IMG/VR virus record: IMGVR_UViG_3300037424_001630
Coordinates: 13,533-77,532 of that record
Length of the DNA stretch: 64,000 bases
Reading direction: 5' to 3' (one strand)
From: a virus
Taxonomy: Duplodnaviria > Caudoviricetes
How positions within the stretch are numbered: position 1 is the first letter of the stretch; each line of letters opens with the position of its first letter. The position numbers and the translations under genes are program-made. A model generated the notes under the pieces. It saw only the letters and a program-made list of their open reading frames with translations, was not told the origin of the DNA and made no database searches. Of this stretch, positions 1 to 64,000 are shown one piece after another.

Positions 1-138
1 ACCGTGGACAACGAGGCCGACGCTCTGGAGACGATCCGGCGTATCCGCACGACCCCAGGAGCGCCTCGGGGGTCTGGCATGACCCCAGCGGCGCGGGAGC
101 TGAGGCGTCGGGCGAGGGTGGCGGAAGACGAGGGGTAG
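1..138 (+). CDS. 3' end of a hypothetical protein (partial)
   Basis: Frame 1 is open from base 1 to TAG at 136-138 (...ETIRRIRTTPG...RVAEDEG*). Confidence 0.5.
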   Translation, partial: TVDNEADALETIRRIRTTPGAPRGSGMTPAARELRRRARVAEDEG

Positions 139-208
139 TTAAAGAATTTAACAGCCGGGACCCGGGGTTGTACGCGGGTCGCGGACTACCCTAGTGGGCG
201 AGTAGTAC

Positions 209-499
209 ATGGGAGGTACGGGAGCCGTGACCTGGAACTACCGGCTGGTGTACCGGAAGGACTGCAAGACAGCCCCCGGCGCGGGGGAGGGCGTGTACGC
301 CGTACACGAGGTGCACTACGCCGACGACGGGGCGCCGGTCATGGTGACGGAGAGCGCGGTCGGCGTGGTCGGCGAGACTCCCGAGGAGGCCGCGGAGGCG
401 TACAGGATGATGGGCGAGGCGTTCCGGGCGCCCGTGCTGGAGTACGACGACTTCTTGCACGGCGGCCGGTTCTGCCGGCCGCTGGAGCGGAGGGTCTAG
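209..499 (+). CDS. conserved phage hypothetical protein
   Basis: WNYRLV...YAVHEVHY...P pattern typical of a small phage family; start could be GTG 227. Confidence 0.7.
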   Translation: MGGTGAVTWNYRLVYRKDCKTAPGAGEGVYAVHEVHYADDGAPVMVTESAVGVVGETPEEAAEAYRMMGEAFRAPVLEYDDFLHGGRFCRPLERRV

Positions 500-501
500 C
501 A

Positions 502-702
502 GTGGAGGCGGTGCGCCCGATGCAGGTCTGGGAGTCGTGCGACAAGCGCGAGTGGGGGCGCCGGGTCGTTGTCGAGCGGGTCGAGGGTGAGTACGCGGTG
601 TGTCGCGGGTGGGCGGACGGGATGCCGAAGAGTCCCCGGCGCCGCATCCGCCTGGACAGGTTCAGGCCGAACGCGACCGGGTACAAGCTCGTCAGGGCGT
701 GA
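502..702 (+). CDS. small hypothetical protein (SH3/KOW-like beta pattern)
   Basis: 66 aa ORF in the operon, VWESCDKRE..RRVVVERVEGEYAVC. Confidence 0.6.
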   Translation: MEAVRPMQVWESCDKREWGRRVVVERVEGEYAVCRGWADGMPKSPRRRIRLDRFRPNATGYKLVRA

Positions 703-766
703 GAGGTACATGCGGTCGGGATATACAGAGTAAGGACAGCAGTTCACTCATACCAGGAGGCGACAA

Positions 767-1471
767 ATGAACGGGGAGCGGCAGCCTTTCGGTGAGCGCG
801 GGGAACGGCGGCAGGAGTGGGTCAAGACCGGCGAGTTGAAGTTGCTCAGCTACAACGCCGCCGGAAGGACGGACGAGTCGAAGCTGGCGGCTCTCCAGGA
901 CAGCATCAAGAAGTACGGCGTGATCGATGCCATTCACGTCTGCGGCGAAGACGGGATGGTGCTGGAGGGCAACCGGCGCTACACCGCGGCGAGGTTGCTC
1001 GGGATCCCTGAGATGCTGGCCTGGGCCTACTACGGGCTGAGCGAGGCGGAGAAGAAGCGCCTCGTCGCGGACGTGAACATCAACAAGAGGGCCCACACGG
1101 GACCCGAGAAGTTCGAGGAGGAACTCAAGGGGTCGGGCCCGGTCTGGGGGAAGATCAGCAAGTCCTTCGCGGAGCACAAGCGGCTGTTCGGCATCCCCAG
1201 GCTCAAGGAGCTGATCCTCGACCACCACATCGGCCCCGACGGGCTCGCCCTCTGCAAGCGGGCCGCCGCGTTCACCGGGCGAGTTCCGTACGACACGTGG
1301 GTCAAGGCCATCATGAACTGGAAAATCAAGCACAATCAGCACTACGTCTTGACTCATCTGCTCAACAAGCGCATCCTGCTCGGGAAGGACGGCGGGGAGT
1401 CTGTCAGGCAGAAGTTGATCCGCCGCGTCGAGGCGGACAAGCCGTACTACCGGGAAGACGGGAAGAAGTAG
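767..1471 (+). CDS. ParB/Srx N-terminal domain protein
   Basis: SD CAGGAGG; LQDSIKKYGVIDAIHV...VLEGNRRYTAARLLG matches the ParB-N core. Confidence 0.8.
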   Translation: MNGERQPFGERGERRQEWVKTGELKLLSYNAAGRTDESKLAALQDSIKKYGVIDAIHVCGEDGMVLEGNRRYTAARLLGIPEMLAWAYYGLSEAEKKRLVADVNINKRAHTGPEKFEEELKGSGPVWGKISKSFAEHKRLFGIPRLKELILDHHIGPDGLALCKRAAAFTGRVPYDTWVKAIMNWKIKHNQHYVLTHLLNKRILLGKDGGESVRQKLIRRVEADKPYYREDGKK

Positions 1472-1498
1472 GGGTCGGGCTCGCATCGCTTTGCAGGG

Positions 1499-2452
1499 GT
1501 GGTGTCAATGCAAACACGCGTCCGCTCCACGGGCGAGCTGGAAGTGAAACCCTTCCCCCCTGCTCCAGTCTCGACACCGCTGTTCGAGATCGACCCGGCG
1601 CGGATCCGCATCGAGCCAACTCCAACACCGGAGGTGGCGAGGTTGCAGCCATTGATGTCCAGGGCGGTCTGGCGCCCCTACGGTCGGCGCCTCGCCTTCA
1701 AGGTCACGCACGACAGCGCGCTCCTGGGGATCGTGTTCCTTACGTGCCCGGTCATTCAGATGACCGCGAGGGACGAGGCGTTCGCCAAGCGGCGCTACCC
1801 CGGGATGCTTCCGCTCCCAGGGAAAGGCCAGGTGGACGAGCAGGGACGAAAGCGCACTGAGGTCCTGAAACACTACGCCGAGATGTCAATCTGCGTCGGG
1901 GCGCAGCCGATTAGTTGGTACTGGAACCTCGGAAAACTCTGCGCTGTGTTGGCCGCTACGCTCAAGGACGAGTGGTACGCTCACGCGTGGGCTTCAGAAC
2001 CCCGGCATGTTGAACTGTTCGGGATCACCACCACGTCGCTGTGGGGCCACGCGGGCGGGGGCGGGTCTGGGACGCAGTACAATCGAGTCTACAGGTACCT
2101 CGGGGAAACGGTGGGGTTCGGGCACGCGCATATTTCTGACGAGACTTACCACACGATGCTGGGATTCATGCGCGCCCGCGGGGCTGAGGTGCCATCGTCG
2201 AAGTTCGGCGCTGGGTGCAATTCACGGATGCGCCGGATACTCGCGTACCGCAAGGTGAGCGGCGACAAGGACATCACGCTGCGCCACGGACAACGGCGGG
2301 GCGTCTACTACTGTCCGGCGCGTCCGACCGCGGAGCGCGCCCGCGTGATTCAGGAGTGGTACGACCGCTGGGGGCTCCCACGCTACCTGCGAACACGGGG
2401 CCGGGCCACGCCGTACCAGAGCGGTACTGATTTGCCACCTGGGGCAACATGA
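1499..2452 (+). CDS. DUF4338 / Druantia DruA-like protein
   Basis: Motifs ICVGAQP...LGKLCAVL, GITTTSLWG, TQYNRV, YLGETVGFGHAHIS resemble DUF4338. Start may be ATG 1508. Confidence 0.7.
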   Translation: MVSMQTRVRSTGELEVKPFPPAPVSTPLFEIDPARIRIEPTPTPEVARLQPLMSRAVWRPYGRRLAFKVTHDSALLGIVFLTCPVIQMTARDEAFAKRRYPGMLPLPGKGQVDEQGRKRTEVLKHYAEMSICVGAQPISWYWNLGKLCAVLAATLKDEWYAHAWASEPRHVELFGITTTSLWGHAGGGGSGTQYNRVYRYLGETVGFGHAHISDETYHTMLGFMRARGAEVPSSKFGAGCNSRMRRILAYRKVSGDKDITLRHGQRRGVYYCPARPTAERARVIQEWYDRWGLPRYLRTRGRATPYQSGTDLPPGAT

Positions 2453-2466
2453 CTGCCCCCACACAC

Positions 2467-2542
2467 GCGGCGCTAGCTCAACTGGAAGAGCAGCGGTTTC
2501 GTAAACCGCCGGTTGGAGGTTCGAGTCCTCCGCGCCGCGCCA
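2467..2542 (+). tRNA. trnT: tRNA-Thr(CGT)
   Basis: Cloverleaf: GCGGCGC/GCGCCGC acceptor, GCTC/GAGC D stem, GCGGT/ACCGC stem with loop TTCGTAA, GGAGG-TTCGAGT-CCTCC T arm, G73, encoded CCA. Confidence 0.93.
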
Positions 2543-2693
2543 CTCGAAGTCGTGTTGGATAGTGTGGATGAGGGAACCCGGGCGCGGACCCGGCCGGCGA
2601 GCGGGGAGTAAGCGCTCCTGGTCCGGCGGCCGAACGCGACCCGGGAGCTGTCCCTCCGCGGCGATGGTTGTGGGCTGGGGTCGCCGCCCAATC

Positions 2694-2769
2694 GGGACGG
2701 TCGTCCAATGGGACAGGACACCGGGCTGTGACCCCGGCAACGGCGGTTCGACTCCGCCCCGCCCCTCCA
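2694..2769 (+). tRNA. trnH: tRNA-His(GTG), atypical acceptor end
   Basis: GGGACGG/CCGCCCC acceptor (one mismatch), GTCC/GGAC D stem, CCGGG/CCCGG stem with loop CTGTGAC, GGCGG-TTCGACT-CCGCC T arm, U73, CCA. Confidence 0.88.
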
Positions 2770-2790
2770 CTTTCACTGGAGGTCGATCGC

Positions 2791-2976
2791 ATGCTGACCC
2801 GGACGTGTAAGCCTCTGCTCTGCCGCCTCGGCCTGCACCACTTCTGCGTCGAGCTCAGGCGCACTCCCGTGTACGTGCGGGGGTGGTTCTGCACCCAGGA
2901 GCGCTACCGATACGCGAGGTACCTCGTCCAGTGCTGCAGGTGCTCGACTCAGAGCACCAGGGAGCGGTTCATCTAA
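2791..2976 (+). CDS. small Zn-binding protein (C-x-x-G-x-H ... C-x-x-C, DUF1660-like)
   Basis: SD GGAGG; LLCRLGLH...QCCRCS. Confidence 0.6.
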   Translation: MLTRTCKPLLCRLGLHHFCVELRRTPVYVRGWFCTQERYRYARYLVQCCRCSTQSTRERFI

Positions 2977-3004
2977 CCCGGACACCCTCCGCCCCCCACT
3001 TCTC

Positions 3005-3016
3005 GCGGTATAATGG
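3005..3016 (+). promoter_or_regulatory. putative -10-type promoter
   Basis: GCGG-TATAAT-GG (TATAAT 3009-3014) in an intergenic gap; no -35 match. Confidence 0.55.
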
Positions 3017-3054
3017 GATGTCAATCATCCGACCGACGGGGGAGAACAAGCCTC

Positions 3055-3582
3055 ATGCCGAGCGACGGGAACGGCCGCACGCACGAGCCGAACTTGCGCG
3101 AGCTGGTCGCGCAGATCGACGGGCTCGTCAGGCTGTACGATGAGCGGGACAGGCGGTACGAGGAGCGGTTCGCGGCGCAGGGGACCGCGGTCAACGCCGC
3201 CCTCGCCGCGCTGGACAAGCAGACGACGAGCGCCTTCGCCGCGAGCAAGGACGCCATCGTCAAGGCCGAACAGGCGCAGTCCGCGTACAACCTCAGCCAC
3301 AACGACCTCGCCCGGAAGATGGACGCGCAGTACAAGGACATGCTCCCTCGCGCCGAGGCCGAGAGCCGTATCAACGCCGTCATCGAGAAGGTCGAGGACG
3401 TGAGGAAGGCGGTCTACGACCTGCGCGAGTCGCGGAGCCAGATCGGCGGGCGGGACGCGCAGCGGGAGCAGACCGGCGCGTCCGCGCGCTGGCTGATCGG
3501 CATCACGGTCGCCACCCTCGTCAACCTCGTCATGGGCGCGCTTAACCTGCTCAGCCTGCTCCGCCTCGCGGGCGCGCAGTGA
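3055..3582 (+). CDS. coiled-coil protein with C-terminal transmembrane helix
   Basis: SD GGGGAG before ATG 3055; heptad-rich helix, ends WLIGITVATLVNLVMGALNLLSLL. Confidence 0.75.
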   Translation: MPSDGNGRTHEPNLRELVAQIDGLVRLYDERDRRYEERFAAQGTAVNAALAALDKQTTSAFAASKDAIVKAEQAQSAYNLSHNDLARKMDAQYKDMLPRAEAESRINAVIEKVEDVRKAVYDLRESRSQIGGRDAQREQTGASARWLIGITVATLVNLVMGALNLLSLLRLAGAQ

Positions 3583-3884
3583 GGGGGACTGTGAGGAAGG
3601 GGTACCGGAGGGTCCTGAGCGTCACGCTCAAGGACTGCCGCGTGGACACGTTCCGCGCCGGCGGGTCCGGCGGGCAGAACCAGAACAAGGTCAGCTCGGG
3701 CGTGCGCGTGGTCCACGAGCCCTCCGGCGCCGTGGGCGAGGCGCGAGACACGCGCGACCAGATCCACAACAAGCGCGCCGCCTTCCGTCGGATGGCGACG
3801 TCGCCCGAGTTCCAGGCGTGGGCGCGGGTCGAGGCCATGACGCTGCCGGAGGACATCCTCGTCGAGGTGGGGGTCGGGCCGTGA
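3579..3884 (+). CDS. minimal RF-1-domain (GGQ) peptidyl-tRNA hydrolase-like protein
   Basis: FRAGGSGGQNQNKVSSGVRVVHEPSG...RDQIHNKRAAF is the class I release factor GGQ domain. Confidence 0.9.
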   Translation: MRGTVRKGYRRVLSVTLKDCRVDTFRAGGSGGQNQNKVSSGVRVVHEPSGAVGEARDTRDQIHNKRAAFRRMATSPEFQAWARVEAMTLPEDILVEVGVGP

Positions 3885-6800
3885 CATCGTTCGCCGTCCG
3901 CCTGAAGCCGCGCATGCCCCCGCGCGCGCCCGTCGCCCTGGCTTCCCGGGACAGGGTCGTCTACGAGAAGTACGCGCCGGACCAGCCTCGAGACGACCGC
4001 GGGCGCTGGACCGAGGGCGGGGGTGGGACGCTGTTTCACGGGACGTCGGCGCCAGGCTTCAGGCGCTTCCGCCCCGGCGTCGCGTACCTCGCGCCCTCCG
4101 GCGCCGAGGCGGGGATCTACGCCACGAGCCCCGTCCTCTCGAAGCCGGGCGGGGAGCCCCGCGTCCTCGAGGTCCGCGCCGCGCCCGGCCGCTCGAAGGA
4201 CGTCAACGCGCGGGTCGAGGACGCGGTGATGGGCGACGAGGACGTCGACGAGGTCGTCGGGACCCTGGCGGCGACCGCGCGCTCCGAGGGGTTTCGGTAC
4301 ATCAGCTTCGAGCACCCCGGCGGCGGGGAGGACTACATCACGGTCCGGGTCAGTCTGTACCCGGACGAGGACCTGAGGATCCTCAGGACGCACCGCGCGG
4401 TCGAGAAGTACGACGAGTCGGAGCACCCCAGGGACGAGTCGGGGAGGTGGATCTCCGGTGGAGGAGGTGGTTCTCGCGCAGACGTCGCCGCCGCGATGAA
4501 GGCGGGCCTGCCGCACGTGGACGAGCTCGGGCCGGCCGCGAGCTACGTGCTCCCCGACGGGACCATTCTCGGGCGCACCATGGACAACCCCACTCACAGC
4601 GCCCTCGCCGCGCGCTTCATCCCAGACGAGGCGGGGTGGGGTCCCGAGGAGAAGTGGAACCCGGAGGGGGAGAACAGGGTCGTCGGGGAGATCATGCGCC
4701 GCTCCGGCGCCGTGCGAGTGGTCTACTCGAACGAGATCGCGGTGGGCGTCTCCGGTCCGTTGTCGCCGGCGCAGGCGCGTCTTTTTATCGGGGAGGCGCG
4801 CGCCGCGGGCATGCCGCTCATCGTGGACGTGTACCGAAAGGACGGCGGGACGGACGGCGAGATATTTGCGCGCCCCACGGTCGACGAGGTGAACGCCTGG
4901 ATCGCTCGGCAGGTGGGCGTCAGCAAGGCGTACGACGAGTCGGAGCACCCCAGGGACGAGGACGGGAAGTGGGTTGTTGACCCCGCAGGGATAGGCGCGT
5001 CTCTGGATGAGGCGGGGCGGTCGACCGCGTCGCACGAGGCGCGAGTCTCTGCCGCTTTAGATGCCTTGCCCGCGGGGTACGAGATCAAGGCGGGCAAGCG
5101 GACGTACACCCACACGCTCGTCGGATCTGACAAGTTCTGGATCGATGACAGGGGGAAGGGCTACGCGGCTCGAGACGTGTATCTCGAGGTCGGCAGTCGG
5201 CGGCTCATCCCCCACATCGGCGCAGAGGCGCTCGGTCAGGGTGAGGTCAGCAAGGCGGTGACCCACGACGGCGTCATGGTGGCGCTCAGGCTGCCCCCTG
5301 CAGCCGCTGGGCGCCTCGCCCTGGGCACTTCGGGGGCTGAGGCGGCCGAGGACCTCCACGTCACCCTCGTCTACCTGGGCGACTCCGACGAGCTCGACCC
5401 GAACGCCCTCGGGCGACTGCACGACGGCCTGTCGGCCCTCGCCGCGCGGACGCCACCCGTCAGCGGGCGCGTGACCGGGTACGGGCGGTTCACGAACGAC
5501 GAGGAGGACGTGCTCTGGGCGGGCCTGGACGCGCCGGACCTGGCCGAGCTGCGCCACGAGGTACTCCAGGAGGCGCGGGGCGCTGGCCTCGAGCCCGCGG
5601 GGGACCACGGGTGGACGCCCCACGTCACGCTGGCGTACGTAGAGCCCGGCGCGGGGGAGGACGCGGCGCCCCCCGACGTACCCGTGACCTTCAGGTACCT
5701 CAGCGTGGTCTCCGGTGGGCGCGAGGTCGCCCTGCGGCTGGCCGGCGCCGAGGACGAGGGCGGCGCCCAGAGGGCGCTCCCTCCGGAGACGTTCAGCGAG
5801 CTCCAGAGGTCGGACTCCGGCACCTTCTACTCCGTCGAGGCGCTCGAGGAGTGGGCGCGGGGGAGGGGCGACGTGCTGGTGCGCGCCGACGTGCTGGGCC
5901 CCGCCGCCGTGGTCGTGAAGAAGGGCGCTGGCGTGAGTGTGGGCGTCGAGGGGATGGAGGAGGGCGACGAGGCGCACCTGGAGGACCTGGTCGCCGCCAT
6001 GGGGCGGATCGCGCACGACTACGTCATGAGCGGGCGGATCGTCGCCCGGAGCCTGTCGGGGCGCTGGCTCCGGCCGGACGAGTTGGGCGGCGTGCTGTCG
6101 GGTCGCGCCTTGGCGTCCCCCGTCTTCTTCCCTGACGACCTGCTGGTCATGGACGGCGACCTGACCGACCGGCCCGCCGTCGAGCGCTGGGAGCTGCTGC
6201 GCGCCCTGGTGCCGGAGGCGGGCGGGTCCGCGGTCGTGCCCAAGCAGGTGCTCTGCGGGGCGGACCAGGACCTCGAGGCGGCCGTCGAGTCGTGTCTGGC
6301 GTGGCGCCCTAGCGAGGGGGTCGGGCTGGTCGTCTCGGGGGCGACGTGCGTCGCCGCGCGCAGCGCGTACTCGCACGGGCTGACGGGCGACGTGGCGCGC
6401 CTGGAGCGCGAGCCCGCGGTCAAGGGGAATGCGGAGACGGGGTTCATCCTGCCCGACGGGCGCATCCGGCGGGTGAACCCGAACACCGAGGGCGACCACC
6501 AGACGGCCGCCCAGCGCATGGGGTACGAGGGTCCGGACGAGGTGCACAGCGCCCTCGCCGCCGGGCTCGTCCGGTACAGCTCGTCCCCCGAGTCCGACTG
6601 GAGCCGGCGCCCCGTGGTCGCCTTACACTTCATGGAGGGGAACGAGATCGGCAGGGCGAGCGCCGAGAGGTACGTCGAGGGTCACCAGGGCGTCTCGGCG
6701 TACTTCGTAGACACCGAGGACCCGAAGACGGGGCACATCGTGAGCTCCGGTCGGTTCACCCCCGCGAAGGCGCTCGAGCATGTCCGGCGCCCGAGCCGCA

Positions 6801-8047
6801 CCGGCATAGTCGTGGACCGCCCCACGCCCTGGACGACGCCCCCGCGCGGGCCAGGCGCGCAGCCCCGCGTGCCGGCGGGGTCGCCCGAGGGCGGGCAGTG
6901 GGCTGAGAAGTACGAGGAGGGCGAGCACCCCAGGGACGAGTCGGGTAGGTGGACGGAGAGCGGCGGGGGAGCTTCGGTATCGCGGCACGCCGCGGCGGCG
7001 AAGACGGCCACTGAGTACCTCGACAGCGTGGACGCGGGCGAGGTGAAGATGGTAGACGCCCACAACGCGGCGTGGATCACCCCGGACGGGCGCCTGTACG
7101 GGAAGTTCGTGGATCACTACGAGTCGGCGGAGCACATCCTGGGTCTCCTCGGCGAGAGCAAGACCGACAGCTGGCTCACCGAGCGCATGCTGGCGGCGAC
7201 CGGCTTCATACGGTTCGGCATGACGGGTGACGAGGTGGACGTGGAGGTGGTGGGCGCGCCGACGGCGGCGCAGGTCTCCGCCCTCCAGGACGTCATCAGG
7301 AAGCACCGCCCGGAGCGGTTCGTGTACGACATATCGAGGGAAGCCACCGGGCGCGGCGCCGTAACCGGCGAGGGCTGGGGACACTTCCTCGAGGACGTCG
7401 GCGTGCGCAAGGACTACGACGAGGCGGAGCATCCCAGGGACGAGTCCGGGAGGTGGACGGGCGCCGGCGGGGGCGGGCGCATGTCGTCGCCCGTCAGGAA
7501 GGTCATGGAGGCCGCGGAGCGGAAGTACGAGAGCGCCAGCGCCGAGTACGCGTTCATAGCCGACAAGGACGGGAACGTCCTGTTGCGGGACAAGACGTCG
7601 GGTGCTCCGAACTATGTTAGATTCACCGAGGGGGAAGTCTCCCGGATACGCAGCAGCCCCGGCGCCGTGTTCACGCATAACCACCCGGCGGGGCGGAGCC
7701 TGAGCTTGGACGATGTGCGCCTGGCGAGGAATATGCTTCTCAGTGAGATACGCGCATCCACCTCGACGTCGGTGTTCTCCATGCGCCCGGGCCCGGCCGG
7801 TTGGCCGCCGTACACCCGAGGGTTGCCGGACCCGGCGAACCCTAGCATCCGGGGGTACGACGTGGACACGCTCATAGGGTGGTACACGGACTTCGACAAG
7901 CAGGTGTTCGACGATTTCACCGCGAGAATCAAGGCGGCGACGATGACCGTTGACGAAGCCTCCGCGAAGCACCATGATGAGGTGTGGCGGCGCCTCGTCG
8001 CCGCTCACCCGGAGCACCTGGTGTACAGCGAGGAGGACCGCTACTGA
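3881..8047 (+). CDS. polyvalent protein 1 (~1388 aa): ART-like, 3x PDG-H domain, 2H phosphoesterase, degenerate ligase, JAB-like
   Basis: GTG 3881 overlaps previous stop; 5 PRD tags + 1 QPRVPAG tag; FHGT; HVTL...PHVTL; THNHP..S..D. Confidence 0.88.
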   Translation: MTSFAVRLKPRMPPRAPVALASRDRVVYEKYAPDQPRDDRGRWTEGGGGTLFHGTSAPGFRRFRPGVAYLAPSGAEAGIYATSPVLSKPGGEPRVLEVRAAPGRSKDVNARVEDAVMGDEDVDEVVGTLAATARSEGFRYISFEHPGGGEDYITVRVSLYPDEDLRILRTHRAVEKYDESEHPRDESGRWISGGGGGSRADVAAAMKAGLPHVDELGPAASYVLPDGTILGRTMDNPTHSALAARFIPDEAGWGPEEKWNPEGENRVVGEIMRRSGAVRVVYSNEIAVGVSGPLSPAQARLFIGEARAAGMPLIVDVYRKDGGTDGEIFARPTVDEVNAWIARQVGVSKAYDESEHPRDEDGKWVVDPAGIGASLDEAGRSTASHEARVSAALDALPAGYEIKAGKRTYTHTLVGSDKFWIDDRGKGYAARDVYLEVGSRRLIPHIGAEALGQGEVSKAVTHDGVMVALRLPPAAAGRLALGTSGAEAAEDLHVTLVYLGDSDELDPNALGRLHDGLSALAARTPPVSGRVTGYGRFTNDEEDVLWAGLDAPDLAELRHEVLQEARGAGLEPAGDHGWTPHVTLAYVEPGAGEDAAPPDVPVTFRYLSVVSGGREVALRLAGAEDEGGAQRALPPETFSELQRSDSGTFYSVEALEEWARGRGDVLVRADVLGPAAVVVKKGAGVSVGVEGMEEGDEAHLEDLVAAMGRIAHDYVMSGRIVARSLSGRWLRPDELGGVLSGRALASPVFFPDDLLVMDGDLTDRPAVERWELLRALVPEAGGSAVVPKQVLCGADQDLEAAVESCLAWRPSEGVGLVVSGATCVAARSAYSHGLTGDVARLEREPAVKGNAETGFILPDGRIRRVNPNTEGDHQTAAQRMGYEGPDEVHSALAAGLVRYSSSPESDWSRRPVVALHFMEGNEIGRASAERYVEGHQGVSAYFVDTEDPKTGHIVSSGRFTPAKALEHVRRPSRTGIVVDRPTPWTTPPRGPGAQPRVPAGSPEGGQWAEKYEEGEHPRDESGRWTESGGGASVSRHAAAAKTATEYLDSVDAGEVKMVDAHNAAWITPDGRLYGKFVDHYESAEHILGLLGESKTDSWLTERMLAATGFIRFGMTGDEVDVEVVGAPTAAQVSALQDVIRKHRPERFVYDISREATGRGAVTGEGWGHFLEDVGVRKDYDEAEHPRDESGRWTGAGGGGRMSSPVRKVMEAAERKYESASAEYAFIADKDGNVLLRDKTSGAPNYVRFTEGEVSRIRSSPGAVFTHNHPAGRSLSLDDVRLARNMLLSEIRASTSTSVFSMRPGPAGWPPYTRGLPDPANPSIRGYDVDTLIGWYTDFDKQVFDDFTARIKAATMTVDEASAKHHDEVWRRLVAAHPEHLVYSEEDRY

Positions 8048-8916
8048 TGGCGCCGCAGACGGCTGACGGCGGCTGGCTGCTCGACGACCGCGAGGCGCCG
8101 CGCTATGGGCTCGGCGTCGAGAAGGCGTTCGATGAGAGCGAGCACCCTCGAGACGAGCAGGGCCAGTGGACCGAGGGCGGTCCGGCGGCGGGGGTCAAGC
8201 GCCTCAAGCTTGCCGACGACGCCGTCGCCGCTGTCGGGGGCACGCCGGGCGCGAAGATCACCGAGGACGGCATCGAGGTCGACGTCTCCCGCTACCAGGA
8301 CCCCGGGCAGTCCGGCGAGCTGTCCGTGCGCACGGGCGTCTTCTTCCTGCCTGAGCACAAGTCGCCGTGGGGGCGCCACTATACGGGGAAGCCCGCCGAG
8401 TCGGGGGGATACGGCGGCACCATGAAGATCGAGGGGCGCGTGACGCTGCGGAACCCGTTCGTGGTGCGGGCGAGCACCGGCGGGAACGCGGTGGTGAAGG
8501 CGTACGACGCGGTCGAGGGGAAGGGCGCGTATGAGAGGATGCGGACGGACGTGTTGCAGCACGCGATGCCCCGCTTGTGGGGGGAGCAAGCTCGCGGTTC
8601 GTCTGACGACCTCGAGCGGAGAGTGCGCGGCGTCCTGGAAAAGTACGGCGGCGAGCCGGGGATGGCCGCCGCGATCATCGAGCACAGCGGGAAGGGCAAC
8701 CTGCACGCGTACGCGATCCAGGAGCACATCGCCGCGCACGCGCTGAGGAAGGCGGGCTACGACTCCGTGCTGGGGTACTCGAAGCACAAGGGGCAGCCGC
8801 GCCTGGCCGAGGTGTTCGACCTCACGCAGACGCACTACCCGGACCCGTTCAAGAAGGGGTGGGCGGAGAAGGCGATCGACCCGGCCGAGTGGACCGCGGA
8901 GGAGGAGATCATCTGA
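8047..8916 (+). CDS. polyvalent protein 2 (~289 aa): ART-PolyVal-like domain
   Basis: TGATG coupling at 8045-8049; VEK+PRD tag; GVFF...YG...VTLRNPFVV...AGYDSV pattern. Confidence 0.75.
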   Translation: MAPQTADGGWLLDDREAPRYGLGVEKAFDESEHPRDEQGQWTEGGPAAGVKRLKLADDAVAAVGGTPGAKITEDGIEVDVSRYQDPGQSGELSVRTGVFFLPEHKSPWGRHYTGKPAESGGYGGTMKIEGRVTLRNPFVVRASTGGNAVVKAYDAVEGKGAYERMRTDVLQHAMPRLWGEQARGSSDDLERRVRGVLEKYGGEPGMAAAIIEHSGKGNLHAYAIQEHIAAHALRKAGYDSVLGYSKHKGQPRLAEVFDLTQTHYPDPFKKGWAEKAIDPAEWTAEEEII

Positions 8917-11900
8917 TGGCGCCGGCGCGCGCGACCGCGAAGGGTCGAAAGCTCGACTTCCGCACCGAGTTCCAGGGGATCCCGGTCAGCGTCGAGACGC
9001 GCCGGGGTGCGCTCCGCCACTGGCACGACCCGCTGACCGGGCGCGACGGGGCGACGAAGATGCCCCACCACTACGGGTACATCCTCCTGACCGAGGGCGC
9101 CGACGGGGACCACGTCGACTGCTTCGTCGGCCCGGTCGAGGACGCGGCGAGCGCCTACGTCGTGCGGCAGAACGACCCGAAGACGGGGGAGTACGACGAG
9201 GACAAGGTCATGCTCGGCTTCGCCAGCGTCGCGGACGCGAAGGCGGCGTACCTGGCGTCGCGCGACGACGGTTCGAGGGCTTTCGGCTCGATCGTCCCCA
9301 TGCCGATGGAGCGGTTCAAGCAGCGTGTCCTGGAGGCCCGCGGCGGTCCCGTGAGGAAGTACGACGAGGCGGAGCACCCCAGGGACGAGCAGGGACAGTG
9401 GACCGAGTCAGGAGGCGCGTCGTCGGACGACTTCACGGACGCGAAGAGCGACATCGACGACGCGGACGGTCCGGCGCGGATACAGGCAGCGCTCTCGCAC
9501 TACGGCGCGCGCCCGCTCAAGATCAGGGGCGAGGCAGTGCCGAACCTGTACGTCACATCGGACCTCGTCGTGGAGTGGAACGGCGCGGACCGCTTCGCGT
9601 CAGTGTACGAGAAGGCGGAGTGGGTCGACCGGACCGACCCCGAGGACTTCTACCCGGACTATCAAGACCAGTTCAACGACGACTTCTGGGCGTCCGGCGG
9701 CGAGGTGTACCACGCCACCGACGAGGAGAACGCGGCGGGGATCGAGAGCGACGGCATCGAGGCGAGCAGCCGGACGCGCGGGCTCTCCAACCGCGGGGTG
9801 GGAGCCGCGGTGTTCACGACGAGTGACGTGGAGGAGACGGAGCTGGGGTCGTACGGTCCGGCCGTCTTCAAGATTGACGTAGCCGCGATGGCTCGCGACG
9901 GCGTGAAGCCGTACGCCTCACAGGAGCCCGACGTGGTGGCGTACGAGCTGAAGGGCGCCCTGGCGGCGGCCGTCGAGCTGGACGACTACTCGCCGGAGGA
10001 GCCGGAGTCGGGCATGTCGGTCCACACCGTCATTCTGGGCGGGAGCGTCCCAGCGAAGTACGTGAGCCGCCTCGAATCGGGCAAGGCGTACCACGCGAAG
10101 CGCGCGAGGTTCAACCCCAATCGGATCGTCGAGAAGTACGACGAGAGCGAGCACCCGCGGGACGAGTCGGGGAGGTGGACCGAGGGCGGAGGCGGAGGTG
10201 GGACCGCGGTCACTGACGACCCCGAGGCGAGCGCCGAGCGCTGGGCGAAGGAGCTCGGCGCGACGTGGAACGGCGTCCAGGAGGGCGCGGACGGCAAGCC
10301 GAAGTACGCGATGATGACGGAGGGGCGCACGCACTCCACCGCCGCGGTCCCGCTCGAGGGCATAACTCGCGACAAAGTCGCGACGAAGTTGCGACAGGTC
10401 CGCGAGCGCTTCGGCCTGACGGAGGAGCGAGACGTCATTGAGCGCCCCGCCGAGGAGGGCGAGGAGGGCGACGTCGTGCTCCGGGTGGGGCGGACCCACG
10501 TGTACATCGGCGACTATCCCGTTCCGGGGAGCGGGCCTGCGGCGGAAGATCCCACGCGGCCGGGCAAAGCGGCGAACGTCTCCATCGCCCGGCACAGCCC
10601 CACGCCCGATTGGATGGGGTACGACAAGGAGCCCGACCCCGTCGAGACTCGCCGCGCCCTGGTCGGGAGCGTGAAGTGGCTGCGGGAGCACGGCTACACG
10701 TACCTGACCGCGGTCGCCGTCAACCCCGGCGTTCACTCGCTCCTCGAGCGCCTGGGCGCCACGAAGGAGCCCGGCACGGGGCGCCAGTGGCTCCCGCTGT
10801 CCGCGATCCGCAAGGCGGTGTGGGACGAGGTGGAGAAGGACGTCTTCGGCACGTCCGGCACCGCCGGCATCCTCGCGCCGGAGCAGGGCGTGTTCAGGAA
10901 GCCGCGGCGTTCGCGTCCCGCGAACAAGGCGGAGGGGATAGGCATCCCGCTGACGGTCGCCAAGTCGCAGCGGGTGGACGCCGGGTTCGTCACCGCGGAC
11001 GGGACCGTGCTGCGCATGGATCCCGATATGGAACACGAGGACTTCCTCAAGTCGCTGCCCGCCGCGCAGCGTCCCGCTGGCACTCGTCCTGGGCGCGACA
11101 TGATCCTCGAGGCTCATCGAGCCGGGTGGGTGCGCTGGTCCCAGTTCAGGTACGCCTCGACGCGCCCGACGCTCATGCTGAGCTTCGCGGCGGGGAACCC
11201 CGCGGGCGCCGAGAACGCGAGGAAGTTGATCGCGCAGCGCCCCGCGATGGGGAAGTACGTCGTCGACGCCGAGGACGTCCATTCCGGGGGCGGTCCGGTG
11301 TCGTCGAGGGTGTTCGAGTCGAGTGCGGACGCTATGGTTCACGTGGTGGCCATCGGTGGTGCCGGTGGAGGCGGGGCATTCGACGAGTCGGAGCACCCTC
11401 GGGACGAGGAGGGGAAGTGGGTCGACAAGGACCGCGACGGGGACAGCTTCTCGGTCGGTCCCGGCGTCGTGGGGGGGCACCGTTTCGTGGTCGGGCGCCT
11501 CGAGGGCGGGAGGATCGTCGAGGACAAGGAGCACCCGCGGGTCAACCCCTACGAGGCGATCTTCCAGCGCCGCGGCGCCCGCGTCGGCGGCTCCGTCGAG
11601 AAGTACAGCGCGGACCAGCCTCGAGACGAGCAGGGCCAGTGGTCCGGCTCATCGAGCGCGACACGGAACGACCCGAACGGGTGGCTGAAGCCGGCGACCG
11701 GGGATCTGCTGCAGAACGAGGGGCGCATGCACGTCGAGCACGCGCACGACCTCGGCTTTAGCGGCGGCCCCGAGATGCTGGACGAGGGGTACGTGCGCGT
11801 GACCGCGGAGCGGGACGCCTCGGGGAGTAGGCGACCTATTTTTGGGCTACACTTCCGGGACGGCAACGCCGCCGCGATAGCGGGCGCTCGATCGTTTGTG

Positions 11901-14705
11901 GAGCGGTACGCGGGCGGGCGGTGGTATCGCTTCGACGTGGAGCGGAAGGGTGGAGAATCGAAGAGCTATGCCGCTGCGACACAGCAGGAAGCGCTCGACT
12001 ACCTGGACGGCAAGGTCGGGAAGGCCAAGGTCGAGAAGGCGTACGACGAGTCGCTCCACCCGCGCGACGAGTCGGGCAGGTGGAGCGAGGGCGGCGGGGC
12101 TGCGGTGGAGCATATCAGGGCCGGCGTCGCGAGCGCGGTCGAGGCGGTCCCGGGCAGGGCGGCGCACGGGCGCACGGCGGAGAACGCGTTCGTCCTGACC
12201 CGCGACGGCAAGGTGTACGCCTGGAACAGGCAGGGCGAGATCGCGGACCGGCGCGAGGTGACGACCGTTCACAGCCATTCCGCCGACTCGGGACACGACC
12301 CCGCCACTCTGGAGGACTTCCAACCCCTCAACTCGAGGGACATCAAGAGCTTCCTCCAGGACACCGGGGCGCGCACCGACGCCATCATCATGGCGGACGG
12401 GCGCCTGGAGTTGCTGCACAAGCGGAACGACCCGGCGTTGTACGTGAAGCTGGGGAAGCGAACCAAGTGGCTCGACGCGACCCTGCATCCGACGTATCAG
12501 GAGCGCCAGGCGTACTACGAGCAGCACAAGGACGAACCCGGCTACAGCATGTACAATCAGGAGCGTGAGCGGCTGAGCGCCTTCGCGGCGGCGCACGGGC
12601 TGGACTACCACGACGACCTCCGATGGCGCGGCGTCGAGAAGGCGTACGAGGAGAGCGAGCACCCCAGGGACGAGTCGGGTAGGTGGACGGACGCGGGCGG
12701 ATCCGCGAGCGGCGCGACCGACGTTGAATGGCGCGGGTGGACCGAGCGACCCGAGGGGGACTACGCGAACCCCGAGCAGGATAGGTACGTCGAGAACGTC
12801 GCGCACCTGTCGGGGTGGAACGGGCAGGTCGTCACGCGGGCGGGCAACGGCCCGAAGTTCACGGTCGGCGGGAAGGAGTTCATCGAGGGCGGACACTACG
12901 ACCCGCGGACGGACCAGGTCGTGATCTACATAGACAAGGAGCCGCGCGAGGGCGCCGAGCAGATCGCGGTGCACGAGGCGTCCCACGGGCTGTGGCACGC
13001 GGCGAAGCCGGAGCTCGACAAGCAGCTCGACGCCGTGAGGGACATCGCCACCGCCGCGGCCGGGGGGGTGCCTCCTCCGCCAGGTCTGACGCCGAAGGAG
13101 ACGAAGAACTGGCCGTACCTCAGCCCGGCGGACGATCGGATACACCCGCTGCTGAAGGAGAAGTACCCGCTCGCCTACGCGTACCGGGAGCTGATGGAGA
13201 GCGAGTGGGTCGCCACGGGGAAGCGCGTCTCCCCCTACGCGGCTGCCTGGTGGGCCGCCCACGAGGCCGGGGACGCGGCATCCATGCCGGCGGTCAACGA
13301 GACGCTCGCGGAGATCAGCGCGCAGACGAGGAGGTGGGGCCTCGACACGTTCGACTCCCCCATGTTCAAGGAGTGGAAGGCGTTCCACCACGAGGTCATG
13401 AAGGCCGGCCGCGCCCACGTCGCGCCCCCCGTCACCACGGCGGCGTCGAAGGCCGCGGAGAGAGTCGTCGTGATCGGCCCGGACGGGCGCGGCGAGGTGC
13501 ACGAGGCTGACGGTACGGTGCGGTGGCTGCGCCCCGCGCCCGTCGAGAAGGACTACGACGAGGCGGAGCACCCCAGGGACGAGCAGGGACAGTGGACCGA
13601 CGCCGGCGGCGGGGCGGCGTCCGCGGGTGCGGGCGGAGCCCTCGGGGAGCGGGGGGGCACGTTCGAGTCCCGGAGTGCGTACGAAGCCCTCCAGCGCTCG
13701 ACCCACGCGGCGTGGGCTCGGAGGGGGGCGGCCCTCGACGCCGCGGCGAAGGCGAAGAACCGCTTCGAGGCGGCCGGGCACATCGCGACCGCGGGGCTCG
13801 CGGCGCGCGACGAGCTGAACGAGGTCATCGCTCAATATGGGATCCAAGCCGGGCAGGCGACGCTTCTGCCGAACAGGGCGGCGGTCCAGGCGACCATGCT
13901 GCTCAACGAGCACGACGCCCTGAGCAGCGCGGCGAGGACGGTCGACGACAAGTCGGTGCGGAACTGGCGGGCGAGCCTGCGGGAGTACTACCGCGAGCCG
14001 TATCTGGACTTCGGGAACTCCCGGACCGACGGGAAGGGGTACGAACGCGTCGCGTCCGGCAGCGGGTACTACTCGACCGGCGCCGTGGAGTGGGCTGGCG
14101 GCGGTGCGAACCCCGAGTCGCCGTCGTGGACGGACGAGGAGCTGGCCGACATCGCGCAGGACCTAAAGGGGCTCCCCCCGATCGACGACGTCCGCCCGCT
14201 CGTGCTCTTGACGACTTTCATGTCCCTCGACCAGGCGGGATCGCGCGGCGGATCTGAAATGCCGGAGTATACTGGGATCATCACGATACAGGCGTCGTCG
14301 CGCGCCGAGGACGCCAGGCAGACGGTGCTCCACGAGTTCGGCCACGAGGCGGTGTACTCGGCTATCCGCGGGTACGGGAGGCGGAGCGACGCCGGCAAGT
14401 GGGACGACCCGAACTACACGCCCGGCGACGCGGTTCGGGCCTTCGAGAAGGACCACGCCGCCCTGGCGGCCAGCCCGGACCGAGCGCAGCGCTTCCGCAT
14501 GGACACCGGCGGGGGGCGCTCGTGGGGCGGGCCGGAGGAGTTGTTCGCCGAGGACTTCGCGACGGCGTTCAGCGGTCGACCGACGAACCGCTTCGGCAAG
14601 GAGAGCGTGGGGAACGTGGAGGCTCTGACGCCGGAGGAGCGCGAGAAGTTCAAGGCGTGGATCGTCGCCGCTACCGCTAGCTCGCCGCGCCCGACGAGGG
14701 AATGA
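8916..14705 (+). CDS. polyvalent protein 3 (~1929 aa): inorganic pyrophosphatase, ART-like, GNAT-like, 2x PDG-H domain, JAB-like, 2x zincin
   Basis: TGATG coupling; HYGYI..TEGADGDHVDCFVGP...DEDKVMLGF; YHAT; HSHS; HEASH; HEFGH...EELFAE; 7 PRD tags. Confidence 0.9.
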   Translation: MAPARATAKGRKLDFRTEFQGIPVSVETRRGALRHWHDPLTGRDGATKMPHHYGYILLTEGADGDHVDCFVGPVEDAASAYVVRQNDPKTGEYDEDKVMLGFASVADAKAAYLASRDDGSRAFGSIVPMPMERFKQRVLEARGGPVRKYDEAEHPRDEQGQWTESGGASSDDFTDAKSDIDDADGPARIQAALSHYGARPLKIRGEAVPNLYVTSDLVVEWNGADRFASVYEKAEWVDRTDPEDFYPDYQDQFNDDFWASGGEVYHATDEENAAGIESDGIEASSRTRGLSNRGVGAAVFTTSDVEETELGSYGPAVFKIDVAAMARDGVKPYASQEPDVVAYELKGALAAAVELDDYSPEEPESGMSVHTVILGGSVPAKYVSRLESGKAYHAKRARFNPNRIVEKYDESEHPRDESGRWTEGGGGGGTAVTDDPEASAERWAKELGATWNGVQEGADGKPKYAMMTEGRTHSTAAVPLEGITRDKVATKLRQVRERFGLTEERDVIERPAEEGEEGDVVLRVGRTHVYIGDYPVPGSGPAAEDPTRPGKAANVSIARHSPTPDWMGYDKEPDPVETRRALVGSVKWLREHGYTYLTAVAVNPGVHSLLERLGATKEPGTGRQWLPLSAIRKAVWDEVEKDVFGTSGTAGILAPEQGVFRKPRRSRPANKAEGIGIPLTVAKSQRVDAGFVTADGTVLRMDPDMEHEDFLKSLPAAQRPAGTRPGRDMILEAHRAGWVRWSQFRYASTRPTLMLSFAAGNPAGAENARKLIAQRPAMGKYVVDAEDVHSGGGPVSSRVFESSADAMVHVVAIGGAGGGGAFDESEHPRDEEGKWVDKDRDGDSFSVGPGVVGGHRFVVGRLEGGRIVEDKEHPRVNPYEAIFQRRGARVGGSVEKYSADQPRDEQGQWSGSSSATRNDPNGWLKPATGDLLQNEGRMHVEHAHDLGFSGGPEMLDEGYVRVTAERDASGSRRPIFGLHFRDGNAAAIAGARSFVERYAGGRWYRFDVERKGGESKSYAAATQQEALDYLDGKVGKAKVEKAYDESLHPRDESGRWSEGGGAAVEHIRAGVASAVEAVPGRAAHGRTAENAFVLTRDGKVYAWNRQGEIADRREVTTVHSHSADSGHDPATLEDFQPLNSRDIKSFLQDTGARTDAIIMADGRLELLHKRNDPALYVKLGKRTKWLDATLHPTYQERQAYYEQHKDEPGYSMYNQERERLSAFAAAHGLDYHDDLRWRGVEKAYEESEHPRDESGRWTDAGGSASGATDVEWRGWTERPEGDYANPEQDRYVENVAHLSGWNGQVVTRAGNGPKFTVGGKEFIEGGHYDPRTDQVVIYIDKEPREGAEQIAVHEASHGLWHAAKPELDKQLDAVRDIATAAAGGVPPPPGLTPKETKNWPYLSPADDRIHPLLKEKYPLAYAYRELMESEWVATGKRVSPYAAAWWAAHEAGDAASMPAVNETLAEISAQTRRWGLDTFDSPMFKEWKAFHHEVMKAGRAHVAPPVTTAASKAAERVVVIGPDGRGEVHEADGTVRWLRPAPVEKDYDEAEHPRDEQGQWTDAGGGAASAGAGGALGERGGTFESRSAYEALQRSTHAAWARRGAALDAAAKAKNRFEAAGHIATAGLAARDELNEVIAQYGIQAGQATLLPNRAAVQATMLLNEHDALSSAARTVDDKSVRNWRASLREYYREPYLDFGNSRTDGKGYERVASGSGYYSTGAVEWAGGGANPESPSWTDEELADIAQDLKGLPPIDDVRPLVLLTTFMSLDQAGSRGGSEMPEYTGIITIQASSRAEDARQTVLHEFGHEAVYSAIRGYGRRSDAGKWDDPNYTPGDAVRAFEKDHAALAASPDRAQRFRMDTGGGRSWGGPEELFAEDFATAFSGRPTNRFGKESVGNVEALTPEEREKFKAWIVAATASSPRPTRE

Positions 14706-16711
14706 TGGAGATCAGCTCACAGGCCGTCGTGTTTGACTCCCGCAACCGGGCGCTTCTCTACCTGGTGGAGCGGGGGCGCAGTCCCGACGTGATGGGCAAG
14801 TGGTCCGTCGGCTGGGCCGCTCCGCGTTCGTTCGCCCCCCTCGCCCCGGAGCGCGAGTACGCGATGCTCCACCCCGACGGTGCCGGTCGGCGCATCTTCG
14901 CCCTCCGCTCCCGCGTGGCGAAGGAGTACGTCGAGTCCGAGCATCCCCGGGACGAGGACGGGAAGTGGACGGACGCCGGCGGCGCCCCGCACGCGGGTGA
15001 CCCCGAAGCCATGCGGGTCGTCCAGGCGGAGCTCGGCTGGCGCCCCGAGGTGCGGGACGAGGAGGGTCAGAAGGACGTCGAGATGCTGCACCGCCTCGTC
15101 GAGGAGCGAAAGGCCGCGGTCCCGCGCATGGACGCGCTGTCGAAGACGCTGGAGGGGGAGGAGGTCTCCGGACATGTAGCGCAGAACTGGGACAGCTTGA
15201 GCAGCTCGGCGCAGGCGGAAGCCGAGCAAGCATGGAAGGAAGGCAACTACTCCAGCTCCTATGAAGCCGAGGTGGAGAGCTGGAGGGAGGGGCTCCCCTC
15301 CGAGATCGAGGAGGCGATGTCCCTGACTCGCGACGACTGGCGGTATGAGGGCCTGAAGGAGGCCCTCACGGACTACGGGTTCACCGCGGAGTCGGTGGAC
15401 GCCACGATCAAGGAGTATGACCCGAGGGCGATGGACGCGGCGGACTGGAACAAGGCTATCAAGGAGGAGTACATAGCCGGGCGCCTGGTCCACGTCGATG
15501 ACGCGCCAGCCAATTTCCTCGCGGGCGGTGATGATCCGGAGAAGCAGCCCGAGCTGCCTGGCGTCCCGCCGCCGACCCCGGAGGAGATCGCGGCCTATCG
15601 CGAGCGCCAGCGGGCGCGCATGACGCGGGAGTGGGACAGCGAGACGCACGCCGTCACGGCCGACGTCAATAAGGCGTGGGAGGAGGAGGTCCAGAGGCGC
15701 ATCGACCACGAAGATCCGCCTGACTACCTCGAGGAGTCCGTGCACGAGTTCCTGGACGACCAGTGGTCCCAGATGAGCGACGAGGACAAGTACGCTGAGG
15801 CCCCCGACAGCTCGAAGGAGGACGGTGCGGGCGACGAGGCTGGGATCGTCCGCATGCCGAAGAATGTCAAGACGATCGCCGACGGCGAGGACTACGAGAA
15901 GACGAGGCTGCTCCTGCGCTCGATGGTCAACTCTCGCGCCGCTGAGCTGTTCAAGGAGAGGGGGATAGACGCGGACCCGCAGGCGGTCGCGGACGAGCTG
16001 TGGGAGGGGTGGAAGGGGTCGTCTGGCAACCCGATCGGGTCCCTGCTCCGCCGGGCGATCAAGGAGGAGTTCGGTACGTGGGATGCGGGTCGAGGCGCGC
16101 CTCCCGGAGGGCTGAGCATTTCGGGATCCGACGTGAGGATGGACCCGCAGGACGCGATGAAAGTGGCGAAGGCGTACGTGCGGGCGCAGTGGGAGGCGAC
16201 GCAGTGGGCGCTCGCGAACACGAAGGACGAGAAGGGCGGGAAGCTCGGCGGCATGCTCCTGTACCGTGGTCTGATGAGACCCGGAGATGAGGTGGCGGAT
16301 AGCGGCATGTCCGTTCCCGGGGAGAGCTCGTCGGGACATCCGGTGACGTACCGCCGTGTGTACACGAAATCGTCCGGGAAGGCGCTGTCGGCCAACGCGC
16401 TGCAGTCCTTCACCACGAAGTCGACGCTCGCGAATAGCTGGAACGGAGTGAACGTAGAGCCCATGGCGACGCCGACCCGAGTGGTGGTGCGCGCCCTGGT
16501 CCCGAATGAGGCGATCTTCTCCCTGCCCGCCTACGGGAAGAACATCCACGAGGAGCAGGAGGTTGTCGTCATGGGCGCCCCGCTGGAGGCGTGGGACGCC
16601 TGGTACACCCTCGCGCCGACCGGCGGGAATATACCGTTCCCCCGCACCCGCCGTACCGGGGTGTCCGCGCTCGGCAGGACTTTCGCGGAGAAGGGGATAG
16701 GTACGACATGA
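14702..16711 (+). CDS. polyvalent protein 4 (669 aa): acidic helical region + C-terminal R-S-E ADP-ribosyltransferase
   Basis: ATGA overlap; VAK+PRD tag; LYRG...LQSFTT...EEQEVVV. Confidence 0.85.
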   Translation: MMEISSQAVVFDSRNRALLYLVERGRSPDVMGKWSVGWAAPRSFAPLAPEREYAMLHPDGAGRRIFALRSRVAKEYVESEHPRDEDGKWTDAGGAPHAGDPEAMRVVQAELGWRPEVRDEEGQKDVEMLHRLVEERKAAVPRMDALSKTLEGEEVSGHVAQNWDSLSSSAQAEAEQAWKEGNYSSSYEAEVESWREGLPSEIEEAMSLTRDDWRYEGLKEALTDYGFTAESVDATIKEYDPRAMDAADWNKAIKEEYIAGRLVHVDDAPANFLAGGDDPEKQPELPGVPPPTPEEIAAYRERQRARMTREWDSETHAVTADVNKAWEEEVQRRIDHEDPPDYLEESVHEFLDDQWSQMSDEDKYAEAPDSSKEDGAGDEAGIVRMPKNVKTIADGEDYEKTRLLLRSMVNSRAAELFKERGIDADPQAVADELWEGWKGSSGNPIGSLLRRAIKEEFGTWDAGRGAPPGGLSISGSDVRMDPQDAMKVAKAYVRAQWEATQWALANTKDEKGGKLGGMLLYRGLMRPGDEVADSGMSVPGESSSGHPVTYRRVYTKSSGKALSANALQSFTTKSTLANSWNGVNVEPMATPTRVVVRALVPNEAIFSLPAYGKNIHEEQEVVVMGAPLEAWDAWYTLAPTGGNIPFPRTRRTGVSALGRTFAEKGIGTT

Positions 16712-18327
16712 CAGACTTCGCCTTCGACTTCGACCAAGGCAACAGCCCGGGCGCCCCCCACTGGCTCGCCGGCGGGAGGATGCGCCGGACCAGGGAGGAG
16801 ACCCGCGCTGAAACGCGCCGACGCTGGAAGGCGAAGCGCGCCGAGCTCGAGGCGGACCCCGGCGCTGACCTGAGGTTCGGCGACACGTTCGACGCCCTCG
16901 TGAAGGTCGCCAAGTCCGGCGACGTGGTCGCTGTGGACTTCGACGGGACGTGCACGGTCGACGCCGACGGCACCGAGAACCCGCGCATGCGCACGCTCGT
17001 GCAGCACCTCGTGGGGCGCGGCGTCCCCGTCGTGGTCTTCACGGCGCGCCCCGCCGAGGAGGTGCGAGAGTGGCTCCGCACTCACGGCTGGCCCACCGGC
17101 GCGGTGACGAACGTCAAGAGCCCGGACTTCCGAGTCATGCTCGACGACCGGGCGGTGCACTTCGACCCGGCGATGCTCGCCGACCCGGACCTCGCCGACG
17201 AGCTGGTCGGCTTCAAGTCGTGGTGGGAGAAGGGCGAGGACACGCCGCTGTACCTCACCGAGAAGGACATGGTCGAGAAGGTCTGGGACGTCGAGAAGTA
17301 CAGCGCGGACCAGCCTCGAGACGAGGACGGGCGCTGGACGTCCGGAGGCGGCGGGGTGGACGTCTCCGCCCGCACCGTGGAGACCGACGACGTAGAGGAG
17401 GCCGCCCGCGCGCTGGGCGAGGGGCGCCGGGTCGTCCTCAGCCAGCCGCGCCAGGTGTCGACCTTGCTGGATCGTCTCGCCGAGAAGGCGAGGGAGGCCG
17501 AGGCGAAGGGCGAGCAGGCGCCGAAGTACGACCTGTGCAACGTGTCGGTGAAGGGGACGAACATCTTCTGCGCTGGCGGCCTGGGTATCAAGCGCCTCCA
17601 GATGCCGCAGCTCTCCGGGAAGCCGACGCCGGGCTCGCCGGCGGATGGGCTCCCGAAGAACGCGAAGGGCGAGGTCGACATCGGTCCCGCGTTCCTCGAG
17701 AGCCTCCGCAATGAGGGCGTCGGGGTGAAGACGGAGACCGAGGAGCCGGGGCACCTTCGCGCGTCGCAGGCGGAGCTGAACGGCGTGAAGGTCGCGGGGA
17801 TCATGGGCTTCCTTCGCTCGAATCCGGACAAGGTCGCCCGCGCGGAGCCGCTCTTCGTCAGCCGGGACAACTACATCGTGGACGGGCACCACCGCTGGGC
17901 GGCGACCGTCGGGCTCGACTACGCGTCCGACTCCGACGCGGAGATTAGCGTCCCCATTCACCGCGTCGACATGTCCATCACGGAGCTGCTCAAGCGGTCG
18001 CGCGACTTCGCCGAGAAGCACGGGCTCCCCCCGATGGGGTTCAAGCGGAAGGCGACGGGGTGCGGGTGCGAGGGCCTGCCCGCGTGGTCGCCCGCGGCGG
18101 AAGAGGCGGAGGAGGTACCCGCGGAGGTGTCGCCGCCGCGGATAGATCAGGTGGCTGTCGCGCTCGAGCGCGCCATAGGGGCGCTCCCGGGCGCCGTCGC
18201 CGCGGCGCTGGGGGTGGGCGGTCCGCAGGTGGCGCCGGAGCCGAGGGCGCCCCGCAAGGTGAGGAAGACGGTCGTGCGGGACGAGAACCACCGCATCCTG
18301 TACGTGGACGAGGAGGAGATCGACTGA
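16708..18327 (+). CDS. polyvalent protein 5 (~539 aa): HAD phosphatase + ParB/Srx-like domain
   Basis: ATGA overlap; AVDFDGT...VFTAR...LDDRA (HAD motifs I, II, IV); VEK+PRD tag; VSRDNYIVDGHHRWAA. Confidence 0.85.
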   Translation: MTDFAFDFDQGNSPGAPHWLAGGRMRRTREETRAETRRRWKAKRAELEADPGADLRFGDTFDALVKVAKSGDVVAVDFDGTCTVDADGTENPRMRTLVQHLVGRGVPVVVFTARPAEEVREWLRTHGWPTGAVTNVKSPDFRVMLDDRAVHFDPAMLADPDLADELVGFKSWWEKGEDTPLYLTEKDMVEKVWDVEKYSADQPRDEDGRWTSGGGGVDVSARTVETDDVEEAARALGEGRRVVLSQPRQVSTLLDRLAEKAREAEAKGEQAPKYDLCNVSVKGTNIFCAGGLGIKRLQMPQLSGKPTPGSPADGLPKNAKGEVDIGPAFLESLRNEGVGVKTETEEPGHLRASQAELNGVKVAGIMGFLRSNPDKVARAEPLFVSRDNYIVDGHHRWAATVGLDYASDSDAEISVPIHRVDMSITELLKRSRDFAEKHGLPPMGFKRKATGCGCEGLPAWSPAAEEAEEVPAEVSPPRIDQVAVALERAIGALPGAVAAALGVGGPQVAPEPRAPRKVRKTVVRDENHRILYVDEEEID

Positions 18328-18977
18328 TGCCGCCCCCCTACATGGAGGACGCGCTAGGCATCCCGCTGCGCGACGCGCTGGCGGTCATGCAGCGCCGCAT
18401 CAAGAAGCGCTCCATGTACCACGGGATCCCGATTCAGAAGAACCCGCTCGACCTGTGGGTGTACCAGGAGGTCGTCCACGCGCTTCGCCCGGACGTGGTC
18501 GTGGAGGTCGGAGTGCTCGCGGGGGGATCCACGCTCTGGTTCGCGCACACCCTGGACGTGGTGGGAGGGCTGGGCGTTGTGATCGGCGTCGACGTGGATA
18601 CCAGCCGCGCCAGGGCCAACGCGGTGCACAGGCGCGTCATGTTCGTGGAGGGAGATGCGACAGACCTCCGCGTCGTGGCCGAGGTGCGCGACATGGTGGT
18701 CGGCGCGCGGGTCGTGATGGTGGTCGAGGACAGCTCGCACACGTACGCGAACACCGTCGGCGTGCTGGACCTGTACTCCCCGCTCGTCACGCCGGGGAGC
18801 CTCATGATCGTGGAGGATGGGATCTGCCACCACGGGCTGGACGCGGGCCCGAGTCCCGGGCCGTACGAGGCGGTCAAGAACTGGCTCCCCGCGCACCCCG
18901 AGTTTGCCGCGGACCGGAGCCTCGAGTCGTTCCTGGTGACGTGGAACCCGGGCGGGTTCCTCAGGAGGCTGCGGTGA
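18327..18977 (+). CDS. CmcI / cephalosporin hydroxylase family SAM-dependent methyltransferase
   Basis: IQKNPLDLWVYQE...PDVVVEVGVLAGGS...EDSSHTY...YSPLVTPGSLMIVEDG. Confidence 0.88.
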   Translation: MPPPYMEDALGIPLRDALAVMQRRIKKRSMYHGIPIQKNPLDLWVYQEVVHALRPDVVVEVGVLAGGSTLWFAHTLDVVGGLGVVIGVDVDTSRARANAVHRRVMFVEGDATDLRVVAEVRDMVVGARVVMVVEDSSHTYANTVGVLDLYSPLVTPGSLMIVEDGICHHGLDAGPSPGPYEAVKNWLPAHPEFAADRSLESFLVTWNPGGFLRRLR

Positions 18978-19126
18978 CGTATATCATGCTGGCGTACCTG
19001 ATTTTCGTCGCCGCGGAGCTAGCCGCAGTCGCCTGGTTCCTCTGGCAGATCAGGCGGGACGGGCGGCGGAGCCCGCTCAACCACGACTCGGAGAGCTGTC
19101 TGATTTGCCGCGGGAGGGAACCGTGA
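18974..19126 (+). CDS. small membrane protein
   Basis: GTGA coupling; one TM helix then C-terminal CLIC. Confidence 0.5.
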   Translation: MTYIMLAYLIFVAAELAAVAWFLWQIRRDGRRSPLNHDSESCLICRGREP

Positions 19127-19575
19127 GGTCCCCCAGGTTCAGCGATAGGTGCCTCAACGCGAAGGCGGACGCCGCCTGCGCGCTTCTCGGGGGTGGGTAC
19201 CTGCTCCTGTACGACGGCGCGCGCCCGGAGAGTGCTGACGACCTGGTCGACCAGGCGGAGGAGGAAGTACCCCTCGCGGTCGTGAGGCTGCGCTCCCCGG
19301 CGTTCCAGCCGGCGAACCACGGGAGGGCGACGGCCCGCGCGGTCGAGTCCGTCCCCGGGCTCCGGTCCGGGGCGCCGACGTGGTTCCGCGCTGTGACGAA
19401 GCTCGGTGAGGCGGTTTTCGACGGGACGTGCGGTCCGGCGCCGATAATTGAGCTCGGTGAGGCGGTTTTCGACGGCGCGAGGGGCGAGGAGTTCGACATG
19501 TACGTCAACGGGGAGATAGAAGTTGACGGGGAGGTGCGCGTCCTGCGGCTCGTCTACGCGGAGTCGCGGGGCTGA
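19123..19575 (+). CDS. putative virion structural protein
   Basis: NAKADA...GGYLLLYDGARP..AD...LAVVRL..PAF pattern common in phage virion proteins; internal 17-aa duplication. Confidence 0.6.
   Translation: MRSPRFSDRCLNAKADAACALLGGGYLLLYDGARPESADDLVDQAEEEVPLAVVRLRSPAFQPANHGRATARAVESVPGLRSGAPTWFRAVTKLGEAVFDGTCGPAPIIELGEAVFDGARGEEFDMYVNGEIEVDGEVRVLRLVYAESRG
19400..19475 (+). repeat. 25-bp direct repeat pair (AGCTCGGTGAGGCGGTTTTCGACGG), 51-bp period
   Basis: Exact copies at 19400-19424 and 19451-19475, in frame (LGEAVFDG twice). Confidence 0.95.
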
Positions 19576-19579
19576 CACC

Positions 19580-19591
19580 GCGGTATACTAG
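19580..19591 (+). promoter_or_regulatory. putative -10-type promoter
   Basis: GCGG-TATACT-AG directly upstream of SD AGGAGGAG of the 19614 gene. Confidence 0.55.
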
Positions 19592-19613
19592 ACAGGATGA
19601 GGAGGAGACCACC

Positions 19614-19997
19614 ATGAAGACGATCGCTGCCGTCGCTGTAGCTCTCGCGCTGTTCGTGACTTTCCCGTCGCCGCCCGCCGAGGGGGGCGCGTGCCTCCCG
19701 CCTGGCGTCTCCGCATCGGCTCTGGCGTCCTGGCCCGTCGTGGCGACGCAGCCGATGCTCACGCAGGACGAGACTGGAGCCGTCGTGGGCGTCGTCCTGA
19801 AGATGTACGACCGGGGGAGCGGCACCGTCATGCTCGCGTGGGTCAGGGACGTCGCCGTCTTCTTCGACCCGAACCCGGATGACCCTAACGTCCCGGGACT
19901 CTTGAACGAGCAGATGTTCAACGCCGACAAGGCGCTGCGGACCGCGCCGACCGGCCCGTGCAAGTGGCGAAAGATCCGTGAGGGCTCGTCCGCGTGA
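19614..19997 (+). CDS. secreted/periplasmic protein with signal peptide (moron-like)
   Basis: MKTIAAVAVALALFVTFPSPPAEG signal; own promoter and strong SD; two Cys. Confidence 0.75.
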   Translation: MKTIAAVAVALALFVTFPSPPAEGGACLPPGVSASALASWPVVATQPMLTQDETGAVVGVVLKMYDRGSGTVMLAWVRDVAVFFDPNPDDPNVPGLLNEQMFNADKALRTAPTGPCKWRKIREGSSA

Positions 19998-20971
19998 GCG
20001 TACTGACCGGGGACCTGAACTGCTACGGCAGCGCCGTGATGCCCGACGACGACTCCGTCCTCGACATAGGCGGAGCCGTCGACCGAACGCGGACCGTGGA
20101 GTTCGTGGACGTGGGGAGCGACTCCCTGCAGGCGGTGAGCTCCAGCGCCGCCGACGTGACGCAGTCCGTCGACGTGGCGTACCGCGACGCGACGGGCGTC
20201 GCCCTGTCGCTCTCCATCGCCCTGGCGGGCCAGGCGGTGGTGTCCGACGCGACGGTGGTCGAGCGCATCCTGAAGGCGGTCAAGGACCTCACTTGCGCCG
20301 GGGACGTGGCGCTCGAGGCCGCGACCGCCGTGCTGTCCGGGACCCTGTCGGCCGGCGGCCTCACCTCCGCCACTCTGCCCGTCGGCGCCTCGCCGGTCGA
20401 CGACGCGTACCGCGGGCTCGTACTACGCGAGACGAACGGCGCGCGCCGCATCCGGAAGGTCGTCCGGTACACGGGGGCGTCGCGCGTGGCGGTCGTGGAT
20501 CGCGCCTGGGGCGGGTCGCCGCCCGACGGGACGACGACGTTCCGCCTCTCCGCTGGCGCGTACTTCCCGAAGCTGCCGTTCGAGGTCTTCGAGGTCCGCC
20601 GCCCGTTCTACGCGGCGTCGTCGGACCCGCTTGTCGCCAAGACGTACTACGAGAAGGTGTTCCTGAGCAACGAGCACGCGACCCTCGCGCTGCTGGAGGC
20701 GGTGGTGTCGGAGTACGACGACCCGGGGGCGGACATAGAGTTCGCCCTCGAGACCACCCTCGACGGGTCGGGCACGAACGGCGCAGGGAACAGCCGGCAG
20801 GTCGCGCCCTCGGCGGGGGTCGGCGCGTTCAGCAGCGCGGACAAGCCCGCGGTCGGGAGCGTCGTGGGGGCGGGGCAGGCGCAGGGGACGTGGCTGAAGC
20901 TGTCCCTCCCGGCCGACGCGCCCGCGCAGAACACGACGTACACGGTCGCGCTTACCGGGACGTCCATCTGA
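19994..20971 (+). CDS. virion structural protein, paralog of 41585-42592
   Basis: Colinear similarity to 41585 ORF (ERILKAVKDLTCAGDVALE; YEK.F; GSGTNG.GN.RQVAP). Confidence 0.75.
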   Translation: MSVLTGDLNCYGSAVMPDDDSVLDIGGAVDRTRTVEFVDVGSDSLQAVSSSAADVTQSVDVAYRDATGVALSLSIALAGQAVVSDATVVERILKAVKDLTCAGDVALEAATAVLSGTLSAGGLTSATLPVGASPVDDAYRGLVLRETNGARRIRKVVRYTGASRVAVVDRAWGGSPPDGTTTFRLSAGAYFPKLPFEVFEVRRPFYAASSDPLVAKTYYEKVFLSNEHATLALLEAVVSEYDDPGADIEFALETTLDGSGTNGAGNSRQVAPSAGVGAFSSADKPAVGSVVGAGQAQGTWLKLSLPADAPAQNTTYTVALTGTSI

Positions 20972-21297
20972 TGCCGGTCACCCCGCGGGACGGCGGCCAG
21001 GCGGCACTGACCGTCGCTGACCAGACCATCTACACGTGTCCGGCCGCGACGACGATGACGCTGCGGGCGATCACCGTCTGCAACACGACGGCCGCGGCGC
21101 TGTCCGTCACCGTCTACAAGGTGCCGAGCGGGCAGGTGGTGGGGGACGAGTACGCGCTGATGCGCGACCTGCTGGTCCCCGGGAGGGGGATGGCGGTCGA
21201 CGACTCGGTCCACGTCCTCGAGGAGGGCGGCAAGATTGTCGCCCACGCGAGCGACGTCGGCCTGACCATCTCCCTCGACGGCGCGGAGGTGACGTAG
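20971..21297 (+). CDS. small tail/fibre-associated beta-sandwich protein
   Basis: TGATG coupling; IYTCPA...AITVCNTT...VLEEGGKIVAHAS pattern. Confidence 0.65.
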   Translation: MPVTPRDGGQAALTVADQTIYTCPAATTMTLRAITVCNTTAAALSVTVYKVPSGQVVGDEYALMRDLLVPGRGMAVDDSVHVLEEGGKIVAHASDVGLTISLDGAEVT

Positions 21298-21299
21298 CC

Positions 21300-22595
21300 G
21301 TGGCCATCACCGTCGTCCCGAGCACGCCCCAGGGCCTCGCGACCACCGACAGCCCGACGTTCGCCGCGCTGACGCTGACGAACCCCCTCGTCCCGGCGAG
21401 TGGCGGTACCGGGCACGCGGTCTACGTGGTCGGGGACCTGCTCCAGGCGGACACGACGACGACGCTCGCGCGTCTCGCGGCTCCGTCGGCCGGGAAGTTC
21501 ATCAGGGCGGCGGGCGTCGGGGTGATGTTCGCGTGGTCCACGCTCGTCCTGCCGAACGCGGCGACGGCGTTCCGCCTGCCCGTGGCGACGGCCGCCGACA
21601 CGATCGGCGAGCTCGCCGCCTCCGGCGCGGCGGGGGAGTACCTCGCGGGGGTGACCGGGGCGGTTCCCGCGTGGGCGACGCTGAACCAGGCCGCGGTGGC
21701 GGGGCTGACGACCGCCTCGACGCCCACGTTCGTCAGCGTTCTGCTCTCGGGGCTCACGGCGTCCGTCCCCGTGGTCACGGACGGGAGTAAGAACCTCGCC
21801 TCGCAGACGTATGCGAGCTTCAAGGCGAGCCTGGTCATCGCCCAGGCTGACGTCGCGGGCCTGACGACGGCGAGCAGCCCGACGTTCAACGCCCTGACGC
21901 TGACGACGAACCTCGGGGCCGGCGGCGCCGCCGCGGCGCGGGTTTGGATCAAGCAGTCCGCCAACTCGGTCGCCGGCGGGCTGAGGAGCGTTCGGAGCGA
22001 CGCGGCAAACTTCCTCGACCTGTACATCGGCGGCGACAACGCGATATATCTCCAGAACAACGGCGGCGCCGACGCCTACGTGTCGCTGGGGTCCGCGGGC
22101 CAGTTCGTCGTCGGCACGGCGGGCCCGCACGCCATCGGTGGAGCGGTGAGCGTCAACGACCAGATCACGCTCAAGGGCGCCTTCACAGGTTCGGCGCTGA
22201 CTCGCGGGTTTACAATGACATCCGACCTCACCGGAATAGCGGGAGCGGACATCAAGGGCGCGCAGTTCAACCCGAACCTTATTGAGGCCGGGAGCGGCGT
22301 GCACGCGGTCGTGGTCGGCTTCGAGGTGATCCCCGGAATCACCGCGGGCGCCGCGACGGTGACGGACGCCATCGGGGCGCGGTTCCGCGAGTTCGCAGCG
22401 GCGACGGGGACCACAAGCGCCAGCACGGTCAAGATCGAGGACGCCCCGACCGGGGCGACGAACATGTACGCGCTGTGGGTCGTGACGGGAGGCGTGCGGC
22501 TCGGCGGGCTCGGCGCCTTCGTGGCCGGCGACAAGTACGTCATCGCGGACGCGAACGGGAACCTGCACGTGTCGGCGCTCGGGCCGGCGTCCTAG
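21300..22595 (+). CDS. tail/head fibre protein
   Basis: Ala/Thr/Gly-rich; repeated GL(A/T)T.(D/S)(S/T)PTF motifs; P.A.GGTG fibre motif. Confidence 0.7.
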   Translation: MAITVVPSTPQGLATTDSPTFAALTLTNPLVPASGGTGHAVYVVGDLLQADTTTTLARLAAPSAGKFIRAAGVGVMFAWSTLVLPNAATAFRLPVATAADTIGELAASGAAGEYLAGVTGAVPAWATLNQAAVAGLTTASTPTFVSVLLSGLTASVPVVTDGSKNLASQTYASFKASLVIAQADVAGLTTASSPTFNALTLTTNLGAGGAAAARVWIKQSANSVAGGLRSVRSDAANFLDLYIGGDNAIYLQNNGGADAYVSLGSAGQFVVGTAGPHAIGGAVSVNDQITLKGAFTGSALTRGFTMTSDLTGIAGADIKGAQFNPNLIEAGSGVHAVVVGFEVIPGITAGAATVTDAIGARFREFAAATGTTSASTVKIEDAPTGATNMYALWVVTGGVRLGGLGAFVAGDKYVIADANGNLHVSALGPAS

Positions 22596-22599
22596 CGCA

Positions 22600-23052
22600 A
22601 TGAAGAAGCGGCACCTCTACCTGGTCAAACCCACGAGGAGGCACGGAGCCATGATGAAGATGCCCATCGAGACGCCCCAGCTGTTCGCCGAGCTGTACAC
22701 CGCCTTCCAGGCGGGGGAGCGCGGCCTGACCGGCGTGCGCAACCTCCGGGCCGCGGCCCGCGTCTACGACGCGCTCGACGCGGTCAGCGTCGAGGTCAAG
22801 AGCGCCGCCGGGCAGGTGGTCGGGCGCCAGCTGGCGACGCCGGGCTCCGACCTCGTGCTGGAGACGGCCGAGTGGGACCTGTTCCGCGACGTCGTGAAGG
22901 GCGTCGTTGAGGACGGCGCCAAGGGGGCGGGGCGCATCATGGACGCCCGGCGCTCGCTCGTCCTGCTCGAGGCGCTCGAGGGCGCGGGGAAGGTGGCGGT
23001 CGCGACAGCGCACGAGGACGTCGCGCCGCTGCAGGCCGAGCCGCAGGCGTAG
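22600..23052 (+). CDS. putative fibre assembly chaperone
   Basis: Helical 150 aa protein right after the fibre gene; positional inference. Confidence 0.45.
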   Translation: MKKRHLYLVKPTRRHGAMMKMPIETPQLFAELYTAFQAGERGLTGVRNLRAAARVYDALDAVSVEVKSAAGQVVGRQLATPGSDLVLETAEWDLFRDVVKGVVEDGAKGAGRIMDARRSLVLLEALEGAGKVAVATAHEDVAPLQAEPQA

Positions 23053-23054
23053 CC

Positions 23055-24344
23055 ATGGCAGAGCAGGTCGTCAGGATCCTCCCGGACTCGACGGGCAAGC
23101 GCGTCCGCGTGGTCGAGGTGACGCGCAACGCCCTGCAGGTCGAGCAGCAGGTCGTCTGCATCGCCAACGAGCGCGGGGACATCCTGCCGACCTCGGAGCT
23201 GATGTCGGAGTTCGGGCTCATGCGCGTCGCGGCGCCCATCACGCTGTTCGACGGGAAGTTCCTGTCGGACAAGCAGCCCCTCTTCTGGGACGAGACGCTC
23301 GTCGGAGGCGGGACGGTGACGTACGACGCGGCGCACTCGCACGTCGAGCTGGCGGTGACCGGGGGCGTCGACTCCGCCGTCATGCAGACGCACATGCGGT
23401 TCAACTACCAGGCGGGCAAGAGCCAGCTGATCATGATGTCCGGCCTCTTCTCACAGCAGGCCAACGTGAGGAAGCGCGTCGGCTACTTCGACGGGATAAC
23501 CGGGCTGTTCCTGGAGGTCACGGGGACGGGGATCTCCATGAACATCATGAACGCCGCCGCGGTCACCGAGACGGCCGCCCAGGCGGCGTGGAACTTGGAC
23601 CCGCTCGACGGGACCGGGCCGTCCGGCGTAACGCTCGACCTGGACGCGACGCAGATCCTCATCATCGACTTCCAGTGGCTCGGTACGGGGCGAGTCCGGT
23701 TCGGCTTCATCATCGGCGGGCGCATCGTGTACGTGCACGCGTTCGACCACGCGAACGTCGCGGGGAACGCCTTCGCGTACATGTTGAGCCCGAACCTCCC
23801 GCTGCGGTACGACGTCTTGTCGTCCGGCGGGGCGGGGTCGGCGATCCAGATATGCTCGACGGTGGTCGTCGAGGGCGGCAGCACGGACAGGGGTCTGACG
23901 TACAGCGTCGACATGGGCGTGACGCCGCTCACCCTGCCAGCGTCGGGCGTGCAGGCGCTCATCGCGGTGCGCCTCAAGGCGGGGCGGGCCGCGACGGTGG
24001 TGCCGGACGGCATGAACCTGCTGACGACCACGGTGAACGCCAACATCCGTTGGGAGATGCGGATGAACCCGGTGGTGGCCGGCACCGCCCTGGTCTGGGT
24101 GGGGGTGGACGACACGAGCATCGAGGTAGCCTACGGGGTGGCGACCAACCTTGTCACGGGCGGGTTCCAGGGCTCTTCCGGGTACCTCTCGTCGCAGGTG
24201 CGCCTGGCGGAGACCAAGCTGAACCCGTCCCTCCTCCTGGGCACCGCCTTCTTCGGCACTCAGGACGTCCTGATCCTGAGCGCTCAGGCCGTCGCGGGGA
24301 CGCCGAACGTCCTGGCGGAGCTGTCGTTCCGAGAGATCCTGTAG
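23055..24344 (+). CDS. conserved virion structural protein (lectin/beta-sandwich-like)
   Basis: FNYQAGKSQL...KRVGYFD...WNLDPLDGTGPSG...IDFQWLGTGRVRFGF...PNLPLRY family pattern. Confidence 0.8.
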   Translation: MAEQVVRILPDSTGKRVRVVEVTRNALQVEQQVVCIANERGDILPTSELMSEFGLMRVAAPITLFDGKFLSDKQPLFWDETLVGGGTVTYDAAHSHVELAVTGGVDSAVMQTHMRFNYQAGKSQLIMMSGLFSQQANVRKRVGYFDGITGLFLEVTGTGISMNIMNAAAVTETAAQAAWNLDPLDGTGPSGVTLDLDATQILIIDFQWLGTGRVRFGFIIGGRIVYVHAFDHANVAGNAFAYMLSPNLPLRYDVLSSGGAGSAIQICSTVVVEGGSTDRGLTYSVDMGVTPLTLPASGVQALIAVRLKAGRAATVVPDGMNLLTTTVNANIRWEMRMNPVVAGTALVWVGVDDTSIEVAYGVATNLVTGGFQGSSGYLSSQVRLAETKLNPSLLLGTAFFGTQDVLILSAQAVAGTPNVLAELSFREIL

Positions 24345-24356
24345 CCGGAGGGCGGC

Positions 24357-25049
24357 GTGACCCTCCTCACGCTCCTCCAGATATGGCACCCGGCGCCGTC
24401 GGTCAGCAACGACGACGCCTGGGACGTCGCGCCCGGGATGCTGTCGTCCTCCGGAGTGGCGACGCTCGCGGACCTCCCGTTCGCCGCCTACTACGACCTG
24501 ACCGTCCGGCGCCGGATCGGCGTCCCGGTCGAGTCGCTCGCCGGGCCCGACCGGCGGGTAGTCATCCCGATCGAGTCGCTCGCGGGGATGGCGCGCAGAC
24601 TAGGCGTGCCCATAGAGTCCCTCGTCGGGCTGGCCCGGAAGCTCGGCATCCCGGTCGAGTCGCTCTCCGGCTCGGGTCGCCGGGCGGGCGCCCCGGTCGA
24701 GTCGCTAGTCGGACTGGCCCGCCGGCTCAGCATGCCGGTCGAGGCGATCGTCGAGCTGATGGCCCGCAGGCTCGGCGTCCCGGTCGAGTCGCTCGCGGCG
24801 ACGTCGCGGCTGGTGACCATCCCGGTGGAGTGGTCGTCGACGGCACAGCCGTCCCCCGGGCCCGGGTTCCCGCCCCAGCCCGGCGGCGGTGTGGCGCTGC
24901 CCAAGCGGAGGCGCCCGTGGCCGACCATGTCGGAGCCGGTCTGCCTAGTGGGACTCGTCGTCGCCCCGCCAGCGAGGCTGCGAGGGGACGGTGCGGCGGA
25001 GCCGGACGAGCTGTTCGGCGAGGAGGGCCGGCTGCTCGGGCTGGTCTGA
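24357..25049 (+). CDS. repeat protein (8 x ~14 aa RRLGVPVESL)
   Basis: Tandem RR-h-G-h-P-h-E-S-L-x-G repeats about 24505-24830. Confidence 0.75.
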   Translation: MTLLTLLQIWHPAPSVSNDDAWDVAPGMLSSSGVATLADLPFAAYYDLTVRRRIGVPVESLAGPDRRVVIPIESLAGMARRLGVPIESLVGLARKLGIPVESLSGSGRRAGAPVESLVGLARRLSMPVEAIVELMARRLGVPVESLAATSRLVTIPVEWSSTAQPSPGPGFPPQPGGGVALPKRRRPWPTMSEPVCLVGLVVAPPARLRGDGAAEPDELFGEEGRLLGLV

Positions 25050-25058
25050 CGCGGCGGT

Positions 25059-25070
25059 GGCGTATAATGG
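25059..25070 (+). promoter_or_regulatory. putative lysis-cassette promoter
   Basis: TATAAT at 25063-25068 upstream of SD GGAGG and ATG 25089. Confidence 0.6.
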
Positions 25071-25088
25071 CGGGGTGGAGGACGAGCC

Positions 25089-25448
25089 ATGGTGAGGTTC
25101 CAGAACTTCCTACGAGAGACCTGGCGGGTGCGGTGGATGCTCGCCTTCGCCCTCGCGATCGTCGCCGTCAGGGCCTACGGGCTGCTCCCCGAAGAGTCGG
25201 TGACACTCAGGACGCTGTACCGCCCGGCGATCGGCTCTATGGGGTTCGTCGTCGCGCACGTCGGCTGGTCCCAGGTCTTCCCGTACCTGGACATGCGCGA
25301 CCTGCTCCGTCGCTCCCAGATCGACGAGGATCGGAGGAACGGCGACCCGTTCTCGCGCTGGGCGTCCGCCGTTGCGTTCGGCGCGGTCTGCGTGGCGCGC
25401 GGGCTCGTGTATTCTGCGTTCGTCGTCGGGGCGATGCTCGCCCTGTGA
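25089..25448 (+). CDS. putative holin (3 TM)
   Basis: Three hydrophobic segments; LY...G...VFPYLD motif resembles Holin_2-3 type; next to the endolysin. Confidence 0.7.
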   Translation: MVRFQNFLRETWRVRWMLAFALAIVAVRAYGLLPEESVTLRTLYRPAIGSMGFVVAHVGWSQVFPYLDMRDLLRRSQIDEDRRNGDPFSRWASAVAFGAVCVARGLVYSAFVVGAMLAL

Positions 25449-25461
25449 GAAGGGTCCGGAC

Positions 25462-25548
25462 ATGGGGTGGCACATCGCGCAGCTGATCTTCGCCTTGGTA
25501 GTGCTCGCCCTGCTCGCTATGCTCGCACTCGGGCTGATCGCCCCGTGA
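25462..25548 (+). CDS. 28-aa single-TM peptide
   Basis: MGWHIAQLIFALVVLALLAMLALGLIAP; SD-like GAAGGG; not in ORF track. Confidence 0.45.
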   Translation: MGWHIAQLIFALVVLALLAMLALGLIAP

Positions 25549-25697
25549 CGGCGCTCGAGTGGGCGACGACGGAGCGGTGCGTGCGGTGCCGGTGGACCGG
25601 GTCGTTCCCTATCAGGCGAGAGAAGATCCACCGCTGCCCGCGGTGCGGCGGAGTCGTAGCCGAGTACGCCCACGGGGACCAGGAGCGCCCGGCGTGA
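25545..25697 (+). CDS. small zinc-ribbon protein
   Basis: GTGA couplings on both sides; CVRC...CPRC. Confidence 0.55.
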   Translation: MTALEWATTERCVRCRWTGSFPIRREKIHRCPRCGGVVAEYAHGDQERPA

Positions 25698-26416
25698 GAA
25701 TAGCGATCCGCCTTGTTTTCGCGATCCCCGTCATGCTCGCGTGGCTCCTCGCCGGTTGCTCCCCCGAGTCTCCCGCGTCGGCGGCGGCCGGTCCGCTGTC
25801 GCCTGCGTACGTGACCGTCCCCGGGGTCCCGAAGGGGATACCGAAGGAGGCGGCACAGTACCGGCGCGCCATCATCAGGGAGGCGGGGTACTACTGGGGG
25901 CTGTCGGCCCCCACGACGACGTTCTTCGCTCAGGTCCACCAGGAGAGCAGGTTCCGCGCCGAGGCGAGGTCGAGGTTCGCCGCCGGCCTGGCTCAGTTCA
26001 CGCCGCAGACGGCGGCGGGCATGCAGGCGCAGTACCCGGACCTCCGCGTGCTGTGCGGCGAGGGCGGCGGCTGCGCGCTCGACCCGGGGTGGGCGATCCG
26101 TGCGATGGTGCTGTACGACCGCGGGCTCTGGCGCGGGCGCGCCTTCGCCGCGGGGGACGAGCGACTCGCCTTCATGCTGGCGGACTACAACGGCGGCGCG
26201 GGCTGGGTCAATCGCGAGCGAGCCGCGTGCCTCGCCGCGCCTCCGGCCGGCGCGCCCGGCGGGTGCGACTCGACGAGGTACTTCAGGAACGTCCAGTCGT
26301 TCTGCGGGAAGTCGGTCCCCTCCCGCGCGGAGTGGGCGTGCAAGGAGAACACGAGGTATCCGAGTGTTATAATGTTCTCGTGGCGTCCGCTGTACGATCG
26401 CTGGCTGAGTAACTGA
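25694..26416 (+). CDS. endolysin, soluble lytic transglycosylase family, with lipobox
   Basis: QVHQESRF (catalytic Glu), AAGLAQFTPQT, ADYNGGAGWV, ENTRYP; N-terminal hydrophobic stretch ending LAGC. Confidence 0.9.
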   Translation: MRIAIRLVFAIPVMLAWLLAGCSPESPASAAAGPLSPAYVTVPGVPKGIPKEAAQYRRAIIREAGYYWGLSAPTTTFFAQVHQESRFRAEARSRFAAGLAQFTPQTAAGMQAQYPDLRVLCGEGGGCALDPGWAIRAMVLYDRGLWRGRAFAAGDERLAFMLADYNGGAGWVNRERAACLAAPPAGAPGGCDSTRYFRNVQSFCGKSVPSRAEWACKENTRYPSVIMFSWRPLYDRWLSN

Positions 26417-26428
26417 GGGAGGTCCGCT

Positions 26429-26539
26429 ATGGGTTGGTACGTCGCGCTGATCTTCGCCCTGATCCTCCTCGTCGCCTACCGCGGCGAGGTCAAGTCCGCG
26501 GTCGAGTGGGCGGTCTCGCTGTTCAGGAAGAGCGGGTAG
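26429..26539 (+). CDS. 36-aa single-TM peptide
   Basis: SD GGGAGG; MGWYVALIFALILLVAYRG...; TG-T-TATAAT at 26365-26373 upstream. Confidence 0.55.
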   Translation: MGWYVALIFALILLVAYRGEVKSAVEWAVSLFRKSG

Positions 26540-26540
26540 C

Positions 26541-26930
26541 GTGGGCGCCGCTCTCGCGTTCATCGTCCCTCTCCTGAGGAAGCCCCTGGTGTGGGGGATA
26601 CTCGGCGGCGCGCTCCTGGTCGGGGTCGGGTACGTCTGGCTGGCGCCGAAGATCAGCGCGTGGCGGTCCGGGCGCCAGGGGCTCGCTCAGATCGACACGA
26701 CCGTCCGGGACATCGATACGCTCCGCCGCGACCGGGAGAAGCAGGGCAACGTGATCCGCCAGCTCTCGGCGGACATCGCCCGTCTCCGCCAGGAGGCGGC
26801 GGCGCGGCAGGCGACCGTCCTGGAACTGCAGGCGCGGATAGACGCCGCCACCGCAGCCCGCGAGGACCAGAAGCCCGTGAGGTCGCTCAGGGAGGCCAAG
26901 GAGGCGCTCGATGCGCTGTACCGCAGGTAG
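26541..26930 (+). CDS. i-spanin (Rz-like)
   Basis: N-terminal TM followed by a long coiled coil, downstream of the endolysin. Confidence 0.7.
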   Translation: MGAALAFIVPLLRKPLVWGILGGALLVGVGYVWLAPKISAWRSGRQGLAQIDTTVRDIDTLRRDREKQGNVIRQLSADIARLRQEAAARQATVLELQARIDAATAAREDQKPVRSLREAKEALDALYRR

Positions 26931-27384
26931 GGCATTCGTCGCGTCCCTGGCGCTCGTCTTCCTGGCAGCCGCGCCCGCGTGGTCCGAGAACGTAGCTGAA
27001 CTTCGGACCGGGACACCCGCTCCGTTCGACGGGCTTCTGATCGACCTGCCGGTCGCTGAGCGGGTCGTCGAGGACGCGCGCGACGCCCGGTCGCTACGGG
27101 AGGTGAACGCCCTCCTGACGAAGCAGGTCGAGGAGATGCGCGCGGCGAACCGGCTCCTGGAGCTGGCGCTGGCGAAGGCCGACGCGCGCGAGGAGCTCCG
27201 GAAGGAGATGGACGCCAGGGTCGACTTCGTGCTGGCGGAGTCGCGCAAGACGTTGCAGGACACGCGCGAGCTGATCGTGTTCTACGAGAAGCAGATGGAG
27301 CGCCTGGAGCGGCGGATGCTGGTCACGCAGATCCTCGGCGTCCTCGGCCCGATCGGCATGGGCGTCGCGTTTTTCCTGCACTGA
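26911..27384 (+). CDS. spanin-like partner protein (signal peptide, coiled coil, C-terminal TM)
   Basis: SD AAGGAGG; overlaps Rz-like 3' end; PAPFDGLL motif; no lipobox. Confidence 0.55.
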   Translation: MRCTAGRAFVASLALVFLAAAPAWSENVAELRTGTPAPFDGLLIDLPVAERVVEDARDARSLREVNALLTKQVEEMRAANRLLELALAKADAREELRKEMDARVDFVLAESRKTLQDTRELIVFYEKQMERLERRMLVTQILGVLGPIGMGVAFFLH

Positions 27385-27393
27385 GGAGCGGCT

Positions 27394-28731
27394 ATGGGAA
27401 CCGAAGCGAGGGCGGTTAGCGTAGAGCGCTCGGAGTGGTCCGCGGCCAAGATCAACGACCTGCCCGACAGCTCGTTCGCGTACATAGAGCCCGGCGGGCG
27501 CAAGGACGACCAGGGTAAGACGGTGCCTCGTTCGCTGCGGCACCTCCCGTACAAGGACGAGGGCGGGGCGGTCGACCTGGACCACCTCCGCGCTGCGCTC
27601 TCGCGCGTGTCGCAGACGGACCTCCCCAAGGCGACCCAGGCGAGGGTGCGCGCGAGGCTCGAGGCAGCGGCGGCAGAGCGCGGCGTGGGAGAGCACGAGA
27701 AGGGCGCCGTCGAGAAGTACATAACCCACGAAGGGGGCAAGTGGCAGGTGCGCGCGGAGAGCGGCAAGATCCTCGGTACGCACGACAGCAAGGGGGACGC
27801 GGTCCGCCAGCTGGCCGCCGTCGAGGCGAACAAGGACCCGAAGGGGAAGTCCGTCGCCTTCTCCTCCGCCAAGTTTAAGGCGGAGAACCCGGGCAGCGAG
27901 GTCCAGACACTCATCTTCGGCAAGGACAAGTACCCGAAGGCGTCGGAGGCGAAGGCGTGGGCGAGCGACCACGGGTTCGAGTCAGGCGACGTCGAGGAGA
28001 CCGGCGAGAGCTTCCGGCTCCTCCAGAGGGCCCCCGACAAGTACGCGCGCATGCGGACCATCGAGATGACGGAGGGCGTGCAGGCGGTCATCGGCTTCCC
28101 GAAGAAGTCGCTCGAGGCCGTCAAGTCTCTGTTCCTTCGGAGCGTCGAGAGCCTGCTCCCCGCGCTCAAGGCCGCCGACCTGTACCGGGCGGAGTTCGAG
28201 CCGGTCGAGGAGACGGAGGCCGGGACGGTCTACCGCGTCAAGTGCGCTGGCCGGGACTTCCACTTCGCCGAGAAGAACGGGAGCGCGGCGCCCGTCCCCT
28301 CGTACGCGGCGCTCAAGCTCCTGCGAAAGCGGGCCTTCGTGCCGGTCGTCAAGAGCGAGGAGAAGCGGTACACGCTTGGGGTGTGCTACCCCGCATCGAA
28401 GGTCGGCAAGCCCGAGCCGGACTTCCACGGCGACGTGATGGGCGAGGACGAGCTCGAGAAGAGCGCCTGGGGCTTCATGGCGAAGGGCGCCGACCGGATC
28501 GGGCTCATGCACAGGCCGGGCACCGCCGGCGCGGGGCGGGTGGTGGAGAGCTACATCTACCGGGGACCGTCCTACAAGGTGAAGGACGTCAGTGGCGCGG
28601 AGCAGGAGATCAGCCCCGGAGACTGGATGCTCGGTGTGGTGTGGAACGACGAGGGGTGGCAGGCGATCAAGAGCGGGAACCTCACCGGGTACTCGCTCCA
28701 GGGCGCCGCGCGGAAGGAGGCCGTAGCATGA
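27394..28731 (+). CDS. prohead maturation protease, XkdF-like (Peptidase_S78_2) with N-terminal accessory domains
   Basis: EEKRYTLGVCY...PDFHGDVMGEDELEKSAWGFM...IGLMH...VVESY...GDWMLGV...GNLTGYS; N-terminal INDLPDSSFAYIEPGG domain. Confidence 0.9.
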   Translation: MGTEARAVSVERSEWSAAKINDLPDSSFAYIEPGGRKDDQGKTVPRSLRHLPYKDEGGAVDLDHLRAALSRVSQTDLPKATQARVRARLEAAAAERGVGEHEKGAVEKYITHEGGKWQVRAESGKILGTHDSKGDAVRQLAAVEANKDPKGKSVAFSSAKFKAENPGSEVQTLIFGKDKYPKASEAKAWASDHGFESGDVEETGESFRLLQRAPDKYARMRTIEMTEGVQAVIGFPKKSLEAVKSLFLRSVESLLPALKAADLYRAEFEPVEETEAGTVYRVKCAGRDFHFAEKNGSAAPVPSYAALKLLRKRAFVPVVKSEEKRYTLGVCYPASKVGKPEPDFHGDVMGEDELEKSAWGFMAKGADRIGLMHRPGTAGAGRVVESYIYRGPSYKVKDVSGAEQEISPGDWMLGVVWNDEGWQAIKSGNLTGYSLQGAARKEAVA

Positions 28732-29267
28732 GGTACAACGACACGTTCCTGCGGTTCGGCGGGCTCTCCCCCGTCGAGAAGGCGGGAAGCCCACATCCCC
28801 CGCACCCCAAGGTCATCGAGGTCGGTGACTGCGCGGTGGTGTCGGCGGAGATCCACGACCCGACCGACTCCTTCCGGCCAAGCTCCGCCGCCGTCGGCAA
28901 GGACGAGCTATTCAGTCCGGTCGGCAAGGCGTGGTCTGACGAAGCCAGGGCGGCGGCGATCGAGGCTCGTCGTGCTGGTGGTGCGCGAAATAATCCTGCC
29001 GCGTCCGGAAGTGTCAGAAATCACCTCACCGCGCTTCAGGAGAACGCCGAAGACGCTAGGCGGGAGGGCAACAAGGACGGCGCCGCCCTTCTGATGGACG
29101 GGGCGAAGGCGTTAGCCGGGCAAGCCATTGACCCGAAGATCGCAGCCCGAGCGCACGCGCTCCTCGAGGAGCACGAGTCGGACGCGGAAAAGGACGGGAA
29201 CCAGGAGCTCCTCGGCGCTATTCGGGCCGCCCGCGGCGCGCTGTCCCGGTACGTGAAGAGCTCATGA
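28728..29267 (+). CDS. head-associated protein with VxK sites and WSDEARAAA tag
   Basis: ATGA coupling; VEK, VGK, VGK-AWSDEARAAAIEARR. Confidence 0.7.
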   Translation: MRYNDTFLRFGGLSPVEKAGSPHPPHPKVIEVGDCAVVSAEIHDPTDSFRPSSAAVGKDELFSPVGKAWSDEARAAAIEARRAGGARNNPAASGSVRNHLTALQENAEDARREGNKDGAALLMDGAKALAGQAIDPKIAARAHALLEEHESDAEKDGNQELLGAIRAARGALSRYVKSS

Positions 29268-29548
29268 CGGCGTCGCAGCCCGCCGACGCCGTCCCCCAGC
29301 TGACCGGCGCACAGTGCCCGGGCGGCAGCGTCATGTACACCTGCTCCGGGCTGAACGAGCAGGGCAGGAAGTGCGGCAAGCTCCTGTTCGTGTGGGTCTC
29401 CCCGGCTGAGCGATCGACCGCCGCGCAGGGCCTCGCGCGAGTCGCGAGAGACGGCGTCCCCCTGGTGCCGGACCACGGGCGGATCGAGGTGAAGTGCCGG
29501 CGCTGCAAGACGGTCAACTTCGTGCTGCTCGACGCCGACTTCCCGTGA
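29264..29548 (+). CDS. Mu Com-like zinc-ribbon protein
   Basis: C...CGKLLF...IEVKCRRCKTVN signature. Confidence 0.75.
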   Translation: MTASQPADAVPQLTGAQCPGGSVMYTCSGLNEQGRKCGKLLFVWVSPAERSTAAQGLARVARDGVPLVPDHGRIEVKCRRCKTVNFVLLDADFP

Positions 29549-29562
29549 AAAATAGGAGTACC

Positions 29563-29591
29563 TAGACCGAACGAAAGCCGTGATATGATGG
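29563..29591 (+). promoter_or_regulatory. putative promoter of scaffold/capsid operon
   Basis: TG-A-TATGAT (29581-29589) in an AT-richer gap. Confidence 0.5.
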
Positions 29592-29657
29592 GTACCGAGT
29601 AGTAGACACGCGGAGCGCCTAGAGCGCCTGTCGAACCCGAACCAAGGGAGACACGAC

Positions 29658-30470
29658 ATGGCAAAGGCTCAGGAGCTCAAGGACCTCGACGTTGATCGCG
29701 TGGACGGCGTCGACAAGCCCGCCACGGGTCGCAACTTCCTCCTCTTCAAGAGCGAGGACGGCGACGCCATCATGAAGGGCTACGGCGCCGTCGCGACCGC
29801 GGCCCACATCGTCCTCGAGAAGGTCCGCAAGGACTCGAAGGCCGTCGTGAGCCGGAAGAGCGCCATCGCTCTCAACGGCCTCGCTCAGGTCCTCGGTGAG
29901 GGCGCCGTGTTCGTCGGCAAGTCAGTCCCCACCCAGCCGTACATGCTCACCGAGCCCGACGTCAACGCCCGCGGTCCCGCGGACGAGAAGCTCGGCCCCA
30001 ACTTCACCGCCAAGGCCGGCCCCGGCAGCATGGTCGGCAGCGTCCAGTTCAGCGTGGAGGACGCCGACGGCGTCGCCAAGGCGTGGCCGCCCGCCGACGA
30101 CGAGAAGGAGAAGGAGCCCGAAGAGGACGACATGATGAACGGGAAGCAGAAGCCCAACCCGTTCGCCAAGAAGGGGCTCGAGAACTTCGGCGACAAGAAG
30201 GCGGCGCCCTTCAAGTCGGAGGACGGCTCCGAGGGCATCGTCCGGAGCATGGAGGCCATGGCGAAGGCCATGGAGGCGCTCCCCGGCCAGATCGTGAAGG
30301 CCCTGGTCGCCGGTCCGGTGCAGAAGGACGCGGGTGACGAGCCGGCCGAGCCGGTGCGCCCGAGGTCCCGGCAGATCGAGGAGGACGAGCCCGTGCGGGT
30401 GAGGAAGTCCGGCGGGTACGAGCCGCGCATGGGAGTGTCCTTCGCGGACATCGCGTTCGGCAAGCGGTAG
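29658..30470 (+). CDS. capsid scaffolding protein (XkdF-like N-terminus)
   Basis: ELKDLDVDRVDGVDKPATGRNFLLFKS; many x-x-K sites; precedes MCP. Confidence 0.8.
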   Translation: MAKAQELKDLDVDRVDGVDKPATGRNFLLFKSEDGDAIMKGYGAVATAAHIVLEKVRKDSKAVVSRKSAIALNGLAQVLGEGAVFVGKSVPTQPYMLTEPDVNARGPADEKLGPNFTAKAGPGSMVGSVQFSVEDADGVAKAWPPADDEKEKEPEEDDMMNGKQKPNPFAKKGLENFGDKKAAPFKSEDGSEGIVRSMEAMAKAMEALPGQIVKALVAGPVQKDAGDEPAEPVRPRSRQIEEDEPVRVRKSGGYEPRMGVSFADIAFGKR

Positions 30471-30532
30471 ACGACAACAGCTCTGCCGCGCCACCGAGCG
30501 CCCCGAGCGAGACGAAAGGGAGGACGACGACA

Positions 30533-31525
30533 ATGCTGCTCCGATGGCTGGAGAAGGCGACGTGGACCACGCCGGACATCATCGCCCCTGCGGGGGGTGG
30601 ATACCTCTCGCCGCAGCAGGCGCGGGAGTTCCTGCGCGTGCTGATCGACGAGTCCGTGCTGCTCAAGGAGGCCAACAACCAGACCTCCGCGAGCCCGAAG
30701 TTCGAGGTGCCCCGCCTCTCGTTCGGCAACCGCATCCTGCGGCCCGGCACCGAGGGCGCGCGCCTGGCCGACGCCGATCGCGTGAAGCCCCTGACGGGTC
30801 TCGTGACGCTGTCGACCAACCTCTTCAAGGGGGAGGTCCCGGTGTCCGACGAGCTGTTCGAGGACAACATCGAGCGCGACGCGCTGGCGGACACCATCAT
30901 GGTGATGATCGCCGAGGCGGTCGGGCGCGACACCGAGGAGTACGCGATCAAGAACGACACCGACCGGACCGCGGGCGACGGCGCGGACTTCGCGCCGCTG
31001 TCACAGTTCGACGGTCTCATCAAGCAGCTCCAGACGGGGCTGCCCGCCGCGCACCGGCTCGACGGCGCAGGCATGACGAGCTACGACCAGCTCTTCCGCA
31101 ACATGATCGCCTCGCTGCCGGCCAGGTACCGGCGCGACCCGACCGCGCTGCGGTTCTACGTGCCCGTCAAGCACAACGACGGGTACCAGAGCGAGCTGGC
31201 GGGGCGCGGCACGCCGCTCGGCGACACGAACGTGACCGAGAACCTGCGGCTGAAGCTGGCGTTCCGCGGGGTGCCGGTGGTCCCGATCCCGCTCATGACG
31301 GGGGTCAGCACCATCGACGGCGCGGAGATCGACTACGACGGCTTCGCCATCCTGACGCACCCGCAGAACCTCTACGTGGGCTGGCACCGCCGGATCCGCG
31401 TGGAGCGGTGGCGCGACCCGAGGGACGGCGCGACCAGCTTCCTGCCGACCCTCCGCTTCGACGTGAAGTACGCCGACCCGAGCTTCGGCGTGCTCGCGAG
31501 CGGTATCGAGCTCGGCTCGCTGTAG
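30533..31525 (+). CDS. major capsid protein (HK97 fold, XkdG-like)
   Basis: GGYLSPQQAREF...FEDNIERDALADTIMVMIAEAVGRDTEE; follows protease and scaffold. Confidence 0.92.
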   Translation: MLLRWLEKATWTTPDIIAPAGGGYLSPQQAREFLRVLIDESVLLKEANNQTSASPKFEVPRLSFGNRILRPGTEGARLADADRVKPLTGLVTLSTNLFKGEVPVSDELFEDNIERDALADTIMVMIAEAVGRDTEEYAIKNDTDRTAGDGADFAPLSQFDGLIKQLQTGLPAAHRLDGAGMTSYDQLFRNMIASLPARYRRDPTALRFYVPVKHNDGYQSELAGRGTPLGDTNVTENLRLKLAFRGVPVVPIPLMTGVSTIDGAEIDYDGFAILTHPQNLYVGWHRRIRVERWRDPRDGATSFLPTLRFDVKYADPSFGVLASGIELGSL

Positions 31526-31544
31526 GACCTGACGCGGACCTGAC

Positions 31545-31574
31545 GCCGGCGCGCCCCTGACCGGGTGCGCCGGC
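31545..31574 (+). terminator. 12-bp hairpin after MCP (no U tract)
   Basis: GCCGGCGCGCCC-CTGACC-GGGTGCGCCGGC. Confidence 0.45.
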
Positions 31575-31665
31575 CGCTGTAACCTTCGCGCGTCTGTGAT
31601 GCGCGACGGTCGACGTCAACTTCCGCCCCCGGCGACGGGGTGTGGGGACGAAGGGGAGAGAGACC

Positions 31666-32679
31666 ATGGCCATCACGGACGAGTCACGCCGGTACGCAGA
31701 CAACCTCCGCCGCAAGCGGCGCTACCTCCAGGGGCGCGGCGTCAACCTCCGCGAGACGATCGTCCTGTCGGACGCGGTGTACGTGGACGACCGGATCGTC
31801 GTCCCCGGCCTGCACGATGACGACGACATCATCAGCGTCCTCAACATGACGGACCTGGTCGACGTGACCGGGTACCTCGACGACGCTGGCGAGTTCGCGA
31901 CGATCGACATCTTCACCGTCAACAAGGGGATCCGGTTCACGGCCCTCCGGGTCGGCGCTGGCGGCAACAAGATCGCCATCAAGGCGGCGGCTGACCCCGC
32001 CGTGTCCCAGCCGCTCAGCGTGGACATCGGCGACTACGACACGCTCTTCGGGACGACCGGAAACCCCGGCAAGACGGGCATCCTGGTCAACCTGGCGACC
32101 GACGCGGCCGGTGTTGCGCTGGTCTCGGCGGTCAACAGCGCGGCGAACGTCTTCGTGGCGATCATCGACGCGCAGGAGGCCACGATCGGCTCGGCCGTCG
32201 TCGACCTCGCCCTCCTGGGCACCGGCGCGACGGCGTGGACCGCGACAGGCCCGACCGCCCTGGCGGGCGGGGCGAGCTTCCGGCAGGGTCCGACCGCCGC
32301 GCAGCTCGACATGACCGACACGTTCATCCGGTACACGGCGCGCACGCGCGGGACGGACGGGAACGCCACCACGATCACTCACACGGCCGGCGGCGCTCTG
32401 GCGGTGGCGGTGATCGGGACGGCCATCACGGTCACCTACGTGGACGACACGACGACCGTGCAGGAGGCCATCGACGCGGTCAACGCCAGCGCGACGGCGA
32501 GCGCGCTCGTCCTCGCGAGCCTGCAGCCCGGCGCCGACGGCACCGACGTGCTGACGGACAACCAGGGCCCGACCGCCCTCGCGGGCGGCATCGATCCGGG
32601 TATCCAGCTCTCGGAGGTGTCGAGTACCAAGAAGCTCAAGGTGCTCTGGCTGACGCGCGACGAGCTCGACGAGAACTAG
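31666..32679 (+). CDS. putative head decoration protein with two inserted beta domains
   Basis: SD GGGGAG, ATG 31666; two IR(F/Y)TA...G..GN modules. Confidence 0.65.
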   Translation: MAITDESRRYADNLRRKRRYLQGRGVNLRETIVLSDAVYVDDRIVVPGLHDDDDIISVLNMTDLVDVTGYLDDAGEFATIDIFTVNKGIRFTALRVGAGGNKIAIKAAADPAVSQPLSVDIGDYDTLFGTTGNPGKTGILVNLATDAAGVALVSAVNSAANVFVAIIDAQEATIGSAVVDLALLGTGATAWTATGPTALAGGASFRQGPTAAQLDMTDTFIRYTARTRGTDGNATTITHTAGGALAVAVIGTAITVTYVDDTTTVQEAIDAVNASATASALVLASLQPGADGTDVLTDNQGPTALAGGIDPGIQLSEVSSTKKLKVLWLTRDELDEN

Positions 32680-32715
32680 TCCGCGGCGCCGTAGAGGCCC
32701 ATAGGAGGTCCGAAC

Positions 32716-33096
32716 GTGAACGACACGAGAGTGCTGGGCAGGTCATACGGGTACGTGATGATCCCCGTCGGCGGGCTCACCGTCGACGGGGTGAAGTTCC
32801 CCGCGGGGCCGCGGGCTCCCGGCAAGAGCGGGTGGTACAAGAGGCTGCTCGAGGCGGGGTGCGCGCGGCTGACGCAGGAAGAGTACGAGGATCTGATACG
32901 AGCGAGCCAGTCCCTCGCCCCCACCGGCGCGGGTTCGGCTCAGGGAGAAGCGAATGGCCGACCTCGCGACACTCGCGGAGATCAAAGGGCGCCTGGAGCT
33001 CGCCGACGTGGACGCGACCCGGGACGCCGTCCTCGAGGCGTGGCGCCTGGCGATACAGGAGAGGGTGCTCGACCTGACGGGGTTCCTGCTCCCTGA
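32716..33096 (+). CDS. hypothetical protein
   Basis: SD AGGAGG before GTG; 3' part overlaps next gene by 143 bp. Confidence 0.5.
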   Translation: MNDTRVLGRSYGYVMIPVGGLTVDGVKFPAGPRAPGKSGWYKRLLEAGCARLTQEEYEDLIRASQSLAPTGAGSAQGEANGRPRDTRGDQRAPGARRRGRDPGRRPRGVAPGDTGEGARPDGVPAP

Positions 33097-33652
33097 CGAC
33101 CCGTACTTCACCTCGATCCAGAAGGTCGAGGAGCAGCAGAACGTCCAGCTCGGCATGTCGCGCCTGATGAAGTACCGCCCGCTCGTCCCCATGTCGACGG
33201 ACCCCACGAAGGCCGTCACGCTCCGCGCCCGGATGCTCGGGTCGAGCACGTCCGACACGATCCTGGGGGAGATCCGCGACACCTGGCGCGCGAGGGTCAT
33301 CGCCCTCGCGTCGGAGCTCCCGTCCGCGTCCGCGTGGCCCCCGACGGGTATCGGGGTCACGGCGGTGTGGCGACGGTGGCAGCAGGCGATATGGCCGACT
33401 ATCGAGTACACGTACCTGGTCGACCCACTCGGGTCCCCGACGAACCCGACGCCCGAGGCTCTCAACCGCACCGTCGTCGAGTGGGCCGCGTTCGTGTGGG
33501 CCATGAAGCCGCACTCGGGGCGCGTCAGGTCGTTCAGCGCGGAGTCGGTCAGCGAGACGTACGAGAACTACCCCGTCACGACGGCGGTGCCGCCGATCGT
33601 GAGCCTGCTGCTGTCGCGGTACATCCGGGGACAGGGGTCCCTCATCTTCTAA
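32954..33652 (+). CDS. head-tail connector (adaptor, gp6/gp15-like)
   Basis: LATLAEIK.RL...D..L...I...V...TG N-terminus; C-terminal P..V..LLSRY. Confidence 0.8.
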   Translation: MADLATLAEIKGRLELADVDATRDAVLEAWRLAIQERVLDLTGFLLPDDPYFTSIQKVEEQQNVQLGMSRLMKYRPLVPMSTDPTKAVTLRARMLGSSTSDTILGEIRDTWRARVIALASELPSASAWPPTGIGVTAVWRRWQQAIWPTIEYTYLVDPLGSPTNPTPEALNRTVVEWAAFVWAMKPHSGRVRSFSAESVSETYENYPVTTAVPPIVSLLLSRYIRGQGSLIF

Positions 33653-33668
33653 GCGGAGGAGAACTGAA

Positions 33669-34400
33669 ATGCGAACCCAGTTGTTTCGCACGCAGCCGGT
33701 CCTGATCAACGACGCCGGCGTCGTCGTGGCGCTGAAGGACATCGACGGCGTCAACCCGTTCACGCTCTTCCTCGAGAACCGCTCCATCGCGGCGAGCCTG
33801 CGCACGCGGTTCGGGTCGAAGAACGCGAACATCCGCCTCGTCGCCGCGACGGTCGGGACGGTGGGGAATGAAATCTCGCTGGAGATCACCGCCGCGGTGG
33901 ACCAGGCGTTCTCGGTCGACGTGACTCCGGGGCCCTACTACCCGGACGGGGGCGCCATCACCGTCAACCTCCGGTGCGACGGGGACGGGATACCGAACCA
34001 GTTCGTCTCCGACCTAGTCGACCTCCTGAACGCCGACGTGGACGTGGCGGCGCTCGTGCGCGTGTCCCGAGCGCTCGGGTCGGACGGCAGCGCGCACATG
34101 GAGCTGGTGGACGGCGACCCGACCCACGCCGTCGCCCTGACGTACCTGACGGGCGGGTTCGACGCGACCGTCCTCGGGGCGGTGACGGTGGAGTACTCAG
34201 CGCTCGGGGCGCCGGACTTCGCTGGCCCGTGGGTGACGCTGACCGCCGCGGGGACCGCGCTCTCTACCGTGGGCGCCGAGGCGGTGAAGTCGTACGCCTT
34301 CGTCGACGTCCCGTTCGCCGGGCTGCGCGTGAAGGCGTCGAAGGGCGCCGCGGATACGATGGTGGTGGCGACGGCCATCGCCGAGAAGAAGGCGGTCTGA
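33669..34400 (+). CDS. virion protein with inserted beta domain
   Basis: IRLVAATVGTVGNEISLEI...VSDLVDLLNA module shared with 31666 and 35911 genes. Confidence 0.6.
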   Translation: MRTQLFRTQPVLINDAGVVVALKDIDGVNPFTLFLENRSIAASLRTRFGSKNANIRLVAATVGTVGNEISLEITAAVDQAFSVDVTPGPYYPDGGAITVNLRCDGDGIPNQFVSDLVDLLNADVDVAALVRVSRALGSDGSAHMELVDGDPTHAVALTYLTGGFDATVLGAVTVEYSALGAPDFAGPWVTLTAAGTALSTVGAEAVKSYAFVDVPFAGLRVKASKGAADTMVVATAIAEKKAV

Positions 34401-34540
34401 TGAAGACGTGCGGACACGGGGCGGAGCACGACTACCGGAGGTGCTCGCCCTGCCAGCGGCTCCTTTCTGCTGAGGAGGGGCGGTACTGCTGGAGGTGCGG
34501 TCAGCTCGCCACGCGGCTCTGCCGCCCGTGCCAGAGGTGA
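34400..34540 (+). CDS. small Cys-rich zinc-finger protein
   Basis: TGATG coupling; C..H...CSPC...CWRC...CRPC. Confidence 0.5.
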   Translation: MKTCGHGAEHDYRRCSPCQRLLSAEEGRYCWRCGQLATRLCRPCQR

Positions 34541-34544
34541 CGGC

Positions 34545-34916
34545 GTGACGGCGACGGCGTGGCTCCGGGCACTCCGCCACACGGTCACGGTGCGGCGGAA
34601 CACGACGAGCGTGTCATCGTCCGGGTCGACGAAGTTCGTCTATAGCGTCGTGGCGACCGGGGTCAAGTGCGCGCTCCAGGACGGCGGCGGCCGGATGTCG
34701 CAGGCCGACGTCGGCCAGGACCCGAAGCGGAAGAAGAGGGCTCTGTTCGCGCCGGCGTACATGGGTGTCCTGCAGCAGAACGACGTCCTGCTCATCACCG
34801 CGGGCGCCGAGGTCGGGTCGTCGTACAAGATCATGCACCTCCACGACGTCCCGGACCCGAACGCGCCGCACGTCGAGGCCGACGTCGAGCAGGTAGAGTC
34901 CGCGGGGGGAGACTAG
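34545..34916 (+). CDS. head closure (stopper) protein
   Basis: HTVTVRR...GVKCALQ...QNDVL...YKI...PH.E pattern and position. Confidence 0.7.
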   Translation: MTATAWLRALRHTVTVRRNTTSVSSSGSTKFVYSVVATGVKCALQDGGGRMSQADVGQDPKRKKRALFAPAYMGVLQQNDVLLITAGAEVGSSYKIMHLHDVPDPNAPHVEADVEQVESAGGD

Positions 34917-35381
34917 GTGGGCGCCACCGTCCAGACGACGTTCTTCGCCGACGAGGTCGTCAGGCTCCAGGGCAGGAAGATGCTGCCGGCTATGACGGAC
35001 ATCGCGACGAAGTACGCCAACGGGGTCCAGCTGCTCATGCGCGACTCGCCTCGCACCGGGCGAGTCTACAAGCGCGGGAGCCTCACGCACCGCGCGTCCG
35101 CGCCGGGGGAGCCGCCCGCGCCGGAGCACGGCGGCGCAGGGCTGCTCGGGAGCGTCAAGTGGCGCGTCCGCCAGGACGGAGACAGGTGGTTCGCCGAGGT
35201 CGGCAGCACGCTCCCGTACGCCCTCTACCTGGAGTACGGCGCGGCGAAGGGGAACCGCGGGGCGTCCGGGCGCCTGGAGTCCGTCTCGTGGATCCTGTTC
35301 CCCCGCCCGGCGTGGGCGCCTGCGCTCGTAGCGCTCCGGCCGCGCATACCCGGCATCTTCGCGAAGTACGGGGGGAGGTAG
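34917..35381 (+). CDS. neck / tail-completion protein (HK97 gp10-like)
   Basis: HRASAPGEPPA...GLLGSV...EVGSTLPYALYLEYG...PRPAW. Confidence 0.85.
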   Translation: MGATVQTTFFADEVVRLQGRKMLPAMTDIATKYANGVQLLMRDSPRTGRVYKRGSLTHRASAPGEPPAPEHGGAGLLGSVKWRVRQDGDRWFAEVGSTLPYALYLEYGAAKGNRGASGRLESVSWILFPRPAWAPALVALRPRIPGIFAKYGGR

Positions 35382-35384
35382 ACG

Positions 35385-35816
35385 GTGGACCTCAGGGTCG
35401 CGATCCGAACGGCGGTCAAGACCGCCCTCGACGAGGCGCTGGGCGTGCTCTACGCGCCGTACGAGACCGTTGTCGTCACGTACCGGCCTACGCGGTCGCC
35501 CATCGTGCTCCCGGCGGTCACCTTCTACGACACGGGGCTGAAGCCGGACGACGTCGTCCCGCTGTACGACAGGTCCCTGCACGTCGACGTCTGGACGGCC
35601 GGGGACCTGGACCTCGCCGAGGGCATCGCGCACGAGGTCAACCGGGTGCTCGACCACCAGGCGCTTGAGCTCCCCGGCGACGAGGGGCTGGTCGCGGCCC
35701 TGCTGCTCCAAGCCGACGACGACCTCCCGCAGTCGGACGCCGACCTGCTCCGGAAGCACCTCCGGTACAGGATGCTGGCCTACTCCTTCACGGACCCGCC
35801 GCCGTTCGGGGAATAG
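35385..35816 (+). CDS. tail terminator
   Basis: LPAVTF...LHVDVW...IAHEVNRVL pattern; precedes tail tube. Confidence 0.7.
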   Translation: MDLRVAIRTAVKTALDEALGVLYAPYETVVVTYRPTRSPIVLPAVTFYDTGLKPDDVVPLYDRSLHVDVWTAGDLDLAEGIAHEVNRVLDHQALELPGDEGLVAALLLQADDDLPQSDADLLRKHLRYRMLAYSFTDPPPFGE

Positions 35817-35826
35817 CGGTGAGACG

Positions 35827-35838
35827 GTGGTATAATAG
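35827..35838 (+). promoter_or_regulatory. extended -10 promoter of tail operon
   Basis: TG-G-TATAAT (35828-35836). Confidence 0.65.
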
Positions 35839-35910
35839 CGGGAGCAGCACTGGGGGCGGAAGCGCCGCGAGCGCCGGGACCTCGGTCACAGACAGAGGAG
35901 GCGCTTGACC

Positions 35911-36816
35911 ATGGCGAAGAACCCCCGGAAGCTGGAGCTGGGTCCGGCCAACATCTACATCACCACGCTTCCCAGGGCGGACGCGCTCATCCTGGGATAC
36001 CCCGACCCGGACAACGGGGTCTACGTCCAGTCGGTCCGCCCCGGCGCGGGGTTCGACCCGGCCGGCAACCCGGTCGACTACAGCGGCAACGACGTCACGA
36101 TCCAGTACGTCGACGACATCACGAACCCGACCACGCCGACGGTCACGGTCACCGAGGAGGCGATCGTGGTCAACATCGACTCCGGCGTGACCACCGCGAA
36201 TCAGGTCATCACCGCCCTCACGCAGAGCCAGAACGCCTCCTTCCTCGTGACCGCGGCGAAGGCGGCCGGCGGGAACGGCACGGGCCCGGTGACGACGACC
36301 GGCCCGACGTCGCTCACGGGCGGCGACGGCGCGGCCATCAGGACCGACGTCGGCTTCCTCGGCGACGAGGTCGCCTACCAGGTGACCACGGAGGCCGCGA
36401 ACCTGACCGGCGCGCAGACGGGCAACGTCCCGCAGGACAAGGTCGTCATCGGCGGCATGGTCCGGGTGATCGTGCCGTTCAAGGAGATCAGCCTCGACAA
36501 CTTCCGCGCTGGCGTGCCTTCGGCGCGCATCGTGGAGAACAGCGACGGGACACGGCGCCGGGTGGACTTCACGGTCGCCGTCGGGCAGAGCATGCGCCAG
36601 ACGCTCGCCGTGAAGATGGAGCTCGTCAAGATCAAGGGCGGCAAGGAGTCGTCCCTGGCGGAGGACAAGATCGTCATTCCGGCGATCAGCCCGGCCGAGG
36701 GTGAGGTCAACTTCCCCTTCGCGCCGGTCAATCAGCGCTTCATCATGACCAACTGGTACGCGTGGCCGGACGAGAACACGGGCCGCTGGGCCTTCACCGG
36801 CGACGAACTGCCGTGA
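35911..36816 (+). CDS. major tail tube protein with inserted domain
   Basis: LELGPANIY...DVGFLGDEV...TG...DKVVIG...V.VPFKEIS; SD GAGGAGG. Confidence 0.8.
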   Translation: MAKNPRKLELGPANIYITTLPRADALILGYPDPDNGVYVQSVRPGAGFDPAGNPVDYSGNDVTIQYVDDITNPTTPTVTVTEEAIVVNIDSGVTTANQVITALTQSQNASFLVTAAKAAGGNGTGPVTTTGPTSLTGGDGAAIRTDVGFLGDEVAYQVTTEAANLTGAQTGNVPQDKVVIGGMVRVIVPFKEISLDNFRAGVPSARIVENSDGTRRRVDFTVAVGQSMRQTLAVKMELVKIKGGKESSLAEDKIVIPAISPAEGEVNFPFAPVNQRFIMTNWYAWPDENTGRWAFTGDELP

Positions 36817-36923
36817 CGACAAAGTAGAGGGAGCGGGCGGACGACTGGCCGGCACCGCCTTTGGCGGAGCATACGCCGAACAAAAGCCGGCACTCAACAC
36901 AGAGGCCCAGGAGGAGGCTCAGC

Positions 36924-37409
36924 ATGCCGCGACACACGGTCAAGCCCGACGAAGGCGATCCCACGGAGATGGTCACCGAGAAGGACGGCGTCTGGCGCAT
37001 GGACGTCGACACCTTCCTCCCCAAGCCCGAGGGGTACATCAAGATCAAGCGGGTGGAGTACCCGATCTACAGCTTCATCGACGTCCCGATCGACGCCTCG
37101 CTCAAGGTCGCCCGGCTCGGCGACGACATCAAGGCCGCCGAGCTCTACGACGAGAAACTGGAGCGCAGCATCGAGCAGATCATCCTGCTCAACCAGCCGT
37201 CCGGGCCCGATCTGCCCGCGGAGCTCCACCTGACCCGGGAGCACTTCAGGGGCGTGTCGCCGAAGCAGATCATCACGCTGACGGTCCTGGCGTCGAGCAT
37301 CGCCGGGGTCCCTCAGAAGGCCGCCGCGGAGGAGACCAGCAGCTCTCCCTCTCCCTCGCCCGCGTCGGCCGGTTCTACGGGTGGGAGCGAGGGGAACTCT
37401 TCCGACTGA
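36924..37409 (+). CDS. tail assembly chaperone (G)
   Basis: Between tube and tape measure; SD AGGAGGAGG before ATG 36924. Confidence 0.8.
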   Translation: MPRHTVKPDEGDPTEMVTEKDGVWRMDVDTFLPKPEGYIKIKRVEYPIYSFIDVPIDASLKVARLGDDIKAAELYDEKLERSIEQIILLNQPSGPDLPAELHLTREHFRGVSPKQIITLTVLASSIAGVPQKAAAEETSSSPSPSPASAGSTGGSEGNSSD

Positions 37410-37657
37410 GCGTCCGCCAGCTCAGGCTGTGGGAGGGTCACGCGGAGAGGATCCGCGCCGCGGAGACTCTAGACGCCATCCTCGCGCAGAGCGTGCCGTG
37501 GATGAGCGAGGAGGGGCAGGTCGATACGCTGGTCGCCCTGCGGCGGATCGCCGGAGTCGAGGCGGCTGACCGAGGGGACGGGACGGAGCGGATCACGATG
37601 GACCAGTTCAGGGCGGAGATAGGCGCGCCGCCGAGGAGAGACAAGGGCGATGGCTGA
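37310..37657 (+). CDS. tail assembly chaperone T segment (-1 frame)
   Basis: -1 frame reads LSLARVGRFYGWERGELFRLSVRQLRLW...GDG* (stop 37655-37657), with no own start. Confidence 0.7.
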   Translation, partial: PSEGRRGGDQQLSLSLARVGRFYGWERGELFRLSVRQLRLWEGHAERIRAAETLDAILAQSVPWMSEEGQVDTLVALRRIAGVEAADRGDGTERITMDQFRAEIGAPPRRDKGDG

Positions 37658-40328
37658 CCAGGCTGCACCGACCAACCCGGAAGGGTCGGCGTTCGCCGTC
37701 CTCGGTAGGATCGAGGTCGACCTCGCCACGCTGAGGAAGTCTCTCGGCGCCGCCGAGGCCGAGGTCAAGACGTCCGGGGACCGCCTGAAGCGCGTCTGGA
37801 CCAAGCAGTCGGAGGATGTCAGCAAGGTCGTCTTCAATGAGGGGCGTCTCCCCGGCGACCGCCCCAGCTCGGGCGGCGGCGAGGGGGTCGGCGGGGGCGG
37901 TGGCGAGGGCGGCGGGCGCACCCCCGCGTCCCAGTTCGCCCACCTGGCCCGCATCATCAGGTCCACGCTCATCCCGGCGATGTCCCAGCTCAACCCGGAG
38001 ATGGGTCAGTTCATCAGCGCCGGCGCGCAGTCCGCCAGGACTGCGGTGTTCTTCGGCGGCGCGCTCGGGGGCATCGCCATCGCGGCGACGGCCCTGTCGG
38101 TGGCCATCGGGAAGTACGTCGCGGCGGCCAAGGACGCGACCGCGGCGACCCTCGACAACAGCCAGGCCATCGCGACGTGGGACGCGTCCCGCGCCGAGGC
38201 GGGCCTGAAGAGGATCACGGAGAGCATCGCCGAGTACAACCTCAATGTCGACCAGGCAACCGGCAAGGTCGAGGCGGGGTTCTGGCAGAAGCTCGTCGCT
38301 TGGACCGGGATCGCCACCGAGGCCGTGACCGGGTCGCTCGACGCGCAGATCAAGAAGATGTCCGAGTACGCCGACACGGTCGCCAAGATCGAGGCGAAGG
38401 TCGGGATCCCGAAGGCGGAGTCGGAGTCCCGCAGCGCGGCGGCCGACATCGTCTCGCGGCAGGCGCAGGGCGAGATTCGGCGGGCGACCGACGAGGCTGC
38501 GCTCACCGCCGCCTACAACAAGTCCCGGGAGGCCATCAAGCAGAAGGGCGTCGAGCAGCTCAAGATGATCGAGATCGAGGCCGACGTGAGGAAGTCGGTC
38601 CAGGCGAACATGAAGCAGCAGGGCGAGCAGTTCATCATGCAGGCGGCCAACAAGGAGCGCGACAAGGCGATCGAAGCGACCAAGAAGATGGGCCTCGGCT
38701 TCGACCCGAAGTCCGAGACGGGACTCGCGCACCTGGCGGAGATCGAGAAGAAGTACGCCGCGGAGAAGCAGCGGGCGGCTGACCTTGGCGCCAAGTTCGA
38801 CAAGAACATCGCCGACGTAGAGCACAAGACCGACCTCGAGCGCGCGAAGTCGAGGGCGACCGCCGCTCAGAGCGTCATCGACGAGGAGCACAAGGAGCAG
38901 GAGGCGCGTGGGCGGCTCGCGTCTGAGAACGAGGGGCTCGTCCAGAAGGAGATCGACAGGGACCAGAAGCGGCGCGAGGGCGTCATGGCGACCGCGAAGG
39001 CGGTCACCGACGCCGAGAAGGTGGTCGCCGACCTCCGCCGGAGGCACATCGGCGAGGTCGAGGGGGCGTCCGAGCTGGAGGCCCGGTTCGCCGCGGACCG
39101 CGTGCACGCCGCGGAGATGTCCGCCACCGCGATCGAGGCCGTGACGCAGAAGTACGAAAGCCAGAGGCGCGCCCTCCAGGCGCTCATCGACGCCGGCACC
39201 GCGGGCGCCAACAGCGCCGAGAAGATGGCCGACATAGAGAAGTCCGGCGCGGCCGATGTCGCCGCCCTCCGGGAGAAGCACGCGCAGGAGGAGTCGGCGC
39301 GCGGGGCGAAGCAGGCGCAGGAGCGCCAGGCGCGCGTCCAGGAGGAGGTCGCGCTCGAGGACAAGCGCTTCTCTCACTTCACCGCCATGGGGCGCATCAC
39401 CATGCAGGAGGAGATGGGGCGCCAGAAGCGCGCCACCGTCGACCCGCGCAGGACGCTCGACCAGCAGGAGGCGGCCGAGCGCGAGCTCCTCGGCATGCGG
39501 AAGAGCTACGCCGACGAGTACTTCCGCTACTACCAGTCGCTCGGGACGAGCACGTGGGAGGACCAGCTCACCAGCGCACGCCAGTTCCTCGCGGAGGCGA
39601 TCACCGGCTCGAAGGAGTGGTTCGCCGCGGTGGACAAGGTTGCGGGCGTCTACAAGAGCATCCACGACGAGGCGAAGGGTATCTTCTCCCAGCAGGTCTC
39701 CATCGCCGAGGCGGAGGCGCGCAAGGAGGGGCGCGAGACGATGTCCGTGGGCGACGTCTCCCGCTACATGGCGCAGGTTCGGCAGAGGGACGTGCGGGCG
39801 CTCGGCGGCGCGCAGGTGCCTCTAGGGGAGATAGGCGCGGCGATCGGGCGCAAGGACTTCTGGAAGACGGTCGACCGCGAGAAGCTCACGCCCGGCGCGG
39901 CGTTCCAGAAGATGCAGGAGGGCCCGCAGGACCAGCTCGCCAAGGCGCTCGCCGAGACGGCCACGCGCACCGCAGGCTTCTCGGGCACCCTGGAGCAGGC
40001 GACCGTGACGTCCAAGGAGCTCGGGGACGCGCTCGGCGGCATGATCCCGTCGCTCCTGGACGCTGCCGTGAAGTCCCGCGACCTGGCGGACGCGGCGAAG
40101 CAGGCCGCCGACAACCTCCGGCTGATCCCGCCGCCGAAGGACGAGAACGGGAAGAACGGCAAGGGTGGTGGCAAGAACGCCACCAGCTCGAACGTCCTCG
40201 GCTCGGCGGGGGACGGCGTGTACACGCACCCCGGGCAGCCGATCAGCAGCAACCTCGACACCGCGCTCGGGCGCAACCTCCAGCTCGCCAACCGGCGCGG
40301 CGTCAACACGAACGAGAGCGCACTGTGA
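37650..40328 (+). CDS. tape measure protein
   Basis: 892 aa, Ala/Glu/Lys-rich helical, hydrophobic patch GGALGGIAIAATALSVAIG, canonical position. Confidence 0.9.
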   Translation: MADQAAPTNPEGSAFAVLGRIEVDLATLRKSLGAAEAEVKTSGDRLKRVWTKQSEDVSKVVFNEGRLPGDRPSSGGGEGVGGGGGEGGGRTPASQFAHLARIIRSTLIPAMSQLNPEMGQFISAGAQSARTAVFFGGALGGIAIAATALSVAIGKYVAAAKDATAATLDNSQAIATWDASRAEAGLKRITESIAEYNLNVDQATGKVEAGFWQKLVAWTGIATEAVTGSLDAQIKKMSEYADTVAKIEAKVGIPKAESESRSAAADIVSRQAQGEIRRATDEAALTAAYNKSREAIKQKGVEQLKMIEIEADVRKSVQANMKQQGEQFIMQAANKERDKAIEATKKMGLGFDPKSETGLAHLAEIEKKYAAEKQRAADLGAKFDKNIADVEHKTDLERAKSRATAAQSVIDEEHKEQEARGRLASENEGLVQKEIDRDQKRREGVMATAKAVTDAEKVVADLRRRHIGEVEGASELEARFAADRVHAAEMSATAIEAVTQKYESQRRALQALIDAGTAGANSAEKMADIEKSGAADVAALREKHAQEESARGAKQAQERQARVQEEVALEDKRFSHFTAMGRITMQEEMGRQKRATVDPRRTLDQQEAAERELLGMRKSYADEYFRYYQSLGTSTWEDQLTSARQFLAEAITGSKEWFAAVDKVAGVYKSIHDEAKGIFSQQVSIAEAEARKEGRETMSVGDVSRYMAQVRQRDVRALGGAQVPLGEIGAAIGRKDFWKTVDREKLTPGAAFQKMQEGPQDQLAKALAETATRTAGFSGTLEQATVTSKELGDALGGMIPSLLDAAVKSRDLADAAKQAADNLRLIPPPKDENGKNGKGGGKNATSSNVLGSAGDGVYTHPGQPISSNLDTALGRNLQLANRRGVNTNESAL

Positions 40329-40735
40329 GCATCCGCACGATAGGGAAGGTGTACTTGAATGGGACTCGGTTCACGACCGACCCCCGGATACAGCGCTCGT
40401 GGCCGCCCCGGCGCGCGAAGCTCGCGGGCATCATGGGCAGCTCGACGAAGCAGGACTTCGGGCGGTTCGCGGGCGACCTGCGGCTGACCCTGACGAGCGA
40501 CGGGAACTTCATCAACCGGAGCTTCAAGGCGGCCGTCGAGGCGCTCATGCTCGTGCGACGCGCGACCTACTCGTACAGCGACTACCAGGGGCTCGAGGGG
40601 ACCGTGGTCATCGTCGACTTCGTGCCGGCGCCGACGTTCATCAAGGACGGCTCCGGGGTGCTCTTCGAGTACATGATGGTCCTGGACGTGGTCACGCTGA
40701 CGAAGCTGGACTTCGCCACGTACACGGGTTCCTGA
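40325..40735 (+). CDS. distal tail (Dit)-like protein
   Basis: GTGA coupling to TMP stop; positional inference. Confidence 0.55.
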   Translation: MSIRTIGKVYLNGTRFTTDPRIQRSWPPRRAKLAGIMGSSTKQDFGRFAGDLRLTLTSDGNFINRSFKAAVEALMLVRRATYSYSDYQGLEGTVVIVDFVPAPTFIKDGSGVLFEYMMVLDVVTLTKLDFATYTGS

Positions 40736-40746
40736 GGGGAGAGAAG

Positions 40747-41580
40747 ATGCCGACCAACGTGCGGTACAGGGACGCGGACGGGTTCACGCAGGTCGTCGGG
40801 ACGACGGAGGACCTCGGGCAGGTCGTGTCCAGCCCGTCCGCGGTCGTCAACACGACCCCGATCAAGGTCTGCCTGGAGAACATCAGCGACCGCGCCCTCG
40901 GAGCCTCACCGTTCGCGGGGGTCGTCCTCCACCACGAGCAGGTCGGTACCAACGACGGCATCTCGCTCGTCTACACGGCGCTCGACACCATCAACGGCAC
41001 GCTGAGCAAGCCGTGGGGCGCCGACGTCGATGCCTTCGACGTGCCGACCGGCGCACCCGAGGCGACCATGACCGGGCCGTACGGCGTGTGGGCGGCCACC
41101 GGCGACTACGGGGTCGTCGTCACAGCGCTCAACGCCGCCGGAGAGACGATCGCGAGCGTGGAGAAGGTCGTCACCGTGTCGGACGTCTCCGAGGAGTGGA
41201 CGTACGAGTGGGCACATGTCCCCGGCGCGACGGGCGGGTACAACATCTACCGCACGGACGTCGACGACGCTGGCACCTATGGCGCGTACAGCCTGATCGG
41301 GCACAACGCGGCGGTCGGCGACGTGACGTTCGCGGACGACGGGAGCCCGCAGACCATAGGAACGCCGCCCTCGGAGAACACGACGGGAGGGGCGGGCCCG
41401 ACCTACGGGACGGCTCCCGCTGCGGTGGATCACACCACGGCGGACAAGACGATCGCCGCGGCGCCCGCCGGGCTCGCGGTGGGCGAGCAGTGGTTCTTCT
41501 GGCTCATGGCGAAGATCCCGGCCGGCACGTCGTCGACGGGGAACAAGCGGATCATGCGGCTGCAGCCGACGGAGGGATAG
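40747..41580 (+). CDS. tail tip protein (Ig/Fn3-like)
   Basis: YGVVVTALNAAGET...W..VPGATGGYNIYRT motif. Confidence 0.65.
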   Translation: MPTNVRYRDADGFTQVVGTTEDLGQVVSSPSAVVNTTPIKVCLENISDRALGASPFAGVVLHHEQVGTNDGISLVYTALDTINGTLSKPWGADVDAFDVPTGAPEATMTGPYGVWAATGDYGVVVTALNAAGETIASVEKVVTVSDVSEEWTYEWAHVPGATGGYNIYRTDVDDAGTYGAYSLIGHNAAVGDVTFADDGSPQTIGTPPSENTTGGAGPTYGTAPAAVDHTTADKTIAAAPAGLAVGEQWFFWLMAKIPAGTSSTGNKRIMRLQPTEG

Positions 41581-41584
41581 GACA

Positions 41585-42592
41585 ATGAGCGTTCTGCTCT
41601 CGGACATCAAGCTCTACGCGGCGGCTGTCACGCCGGAGGACGACGTCGCCACCGCCATCGGGGGCGCCATCGACCTGACGAAGAAGTTCGACTTCTCGGA
41701 CTTCACCGGCACGTGCCAGGCCGTCTCGTCGGAGGCGGCCGACACCACCCAGTCCGTCACGCTCACGTACCGCGACACGGCCGGAGTGATCCAGACGCTC
41801 GTCATCGCCCTGAACGGGCTGACGCCCGTGACCAACGCGGGGTCGATCGAGCGCATCCTGAAGGCGGTCAAGGACCTCACCTGCGCCGGGGACGTCGCCC
41901 TGGAGAACCAGACGGCCGAGCGCACGAACACGCTCGCATCTCTGGGCACCTCGGCGGACGAGGTCGTCCTCGACGCCGGAGCGTCGGCGGTCGACGGCTT
42001 CTACAACGGGATGGTGTTCCGCGCGACGGCGGGCGCCGGGGTGGGCGACATCGCCGAGATCATCAACTACGTCGGCGCGTCGAAGACGGCGACCCTCAGC
42101 CGGGCCGTCGACGGGGTGTACGGCTTCGACGGGACGACGGTCTTCCGCATCTCGAAGGGCGTGTTCTTCGACAAGACGCCGAGCGAGATCATGTACGTCG
42201 TGCGCCTGGACTACGACTCCGCGGCGGAGGCGCCGGGCGGCTCGGACCTCAACTTCTACGAGAAGGGGTACTTCAAGCACACCGACGCGAGCGGGTCGGG
42301 CCTGACGCTCCTGACGTGCTCGGTCACCGAGGTCGCCGACCCCAGCGCGCGGGTCACCTTCGCGCTGGACACGGCCATCAACGGCAGCGGCACGAACGGC
42401 GGCGGGAACAACCGGCAGGTCGCCCCGGTCGCCGGCGTCACGGCGTTCGACAGCGCCGCCAAGACGGTGCCCGGGGGGGCGACGATGGCGCCCGCCGACA
42501 TCATCGGCGTGTGGATCGCTCTCGCGGCCGACGCGGGGGCGGCGGCCCTGAAGACGACCTGGACGCCCGGCTTCCTGGGCACCACGACGTAG
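41585..42592 (+). CDS. virion structural protein, paralog of 19994-20971
   Basis: See paralog; shares a 49-bp near-identical DNA block. Confidence 0.75.
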   Translation: MSVLLSDIKLYAAAVTPEDDVATAIGGAIDLTKKFDFSDFTGTCQAVSSEAADTTQSVTLTYRDTAGVIQTLVIALNGLTPVTNAGSIERILKAVKDLTCAGDVALENQTAERTNTLASLGTSADEVVLDAGASAVDGFYNGMVFRATAGAGVGDIAEIINYVGASKTATLSRAVDGVYGFDGTTVFRISKGVFFDKTPSEIMYVVRLDYDSAAEAPGGSDLNFYEKGYFKHTDASGSGLTLLTCSVTEVADPSARVTFALDTAINGSGTNGGGNNRQVAPVAGVTAFDSAAKTVPGGATMAPADIIGVWIALAADAGAAALKTTWTPGFLGTTT

Positions 42593-42602
42593 GGGGGACG
42601 AG

Positions 42603-43406
42603 ATGGGCGACTGGCCCGTACTGTCGCACACGAAGTTCGCGTCGGACGACGTCTCGCCGTCCACGTACTACACGAGCATCCCGCGCCCGGCGGTGCAGAA
42701 CACGAAGGGTGCGTACGTGGAGTTCGTCGCGTCGACCCCGTTCGACGTCGCCGGGCTGATCCTCGAGTTCCAGAACACCCCGTGGAACCTGGGCTTCGTC
42801 AACACGCTTGTGGACATCGCCGTCGGCGTAGCGGCGAGCGAGCAGATCGTGGTTCCCGACATGTGGATCGGGCACATCTCCGGCTCCCCGATGACGCACC
42901 ACCGCGTGATCCCGATCCGCATCGGTAAGGGGGTCAGGATCTCGGTTCGGTACCAGACGCCCGAGGGAGCTGGGAGCGCCACGTTCCGCCTGAAGATGCA
43001 CATGATCCAGGCCGGGGGCTTCGCCTCCGCGCAGCCCCCGACGAAGTACGAGGCGTGGGGCGAGGACGCGACCGCCTCCCGCGGGACCGCGATCACGTCC
43101 GGCGGCGTCAACACCAAGGGGAGCTACACCGCGCTCGTCGCGGCGACGGCGCTCACGACGCGGTGGCTCATCGTCACCATGGGGAACGGCACGTCCGGTG
43201 CCCCGTTCGCGATCGACATCGCCATCGGCGGAGCGGGGAGCGAGCAGGTCGTGATCCCGAACCTGTTCACCGAACACACGAACCCGTCGCCGCTCGCAGT
43301 GTGGACCCTCCCCTGGTCGATCCCGAAGGGGACGCGCGTGGCCGCCCGCTGCGCGTCGACCGCCAGCGGCGTGACCCAGTACGCCCACATCCTCGGAGGC
43401 GCGTGA
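42603..43406 (+). CDS. tail protein with two tandem homologous domains
   Basis: NTKG(A/S)Y...V(A)..T...DIA(V/I)G.A.SEQ(I/V)V(V/I)P occurs twice. Confidence 0.7.
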   Translation: MGDWPVLSHTKFASDDVSPSTYYTSIPRPAVQNTKGAYVEFVASTPFDVAGLILEFQNTPWNLGFVNTLVDIAVGVAASEQIVVPDMWIGHISGSPMTHHRVIPIRIGKGVRISVRYQTPEGAGSATFRLKMHMIQAGGFASAQPPTKYEAWGEDATASRGTAITSGGVNTKGSYTALVAATALTTRWLIVTMGNGTSGAPFAIDIAIGGAGSEQVVIPNLFTEHTNPSPLAVWTLPWSIPKGTRVAARCASTASGVTQYAHILGGA

Positions 43407-43407
43407 C

Positions 43408-43776
43408 ATGGCTCTATCGGTCAAGGCGAGCGGTACCCAGACGGCCGTCATCGGCACGGAGCACACGCTGAATGCGGGGGCTTTCACTGACGCGGGGGTG
43501 TACGTCCTGACGGTCGACACCCGGGCGATGGTCAACGGAGACGAGCTGGAGCTGCGCGCCTACGTGAAGACGCTGACCGGCGACGCGCAGGGGTACCTCG
43601 TCTACGGGGCGACATACGCGCAGCAGCAGGGCGACGCCGCGGCGCCGGGCTCGGAAGCGTACGGCGAGACGGTCAAGGCGTCCATCCCCATCGCGTCGGC
43701 GTACTCGGTGACGTTCACGCTCACGCAGACGGTGGGGACGGGCCGGGACTTCCCCTGGCGGGTCGACACGCTCTAG
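43408..43776 (+). CDS. small tail protein
   Basis: 122 aa beta-rich ORF in the tail operon. Confidence 0.65.
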   Translation: MALSVKASGTQTAVIGTEHTLNAGAFTDAGVYVLTVDTRAMVNGDELELRAYVKTLTGDAQGYLVYGATYAQQQGDAAAPGSEAYGETVKASIPIASAYSVTFTLTQTVGTGRDFPWRVDTL

Positions 43777-43785
43777 AGGGGCGCC

Positions 43786-44430
43786 GTGTCCTCCTACTCG
43801 CTCCGCAGCTCCGCGCTCTTCATACTGAGCGGGGTGTCCCTGTCCCTCTCGGTGCCGCTCCCCCTGGAGGCGGGCGGACCGCTGCGCCTCGCCATCCCGC
43901 TGCCCCTGGAGTCGGACGGCGGGCACCTGGTCCTCTCCGTCCCTCTCCACGCGGAGTCTCTTGGCGGTCGGCTGCTCGGGCTCCCCCTGCCGCTCGAGGC
44001 AGGCGGGAGCCTGCTGCTCGGGATCCCCCTGCCGCTGGAGGCCGGCGGCACGGCGCCGCTGTTGCTCGGCTTGCCCCTGTCGCTGGAGGCCGCGGCGAAC
44101 CTGCGCCTCGTCCTGCCGGTGTCCCTGGAGGTCGCTCTCCTCCACGACCTGGTGCTGCGCATCCCCCTGCCGCTGGAGGCGCCGTCCCCCGACCACGCCT
44201 GGCTGGACGTGACCTTCGACGTTCTGACCCGCGTTCGGTCCCCGCTCTATGTCCAGTTCGACATCCTTCCGGTGCAGACCGTCCTTGACCCGCTCACGGT
44301 CGAGCTCACCGTCGTCGAGACCACGGGCGACTTCCTCACCGTCACGCTTGACGTCATCAGCGGGCAGTTGTTCCTGATGCGGACCAGCGACGACGTGCAG
44401 GCGCCGATCGCCCACGTGACCCTGACATGA
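43786..44430 (+). CDS. repeat protein (8 x ~14 aa LxLxIPLPLEAGG)
   Basis: Tandem repeats about 43840-44190. Confidence 0.7.
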   Translation: MSSYSLRSSALFILSGVSLSLSVPLPLEAGGPLRLAIPLPLESDGGHLVLSVPLHAESLGGRLLGLPLPLEAGGSLLLGIPLPLEAGGTAPLLLGLPLSLEAAANLRLVLPVSLEVALLHDLVLRIPLPLEAPSPDHAWLDVTFDVLTRVRSPLYVQFDILPVQTVLDPLTVELTVVETTGDFLTVTLDVISGQLFLMRTSDDVQAPIAHVTLT

Positions 44431-46148
44431 CCACGAATCCGAGCGAGCTGAACTACGATCAGTCGGTCCAGCTGGTGGGAGACCAGTTCGAGATCGCCCT
44501 GAACGGCTCCGACGCGTACCTCGACGGGGTCGCCCTCGCCGACATGGACACGGGGCTGCTCGACCCGTACCTCGCGCCGGAGGTGGTGGAGCACGTCTCC
44601 GGCGGGGTCGTGGACGAGCGCGAGCTGCACGTCTTCCCCGACAAGATGGTGTCGGTGGTCCGCGGGCGCGACGCGTCCGCCAACGCGGCGGACTCCACGG
44701 TGTACGCCAACTACGTCGTCGGGGGGCTGCTGCCGGGCGGCCTGGTCGGCGGCGAGACGCCGTCGCCCCCCGGCTTCCCGAGTCTGCCGGCGATCGAGGG
44801 TGTGACCGTACCGCTCGACCTGAGGGGGCCGCAGTGGACGGCGTCCATGATCGCCAAGGACTTGTGCTCCCGGGTCGGGCTCGCGTGCTCCTACGAGGCG
44901 CCCGACTACGTCATGCGCGAGGACTTCCAGGTCAACGGGTCGGTCACCGGGGCGATCATGTCCCTCGTGGAGCCGTTCTCCCACTTCGAGCCGAGCAAGG
45001 TTGACATCTGGCTCGACGGGGACGTGCTGATCGTCAGGGCGAGGAGCGCCGGGGCGCCCGAGGACAGCGTCTCCATCAGCGCCCACGACGCCCGCGTCAC
45101 GCAGCTGATGTTCCGCGACCACTTCCTCGGGTACGTCCGGGTCCTCCGCCTGACCGGCAGTGTGACTGGTCAAAGCACCAACTTCGTCGCCGTCGACCCG
45201 GGGAGCAGGACGACGTCCACGGTCGACGAGATGGAGAAGGACGGGCACATTGAGTCCCGCATCATCACCACCGAGACGGTGCGCATCCTCGACAACGCGA
45301 TCCTGAGCAGCCTCGTCGAGACGTTCAAGTGGGACCCCGTGACCAGCACGCTCGCCCTGAGCGAGACGGTGGAGACGGCGGTGGACGTGGACGACCTCGT
45401 GCTCGCGTACCCGAACCAGATCGTCAACCAGCCGCAGGAGCACAGCCGGGTCAGCATCACGTCGTCGTTCACCATCGACTCCAGCGGGTTCCGGACGTTC
45501 GGACCCACGAAAAAGACGACGTTCATCACGTCGTACGACCTCACCGGGCGCAAGAGCGCCGAGGAGACCGTTGAGGAGAAGTGGGCGCTCATCAACCTGA
45601 CGACGGGGTTTGGCTGGGTGCTCAAGTCCAGCGAGACGAAGCAGTACCGGGACAGCGGGCCCGGTCAGTACATGATCGTCTCCACGTCCTACAACTCCAG
45701 GGGGGCGCCCGGCAAGACCAGGAGGACGACGGCCAACGGGAGCCGGCCGGGCGGCCCGGGGCTGAGCGTCTCGCGCAACGCGAACGACCCGACCACGCCG
45801 ACGTCCGACGTCGTCTACGCGGTCGTCATCAGCACCGCGCCGGGCGCGAAGGACGTGAACATCACGAACCGGAACCTGCTGGACGAGCACCTGGCGTCCA
45901 TCGCCGCGCAGGCTTCGGCCGCGAGCGGGTCCACCGAGACGGAGATCAGCTTCACGGCGGCGGGCATGCCGTGGATCCGCCGGGGGCAGTACCTCACGAT
46001 AACCGGGCTCGACGACGAGCTCGGGTACGACATCCCGATCGCGACGGCGCTGGTGATCGAGGCGCGGGTGGAGTATCGTGAGGGCGAGGGGGACGGCGGC
46101 TCGTCGTACACGACGTTCGTGCGGGCCGCGTACTGGAGCAAGCTCTGA
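44427..46148 (+). CDS. tail tip hub / Tal-like protein
   Basis: 573 aa; hub-like order (I...LC...G...Y; late GQYLTI...V.E....Y.T). Confidence 0.6.
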   Translation: MTTNPSELNYDQSVQLVGDQFEIALNGSDAYLDGVALADMDTGLLDPYLAPEVVEHVSGGVVDERELHVFPDKMVSVVRGRDASANAADSTVYANYVVGGLLPGGLVGGETPSPPGFPSLPAIEGVTVPLDLRGPQWTASMIAKDLCSRVGLACSYEAPDYVMREDFQVNGSVTGAIMSLVEPFSHFEPSKVDIWLDGDVLIVRARSAGAPEDSVSISAHDARVTQLMFRDHFLGYVRVLRLTGSVTGQSTNFVAVDPGSRTTSTVDEMEKDGHIESRIITTETVRILDNAILSSLVETFKWDPVTSTLALSETVETAVDVDDLVLAYPNQIVNQPQEHSRVSITSSFTIDSSGFRTFGPTKKTTFITSYDLTGRKSAEETVEEKWALINLTTGFGWVLKSSETKQYRDSGPGQYMIVSTSYNSRGAPGKTRRTTANGSRPGGPGLSVSRNANDPTTPTSDVVYAVVISTAPGAKDVNITNRNLLDEHLASIAAQASAASGSTETEISFTAAGMPWIRRGQYLTITGLDDELGYDIPIATALVIEARVEYREGEGDGGSSYTTFVRAAYWSKL

Positions 46149-46423
46149 TGCCCGCGCCGCGGCACGTCACGGCGATCGTCGGGCAGCCCAAGCCCGCAAC
46201 CGACTGGCGGAGCGCGGCCCACGCGCTGGCCGTCTCCGGCGAGTGGACCCGCGGCGTGGTCAGCCGAGCGGCGGGCGAGATCAACGCCGTCTTCACGGTG
46301 ACGCTCGAGAGCGGGACGGCGGTCGTCGCGCTCTCCGTCATCAACGAGCCCATCGAGGTCGGGACCTTCGTCTGGGTAGTGCAGGCGGGCACCCGCTACA
46401 TCGTGGTGGGCGTCCAGCGGTGA
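46148..46423 (+). CDS. small OB-fold-like tail protein
   Basis: TGATG coupling; GVVS...VTLESG...IEVGTFVWV. Confidence 0.55.
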   Translation: MPAPRHVTAIVGQPKPATDWRSAAHALAVSGEWTRGVVSRAAGEINAVFTVTLESGTAVVALSVINEPIEVGTFVWVVQAGTRYIVVGVQR

Positions 46424-48069
46424 CGACCCCCAGGTTCGTCACGTCCGTGCGCGCGCTGCCGGGACCGCTGCCGCAGGTCACCCCGGCCGAGGGCGTCACG
46501 TTCACGGACGAGTACGTCGAGGGCGGCGCGCCGGGGGGGCGGTACCTCATCCGGGGGGTGCCGACCCAGACCCGGGGCGAGCTGCACGTCGTGACGGGGG
46601 ACCGCGTGACCGTGATGTGGAAGCGCGGCGTGCCGTGGATGATCCTGAACGTCGCGTCCCGGAAGGGCTCCGGGCATGACGCCGCCGATGAGGGCGGGGG
46701 GGTCGTCGAGGAGCTGATCCAGGCGCCCCTGGAGGCGCCGGGGTTCCTCTTCCCGGACACGGACGTCTGGTTCCGGAACGCGGAGATGATCGAGCCGCTG
46801 AACCTGCTGTCGCTCCTGGGCGTGCCGACCGTCGGGTTCGCCCGAGTGCGCGGGTGGGGGTCGCAGAAGCGGCACTTCCTCGCCAAGAGCGCGGCGAACA
46901 CCCTCCACGTCGTCAAGATCACCGGCGAACCGGACTCCGCGCAGACAGACGCGCCGGTGGCGTCGCTCGTGTCCACCGTCAACCTCCTCAACAGCACCGT
47001 CGTCCTCGGCAGCGTCAGGCTCAGGGTGCCCTCCTCATCGATCGACATCACCACGTCGGTGCAGCTCGGGACGCTGCTGTCGACCGGCTACAACGTCGGT
47101 CCCAACCTCGAGCACATCGAGGGGCGCGTCGAGGACGCGTACATAAACGGGGCGAACGAGGTGGTCATCACCGTCGCGGTCACCATCCGGATGGACCCGA
47201 ACTTCATCCTGGTGGGACCGCGCTGGGTGTACCCAGTCGTCCTGAACGTCACGACGGGTCAGTTCATCCTCAACGGCCTTACGACTCACAGCGGCCTCCC
47301 GGCGCCCGCAGGGGTTGTGCTGGACGGCGCCGACTTCAACCGCGACACGTGGGCCACGTCGGACTTCTCGCTGAACTACGGCGTCCGGCCTCTGCTGAAC
47401 AGCGACGGCGACGTCGCCAACGCGATTGTCGGTCTCTCGTACTTCTCCGTCTCCGGCGCCAAGCATTTCACCGCGCTCCTGACGGGGCTCGGCGGGGGAC
47501 CAGACCAGACGATCGTTCCGTTCCGCTCGGGGGGCGGAGACCGGGTGTGGCTCATGAGTGCAGATCAGCGGTACGCGCTCTGGGTTCACCTCGTGCTCGC
47601 GTCCGCGGCCACCACCGACCCGCTCGACGACTTCCCCCCGTTCGGGGCGGCGACGTACGACCCGGTGCACATGACCGACTTCGTGACATTCCAGGACGTC
47701 GAGGTGGCGGCCGACGTCCCGGCCTTTCTCCTGTACAAGCCTGTCATGCTGTCGCCGAGCCTGCTCTTCGCGCTCAACTCGGAGCCGAACGACCCCGACC
47801 AGACCGACGTGGCAACGGAGTTCGCCGAGTTCCGGAGCGCCGGGGGGGAGATCACGCTCGACCAGACGGTCGTGGAGGTGGCGGGATCTGAGGAGGCGTC
47901 GGCGCTCAAGCCGTACTCCGAGGTGCCGGCGGCGACCTTCATCCCCCAGTACCTCGCGGACTTCGTTGCGGACCCCGCCGTCCCGACGGACCTCGGCTTC
48001 CTGCTCGGCTTCCTCAAGTACCAGACGATCGAGGACGACGACTCGGGCTTCGACTTCCCGCAGCCGTGA
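46420..48069 (+). CDS. tail tip / receptor-binding candidate (~549 aa)
   Basis: GTGA coupling; last gene of the tail operon; beta-rich. Confidence 0.6.
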   Translation: MTTPRFVTSVRALPGPLPQVTPAEGVTFTDEYVEGGAPGGRYLIRGVPTQTRGELHVVTGDRVTVMWKRGVPWMILNVASRKGSGHDAADEGGGVVEELIQAPLEAPGFLFPDTDVWFRNAEMIEPLNLLSLLGVPTVGFARVRGWGSQKRHFLAKSAANTLHVVKITGEPDSAQTDAPVASLVSTVNLLNSTVVLGSVRLRVPSSSIDITTSVQLGTLLSTGYNVGPNLEHIEGRVEDAYINGANEVVITVAVTIRMDPNFILVGPRWVYPVVLNVTTGQFILNGLTTHSGLPAPAGVVLDGADFNRDTWATSDFSLNYGVRPLLNSDGDVANAIVGLSYFSVSGAKHFTALLTGLGGGPDQTIVPFRSGGGDRVWLMSADQRYALWVHLVLASAATTDPLDDFPPFGAATYDPVHMTDFVTFQDVEVAADVPAFLLYKPVMLSPSLLFALNSEPNDPDQTDVATEFAEFRSAGGEITLDQTVVEVAGSEEASALKPYSEVPAATFIPQYLADFVADPAVPTDLGFLLGFLKYQTIEDDDSGFDFPQP

Positions 48070-48114
48070 CCCAGCCCCCTCCGGAGCCCTCAAATAGCCT
48101 CCGTGCGGCGCTAG

Positions 48115-48136
48115 GCGCCTCAGGGCGGCGCTTTTT
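48115..48136 (+). terminator. intrinsic terminator ending the structural operon
   Basis: GCGCC-TCAGGGC-GGCGC followed by TTTTT. Confidence 0.65.
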
Positions 48137-48216
48137 CCTGAAACCCCACTTCCCACCCGCCTGCGGCGCCAAGGAGGAAATCTAGACTGGGTACAGCGGA
48201 AGCGGATAGGTAGGGC

Positions 48217-49692
48217 ATGACGGAGCGCTCTACGATCACCGCGGGAGCCGTCTGGGCTCGCCTGGACGCCCCCTCCGACGTGCTGGCGGCGGCCCGGGCC
48301 GCCCTGGCTGTCCTCGACCCTGACGCAGCGCACAAGCGCGCGTTCCAGTCGGGGCGGTGGGACGGTCAGGTGCAGTTCATGCGCCGGCCGGGGAACGACT
48401 TCCTGGCTGGGCTGACGTGGAGGGTCGCCGCGGCCGTCACCATGGCTGGATACGAGCGGCCGAAGATCGGCTGGCCGTCAGTCCGGGAGCACCCGCCCCT
48501 CTCCGGCCCGCTCCGAGGCATCGAGTGGCGCCCGTACCAGGTCGCGGCGGTGGACAAGGCGCTCCGCGCCCGCCGGATGGCGATGCAGTGCCCGACGCGG
48601 TCGGGGAAGACGGAGATGGGCATCGAGTTCGTCCGCCGCGTCGGCGGGCGGGCGCTCTGGGTGACGCACACCCGGGAGCTACTGCGCCAGACGCCGGAGC
48701 GCTTCCGCGACCGGCTCGGAGTGGAGTGCGGGGTCGTCGGCGGCGCGACGCGGACCGACGGTCCGGTCGTCGTCGGGATGGTCCAGACGCTCATTAAACT
48801 CGTTAATAAAGAGCCTCAATTCTTTGAACAGTTCGACGTGCTGGTGATGGACGAGGCGCACCACGCGGGTGCGGACACGTGGCAGGACGTCGCCCGGGCG
48901 TGCGCGAGGGCGTCGCACCGCCTCGGGCTCAGCGGGACCATGTCGACGGGCAACCGCGTCACCGACCTCAGGATCGAGGGTGCGCTGGGACCGACCCACG
49001 TCGTCTCGACCACGGTGGAGCTCGCCGACATGGGGTTCGTGGCTCGCCCTCGGGTGGTCCTCGTCAGCGTGTCCCCGCCTTCGTACCCGGCGTACGAGGA
49101 AGTGCGCGAGGCGGTCTGCCCGAACTGGCGCGACGACCCGCAGGGGCTCCTGTCCCGGCTGGGCGGCGCCCTCTTCCGGGAGTCGTACCGGCGCGGCATC
49201 ACGGAGAACGAGGAGCGCAACTGGAGGATCATCCACATCGCCACCGGGCACGCCGACGCCGGCGACAAGTTCCTGGTCCTGTGCAACCGGGTACCCCACG
49301 CGCAGCGGCTCCACGCGGACATCGAGCGGAGAACGTCGTCACCCGTGTGGGTGCTGGACGGTGGCGCCCTTGACGACGAGCGCCGGAGGACCCTGGCGAA
49401 GTTCAAGGCGGTCGGCGGGGGCGCCGTCCTGGTCTGCACGCCGTTCTTCCGGGAGGGGGTCGACCTGCCCCAGATAGACGCGGGCATGCTGGCCGGCGGG
49501 GGCGAGTCGAGCATCGCTGTCCTCCAGGGGCTCGGGCGCATGCTGACGGTGCGGCCGGACAAGCCGGAGGTGCTCATCTACGACTTCACCGACGGACGGG
49601 ACGAGACGCACGAGAAGGACTACCTAGCGCAGCACCGCCTCTCCCGCGTCTCGTTGTACAAGAAAAACGGGTTCGTGATCGAAAGGGGATAG
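48217..49692 (+). CDS. superfamily 2 helicase (UvsW/DEAH-like)
   Basis: PTRSGKT, DEAHH, GLSGT, FREGVDLP, LQGLGRMLT. Confidence 0.92.
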   Translation: MTERSTITAGAVWARLDAPSDVLAAARAALAVLDPDAAHKRAFQSGRWDGQVQFMRRPGNDFLAGLTWRVAAAVTMAGYERPKIGWPSVREHPPLSGPLRGIEWRPYQVAAVDKALRARRMAMQCPTRSGKTEMGIEFVRRVGGRALWVTHTRELLRQTPERFRDRLGVECGVVGGATRTDGPVVVGMVQTLIKLVNKEPQFFEQFDVLVMDEAHHAGADTWQDVARACARASHRLGLSGTMSTGNRVTDLRIEGALGPTHVVSTTVELADMGFVARPRVVLVSVSPPSYPAYEEVREAVCPNWRDDPQGLLSRLGGALFRESYRRGITENEERNWRIIHIATGHADAGDKFLVLCNRVPHAQRLHADIERRTSSPVWVLDGGALDDERRRTLAKFKAVGGGAVLVCTPFFREGVDLPQIDAGMLAGGGESSIAVLQGLGRMLTVRPDKPEVLIYDFTDGRDETHEKDYLAQHRLSRVSLYKKNGFVIERG

Positions 49693-49699
49693 TGGGACC

Positions 49700-50455
49700 G
49701 TGGACTACCTCGAGATCCTCCGCGACATCACGCCGTCTGCGTGCAAGGTGTACGCCGCCCTCTTGTACCTGGGGCGCACGGGCAAGCCAGTCGAGGTGGC
49801 GTACAGCGAGCTGATGGGGCTCACGAACCAGTCATTCCCCACCGTACTCGATTGCGTGAAAGAATTGATAGCGCGGGGGCTCGTGGGGCAAGACCCGGAG
49901 AAGCGCTACCTCGTGCCAACCGGGATCATAAAGTTTAACAAACTCAGTGAAAACTCTTGTAAAAATAATTTCTATAACCCCGTAGGGGTTACTAATCTTC
50001 ATCCTAGAATCATGAAACGGATGAAGGGGAAGAGGGGTGGGGGGTCCGGGGGGAGGGGGGATTTCAAGGAGGACACGGTCAACGGCATCACGTTCGAGGA
50101 GCGCCGCGCAGTTACGATCCAGGCGGCGAGCATCCTCGGTGCCCCTCGGGGCGACCTGAAGTACACGAGCGTCGCGCAGGCGAAGCTGTACCGCATCTTG
50201 AAGGGGGGTTTCACGACCGCCGACGCGTTGGAGGTCGTCCGGTACTGTCGCGCGGAATACGACCGGGGCGACAGGTTCAAGAAGCTCATAAACCTGATCT
50301 ACGTCTGGTCGGCCACGCAGTTTACCGCCCTCCTGACCGCGGCGCGGACGACTCCCGCCCACGGGAAGGCGTACTCGACGATCGACGACCCGGAGGCGCG
50401 CCGGAAGTGGTCCGAGGACTATCAGCGCCGCGTCAGGGAGAGGGGATTGGCATGA
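49700..50455 (+). CDS. replication initiator-like protein (N-terminal wHTH)
   Basis: LTPSACKVYAALL...YSELMGLTNQS..TVL HTH; internal AT-rich tract; followed by a DnaC-like gene. Confidence 0.65.
   Translation: MDYLEILRDITPSACKVYAALLYLGRTGKPVEVAYSELMGLTNQSFPTVLDCVKELIARGLVGQDPEKRYLVPTGIIKFNKLSENSCKNNFYNPVGVTNLHPRIMKRMKGKRGGGSGGRGDFKEDTVNGITFEERRAVTIQAASILGAPRGDLKYTSVAQAKLYRILKGGFTTADALEVVRYCRAEYDRGDRFKKLINLIYVWSATQFTALLTAARTTPAHGKAYSTIDDPEARRKWSEDYQRRVRERGLA
49926..50060. other. candidate replication origin inside the initiator gene
   Basis: AT-rich tract with palindromes AGTTT-AAC-AAACT and TAACCCC-GTA-GGGGTTA, then G runs. Confidence 0.5.
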
Positions 50456-51126
50456 ACCTGGACCGGGACTTTCTTCCGCATTGCACCATCGCCGCGAGGG
50501 CGGCTCTCGTCAACGCTCCGGAGTGGTCGGATGGTCTGACGTTCGCCGGGTTCCCAGGTGACGTGCCGGCTCCACTGCTCGGGTGGGTCGCCGGTACGGC
50601 AGGGGTTGCGGGGGAGCGAAAGGATCCGCGGGGCGTCGTGCTGTACGGTCCGGCCGGTACAGGGAAGACGGGGCTCGCCGTCTGCGTCCTGCGTGACCTC
50701 GCCGCGGTCGGATTCGGCGACACGCTCCTGTGGAACCTGGCGACGGCGCCGGGGGTGCGCGCGGCGGTCCTGTCAGGCGACGACCCCGAGGAGCCGTCGC
50801 CGTGCTGGTTCGAGCGCTTCAGCCGTCTGTTGGCGCTCCGGCGGCGTGAGCAGTGGGACGAGGCGGGGTGGTTCGAGCAACTGGAACAGCGCGTGTCGGC
50901 TCTGGTCCTCGACGACGTCGGCGTCGACGCTGGCACTCCGTACCGCGAGTCGTTCCTGCTTCAGCATGTCGAGTGGGCGCAGGACCGACGGGGGCGTGCT
51001 CTGGTCATCACGCTCAATCCTCCGCCGGCCAAGTGGGAGGAGGTTCTCGGCGAGAGGATCGCCGACAGGTTGCTCGACCCTCGCTGGTTTCTGAAGGTCC
51101 AGCTCGGCGGGGCGTCGCTCCGGTGA
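50452..51126 (+). CDS. DnaC/IstB-like helicase loader ATPase
   Basis: Walker A GPAGTGKT, Walker B LVLDDVG, GERIADRL. Confidence 0.85.
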   Translation: MNLDRDFLPHCTIAARAALVNAPEWSDGLTFAGFPGDVPAPLLGWVAGTAGVAGERKDPRGVVLYGPAGTGKTGLAVCVLRDLAAVGFGDTLLWNLATAPGVRAAVLSGDDPEEPSPCWFERFSRLLALRRREQWDEAGWFEQLEQRVSALVLDDVGVDAGTPYRESFLLQHVEWAQDRRGRALVITLNPPPAKWEEVLGERIADRLLDPRWFLKVQLGGASLR

Positions 51127-51431
51127 GGGCGTTCAAGCTCATGCGGGTCCGCGCTGATGGGACATTCGGCTCCCTGTTCGTGGACAAGTCTCGCATCTTG
51201 CTGCCGGATTCTTGGCTCCGAGCTCGCCTGCGTTTGAAGCCAAGGACTTTAGCCCACCGCCCGGGTTGGCACGCCGCCAAGACGGGCATTTTCCCGCACA
51301 TGAGCCGTCGGGGGCGCGTCGTCGTGGTGGTGGAGCTGAGGGGTGACATCAAGCAGCACGTTCGCCCGGCGTCTCAGGGCGGTTTGTGGTACACGGCAAG
51401 CACAATGCGCATCGTGGGTTACGCGGAGTGA
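51123..51431 (+). CDS. conserved phage hypothetical protein
   Basis: AFKLMR...LF...AHRPGWH...PH...RP.SQGGLWY.A family pattern; lower GC. Confidence 0.7.
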   Translation: MRAFKLMRVRADGTFGSLFVDKSRILLPDSWLRARLRLKPRTLAHRPGWHAAKTGIFPHMSRRGRVVVVVELRGDIKQHVRPASQGGLWYTASTMRIVGYAE

Positions 51432-52798
51432 GCGCGCCTGTATGGTCCGCCGACTTCCAGCGGCTCGTCCTCGCCGCCGCCCTCAAGGGCGACCTCCTCG
51501 ACAAGCTCCCGCTCGATCCGGCTCTGTTCGGCTCGGACCGGGAGCGCGGCCCGCAGTCTTCCGCCCAACGCATCGCCGCCGCGCTCGTCGACTACCACGC
51601 CAAGTACGGCACCCGCCCGTCGCCGGAGGTGTTCACCCAGGTCATCGCGGACGCAGCCGCCTCCCTGGGTCCAGAGGTGCGCGCGGTTCTGGTGCAGGAG
51701 GTCGCCGACGTCCTCGCGACGAGCCCCCCGGACGACCCGCGGTTCGTCCTCGACACGGTCCGCGAGCAGCTCGAGCGGCGAGCCATCGACCGAGGTCTGG
51801 TCCAGGCCGCCGCTCTGCTCGCCGCAGGCGCCACGGCAGAGCAGGTCCGCGAGGCGTTCGCGAAGGCGTCGGAGCCGATCGACGCCGGCGACGGGCGACT
51901 CCGGAGCACCGCGTACATAGCGGACTCCTCGGCGCGCATCGAGGCGTGGCGCCGCGGCGACGCCTACGGGGAGCACATCAGCACCGGCTTCCCCGAGCTG
52001 GACTTCGTGCTGGGCGGGGGACCGACCCGGCGGGAGGCGCACTACTTCCTTGCCCCACCGAAGGGGTTGAAGACGGCGGCGCTCCTCAAGGTCGCTCTCT
52101 CCGCGTCGCGCCGGCGGTACGGCGTGTACCTCGCGACTTACGAGATGCAGGCGATGCGCATGGCGCTCCGCGCCGACCGGATGCTCTCGCGCAGCAGCAA
52201 GGACGAGATCGCCGGGGACCTGGCGCGCCTCGAGCGGGCGCTGAGCGGGCTCAAGGCGTCCGGGTCCGGCGAGATATGGATCGACGAGTGCCTCCCGCAG
52301 CGCCCCGGGTCGGTGGCCGCCGCCGCGCGCCGGGTGCAGGAGATCCGGCGGAGGGGCGGGAAGGTCGACGTCGTCGTGCTCGACTACCTGAACATCATGG
52401 GGGCGAGCGAGCGGGAGCAGGAGAAGCGGCACGAGCTCCCGCGCATAAGCCGCGACATCGCGTCGCTGGGTAAAGAGCTGGACGTTCTGGTGTGGTCCGC
52501 GGCGCTCGTCAACCGGAAGGGGGTCGGCAAGAAGGTCGTGCGCAAGACCGACATTGCGGAGGCGTTCGAGGTCATCGCCGTCCTCGACGGCGCCACGGCC
52601 ATCTGCGCGACCGACGCGATGGTCCGCGCCGGGCTGCGGAGGTTCCGCCAGGTCGCCGCCCGCGAGGAGGCGGACGATGTGAACGCGGGCGACTACGCCG
52701 TCGACCTCGCGCGAATGATCATCGACCCGGCGGGGGAGGGGGCGGTCGACGCGGTGCTCGGCGCGAGCGGGGCGTCGGACGACGGGGGCGGAGACTGA
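51428..52798 (+). CDS. dnaB: replicative DnaB-like (SF4) helicase
   Basis: STGFPELD..LGGG, APPKGLKT, TYEM, VVVLDYLNIM, LVWSAA, DIAEAF. Confidence 0.85.
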   Translation: MSAPVWSADFQRLVLAAALKGDLLDKLPLDPALFGSDRERGPQSSAQRIAAALVDYHAKYGTRPSPEVFTQVIADAAASLGPEVRAVLVQEVADVLATSPPDDPRFVLDTVREQLERRAIDRGLVQAAALLAAGATAEQVREAFAKASEPIDAGDGRLRSTAYIADSSARIEAWRRGDAYGEHISTGFPELDFVLGGGPTRREAHYFLAPPKGLKTAALLKVALSASRRRYGVYLATYEMQAMRMALRADRMLSRSSKDEIAGDLARLERALSGLKASGSGEIWIDECLPQRPGSVAAAARRVQEIRRRGGKVDVVVLDYLNIMGASEREQEKRHELPRISRDIASLGKELDVLVWSAALVNRKGVGKKVVRKTDIAEAFEVIAVLDGATAICATDAMVRAGLRRFRQVAAREEADDVNAGDYAVDLARMIIDPAGEGAVDAVLGASGASDDGGGD

Positions 52799-53148
52799 TG
52801 TCCTGGCCTCTGGGTCGTCCGCTCTCCCGGGAGCACGTCGAGAAGCTCATGGCGGTGCACATCAGGCACGGGCACGCCGTCCACCCCGGGAGTCCGACGT
52901 ACACGTCCTGGCGCGCGATGGTAGCCAGGTGTACGAATCCGCGCTCGTCGCAGTGGGATAGGTACGGCGGGAGCGGTGTCAGGGTGTGCGACCGCTGGCG
53001 CCGGTTCGAGAACTTCCTCGCCGATATGGGGGAGCGGCCGACGGGCAAGACGCTTGACAGGAAGAGCGGCGACGGCGACTATGAACCCGCGAACTGTCGC
53101 TGGGCGACGAAGACCCAGCAGGAGAGGAACAAACGATGGCGACGATGA
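52798..53148 (+). CDS. free-standing HNH-type endonuclease
   Basis: YGG.GV.VCDRW..FENFLADMGERP...TLDR...GDYEPANCRWAT. Confidence 0.88.
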   Translation: MSWPLGRPLSREHVEKLMAVHIRHGHAVHPGSPTYTSWRAMVARCTNPRSSQWDRYGGSGVRVCDRWRRFENFLADMGERPTGKTLDRKSGDGDYEPANCRWATKTQQERNKRWRR

Positions 53149-53534
53149 GGGCGGGCTGGAAGCGAACGGTGCAGACCAAGCCCTACGAGTCTGAGACCCT
53201 GGAGCTCGCGGTGGAGCTGGACGTCGACGCGTCGAAGATGTCGCGGAAGGACCTGCTCGATGGCCTCGCTGGGCTGGAGCGTGACATCGCGGCGCAGGGG
53301 GACATTTTGCTGGTCGAGCGCCTCGCGGCGCGGCAGACACCTGATGGTGTGCAGCCGGCTCTGGACAGACTAGCGGGCTCAGGTGGGGCGGGACATCGGG
53401 TAGTCGATGCGCGACGTCTTGTCGATGCCGTTGCGGACACGAAGCGGGTGACTGTGACGCGTCCCGGCTCCGGCACCCGGCTCGACAAGGGCGGCATGCC
53501 GGCCGTGGAAGAGCCCGACGATTTCGTGAAGTGA
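53136..53534 (+). CDS. hypothetical protein
   Basis: RTVQTKPYESETLEL pattern; in operon. Confidence 0.65.
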   Translation: MATMRAGWKRTVQTKPYESETLELAVELDVDASKMSRKDLLDGLAGLERDIAAQGDILLVERLAARQTPDGVQPALDRLAGSGGAGHRVVDARRLVDAVADTKRVTVTRPGSGTRLDKGGMPAVEEPDDFVK

Positions 53535-54553
53535 TGGCGCGCCAAGGTCCGGTGGTCGATCTCGACAGGTTCCTCCGCTCGGTAGTCCAGGTCCGCAACG
53601 AGGGCGGCGGGCACGACTACGACGGCGGGATCCGGACGTTCGACTGTCCCTTCTGTGGCGACGCCAAGGGGCGCGGGTGGCTCGGCGTGACCGGGTGGGG
53701 GGCTGGCTGCTGGAACTCCGGGTGTGACGCCGAGCCGTCCCTCCCCGGTGGTGCGATCGAGTGGGCGCGCAGCGTGCTCGGCCTGAGGTCGCGCGCGGAG
53801 ACGTGGCAGCGCCTCGTGCGGGACTTCGGCTCCGCTACAGTGGTCCCGCACGCCCCCGCACCGCGCAACGCGGACTTCTGCCGCATCCCACCCGCGGCTA
53901 GGTCGTTCACCTACGGGTCGCCGATGCAGATCGCGTTCGAGCGCTTCGCGTGGCTGCAGTGGGGACTTCACTTCAGGGACCTCGTGCGCTGGGGACTCTT
54001 GTGGTGCCCCCACGGGCGCTACGCGTTCCGCATCGTGATCCCCGTCGTCATGGGGGGAGCGGTCGTCGGCTTCCAAGCTCGCACGATCAGGAGGGGCGTC
54101 GAGCCGAAGTACCTCACGTCCAGCCACGGGCCCGAGTCGGACCCGGAGGCGGAGTGCGGGCGACCCGCCGCGGCGCTCCTCTTCAACGCGGACGGACTGA
54201 GGGAGGGGCGGGACGCCCTGCTCGTCGAGGGCGCGGGCGACGTGATGGCGTGGGAGCGGCGTGGGACGGGTATCCCGGCTGTCGCATCCCTCGGAGTCGC
54301 GCTCACTCCGGCGAAGATCGCCATGCTCCGCACTGCTAGGTTGTCGCGCGCGATTGTTGCTCTCGACGCGGAGCCAGCGGCTCAGGCGAGAGCGGAGCTG
54401 TTCGTTGACGATCTCCGTGCAGAGCGGGTCGTGGCGATCCTCGGCAGGTGGGTCGGCGGCAAGGACGCGGGCTCCGGAGCCGCGCTCTGGGTTGACGAAG
54501 GGGAACGGGGCTCCTTGCAACTTAGCGAATTTGTAGAGAAAAATCGTGCTTGA
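53534..54553 (+). CDS. DNA primase (Zn finger + Toprim)
   Basis: CPFC...CWNSGC; IVIPV...VGFQAR; LVEGAGDVM; IVALDAE. Confidence 0.9.
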   Translation: MARQGPVVDLDRFLRSVVQVRNEGGGHDYDGGIRTFDCPFCGDAKGRGWLGVTGWGAGCWNSGCDAEPSLPGGAIEWARSVLGLRSRAETWQRLVRDFGSATVVPHAPAPRNADFCRIPPAARSFTYGSPMQIAFERFAWLQWGLHFRDLVRWGLLWCPHGRYAFRIVIPVVMGGAVVGFQARTIRRGVEPKYLTSSHGPESDPEAECGRPAAALLFNADGLREGRDALLVEGAGDVMAWERRGTGIPAVASLGVALTPAKIAMLRTARLSRAIVALDAEPAAQARAELFVDDLRAERVVAILGRWVGGKDAGSGAALWVDEGERGSLQLSEFVEKNRA

Positions 54554-54578
54554 CACGTACTTGGGGTGGGCGTAGTAT
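54550..54578 (+). promoter_or_regulatory. sigma70-type early promoter
   Basis: TTGACA (54550-54555), 17 bp, TAGTAT (54573-54578). Confidence 0.85.
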
Positions 54579-54626
54579 TAAAACTGTTCAACAGTGAAGT
54601 GAACCCCAACAGAAGGAGCGGAAACC

Positions 54627-55679
54627 ATGGCGCACGAGATCAGCATCAACGCGCAGGGCAAGGCAGAGATCGCGTACAGCGGCGAGACTCCGTGGCACGG
54701 GCTGGGCACGCGGGTCGAAGGATTGCAGACGGCGCAGGACATCATCAAGGCGGCGGGGCTGGAGTGGTCGGTGGGGCTGGAGCCCGTCTCGCTGTCGAGC
54801 TCGTCGCCCTTCGCTGACATCGAGGGCTACCGCGCCATCGTGCGGCAGGACAACCGGAAGGTGTTCGGCATCACCAGCGACCGCTACGTGCCGATCCAGA
54901 ACGTCCAGGCAGCGGACGTGCTCGACGCTCTGGTGACGGAGGGCGGCGCCCACGTGGAGGTGGCCGGCGCGCTCTTCGAGGGTCGGCGGTGCTGGGCGCT
55001 CGCGCACATCCCCCAGGACTTCGAGGTGGTCCGGGGCGACCTGGTGAAACCCTACGTCCTGCTCGCCTGGGGACACGACGGCAAGCACGGGCTCGCGGCG
55101 AAGCTGACCCCCATCCGGGTGGTCTGCAACAACACGCTCACCGCGGCGGGACTCGGCGGCGGGCAGAAGTGGAGCGAGAGCGCGGACGTGTACGTGCGCC
55201 ACACGGGTGACGCGAAGATTCACGTCGAGGCGGCGCAGAAGGCGCTCGGGCTCGTGCGCAAGCAGGTGGCGCAGACGGCGGAGGCGTACCTGGCTCTGGC
55301 GGGCAGGGGGCTGGGAGTCGTCGAGGCCAAGGACTACTTCGCCGGCGTGTTCCCGGTCCCGGACGAGTCCATCGTGTTGGGACCCAAGGACGAGGAGCCG
55401 AACGCCAGCGTCCACGCCGAGCTCTACGAGGCGAAGCTGGCGCGCTGGAACGAGCACCAGGCGAAGCTGCTCGCGCTCTACGAGCAGGGTGCCGGGCACT
55501 CCTTCGCGGCCGGGACCGCCTGGGGCGCCTACAACGCGGTCACGGAGTGGGCCGACCACGTGTACCCCGTGAAGGCGAACGGCGAGGTGTCGGCGACCCG
55601 CCAGCAGTCGGTGCTCTTCGGGCAGTACGCGGAGATCAAGGGTCGGGCGCTGACCTCGGCCCTCGCGCTGGTCGGATAG
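54627..55679 (+). CDS. DUF932 family phage/plasmid protein
   Basis: AYSGETPWHGLG...PIQN...AGAL.EGRR...HDGK...TPIRVVCNNT...RHT...TAWGAYNAVTEWADH. Confidence 0.92.
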   Translation: MAHEISINAQGKAEIAYSGETPWHGLGTRVEGLQTAQDIIKAAGLEWSVGLEPVSLSSSSPFADIEGYRAIVRQDNRKVFGITSDRYVPIQNVQAADVLDALVTEGGAHVEVAGALFEGRRCWALAHIPQDFEVVRGDLVKPYVLLAWGHDGKHGLAAKLTPIRVVCNNTLTAAGLGGGQKWSESADVYVRHTGDAKIHVEAAQKALGLVRKQVAQTAEAYLALAGRGLGVVEAKDYFAGVFPVPDESIVLGPKDEEPNASVHAELYEAKLARWNEHQAKLLALYEQGAGHSFAAGTAWGAYNAVTEWADHVYPVKANGEVSATRQQSVLFGQYAEIKGRALTSALALVG

Positions 55680-55691
55680 GTTCGGTGAGGG

Positions 55692-55710
55692 CGGCGCCCC
55701 CGGGGCGCCG
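55692..55710. repeat. perfect palindrome / hairpin after DUF932
   Basis: CGGCGCCCC-C-GGGGCGCCG. Confidence 0.6.
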
Positions 55711-55760
55711 TAAACCGCAGGCCGGGTCCCAAGCCCCGGCGGAGGAGGAGGAGGAGCGAC

Positions 55761-56177
55761 ATGGTCGAAAAGGTGGAGCGCCCAACTTGTTCTAAGACGG
55801 TGTTCCGGGGGTCCAGCTGGCGTACCAAGTGCTCGAACGGCGCCGTCGTCGAGCGGTCCGTCGTGACTCTCGGACCATCGGCGCAGCGCTACAACGAGGA
55901 GACCTTCGAGTTCGTCGATGGTCCCCCCGCGAGGAGAACGGTCACGAGGTGGTTCTGCGGCGTGCACGACCCGGAGAGGGTGTCGGCGCGAGAGGTGGAG
56001 AAGCAGGCGAAGTGGGTGGCGGAGCGTGAGCGGGTGGACCGGATCTGCGCGTCCACCAGGGACCTCTGCGTGCGCCTCGGCTGCGGGCACGTCCACTTCA
56101 GTCCGCACGGCGTGACCGGCAACGTCGTCCTCGAGCGGCACGACGTCGAGAAGATCCTCAAGGAGCTGGGGCGGTGA
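55761..56177 (+). CDS. hypothetical Cys/His-containing early protein
   Basis: SD GGAGGAGG; C...C...FCGVHDP. Confidence 0.7.
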   Translation: MVEKVERPTCSKTVFRGSSWRTKCSNGAVVERSVVTLGPSAQRYNEETFEFVDGPPARRTVTRWFCGVHDPERVSAREVEKQAKWVAERERVDRICASTRDLCVRLGCGHVHFSPHGVTGNVVLERHDVEKILKELGR

Positions 56178-56557
56178 AGCACGAGGTCGCGGTCAAGCGC
56201 GAGGCGCCGAGCCTCTACTGCCACCAGTGCCGCACGTGGGTCGAGTCGCAGGAGAAGGTCAACCTGTTCGCGTCCGTCGACGGCGCGAGGAAGCACGTGG
56301 GAGTGTGGACGTGCCCGCCGTGCCGGGGAGAGACCGGACCCGCCGCTGTCGTGACGTCTGCGCGAGCCCCGAAGACCCAGGCGGACGTCTCGAAGGACGA
56401 GCGCCTGGGGCCCTACCGCTCAGTCCAGCCGGGGACGGCTGTGTTGAGCGCGAGCGGCAAGTCGTCCCGCGTCGTGCTGGAGTGCGGCCACAAGGTCAGC
56501 GTGCTCCCATCCATGGACCGGGCTCGCTGCCGCAAGTGCCGGGGGAAGTCATGCTGA
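56174..56557 (+). CDS. multi zinc-ribbon protein
   Basis: CHQC, CPPC, LECGH...CRKC. Confidence 0.65.
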   Translation: MKHEVAVKREAPSLYCHQCRTWVESQEKVNLFASVDGARKHVGVWTCPPCRGETGPAAVVTSARAPKTQADVSKDERLGPYRSVQPGTAVLSASGKSSRVVLECGHKVSVLPSMDRARCRKCRGKSC

Positions 56558-56832
56558 CCCGCGTCGACGTGAAGAAGATCCTGGCCGATTCGGCGAAGCG
56601 CGAGATTCTACTCCGGGGGGCGGTCGCGTTCATCCGCTCCGTCGAGCGGATCGGAACGGAGAAAGATGTCGTGATCTGTCCCCGGTGCGGTCGCGAGGTC
56701 CACCCGTGGTCGCTCCGCCGCGCCGACGTGTGTTCCCCGGATGGCTGGGTGTACTGCATCCGGACGTTCGAGGGCATCGAGGCGGCGAATGCTCGCGCGG
56801 CGGCGCGGGCGAAGGCCGGGGGGGCGGCATGA
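56551..56832 (+). CDS. small zinc-binding protein
   Basis: ATG 56551; CPRC...CSPDGWVYC. Confidence 0.6.
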   Translation: MLTRVDVKKILADSAKREILLRGAVAFIRSVERIGTEKDVVICPRCGREVHPWSLRRADVCSPDGWVYCIRTFEGIEAANARAAARAKAGGAA

Positions 56833-57242
56833 TCCGCTGGGTCAGGAAGGACCGCCGCGCGTACGCCCACTCCTACTGCAAGCTGTGCGGCGCCGCGGGA
56901 GGGTGCGGACCCGAGGGCTGCACGACCATGACGTGCCTGTGGTGCGGCACGCCGCAGTGCTCGGTCAACGGGCTGGGGCACGGGGCTTGTGCCATCTGCC
57001 ACTACGGGTTCCTGGAGGGGTGGAGCCGGAGCGAGGCGGGGCAGCCGTGCTCGTACAAGGGTTGCAAGGAGCCGGCCGTCGGCCGGTTCCCGCACAAGGG
57101 TCGGGCGTGTGCCGCGCATGGGGCGCGGATCCTCGACCGGCGGGGGCAGGAGAGTCGGCGCGGTCTGGACGGCGCGAGCTACCTGGAGCAGTGCCTAACC
57201 GCCCGGTCGGCGTACTGGGAAGTCGTCGAAGTTCAGCGATAG
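56829..57242 (+). CDS. Cys-rich protein
   Basis: ATGA coupling; at least 12 Cys (CKLC, CLWC, CAIC, CSYKGC, CAAH). Confidence 0.65.
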   Translation: MIRWVRKDRRAYAHSYCKLCGAAGGCGPEGCTTMTCLWCGTPQCSVNGLGHGACAICHYGFLEGWSRSEAGQPCSYKGCKEPAVGRFPHKGRACAAHGARILDRRGQESRRGLDGASYLEQCLTARSAYWEVVEVQR

Positions 57243-57266
57243 CACTACTGGAGAGAGGAGAGCATT

Positions 57267-57941
57267 ATGGACGTTATGGACGTGACCGGGTTGTGGATGG
57301 GGGCGGCAATCCCCGCTGTCGGGACGGAGGTGATCCTCCACGCGTCGCCGGGGGTGGCGTACGCGGGCTCGTTGGAGAGCTTCAGCGCTGTCTCTGGTGG
57401 GTGTGTCGACATCGCAGTCCGCGACCGCAGAGGACAGCTCGTCGGACCAGTCAGGTGCCGGGCGCCGATTCTATACCCCGACGAACCACGATTGGGCACG
57501 CACGCGCAGCGGGAGCGGTCGCAGTTGCGGCGCGAGCGAGTCGCCGCCGCCATCGGCGAGTGGGATGGGCTCACGTCCTACCTAGCTACCGTTCACGTCT
57601 TCATCGAGATTTGTACGCTTCCGGAAACGGACGCGCTCGTCAGGGATATCTACGTCGAGCTGACCGGGGAGTCTCTCGTTGACGGCTCGCCCGGGTATAC
57701 CATCTTCAAGTCGACTGTCGTCGGAACAAGGTGGGGGACGAAGTGGGTCGCGTCGTTCTTATCCCCCCCGCCGCACGTCCCGATTCCCGAGTTCGACTCG
57801 CGCTCGGGGCTCGGCGGGGTGGTCAGGCTCCGCGCGTGTCGCCCCGGCGTCTCACAGGTGAACAGCGTCGATTACGTCAAGCACCTGCTCGCGAACGGGT
57901 TCAGGGTGGGGAACAACGCCCCGAGGGAGGGTGACCAGTGA
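57267..57941 (+). CDS. hypothetical protein
   Basis: SD GAGGAG; 224 aa. Confidence 0.65.
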   Translation: MDVMDVTGLWMGAAIPAVGTEVILHASPGVAYAGSLESFSAVSGGCVDIAVRDRRGQLVGPVRCRAPILYPDEPRLGTHAQRERSQLRRERVAAAIGEWDGLTSYLATVHVFIEICTLPETDALVRDIYVELTGESLVDGSPGYTIFKSTVVGTRWGTKWVASFLSPPPHVPIPEFDSRSGLGGVVRLRACRPGVSQVNSVDYVKHLLANGFRVGNNAPREGDQ

Positions 57942-58141
57942 GCCGCCGCGATGTCGTGAGGTTCCCTACAAACTTCGGGCCGCCGACCGGCACGCGGGGG
58001 CGGGTGCACTACCCAGGCCGGCGCCGCGCGAAGGTGAGGCCGCCGGGGCAGAAGAGGCGGACCGGCCCGCAGCACACCGCCAAGGACATTCGTGCCCGGC
58101 GCAGGGCGAGTCGCGCCGCGGGCAAGGCGCGCCGGCGGTGA
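57938..58141 (+). CDS. small Arg-rich basic protein
   Basis: GTGA couplings on both sides. Confidence 0.5.
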   Translation: MSRRDVVRFPTNFGPPTGTRGRVHYPGRRRAKVRPPGQKRRTGPQHTAKDIRARRRASRAAGKARRR

Positions 58142-58359
58142 AGAAGTCGCTCAAGCGGCGGGTCGGAGGTTTTCCGAAGAGGCTCCCCTGCCTCGTGTGC
58201 GGGCGCCCTCGGACGGCGTCGTGGCCCGGGGGGCGGATACACAGGCGGTGCCGGGTCGTGTGGTTCGGCCCCTCGCCTATTCTCGAGACGCCTGGCGCCG
58301 ACAGGTGCCCGGCCAGGAGGGACGACGATGACGACCGCTTTGGCGACAGTTACGATTGA
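58138..58359 (+). CDS. small zinc-binding protein
   Basis: CLVC...HRRC. Confidence 0.5.
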   Translation: MKKSLKRRVGGFPKRLPCLVCGRPRTASWPGGRIHRRCRVVWFGPSPILETPGADRCPARRDDDDDRFGDSYD

Positions 58360-59296
58360 GGAGTACGTCGAGTCAATGGCCCCGTGGATCAACAACGTCA
58401 TCGCCGACAAGGCGCGCCCCGGGCACGCGATACACGGGCGCGACGACCTCCTGCAGGAGGCGAAGCTCACACTCGTCAAGGTCTGGAACAAGTACAGCGG
58501 CGCGCTTTCGGAGCACGACCTTCGCCGCTGCGGCACCCGGGCGATGTACTACCATTTCATCAAGATGCTGCAGAAGAGCAAGTCGCGCGGTCGCGCCTCC
58601 GCGGTCCTGGTCACACTCGACGGCCGCTCCGCCGACTGGAAGTCCTGTGAGCACCGCCAGGACGCCCTCGCCGGGCTCATCATCCGGGAGGAGATAGGTG
58701 ACGTGGTGTCCGCTCCAGCCGCCGCCGCCCTGCTCGCCGAGGACGCGGGGATGTCCGCTAACCAGGTCGCCGCGGCTCGGGCGCTCTTCGGGACGGGCGG
58801 GTCCTCCGCCGTTGGCAGGAAAGTACGCCGGAGGCTCTACCGGGACGGATATGTACGAGTAGATGTGGAAAACAACCGACACGCCGAGGGGGGCGCCATG
58901 GAAACGCTGACGAAGGGACCGATGGATCCGGACGACGAGGTGTTCAGCCCTGACAAGGGGGACGCTGCGCCTCCTCCGGAGCTGGCTCAACTGTTGACGA
59001 TCCCGCCTGCGCAGCGCGTCAGACGCGCTCGGGCCTCTGCGAAGAAGAAGTCGCTCCGGCCGCGCCCGCCGGTGGCGGAGGCGGTCCCGTTCCCCTTCGC
59101 GCCGGGGGAGAAGGTCACGTACCTGGGGGGTGGCCGGGCGCTCTGGCTCCAGCCGGGCGCGGAGCTCGTGGTCAAGGGTCCGTGGACCCATCCGAGCGGT
59201 CGTCTGTACGCCAGCTGCCGGTCCGTCGCGGAGAAGCGGGCGGTGGTGATCTCGACCGCGCTCCTCTCCGCGCTGGCTCAGGGCGTCCCGGAGTGA
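58328..59296 (+). CDS. sigma70-family region-2 protein with C-terminal extension
   Basis: DDLLQEAKLTLVKVWNKY...AMYYHFIKMLQK resembles sigma region 2; no clear region-4 HTH. Confidence 0.65.
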   Translation: MTTALATVTIEEYVESMAPWINNVIADKARPGHAIHGRDDLLQEAKLTLVKVWNKYSGALSEHDLRRCGTRAMYYHFIKMLQKSKSRGRASAVLVTLDGRSADWKSCEHRQDALAGLIIREEIGDVVSAPAAAALLAEDAGMSANQVAAARALFGTGGSSAVGRKVRRRLYRDGYVRVDVENNRHAEGGAMETLTKGPMDPDDEVFSPDKGDAAPPPELAQLLTIPPAQRVRRARASAKKKSLRPRPPVAEAVPFPFAPGEKVTYLGGGRALWLQPGAELVVKGPWTHPSGRLYASCRSVAEKRAVVISTALLSALAQGVPE

Positions 59297-60054
59297 CGCT
59301 GCCAGTGTTCCCGTGCGCTCCTGGGCCGCCCCAGGAGCGCGTTGACGTCTCCGTGAGGGTATACGGGAGCCTGGGGGCGGCCACCCCGTTCCTGGCGGCG
59401 CTGGCGCGCTCCAGGGCGCCGTGGGTGTTCGACATCGAGACGTACGACGCCGCGGCGTTCCCGAGCCGCAAGAACGTGGCGGTCGACCCGCACCACCCGG
59501 ACTTCCGCGTCCGCGGGTGCGCGGTCGCGTGGTCGTCGGTGGACGGCGCGTGGCTGGAGTTCGGCACGCAGGAGGAGCGGCAACAGGATAGCGTAAATTC
59601 TCTGGACGGGGACGGCGTTGACGCGCTCCGCGACGCGTTCGGGTCCGACGCCGAGAAGGGGGCGTTCAACGGCGGCTTCGACGAGAACGGGCTGGTGTAT
59701 CCCGGCTGGGTGCCGCGGGTGCGCAACCGGACCCGGGACGGGATGCTCGCGATGACGGCTCTCGGAGACGGGACTCACGAGCGGCTGACCCTCCAGCACG
59801 CGACCGCCGTGCTGCTCCGCCGCGCGGAGCACTGGGTGGGCGCGGACAAGGGGCTCATGAGGGATCTCCCGCTCGCCGAGGTCGCCGAGGGGTCGGTGCG
59901 CGACGCTTGCAACACGTACGCGCTGTGCGACATGCTCGACGCCTGGGCTGAGGAGGAGAGGCACATCGAGTGGTCCAGGATACCTCGAGTCCAGGAAGGC
60001 GCCCCGCGGTGCGACCTGTGGGAAGGGGGGGCAGGAGTCGATGAGTACGTCTAA
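59293..60054 (+). CDS. DNA polymerase A 3'-5' exonuclease domain (split gene, part 1)
   Basis: ExoI VFDIET, ExoII FNGGFD, DGML, ExoIII-like VRDACNT. Confidence 0.85.
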   Translation: MTLPVFPCAPGPPQERVDVSVRVYGSLGAATPFLAALARSRAPWVFDIETYDAAAFPSRKNVAVDPHHPDFRVRGCAVAWSSVDGAWLEFGTQEERQQDSVNSLDGDGVDALRDAFGSDAEKGAFNGGFDENGLVYPGWVPRVRNRTRDGMLAMTALGDGTHERLTLQHATAVLLRRAEHWVGADKGLMRDLPLAEVAEGSVRDACNTYALCDMLDAWAEEERHIEWSRIPRVQEGAPRCDLWEGGAGVDEYV

Positions 60055-60547
60055 GAAGAAGCGCAGGAAAGCGTTGTTCTCCGGGCTGGAGTGGGCTGGG
60101 GTGGAGCGGGAGATCGCGTCCCCCGACGAGGTCAGCGTCAAGCACACGAACCCGAAGGACGCCGCCGCCAGCACGCGCATCGACCTGAGCCTGTTCCCGG
60201 CGTCCGCCCGCGCCTACGGGGCTCTCGCCATGGTCGAGGGCGATCTGAAGTACGGCGGGTTTAACTACCGGGAGATGGGGGTGCTGGCGAGCGTCTACTA
60301 CGCCGCCGGCTCGCGCCACCTCGACAAGTGGTTCAACGGCGAGGACGCGGACCCGAAGACGCTGGTCCCGCACCTGGCGAGCGCTCTCGCGTGCGTCGCC
60401 GTCCTGATTGACGCCGTCGAGCAGGGGAACATCAACGACGACCGCCCTCCGCGGCAAGGGGTCGGCGTATACGACCGCTTCGAGGCGAACGTGGCGCACC
60501 TGCAGAAGATTTTCCCGCGCCGGGCGGCGAGGTATCGGGAGAAATGA
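60041..60547 (+). CDS. dATP/dGTP diphosphohydrolase-like (DUF5664)
   Basis: NPKD...DLSLFP...AMVEG..KYG.FNYR...S.YY.A..RHL..W..GED.D...PHLASA. Confidence 0.85.
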   Translation: MSTSKKKRRKALFSGLEWAGVEREIASPDEVSVKHTNPKDAAASTRIDLSLFPASARAYGALAMVEGDLKYGGFNYREMGVLASVYYAAGSRHLDKWFNGEDADPKTLVPHLASALACVAVLIDAVEQGNINDDRPPRQGVGVYDRFEANVAHLQKIFPRRAARYREK

Positions 60548-60972
60548 GCAGCGTACTCAAGGAATGGGTCGCTCTGGCTCCGTGGAAGTGCCAGAGCATC
60601 CTCCTATCAGGGCTCCGCGGTCCCGACACGTCTCTGTGCCCTCGGGTGAAGGAGGTCTCTCGGTGGATCCGGAAGGTGTCGCAGAACGACGCCGACCCGA
60701 GCCAGAGCTACATGGCTCCCGCCAAGCTGCCGGAGCCGGAGGACTTGGAGAAGGAGCTGGAGTTCTCGACGTGCCACTTCGTCCACCACTTCGCCGACGC
60801 CCTGCGCGTGGTCTCCATCTATTATTTTGCTGGCACCTGGGACGACACTCACGGGGTTCGGAAGTACGCGCGCCGGGTCCACGACTATATCGCCGACGAG
60901 CTGTTTCACTTCGTGCCTGAGAGCGACTTTGTCTTTAGGGATCGCCACCGGGACAGGGTCGAGCACCAGTGA
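60544..60972 (+). CDS. conserved phage hypothetical protein
   Basis: SVL..WV...Q..LL.GLRGPD...RWIR...HFVHH; coupled on both sides. Confidence 0.7.
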   Translation: MSSVLKEWVALAPWKCQSILLSGLRGPDTSLCPRVKEVSRWIRKVSQNDADPSQSYMAPAKLPEPEDLEKELEFSTCHFVHHFADALRVVSIYYFAGTWDDTHGVRKYARRVHDYIADELFHFVPESDFVFRDRHRDRVEHQ

Positions 60973-62582
60973 AAGTCGCCGACTACATGCGCGACGTCCT
61001 GGTGCCGGCGAACGTGGCCGTCTCCGCGATCCAGCGCAACGGGCTCCCGATCGACCTCGCCCACCTGCGCGCGACCCGCGAGGCGTGGGAGGGGGAGATC
61101 AGGGACATGGAGCGGATGGTCGAGGGCGAGGCCGCTCGCGTCGGGACGCCGTTCAAGTACTCGGCGGACCACGGGGTGCACCCGCCGTACATCGCCAAGT
61201 TCCTATTCGAGGGCCTGGGGCTGGACCCCGCCGGCCCGGACGGCAAGTCGAAGAAGTCGCCGAAGACGGGCCGGCTGTCGACGGACGCCGAGTCCCTGGC
61301 GATGCACGCGTCGGTGAAGGTGCCGCGCCCGGGCGACCACCCGGTAGTCTCGGCGATCCTGAAGATCCGGTCGCTCGCGAAGGGGGTCGGGACGTACCTG
61401 GACGCGTTCGAGCGGTCGGTGCGTCCGGACGGCCGTTGCCATCCGAAGTACAACTGGGCGCTGCGGACCGCCCGCCTGTCCGCGGAGGACCCGCCCGTCC
61501 ACCAGATCCCCGAGCACTCCGACCAGGTCGTCGCCGACGGCGTCAAGGCGTGCATCGTCCCCCGCGTGAGCCCTGCCCCCGACCGCGACTCGTGGGATCC
61601 GAGGGTGCACGGCTCCGTCGGGCGCTGGGACATCGTCGGGGCAGAAGCCAGCGTTCGAGCCGCCATGCTGACCGACCACTGGGGCGTGCGCGACCCGGTG
61701 GCGTGGGAGTACCTCCGGCAGGGGAAGGACATCCACTCTAAGACCGCGAGCCTGCTCTACGGCGTCCCCGAGGGGACGTACAAGAAGGGCAGCCGCGAGC
61801 GCGACGCCGTCGCCAAGCCGATCTTCTTCGCCAAGCAGTTCGGCGCCAAGTGGAGGCTGGTCCAGCACCAGATGTGGGACGACGCGCGCGTGTGGATCCC
61901 CGACGACGAGATTCGCCAGATGGACGACAGGTTCAACGCCGGGTACACCGGGCTCGTCGAGCTCTACGCGATTGACAAGATCCTCCTCGGCGAGCGGATG
62001 GACTCCGAGGGGCTGAGCTGGTGCGACGACCCGTATGGGCGCCGCCGGGCGATCCAGGTGCCCCGCGCCGCTGTGGCGCGCTTCCGCAACGGCCGGTGGA
62101 ACGAGGAGTACATACAGGACTACGCGCTGCAGAAGGCGCTGAACCACGCCTTCCACGTGGCCGCCAACACGCCGACGCAGAGCTGCAACGCGTCGGACGC
62201 GGCGTGGATGCTCGCGCTGTGTCACCTGGGGGAGTACGTCGAGCTCCGAGTCCCCCCGATGTGGGAGCGCGGCGGGATACCGTTCCCGGAGGCGGCCGAT
62301 TGGCAGCTCGACGGGGGACCTGGTCCCGGCGGGAAGCCGTTCCAGGCGTGGATGACGAACACGGTCCACGACTCGGGGTGGTTCGACTGCGCCCCCGGCC
62401 ACTGGCTCGAGGCCGCCGCGAAGGTGTTCTGGCGGCGCTGCCAGGCCGTCCCCCTGGACTGGCGTCTGGAGGCTGACGTGCCGTACCGCATAGAGCTGAA
62501 GGTGGGTCCCGACCAGGCGCACCTGCGCCCGTACAACTCGGTGGCGAAGATTTTTGGACTAGAACCAGTACCCGAGCGCTAG
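60969..62582 (+). CDS. polA: family A DNA polymerase, polymerase domain (split gene, part 2)
   Basis: GRLSTD, TARLSAEDPPVHQIP, motif A DIVGAE, DIH, motif B AKPIFFAKQFG, ANTPTQS, motif C VHDS. Confidence 0.9.
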   Translation: MKVADYMRDVLVPANVAVSAIQRNGLPIDLAHLRATREAWEGEIRDMERMVEGEAARVGTPFKYSADHGVHPPYIAKFLFEGLGLDPAGPDGKSKKSPKTGRLSTDAESLAMHASVKVPRPGDHPVVSAILKIRSLAKGVGTYLDAFERSVRPDGRCHPKYNWALRTARLSAEDPPVHQIPEHSDQVVADGVKACIVPRVSPAPDRDSWDPRVHGSVGRWDIVGAEASVRAAMLTDHWGVRDPVAWEYLRQGKDIHSKTASLLYGVPEGTYKKGSRERDAVAKPIFFAKQFGAKWRLVQHQMWDDARVWIPDDEIRQMDDRFNAGYTGLVELYAIDKILLGERMDSEGLSWCDDPYGRRRAIQVPRAAVARFRNGRWNEEYIQDYALQKALNHAFHVAANTPTQSCNASDAAWMLALCHLGEYVELRVPPMWERGGIPFPEAADWQLDGGPGPGGKPFQAWMTNTVHDSGWFDCAPGHWLEAAAKVFWRRCQAVPLDWRLEADVPYRIELKVGPDQAHLRPYNSVAKIFGLEPVPER

Positions 62583-62636
62583 GGGGATATGAAGGTCATG
62601 GCGATCAAGACAGGCGGTTCCGACGCGAAGCTTCCT

Positions 62637-62691
62637 GGGGGAGAGCCCGCGGGGGCTTCCGGTGCCGGTTCGAGTCCGGCCTCCTCCACCA
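62637..62691 (+). ncRNA. alanine-identity tRNA-like / tmRNA TLD-like element (may extend 5' to 62582)
   Basis: GGGGGAG pairs with CTCCTCC (G3.U70); T arm GCCGG-TTCGAGT-CCGGC; A73; CCA. Confidence 0.65.
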
Positions 62692-62696
62692 ATCTG

Positions 62697-63224
62697 ATGC
62701 GGGTGACGGTGCAGGTCGGCGAGCGCCGGTTCGACGAGGACCTCGCGGCGCAGGCTTTCATCGCTCCAGACCTGGCCGGGATCGACCGGGCGCTGGAGAC
62801 CGGCCCGAGCCGCTTCGCCGAGTGGGCGATGCTGCACGCGCTGGCCCGCACCGAGCACGACGAGATCAAGGGGCAGCTCGCCGTGGTCGAGACGGACATC
62901 AAGGAGATCGAGGCGTTGGTCTACCTGCAGATCACCGACGCGGCGATGTCCGCCGGCGGCAAGGCTCCGACGATCCCGGTAATCCAGGCGATGGTGGAGG
63001 TCGCCCCCCGCCGGCTCGAGGTCGTGAAGAGGAAGCAAGCCCTCGAGGCTGACCTCCGGGCCGCGGCAGACCGGGTGCGAGTTCTGGACGTCGGCCGGGA
63101 GACCATGAAGGACCGGAAGGATTACGTGATCGAGCGTGCCCGGGACGCGCGCCAGGAGATGCAGTCGAAGATGGTGGTGCGCACGCCGGAGGAGCTCGCC
63201 CAGTTCCGGCCCGGGGGGCGCTGA
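62697..63224 (+). CDS. UvsY-like recombination mediator
   Basis: Coiled-coil pattern; adjacent to gp32-like SSB. Start could be ATG 62589, but that extension is low-complexity and covers the RNA element. Confidence 0.55.
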   Translation: MRVTVQVGERRFDEDLAAQAFIAPDLAGIDRALETGPSRFAEWAMLHALARTEHDEIKGQLAVVETDIKEIEALVYLQITDAAMSAGGKAPTIPVIQAMVEVAPRRLEVVKRKQALEADLRAAADRVRVLDVGRETMKDRKDYVIERARDARQEMQSKMVVRTPEELAQFRPGGR

Positions 63225-63451
63225 TGAGGCTGAACGCGGAGCAGCGGTTCAAGCGGGCGGTGGTGGTGCTCTGGCACAAGGGGGTGTACCCCGGGCCGAC
63301 CGCTCTCAACGAGCGGTTGAGCGGGCGGAGATCGCGCCACCTCGGGGGGTGCCGACCGCGCTGGCGCCGCGAGGTGTTCGCCGAGCTGGGGATTCCGCTG
63401 CAGCGGCCATCACCGCTCCGAGGTACCGGGGGGTGTGTTCTGAACGTCTGA
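63224..63451 (+). CDS. hypothetical protein
   Basis: TGATG coupling; 75 aa. Confidence 0.5.
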   Translation: MRLNAEQRFKRAVVVLWHKGVYPGPTALNERLSGRRSRHLGGCRPRWRREVFAELGIPLQRPSPLRGTGGCVLNV

Positions 63452-63456
63452 GAAAT

Positions 63457-63468
63457 GGGATATACTGG
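63457..63468 (+). promoter_or_regulatory. putative -10-type promoter
   Basis: GGGA-TATACT-GG upstream of the SSB gene. Confidence 0.55.
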
Positions 63469-63533
63469 TTAAGCAGTCTCACACGAACGGGCGACAGCCG
63501 CGAGGCGCGAGCCCAACACAAAGGAGACCGAAC

Positions 63534-64000
63534 ATGGCACCTCAGCTCAGTCCAGCCCTAGCCCAGTACATGCGCGAGCGAGCCCAGGGAGTCCGTGACC
63601 GGATGGCCAGCGGGAACTTCACCCCGTCGTGGCCCCTGTCCGGGGCGAAGTCGATCGTCGAGCCGGGCCACGACATCGACATCCGCCTGATGCCTCGGTG
63701 GGACTACGCCAACAGCCTCGTCCTCGACCCGAAGACCAACACCCGGATCGCCAACCCGGCGTACGACATCAACGCGCCGGCGTTCGTCTGGGGGCTCGAG
63801 CACTGGTGGGAGTCGGAAGCAGGCAAGACCACCCGCGAGTGGTGCCCGCGCATCTTCGACGTGGGACCCAAGGCGTACTGCCCGGTGTGCGTCGCCGCCG
63901 CTGAGATGGCTCGGAGCGCCGCGAAGGAGGACCAGAAGTACGGGAAGCGCATCGGGGCGAAGGAGGTGTTCGTCTTCAACGCGGTCGTCGGGGACCCCCG
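63534..64000 (+). CDS. T4 gp32-like single-stranded DNA-binding protein (partial, runs off the window)
   Basis: SD AAGGAG; IRLMP...HWW...CPRIF...CPVC...KRIGAK..FVFNAVV; not in the ORF track. Confidence 0.75.
   Translation, partial: MAPQLSPALAQYMRERAQGVRDRMASGNFTPSWPLSGAKSIVEPGHDIDIRLMPRWDYANSLVLDPKTNTRIANPAYDINAPAFVWGLEHWWESEAGKTTREWCPRIFDVGPKAYCPVCVAAAEMARSAAKEDQKYGKRIGAKEVFVFNAVVGDP

Follow-up and report, generated by a model that had tools for sequence, protein, structure and literature searches.

A conserved tag at module borders of predicted phage polyvalent proteins, and covariation of its preceding basic residue with S78-superfamily proteases

Predicted polyvalent proteins of an uncultured high-GC phage (Caudoviricetes) carry a conserved tag at their module borders, and across tag-bearing phages a lysine ahead of this tag is found almost only where an HK97/XkdF-type protease is encoded. 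This covariation of the basic residue (K/R) with the protease is the new element of the analysis and turns 'cut, then carry in the capsid' into a testable rule.

Anatomy of the array and its tags

The window, i.e. the whole stretch of DNA analysed, comprises 64,000 nt (positions 13,533 to 77,532 of IMGVR_UViG_3300037424_001630). As proposed in a preliminary description, five coupled ORFs occupy positions 3881-18327 of its + strand, with coordinates and overlapping stop/start codons in agreement:

ORF1, 3881..8047, + strand: polyvalent protein of 1388 aa with five tags
ORF2, 8047..8916, + strand: 289 aa; 26-aa leader, one tag and a 248-aa module matching no family
ORF3, 8916..14705, + strand: 1929 aa with seven tags
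ORF4, 14702..16711, + strand: 669 aa; 75-aa N-terminal piece, one tag and a 580-aa module matching no family
ORF5, 16708..18327, + strand: 539 aa; HAD-like module, one tag and a ParB-like (DGHHR) module

The overlaps coupling ORFs 1-5 read GTGA, TGATG, TGATG, ATGA and ATGA. The GTG of ORF1 at 3881 shares GTGA with the stop of an RF-1-domain gene, and the coupled chain extends from this gene upstream to a methyltransferase gene downstream. ORF1 consists of a leader, M1a, M1b, a 645-aa multi-domain block (2H), domain X and a RadC/JAB-like module, and ORF3 contains an inorganic pyrophosphatase (InPase), an ART/Tpt1-like module, two copies of domain X, a JAB-like module and two HExxH modules. The assignments of 2H (Pfam E=6e-16) and InPase (Pfam E=2e-35) are solid, and the HAD (E=0.009) and ART/Tpt1-like (E=0.018) modules are weak Pfam matches. 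The two zincins (HEASH, HEFGHE), the two RadC-type JAB modules (HNHPxG..S..D) and the ParB-like module were assigned by motif in the translations; Pfam gives no support to the zincin or JAB assignments, and family matches are absent for most modules.

About 4 kb upstream of the window, a MuF protein (PF04233; 842 aa, G000:7175-9703) carries a JAB-like cargo and two further tags, bringing the phage to 17 tag copies, which link some 5,700 residues of enzyme modules across the array ORFs and the MuF protein. In phage-type polyvalent proteins, a single polypeptide unites between two and fifteen unrelated effector domains, encoded in phage genomes near virion genes or as MuF/portal fusions. Both features are found here, with MuF upstream and the following head genes downstream, 9-12 kb from the array:

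Head protease precursor, 27394..28731, + strand: 445 aa, XkdF-type S78_2 domain at aa 323-441
Scaffold-like K-rich protein, 29658..30470, + strand: 270 aa, between protease and major capsid protein
Major capsid protein (MCP), 30533..31525, + strand: 330 aa; phrog_1623 E=1.9e-67, also phrog_10

The best explanation of the five ORFs and the upstream MuF protein is that they are phage-type polyvalent proteins with anti-host and housekeeping modules for the capsid interior; taken jointly with the cut-site reading given below, this stands at even chances. The XkdF domain was recognised by PF14550 (E=1.3e-18, 67.6 bits against a curated cut-off of 24), and S434 is shared by all of 52 homologues, H345 by nearly all. 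A role in prohead maturation fits the position of the protease just upstream of scaffold and MCP. The product of 29658..30470, whose ends are conserved and whose middle is variable in relatives, would function as scaffold, and a GGGAGG ribosome-binding site precedes the MCP start. The contig (77.5 kb, 76% complete) yielded no recognisable portal or terminase, so its head-module context is incomplete.

The tag has the form [YF]-x3-4-[HQ]-P-R-D-x-x-G-[RKQ]-W followed by a Gly-rich linker. ORFs 1-5 contain 15 copies, which fall into two subtypes (YDESEHPRD and KYSADQPRD). The aromatic residue, P-R-D, x-x-G-[RKQ]-W and a Gly/Ser-rich linker are present in all 15, where the residues P, R, D, G and W never vary. 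A six-frame scan of the whole 64 kb found no core PRD..G.W outside ORFs 1-5, and the fifteen PRD-tagged modules with Gly linker reported earlier are all recovered within the array; the chance expectation for 15 core copies is about 0.06 by rough estimate. The tags are given below behind the residues that precede them:

Tag 1, 3956..4009, + strand: VVYEK-YAPDQPRDDRGRW
Tag 2, 4397..4450, + strand: AVEK-YDESEHPRDESGRW
Tag 3, 4919..4972, + strand: VSKA-YDESEHPRDEDGKW
Tag 4, 6899..6952, + strand: WAEK-YEEGEHPRDESGRW
Tag 5, 7403..7456, + strand: VRKD-YDEAEHPRDESGRW
Tag 6, 8116..8169, + strand: VEKA-FDESEHPRDEQGQW
Tag 7, 9348..9401, + strand: PVRK-YDEAEHPRDEQGQW
Tag 8, 10125..10178, + strand: IVEK-YDESEHPRDESGRW
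Tag 9, 11367..11420, + strand: GGGA-FDESEHPRDEEGKW; sole tag without preceding K
Tag 10, 11589..11642, + strand: SVEK-YSADQPRDEQGQW
Tag 11, 12030..12083, + strand: VEKA-YDESLHPRDESGRW
Tag 12, 12633..12686, + strand: VEKA-YEESEHPRDESGRW
Tag 13, 13542..13595, + strand: VEKD-YDEAEHPRDEQGQW
Tag 14, 14915..14968, + strand: VAKE-YVESEHPRDEDGKW
Tag 15, 17284..17337, + strand: DVEK-YSADQPRDEDGRW

V/A/Y-x-K (h-x-K) lies ahead of 14 of the 15 tags, whereas tag 9 (11379) is preceded by a Gly run. The tags had been described as following x-x-K directly; this holds for the eight in which the lysine is at -1 of the aromatic residue, but in six it is at -2 (K-A/D/E-Y). The lysine could belong to a binding epitope instead of a scissile site. 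The tag region also matches the tail of the 'portal protein' profile phrog_15528 (positions 626-679 of 794), which, like the MuF domain of one tagged protein, speaks for a capsid link.

Covariation of the preceding residue with the protease family

A profile built from the 15 tags retrieved 1,209 representative proteins, in which as many as 10 tags can occur in a single chain. Large proteins encoded in the vicinity of phage head genes carry the tags where one module meets the next, and despite different codons and a GC content of 0.37 to 0.71 the residues P, R, D, G and W do not vary among the 1,209 proteins. No published description of the tag was found.

In 124 contigs from two IMG/VR samples, K/R at -1/-2 was compared with the presence of an S78-superfamily protease (XkdF PF14550 or HK97-type PF04586) in the same contig. 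The protease-lacking group was limited to near-complete genomes (at least 75% complete), in which absence of the protease depends on HMM sensitivity and CheckV completeness estimates. The ratio of K/R to no K/R was 60:5 with protease and 2:13 without (Fisher p=2.5e-9, deep phylogeny ignored). The -1/-2 rule was defined on sample 1 (35:2 with protease, 1:7 without) and then replicated in sample 2 (25:3 and 1:6, p=3e-4), and sequence clusters (90) gave 35:3 and 2:13 (p=6e-8). GC content was equal between the groups and does not explain the link. Exceptions are L118 and L183, basic without protease, and L030 and L222, non-basic with protease.

Position -1 is identical in 82% of comparisons among tags within one contig versus 27% between contigs, and positions -2 to -4 show only 17-26% identity within a contig. 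In 80 of the 97 multi-tag proteins, the tags are nearly all-basic or nearly all-non-basic. P3 is V, I or L in 89 of 139 cases; the register varies, and some 'non-basic' proteins have R/K at -3 or -4 (RAA-Y, KAG-F).

The preliminary description had suggested that co-occurrence of the tag with XkdF-type proteases and a preceding K be checked. The basic residue does track the S78 superfamily, but specificity for XkdF did not emerge: PF14550 had a match in 30 of the 141 contigs searched, HK97-type S78 occurs at least as often, and at least 13 near-complete tag-bearing genomes (at least 75%) have neither family. Among five of these S78-lacking genomes, one has S49, and S77 (PF03420) and the Mu-like protease gave no match, in a search whose S77 controls also gave no signal. 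Some phages carry the XkdF domain as a module with tags of its own, as in L065 (tag-XkdF-tag). The covariation lends indirect support to the idea of a cut after K. Since the tag is also present without any S78-type protease and is not XkdF-specific, its core probably has a separate role, e.g. in capsid loading or ejection.

A proposed two-part border signal

The sequence data establish the anatomy, the spread of the tag and the statistical link of the basic residue to the protease family; from these we infer that the chains reach the virion and are cleaved, and that the core has a role of its own. The reading preferred here, which in our judgement is about evenly poised between right and wrong, is a two-part border signal composed of an h-x-K cut site for an S78-superfamily protease and a protease-independent core handle. 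Each module border would combine h-x-K (mostly V-E-K here), as P3-P1 site of the phage's own XkdF-type head protease, with the conserved tag core. The chains would first be loaded into the prohead and then be cut into some 15-20 separate modules, and the protease would probably trim itself and two N-terminal leaders at h-x-K as well. The core (aromatic-x3-4-[HQ]-P-R-D-x-x-G-[RKQ]-W and Gly-rich linker) would act independently of the protease, most likely as a handle that recruits the chain to the assembling head or leads the released module out with the DNA. The earlier proposal of a freshly exposed N-terminal tag as packaging signal had to be abandoned, because a prohead protease works inside the already filled prohead and loading must precede cutting.

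Untagged domain borders carry x-x-K too, as had been noticed before:

V-S-K, 5246..5254, + strand: untagged border, 6 residues ahead of the first 2H strand
A-V-K, 6416..6424, + strand: untagged border (aa 846-848 of ORF1), precedes a domain X copy
V-A-K, 10956..10964, + strand: untagged border, precedes another domain X copy, 8 residues ahead of the conserved GF[IV]xxDG strand of the paralogous domain

Both ORF1 sites are conserved in homologues. The K of V-S-K, situated in a low-confidence stretch of the structure model just ahead of strand 100-106, is kept as L-F-K, L-L-K and L-A-K in P0212, P0213 and P0215, and that of A-V-K is kept in P0212 and P0213 (L-A-K, T-R-K). Immediately past the latter K homology stops, and each protein then has a different module. 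Two leader types terminate in h-x-K, followed by a tag or a domain, and G-V-E-K recurs in orthologues ahead of differing modules.

Within the protease ORF, two of the three V-x-K sites, V-E-K at 27709-27717 and V-V-K at 28345-28353, fall in predicted inter-domain linkers; the AF2 model has pLDDT <50 at 100-106, followed by a strand at 109-113, and reaches pLDDT 56 in block 311-320. The placement of both sites speaks for the cut motif once suggested for this gene. The frequency of the x-x-K motif, which had been pointed out in protease, scaffold and MCP, does not exceed chance: [VLIA]-x-K occurs 15, 11 and 5 times in the XkdF ORF, scaffold and MCP, against 11.2, 7.9 and 3.2 expected. The L-E-K at the MCP N-terminus, also cited as a site, tells nothing either way, since relatives conserve the first 8 residues just as well as the remainder of the protein.

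It is rather unlikely that the tag only loads the capsid or binds a partner, with chains uncut in the virion and K/R forming an epitope that binds an S78-type protease or scaffold as a ride into the prohead. The h-x-K motif is also found at untagged borders, leader ends and protease-ORF linkers, all without the tag core; K/R interchange and a hydrophobic P3 resemble a protease subsite pattern, and ORF boundaries lie at equivalent places, as though separate modules were acceptable products. However, covariation demonstrates a functional link to the protease without demonstrating cleavage, and the core occurs without any protease. Some packaged polyvalent proteins stay intact, according to Iyer 2017 (PMC5512222), and phi24B gp47 is described as a single very large virion protein (bioRxiv 10.64898/2026.04.10.717836).

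Processing by the array's own peptidase modules (two HExxH zincins, RadC/JAB-like), before packaging or after injection and with the head protease uninvolved, is improbable. In its favour, the array has HEASH and HEFGHE modules as well as two JAB-like ones with HNHPxG, phages lacking an S78 protease also carry tags, and Iyer 2017 (PMC5512222) predicts zincin autoprocessing, citing P1 DdrB. Yet this reading would leave both the coincidence of K/R with an encoded S78-type protease and the V-x-K in protease-ORF linkers unexplained, and zincin and JAB were called from motifs alone, without Pfam support. There is only a slight chance that the tag is chiefly an evolutionary joint, an in-frame stretch for module swap, duplication or deletion by homologous recombination without protein signalling role: 14 of the 105 tag pairs contain an identical stretch of 20 nt or more (maximum 47 nt), modules and tags are reshuffled among phages, and AGG/CGA, which are rare, account for 17 of the 24 Arg codons within tags versus 20% elsewhere, but identical-codon use of 0.69 versus 0.67 predicted by codon bias points to protein-level conservation, as does the invariance of the five core residues across different codons and GC contents, and a pure DNA joint should not covary with protease family.

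Comparison with known systems

The array resembles the phage-type polyvalent proteins described by Iyer, Burroughs, Anand, de Souza and Aravind 2017 (PMC5512222) in that unrelated effector domains (2H, InPase, zincin, ParB-like, JAB, ART-like) share one chain and the genes adjoin virion genes, with a MuF link. For those proteins packaging and injection are predicted and proteolytic processing is suspected. Against cutting as a general rule, the N4 virion RNA polymerase and certain conjugative polyvalent proteins are delivered without being cut. The paper names zincin modules as processors, whereas here the putative cut-site residue tracks the head protease family; term searches of its text found no description of an inter-domain peptide, and a conserved tag is seen here at the borders. 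The 2811-aa polyvalent protein of phi24B was detected in virions by proteomics (bioRxiv 10.64898/2026.04.10.717836). MuF-/portal-fused effectors and MuF polymorphic toxins likewise have their cargo on the head proteins MuF or portal, but most cargo is on separate MuF-less chains here; term searches of Jamet et al. 2017 (PMC5576092) yielded no description of a junction motif.

In giant phages (phiKZ, 201phi2-1, SPN3US gp245), numerous proteins of the head and the ejection apparatus lose propeptides when the prohead protease cleaves them at the short motif A-x-E, as shown by semi-specific mass spectrometry (PMC10052503). These substrates are separate proteins with N-terminal propeptides, in contrast to the multi-module polyproteins, other motif and other protease family found here.

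HK97 is the type phage for S78, and its gp4 (Peptidase S78) belongs to the same superfamily as the XkdF domain. In the HK97 gp5 record K103 is followed by S104 (TFNK/SLGS). Work by Duda in 1995 reportedly placed the gp5 maturation cut at the K103/S104 bond, with S104 as mature N-terminus. HK97 is not known to have polyvalent proteins or tags, and gp4 is known to act on the capsid delta domain and on itself.

The capsid targeting sequence (CTS) of T4 (IPI-III, Alt; gp21) is N-terminal, lies ahead of the cut and is removed, whereas the core of the tag follows the putative cut and would remain on the product. Further differences are the protease family (S77 in T4, XkdF-type S78_2 here), the putative P1 residue (E in T4, K here) and the number of signals (one per protein in T4, many per chain here). 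The tag therefore lies outside the T4-type CTS class, which is defined by an S77 cut after L/I-x-E: it is internal and located after the putative cut, and the recognised protease is S78_2. By analogy, the tag system may work like that of T4 without belonging to its class.

Architecture of the tagged array

The whole record (77.5 kb, about 69% GC, 76% complete by the CheckV estimate) carries nearly all of its genes on the + strand, and the window corresponds to its bases 13533-77532. Five tagged ORFs form part of a chain of coupled genes, which is linked by the stop/start overlaps GTGA, TGATG, TGATG, ATGA and ATGA.

Coupled genes and paralogous copies of domain X (about 130 aa, unnamed)
3579-3884, + strand, RF-1-domain gene, first in the coupled chain (GGQ motif; PF00472, E=2e-16)
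3881-8047, + strand, ORF1, tagged array
8047-8916, + strand, ORF2, tagged array
8916-14705, + strand, ORF3, tagged array
14702-16711, + strand, ORF4, tagged array
16708-18327, + strand, ORF5, tagged array
18327-18977, + strand, sixth coupled ORF, CmcI/rhamnosyl O-methyltransferase (PF04989, E=1e-40)
4451-4915, + strand, domain X
6425-6907, + strand, domain X
6953-7405, + strand, domain X
10776-11378, + strand, domain X
11643-12044, + strand, domain X

The tag is a header peptide at the borders of effector modules. Its P-R-D-x-x-G-x-W core occurs in 15 copies, all inside ORF1 to ORF5, with none elsewhere in the six frames of the window and a chance expectation, roughly estimated, of about 0.06. 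A complete border unit consists of a hydrophobic-x-Lys triplet (h-x-K), an optional A, D or E, the sequence [YF]-x3-4-[HQ]-P-R-D-[ED]-x-G-[RKQ]-W and a Gly-rich linker. Counted back from the aromatic residue, the lysine is located at -1 in eight tags and at -2 in six, and is absent in tag 9; V occupies P3 in 12 of the 14 K-preceded tags.

Solid Pfam support among the modules is restricted to a 2H phosphoesterase and an inorganic pyrophosphatase. Further modules are recognizable at motif level (HExxH twice, HNHPxG..S..D twice, and DGHHR) or by weak Pfam matches (HAD and a Tpt1/ART-like stretch), and the majority match no family. Domain X, which displays a GF[IV]xxDG strand, is preceded by a tag in three of its five copies and by a bare h-x-K in two; neither Pfam nor a search of the ESM Atlas gave an assignment. 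An AF2 prediction of ORF1 residues 365-1009, based on 5 sequences, has a mean pLDDT of 46, and its usable part is confined to the 2H domain.

Two types of leader end in h-x-K, followed by either the tag or a domain. The first, R-L-K-P-R-x-P..., is situated at the start of ORF1. The R-L-K-P-R-x-P-x-R...h-x-K element, about 30 aa long (3899-3970), is also seen in proteins P0086, P0095, P0129, P0212 and P0213 and precedes a tag or a 2H domain. Since it is found in both N-terminal and internal positions, it looks like a second border or leader type ending in K. The second leader, M-(A)-P-x-T-x-[DN]-G-G-W-[LIV]-L-D, opens ORF2 (8047-8124) as well as two other tagged proteins and one orthologue of the XkdF protease ORF (P0007, P0158 and P0035). 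A scan of IMG/VR for its strict form, MPET.DGGW, brought up just five small ORFs opened by it, three complete with 36-57 aa and two cut by the locus end. This type may represent a head-targeting leader.

At 8047, 8916 and 18327 the junctions are nearly alike (GAGGAGGAG-ATC-xxC-TGATG-SCG-CC) and encode acidic C-termini (EEDRY, EEEII and EEEID). The RF-1-domain protein is ArfB/ICT1-like, 101 aa long and GTGA-coupled to the giant ORFs at their start; it could serve in ribosome rescue on very long ORFs with rare codons.

The rare Arg codons AGG and CGA account for 17 of the 24 Arg codons in the tags (window 3956-17337), compared with 20% elsewhere (p=2e-7), and the linkers are enriched in the Gly codons GGA and GGT. 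These codon preferences could reflect gene conversion between tags or translational pausing at module borders. Tag pairs share up to 47 nt, and module shuffling was probably aided by recombination at the tags. Codon identity equals the codon-bias expectation, which argues that selection acts on the peptide. Two further roles were discarded: for this phage, self-cleavage at the [DN]-P of the wider tag as in the FlhB NPTH loop, because most tags here read Y-D-E-S and are devoid of D/N-P, and internal initiation driven by GGAGG in the tags, because this sequence is frequent all along the array (75 copies in 14.4 kb, 11 of them in tags).

Head protease, flanking genes and untagged h-x-K sites

The genes downstream of the array include a 445-aa ORF that ends in an XkdF-type S78_2 protease domain (67.6 bits against PF14550), as well as a scaffold-like, K-rich gene and that of the MCP. 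Two proteins are encoded between the array and the head genes: one of 519 aa (21036-22595), rich in Ala, Thr and Gly, in which L-T-T-A-S-[ST]-P-T-F recurs and which has a fibre-like look, and a 429-aa protein assigned to phrog_1645 'virion structural protein' (23055-24344). The following 230-aa protein (24357-25049) is built of about eight tandem units of 14-15 aa, G-[VI]-P-[VI]-E-S-L-x-G-x-x-R-[RK]-x, and its family matches are weak, all below threshold. Upstream of the window, an 842-aa protein (7175-9703 of the whole record) harbors two further tags. It also contains a RadC/JAB-like module, with a paralogue at the end of ORF1, and a MuF domain (PF04233). Record positions 1-7268, directly ahead of the MuF protein and at the expected place of a portal, are taken up by modification genes, namely those for a 648-aa DNA methylase (DPPYG) and a SAM methyltransferase plus two that are glycosyltransferase-like. 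Neither portal nor terminase was recognized in the 77.5-kb contig.

The AF2 model of the 445-aa protease ORF (mean pLDDT 87) displays four confident domains, and predicted linkers hold two of the three V-x-K sites. V-E-K 106-108 comes after a disordered stretch (100-106) and before the strand that opens the next domain (109-113), whereas V-V-K 318-320 belongs to a low-confidence block ahead of the protease domain. G-V-E-K recurs before differing N-terminal modules in orthologues of this ORF. A Foldseek search of the PDB with the whole multi-domain model returned nothing below E=0.001.

The preliminary description had read x-x-K in the protease, scaffold and MCP as the same motif as in the array; simple [VLIA]-x-K counts in the three are at chance level. 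In two relatives, MCP identity is about 90% throughout, N-terminus included, which renders the LEK site there uninformative. The cut sites postulated at untagged borders fare better in ORF1, whose homologues retain an h-x-K both at V-S-K, ahead of the 2H domain, and at A-V-K, ahead of domain X. Directly after the lysine of A-V-K similarity ends, and the modules beyond it differ. V-P-K lacks such conservation and is thus probably no border signal. In an 833-aa polyvalent protein of another phage (IMGVR_UViG_3300036761_002433), an XkdF-type domain (aa 432-558) is placed exactly between tags at 417 and 569; some phages thus have the protease itself as a tagged cargo module.

Distribution of the tag and covariation with head proteases

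Of 1.84 billion searched, a profile of the 15 tags matched 1,209 representative proteins with E<=0.001, with as many as 10 tags per protein and lengths up to 3,849 aa. Within IMG/VR the Q-P-R-D form is common and the E-H-P-R-D form of this phage rare (21 contigs). One PHROG 'portal protein' profile includes the tag near its own C-terminus. Pfam and NCBIfam contain no model for the tag, and term searches of Iyer 2017 (PMC5512222) and Jamet et al. 2017 (PMC5576092) brought up no description of it. Megablast of 14 kb against cultured phages gave zero matches, as did tblastn with a 23-aa tag, a query too short for the database size. Matches of the MuF part in tblastn were confined to MuF domains of cultured phages, and the MuF-2H-protease fusion of Streptomyces phage YDN12 is without tags; hence a tag-bearing phage in culture with its proteome studied did not turn up.

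Tags were gathered by two independent pattern scans of IMG/VR, and whole contigs were searched for the S78-superfamily head proteases PF14550 (XkdF) and PF04586 (HK97-type S78). The proposed tie of the tag to XkdF-type proteases did not hold, as PF14550 was found in 30 of 141 contigs and HK97-type S78 occurs no less often. Both profiles are absent from at least 13 tag-bearing genomes, each 75% or more complete, absence being a matter of profile sensitivity and completeness estimates. In five of these genomes S77 and Mu-like proteases were each found in 0/5, with control genomes also silent, and S49 in 1/5; ClpP was found in 0/16 contigs.

The claim that K precedes the tag has to be narrowed: far from being universal, lysine stands at -1 in 44% and at -2 in 12% of sample 1, but it tracks the S78-superfamily protease. 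K or R is present at -1/-2 in 35/37 (sample 1) and 25/28 (sample 2) contigs with such a protease, and in 1/8 and 1/7, respectively, of the near-complete contigs without (p=6e-6 and 3e-4, deep phylogeny ignored). Pooling both samples gives 60:5 versus 2:13 (p=2.5e-9), and 90 blastn clusters give 35:3 versus 2:13 (p=6e-8), deep phylogeny being ignored in either case. The link is also seen at positions -1 to -3 and for K alone, and GC content is alike in both groups (0.605 and 0.607). Contigs departing from the K-before-tag pattern are thus not random, but follow protease content.

Identity at position -1 is 0.82 within a contig, the same as in the tag core, and 0.27 between contigs; at -2 to -4 it is 0.17-0.26 within a contig. 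Among the representative proteins that carry at least three tags, 80 of 97 are nearly all basic or nearly all non-basic. Of 139 cases with K or R at -1, 89 have V, I or L at P3. In the HK97 gp5 record K103 is immediately N-terminal to S104, and this bond is said to have been identified as the maturation cut by Duda et al. in 1995.

Proposed border signal and relation to known systems

Best supported is a model with a two-part border signal. The first part, h-x-K/R, would be a protease site, present depending on an S78-type head protease; the second, the header core, would have a role independent of the protease. A prohead protease acts within the prohead, so that loading must precede cutting. 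Loading might proceed via MuF, the header core or the leaders. After cutting, the core would stay at the new N-terminus of the module, where it could possibly act in ejection, a suggestion as yet unsupported. That the array represents virion cargo appears quite probable, and that this phage's XkdF protease cuts at h-x-K is an evenly balanced proposition. More doubtful is a 'cut-and-carry' grammar shared by tailed phages, in which an aromatic...PRD-x-x-G-[RK]-[WF] header would mark every head-carried module and the preceding residue would be tuned to the specificity of the phage's own head protease (K/R with S78-type, others elsewhere). In that case, both the virion cargo and the protease specificity of thousands of uncultured phages would be readable from sequence, and capsids could be loaded with foreign proteins by design.

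To our knowledge, the choice and processing of proteins injected with the DNA are known in few model phages (such as T4, P1, P22 and giant phages). The header peptide, for which this locus is one of the richest cases, is present in 1,200 protein clusters or more and has no name. By linking one header position to a protease family, the covariation makes a concrete prediction out of a vague 'linker'. If true, this would provide a sequence rule to find virion-delivered anti-defence enzymes in metagenomes, reveal protease specificity and offer a natural tag for capsid loading.

A polyvalent protein was demonstrated to be a virion component in the case of phi24B gp47 (bioRxiv 10.64898/2026.04.10.717836). 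The proposed processing resembles in its logic both the CTS/gp21 system of T4 and the A-x-E processing of giant phages (PMC10052503), but differs from either in element order, protease family and motif.

Follow-up and report, generated by a model that had tools for sequence, protein, structure and literature searches.

Positions 62637 to 62691 of the window (the 64,000-nucleotide stretch of phage DNA analyzed here) hold a 55-nt alanine-type tRNA-like top half, as seen on inspection of the sequence. Our analysis suggests that this is a mini-tmRNA-type module inserted in frame into the gene downstream of the DNA polymerase gene, and we tentatively consider it now most likely to be a translated passenger rather than a working RNA gene. 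The original prediction described the motif correctly, in that all of its sequence statements on the 55-nt form, including the coordinates, hold. The parts of the module are as follows:

62637-62643, plus strand: acceptor 5' strand GGGGGAG (G1 to G7), which pairs with 62681-62687 and gives G3.U70
62644-62657, plus strand: 5-bp hairpin of the minimum free energy (MFE) fold in the place of the D arm (strands 62644-62648 and 62653-62657), with a 4-nt G-rich loop (62649-62652)
62658-62663, plus strand: 6-nt spacer that replaces the anticodon arm and variable loop
62664-62680, plus strand: T arm with five Watson-Crick pairs and the canonical 7-nt T loop TTCGAGT
62681-62691, plus strand: acceptor 3' strand CTCCTCC (62681-62687), A73 (62688) and encoded CCA (62689-62691)

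The alanine identity set is complete in this form, as had been proposed: the 7-bp acceptor stem carries G3.U70 together with A73, and the anticodon arm is absent. All helices are perfect, only 20 nt (the 5-bp hairpin and the 6-nt spacer) separate the acceptor from the T stem, and the module leaves no room for a tag frame, in keeping with the earlier statement that none is visible. We note that an encoded CCA is also found in both real tRNA genes of this phage. The MFE structure of the 55-mer is exactly the Y shape given above, which makes up 68% of the ensemble. The folding energy is no better than that of shuffled sequences, with z-scores of -0.83 for the 55-mer, +0.18 for 110 nt and +1.5 for 146 nt, and the acceptor stem is absent from the MFE structure when the module is folded in 146 nt of context.

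While the module had been placed between polA and the next gene, it in fact lies inside an open reading frame (62589 or 62598 to 63224), the surroundings being arranged as follows:

60969-62582, plus strand: family A DNA polymerase gene, polymerase part (PF00476, 66 bits; phrog_17), with its stop codon TAG at 62580-62582
62582-62587, plus strand: Shine-Dalgarno-like GGGGGA for ATG 62598, the same motif standing before ATG-GCG in the relative L009
62598-63224, plus strand: downstream gene, 208 amino acids from the ancestral start, with ATG 62589 also in frame
62598-62630, plus strand: ancestral N-terminal tail of 11 codons, with the pattern K-T-x-x-S-D-x-K as in the relatives L356 and L358
62631-62693, plus strand: lineage-specific in-frame insertion of 60-63 nt (21 codons), found in no relative, its borders being uncertain by a few bases
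62694-62699, plus strand: conserved Leu-Met codons that open the family core

In the relatives, polA likewise precedes the homologues of the downstream gene, and relatives other than L009 have AGGAG-type sites at the position equivalent to 62582-62587. The label "UvsY-like" given to this gene is unsupported, as it matches no Pfam family and only unnamed PHROGs. The IMG gene call covers only 62697-63224; ATG 62697 has no Shine-Dalgarno sequence and lies 5 nt past the CCA. The Leu before the core Met is kept in at least 90% of 20 homologues, with synonymous variation, and translation of the homologues therefore begins upstream of the core. Such a conserved N-terminal extension, which the original prediction had itself named as an adverse sign, would count against a free-standing gene.

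The homology of the ancestral tail was assessed by codon-by-codon comparison and MAFFT alignment, where a single 60-nt gap in L356, L357 and L358 lies opposite the insertion (a 21-residue gap in the protein alignment); in the nearest relatives (58-69% identity), the N-terminal tails of this protein have just 7-12 residues. The module falls wholly within the insertion, with about 6 flanking bases on the 5' side and about 2 on the 3' side. The insertion is free of stop codons, encodes Gly/Ala/Ser/Pro-rich residues and has a GC3 of 0.62, compared to 0.82 in the ancestral tail and a genome mean of 0.93, a value that just 1.2% of 21-codon windows in confident genes reach. A candidate 5-bp target duplication (62628-62632 and 62691-62695, 4/5 identical) is too weak to use.

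This arrangement is part of what leads us to favor a passenger: the window keeps the Shine-Dalgarno sequence, ATG and K-T-x-x-S-D-x-K of the relatives, followed by one extra block of about 60 nt, and the frame is open from the Shine-Dalgarno-preceded ATG. Translation would begin from this ancestral signal at ATG 62598 and continue across the module, adding about 21 Gly/Ala/Ser/Pro-rich residues ahead of the conserved core, which a disordered, length-variable N-terminal tail may tolerate. On this view, a small RNA gene of a phage, or the RNA made from it, would have been captured here recently, and the copy would persist since it neither shifts the frame nor introduces a stop codon. The perfect helices, the completeness from G1 to CCA and the tight flanks are what one would expect if the RNA is under selection, or if the capture was precise and happened very recently.

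The original prediction had also offered a 110-nt alternative fold, built on GGGGGAT (62582-62588) and a D-loop-like decamer (62615-62624), both of which are present in the sequence. We reject this fold because its 5' strand is the Shine-Dalgarno sequence of the ancestral start, shared with L009, and its "tmRNA-like D-loop" consists of the ancestral Ser-Asp codons. The D-loop look-alike lies upstream of the 5' strand of the 55-nt form, which is itself without a D-loop analogue.

Covariation, which had been suggested as a check, provides no compensatory-change support, in that no relative fetched carries the module, the T-arm motif being absent from the equivalent site in all of them (43-69% protein identity). 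Three copies of this phage were recovered, 100% identical to one another, and the module is invariant among them, while four DNA sequencing runs contained only identical fragments of this phage and foreign tRNA or tmRNA ends. A search of viral contigs for relatives using polA and the downstream protein found none, and tblastn against 50,697 phage records gave no match.

The module stays below the Rfam cut-offs. ARAGORN did not call it as a tRNA or tmRNA, and the Rfam tRNA model RF00005 gives 23.4 bits (E = 6e-4 per genome), below the 29-bit gathering cut-off, with both the anticodon arm and the standard D arm of a canonical tRNA missing. The Rfam tmRNA model RF00023 gives 31.4 bits with its whole interior, including the pseudoknots and tag frame, deleted, against a cut-off of 47; we do not rely on the tiny E-value of this match, as the search control also matches in archaea, which are without tmRNA. 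With cmscan, the same bases score only 13.6 bits against tmRNA, as a truncated match, in which 62649-62691 aligns to the consensus tmRNA 3' end, including the 3' strand of helix P2a, which the spacer at 62658-62663 and the preceding bases resemble. The mitochondrial mini tmRNA model RF02544 gave no match at E-values up to 10. A permuted tmRNA was likewise considered and rejected, since the beta_tmRNA and tmRNA_permuted matches (17-19 bits) rely on the downstream 'GGTTCGAC', which corresponds to conserved Arg-Arg-Phe-Asp-Glu-Asp codons found in all homologues.

The alignment to the tmRNA 3' end also bears on the suggestion that the module is an attP core or recombination scar, in which the 3' end of a host tmRNA or tRNA-Ala was copied and the 5' strand matches by luck. 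Foreign contigs in the sediment runs match 62658-62691 at ≥80% identity, in at least one foreign record the match stops exactly at the CCA, and tmRNA genes are common integration sites (PMC11915505), all of which speak for this explanation. As in phage attP sites, a T arm, 3' acceptor strand and CCA lie within the phage genome; unlike here, such sites have no 5' strand, an adjacent integrase and an exact host match. We searched for tyrosine and serine recombinases (PF00589, PF07508) and found none in the 77.5-kb record (which is about 76% complete), the neighbors here and in the relatives are polA, gp32-like and RecA genes with no integrase, and none of the tRNAs or tmRNAs of 185,579 species contains the 22-mer. 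The suggestion is thus left without support, from either an integrase in the record or a host tRNA or tmRNA match, and would moreover leave the matching 5' strand and hairpin unexplained; we regard it as highly improbable.

Pure coincidence, in which a low-complexity coding stretch (Gly-Ser-Ser-Pro-Ala-Ser-Ser) happens to resemble a tRNA top half, was the explanation favored at first, on the grounds of the generic rate, the fold z-scores and the coding frame. A generic T arm followed by NCCA and accompanied by a matching 5' strand should turn up about 3e-4 times in a 64-kb window with this codon usage, and thus tens of times over ~250,000 windows; in addition, the exact 22-mer occurs twice in ordinary bacterial coding DNA, the z-score of the 55-mer is unremarkable, and the 3' strand partly overlaps codons like those of the Ala-Ser-(Ser/Asn)-Leu tails of the relatives. 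However, once this acceptor and T-loop type are required, the expectation falls to only about 2e-14 per base, and low-complexity composition does not raise the rate, as 60 Mb of simulated tails contained 0 T arms. Furthermore, the motif sits precisely where a lineage-specific insertion with unusual codon usage is found, and its acceptor, its T stem and its pre-T-arm junction can each be found again among natural minis (described below). Coincidence was dropped in light of the specific rate, the natural analogues and the insertion, and we now consider it very unlikely.

The 3' strand of the module recurs unchanged in more than 117 natural viral genes of tRNA, tmRNA or Y-RNA-like type. In viral contigs we found about 24 distinct anticodon-armless alanine-type minis of 58-68 nt, at least 20 of them intergenic, a count that leaves out one read by ARAGORN as part of a tRNA-Glu gene; their acceptor and T-stem pairs are not counted as covariation because the search filter required pairing. 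Those in L250/L343, L239, L298, L350 and L149 combine a 7-bp Ala-type acceptor, a 4-5-bp hairpin with a G-rich loop, a short spacer, a T arm, A73 and often CCA, and are found in GC-rich phage contigs, shortly ahead of a gene start and in the same orientation as that gene. The L250/L343 mini (58 nt, GC 0.71) has the same acceptor-hairpin-T arm layout as the module, and the two are conserved, pair 7-66 showing a compensatory change. The hairpin type at 62644-62657 is matched in L250, L343 and L239, the T stem is identical in L298, and the pre-T-arm junction motif is shared only with L350. In contrast to the module, which is a singleton inside an open reading frame, these minis are intergenic, exceed it by 3-8 nt in length and are followed by a stop codon ahead of the next gene. 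Analogues whose surroundings were examined lie 16-28 nt ahead of start codons and outside coding-like frames; those of L250/L343 precede terminase genes whose start codons, 16 nt downstream, have no Shine-Dalgarno sequence. The mini in L152 scores 57.2 bits, above the tmRNA cut-off, and a protein search for a link of L152 or L149 to this phage found none.

A further comparison is with the minihelices of the Schimmel laboratory, where an acceptor/T-arm minihelix with G3.U70 and A73 is reportedly sufficient for alanylation in vitro; these are synthetic substrates, whereas the module is a putative RNA. The foreign viral contig L002, a YrlA-type Y RNA-like sequence (Rfam RF02553), has an identical 25-nt T arm and 3' strand and the same 5' strand. 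The YrlA order is, however, permuted (T arm, acceptor closed by a loop, D arm), with its ends forming the Ro-binding stem, while the module keeps the usual order and its ends are free; no TROVE/Ro gene is present in the phage, and the YrlA model matched only L002.

The studied counterpart is the TLD-only (CDS-less) tmRNA of mycobacteriophage DS6A (JN698994, 28478-28560), an RNA reported to inhibit host tmRNA (PMC4131195, PMC11915505). Like the module, it is phage-encoded, has a G3.U70 and A73 acceptor and a T arm but no anticodon arm, tag frame or pseudoknots, scores under the Rfam tmRNA cut-off (43.2 bits) and is missed by ARAGORN-type tools. The module shares with the DS6A type, as seen in both DS6A and L152, the 7-bp G3.U70 acceptor, A73 and a T arm joined directly to the 3' strand. 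The DS6A RNA differs in being 83 nt long and intergenic (between gp33 and gp34), and in having both a P2 helix and a D-loop analogue of 12 nt, located 2 nt past the acceptor. A D-loop analogue directly after the acceptor also occurs in L152, L248 and L262, whereas the module has none of the GG..UCGAC type 2-3 nt after its acceptor 5' strand. Where P2 would lie it has the short 5-bp hairpin, at most a candidate counterpart, with 62649-62663 resembling the 3' strand of P2a, and it is not a free-standing intergenic gene.

Given the same origin, the module could instead be an active putative RNA, serving as an alanine-accepting decoy, a message-processing signal or both, a serious possibility that we nevertheless somewhat doubt. 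RNase P would cut 5' of G62637, 3' trimming would halt at the encoded CCA, and the released 55-nt minihelix-plus-hairpin would be charged by AlaRS via G3.U70 and A73. As a decoy, it would act as a weak mini-tmRNA mimic that accepts alanine; as a processing signal, it would split the polA message from a near-leaderless message, 5 nt before ATG 62697. Such activity is consistent with the full alanine identity set, the dominant Y fold, the existence of a recurrent phage class (DS6A, L152 and the compensatory change in L250/L343) and the position of the analogues just upstream of start codons, some of them without a Shine-Dalgarno sequence, and the non-coding-like GC3 of the insertion fits an RNA constraint. 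However, excision would destroy the full-length message because the module lies inside the translated frame. The module also lacks the D-loop analogue, which is the SmpB-binding part in mini-tmRNAs, no SmpB gene is present in the phage, a search for promoter-like or terminator-like sites of the module gave none, no relative has it, and shuffled sequences fold as well, with the acceptor stem lost in the 146-nt MFE structure. From the absence of its own promoter and terminator, of a D-loop analogue and of the module in relatives, we infer that the passenger is to be favored. What counts against the passenger, besides the perfect helices and the complete, tightly flanked module, is that analogues lie near starts that have no Shine-Dalgarno sequence, and that the CCA here ends 5 nt before such a start, ATG 62697, the one chosen by IMG.

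We also consider it possible, if unlikely, that the element is put to dual use, being translated into a linker from uncut messages and otherwise freed by RNase P and 3' processing as an alanine-chargeable 55-nt RNA. Its release would leave a near-leaderless message starting 5 nt before ATG 62697, and, if true, this would amount to tRNA-style operon punctuation yielding two protein isoforms and a decoy RNA. By analogy, the starts without Shine-Dalgarno sequences 16 nt behind the L250/L343 minis hint at punctuation as a general role of the class.

DS6A is the one studied phage from which tag-less mini-tmRNAs are known, and our survey indicates that these RNAs appear to be common yet unannotated in phages. 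The module has the smallest layout among the minis compared, at 55 nt with a hairpin replacing the D-loop analogue, and has a few intergenic analogues in GC-rich phages. Taken as a passenger, it is a copy that entered a protein-coding region in frame and now forms part of its codons. If inert, it would show the mobility of such RNA genes and the turning of structured-RNA DNA into a protein linker, and tRNA-like motifs at the starts of open reading frames call for a comparative check. An active module would exemplify an RNA gene embedded in codons in the sense direction, as well as tRNA-type message processing in a phage.

The window covers bases 13533-77532 of a linear IMG/VR virus record of 77.5 kb (~76% complete, 69% GC), and the element of interest has the following layout:

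62637-62691, plus strand: 55-nt module with a G-rich 7-nt 5' strand, a hairpin, a spacer, a T arm, a 3' strand, A73 and CCA

As read from the sequence, the hairpin (5 bp, 4-nt loop) is followed by a 6-nt spacer and then by the T arm, with 5/5 Watson-Crick pairs and a canonical 7-nt loop, while the 7-nt 3' strand of the acceptor is complementary to the 5' strand, giving G3.U70, with A73 and CCA encoded. RNAfold reproduces the same Y shape exactly for the 55-mer (-29.2 kcal/mol, 68% of the ensemble). Every element originally described at these positions is confirmed. We note that this folding energy is ordinary for a sequence this GC-rich (z -0.83), and that neither the 110-nt nor the 146-nt context is more stable than its shuffles.

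RNA gene finders do not call the module: ARAGORN returned only tRNA-Thr and tRNA-His in this phage, Rfam gave no match at the module at gathering thresholds, and the mitochondrial mini-tmRNA model did not match it. Below threshold, the Rfam tRNA model scores 23.4 bits over 62637-62688, and the tmRNA model 31.4 bits over 62637-62691 with the whole model interior deleted. A permuted tmRNA was rejected, as its weak matches depend on the downstream 'GGTTCGAC', where the protein family has conserved codons for Arg-Phe-Asp. Neither an SmpB gene nor a Ro/TROVE gene was found in the phage. Elsewhere in the window, a type-P5 twister ribozyme match (55684-55738, plus strand; 51.1 bits against a gathering score of 37.6) lies in the 81 nt that separate two plus-strand ORFs (54627-55679; 55761-56177), with a long ribosome-binding site of GGAGGA repeats following closely.

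The T-loop type and 3' strand of the module recur in more than 117 viral stretches, which include genes for tRNA-Ala, tRNA-Tyr, standard and permuted tmRNAs and Y-RNA-like mimics; one viral contig, L002, has 25 bases identical to the module and an identical 5' strand. When the 5' strand was required to lie 10-40 nt ahead of the T loop, such short forms turned up in 29 metagenome and 4 viral stretches, and a broader search of viral sequence yielded 25 different ones of 58-68 nt (~24 if one is excluded that ARAGORN assigns to a tRNA-Glu gene), none of these viral minis being recognized by ARAGORN as a short form. Contigs L152, L248, L262, L254 and L276 carry classical minis consisting of the tRNA-like domain (TLD) only, with a D-loop analogue, and L250, L343, L239, L298 and L149 carry minis with a small hairpin in its place. 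Representative elements are:

L152, 1067-1131: 65-nt TLD-only element in a contig of 65% GC, above the Rfam tmRNA cut-off at 57.2 bits
L250, 9818-9875, and L343, 6825-6882: conserved 58-nt alanine-type, anticodon-armless minis, GC 0.71

The latter two differ by a compensatory acceptor change at pair 7-66 (C-G to U-A), and begin 4-9 nt past the stop codon of the preceding gene, ending 16 nt ahead of a small-terminase start that lacks a Shine-Dalgarno (SD) site. The L149 mini is flanked by two genes, in a GC-rich phage-like contig that carries an endonuclease VII gene. The T stem of L298 is that of the window, and the junction motif before the T arm is shared, among viral stretches, with L350 only. 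The published TLD-only RNA of mycobacteriophage DS6A (PMC4131195; PMC11915505) reaches 43.2 bits when scored in the same way; this RNA lies between genes and has a P2 helix and a D-loop analogue, whereas the module lacks the latter.

Related layouts were also observed. A 67-nt TLD-only family occurs in three metagenome contigs (L148 426-495, L154 and L159), the L148 copy adjoining a tRNA gene. L002 (IMGVR_UViG_3300027842_000016, 8727-8782, minus strand) is YrlA-like (RF02553; 37.7 bits, below cut-off), with a permuted order of T arm, acceptor closed by a 3-4-nt loop, and D arm, followed by an odd tRNA-Met-like gene; this layout recurs in L021, L042, L039 and L110. Apparent permuted (two-piece) tmRNA genes, in the order T arm, 3' strand, CCA, short hairpin, 5' strand and tmRNA-type D-loop motif, occur in viral contigs L026, L029, L025, L048, L028, L031, L087, L095 and L109.

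To estimate the chance rate, 360 Mb were simulated with the codon usage of the window. A T arm followed by N7-N-CCA arises at 2.8e-8 per base (0.0036 per window), and 7-10% of such arms have a 5' partner (≤1 G.U pair, 5-120 nt away); thus, ~3e-4 generic look-alikes are expected per window, which is not rare over some 250,000 windows. The observed combination of acceptor and T-loop type, however, is expected at near 2e-14 per base, a rate left unraised by tail-like amino-acid compositions, and this rate taken together with the abundance of natural genes and minis makes a chance resemblance improbable. By sequence, the module fits best as a putative member or derivative of a phage mini-tmRNA-type RNA class. 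The predicted kind, an alanine-type, mRNA-less tmRNA-like or mini-tRNA module, is partly supported; the predicted setting (intergenic gene, 110-nt fold, attP) is not.

The module lies within the reading frame of ORF 62589-63224, in a gene order (polA, this gene, a gp32-like gene, RecA) that is constant in the window and its relatives. A search of a large protein collection gave 20 homologues (42-68% identity), with no Pfam domain among them. Their conserved core opens Leu-Met-Arg-Val, with Met at ATG 62697 in the window, and the preceding Leu is at least 90% conserved while its codon varies between CTG and CTC; translation in the relatives therefore begins upstream of the core Met. Convincing starts are seen in homologue-bearing contigs L003 (AGGAGA and ATG), L008 (AGGAGG and ATG) and L009 (GGGGGA and ATG-GCG), and those in L005 and L006 are coupled via ATGA. 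The window has GGGGGA at 62582-62587 and then ATG-GCG at 62598; no purine-rich site was found in front of ATG 62697.

In the nearest relatives (58-69% identity), the tails are all just 7-12 residues. Compared codon by codon, the L356 tail agrees with the window's first 11 codons, counted from 62598 (K-T-x-x-S-D-x-K), and L356 then continues directly with Gly-Leu-Met, while the window has 21 extra codons (62631-62693) before Leu-Met. MAFFT opens one 60-nt gap in L356, L357 and L358 opposite this block, which is in frame, is free of stop codons and wholly contains the module (left flank ~6 nt, right flank 2 nt). Third-position GC is 0.62 in the block, 0.82 in the flanking ancestral codons and 0.93 in the core; across 21-codon windows of confident genes the mean is 0.93, and just 1.2% are as low as 0.62. 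From gap position and codon composition together, the module therefore arrived as, or within, an insertion without the codon signature of the genome. Rather than being intergenic, it has an ancestral SD site and start codon upstream. The alternative 110-nt fold is likewise discounted, because its 5' strand coincides with that SD site and ancestral Ser-Asp codons make up its "D-loop" (62615-62624).

This presumably translated frame, the missing D-loop analogue and the absence of the module from all relatives of the gene lead us to lean, tentatively and at just short of an even balance, toward the module being a translated passenger. It is also possible, if somewhat less likely, that it would act as an RNA, as a putative chargeable decoy and/or processing signal: all helices are flawless and both ends complete, CCA is encoded as in the phage's own tRNA genes, the codon usage of the insertion is non-coding-like, and the CCA lies 5 nt ahead of an SD-less ATG, echoing the minis before SD-less starts, but no promoter-like or terminator-like site was found flanking it. 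The three copies of the phage recovered are identical.

An attP site or scar is very improbable. The 77.5-kb record (~76% complete) has no tyrosine or serine recombinase, no integrase neighbors the module in the window or the relatives, and the exact 22-mer matches no tRNA or tmRNA: among 185,579 species only two have it, each within an ordinary protein-coding sequence. These two bacterial genomes (L010 5515-5536; L011 7807-7828) belong to different phyla, and the opposite strand encodes the same octapeptide, Leu-Glu-Glu-Ala-Gly-Leu-Glu-Pro, in both. In sediment DNA runs X2, X4 and X5, depth over 62658-62691 spikes up to ~300 from foreign contigs (≥80% match) that match the T arm and 3' strand only, at least one record ceasing to match at the CCA; the pattern suggests plentiful tmRNA or tRNA 3' ends from other organisms of these sediments. 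The small balance left by these four readings falls to something else.

In contigs L006 and L007 (~2930-3003), the space between polA and the homologue holds a 27-codon hydrophobic mini-ORF with an ATGA overlap with the next start, which makes the spacer after polA a family-wide hot spot for small inserts.
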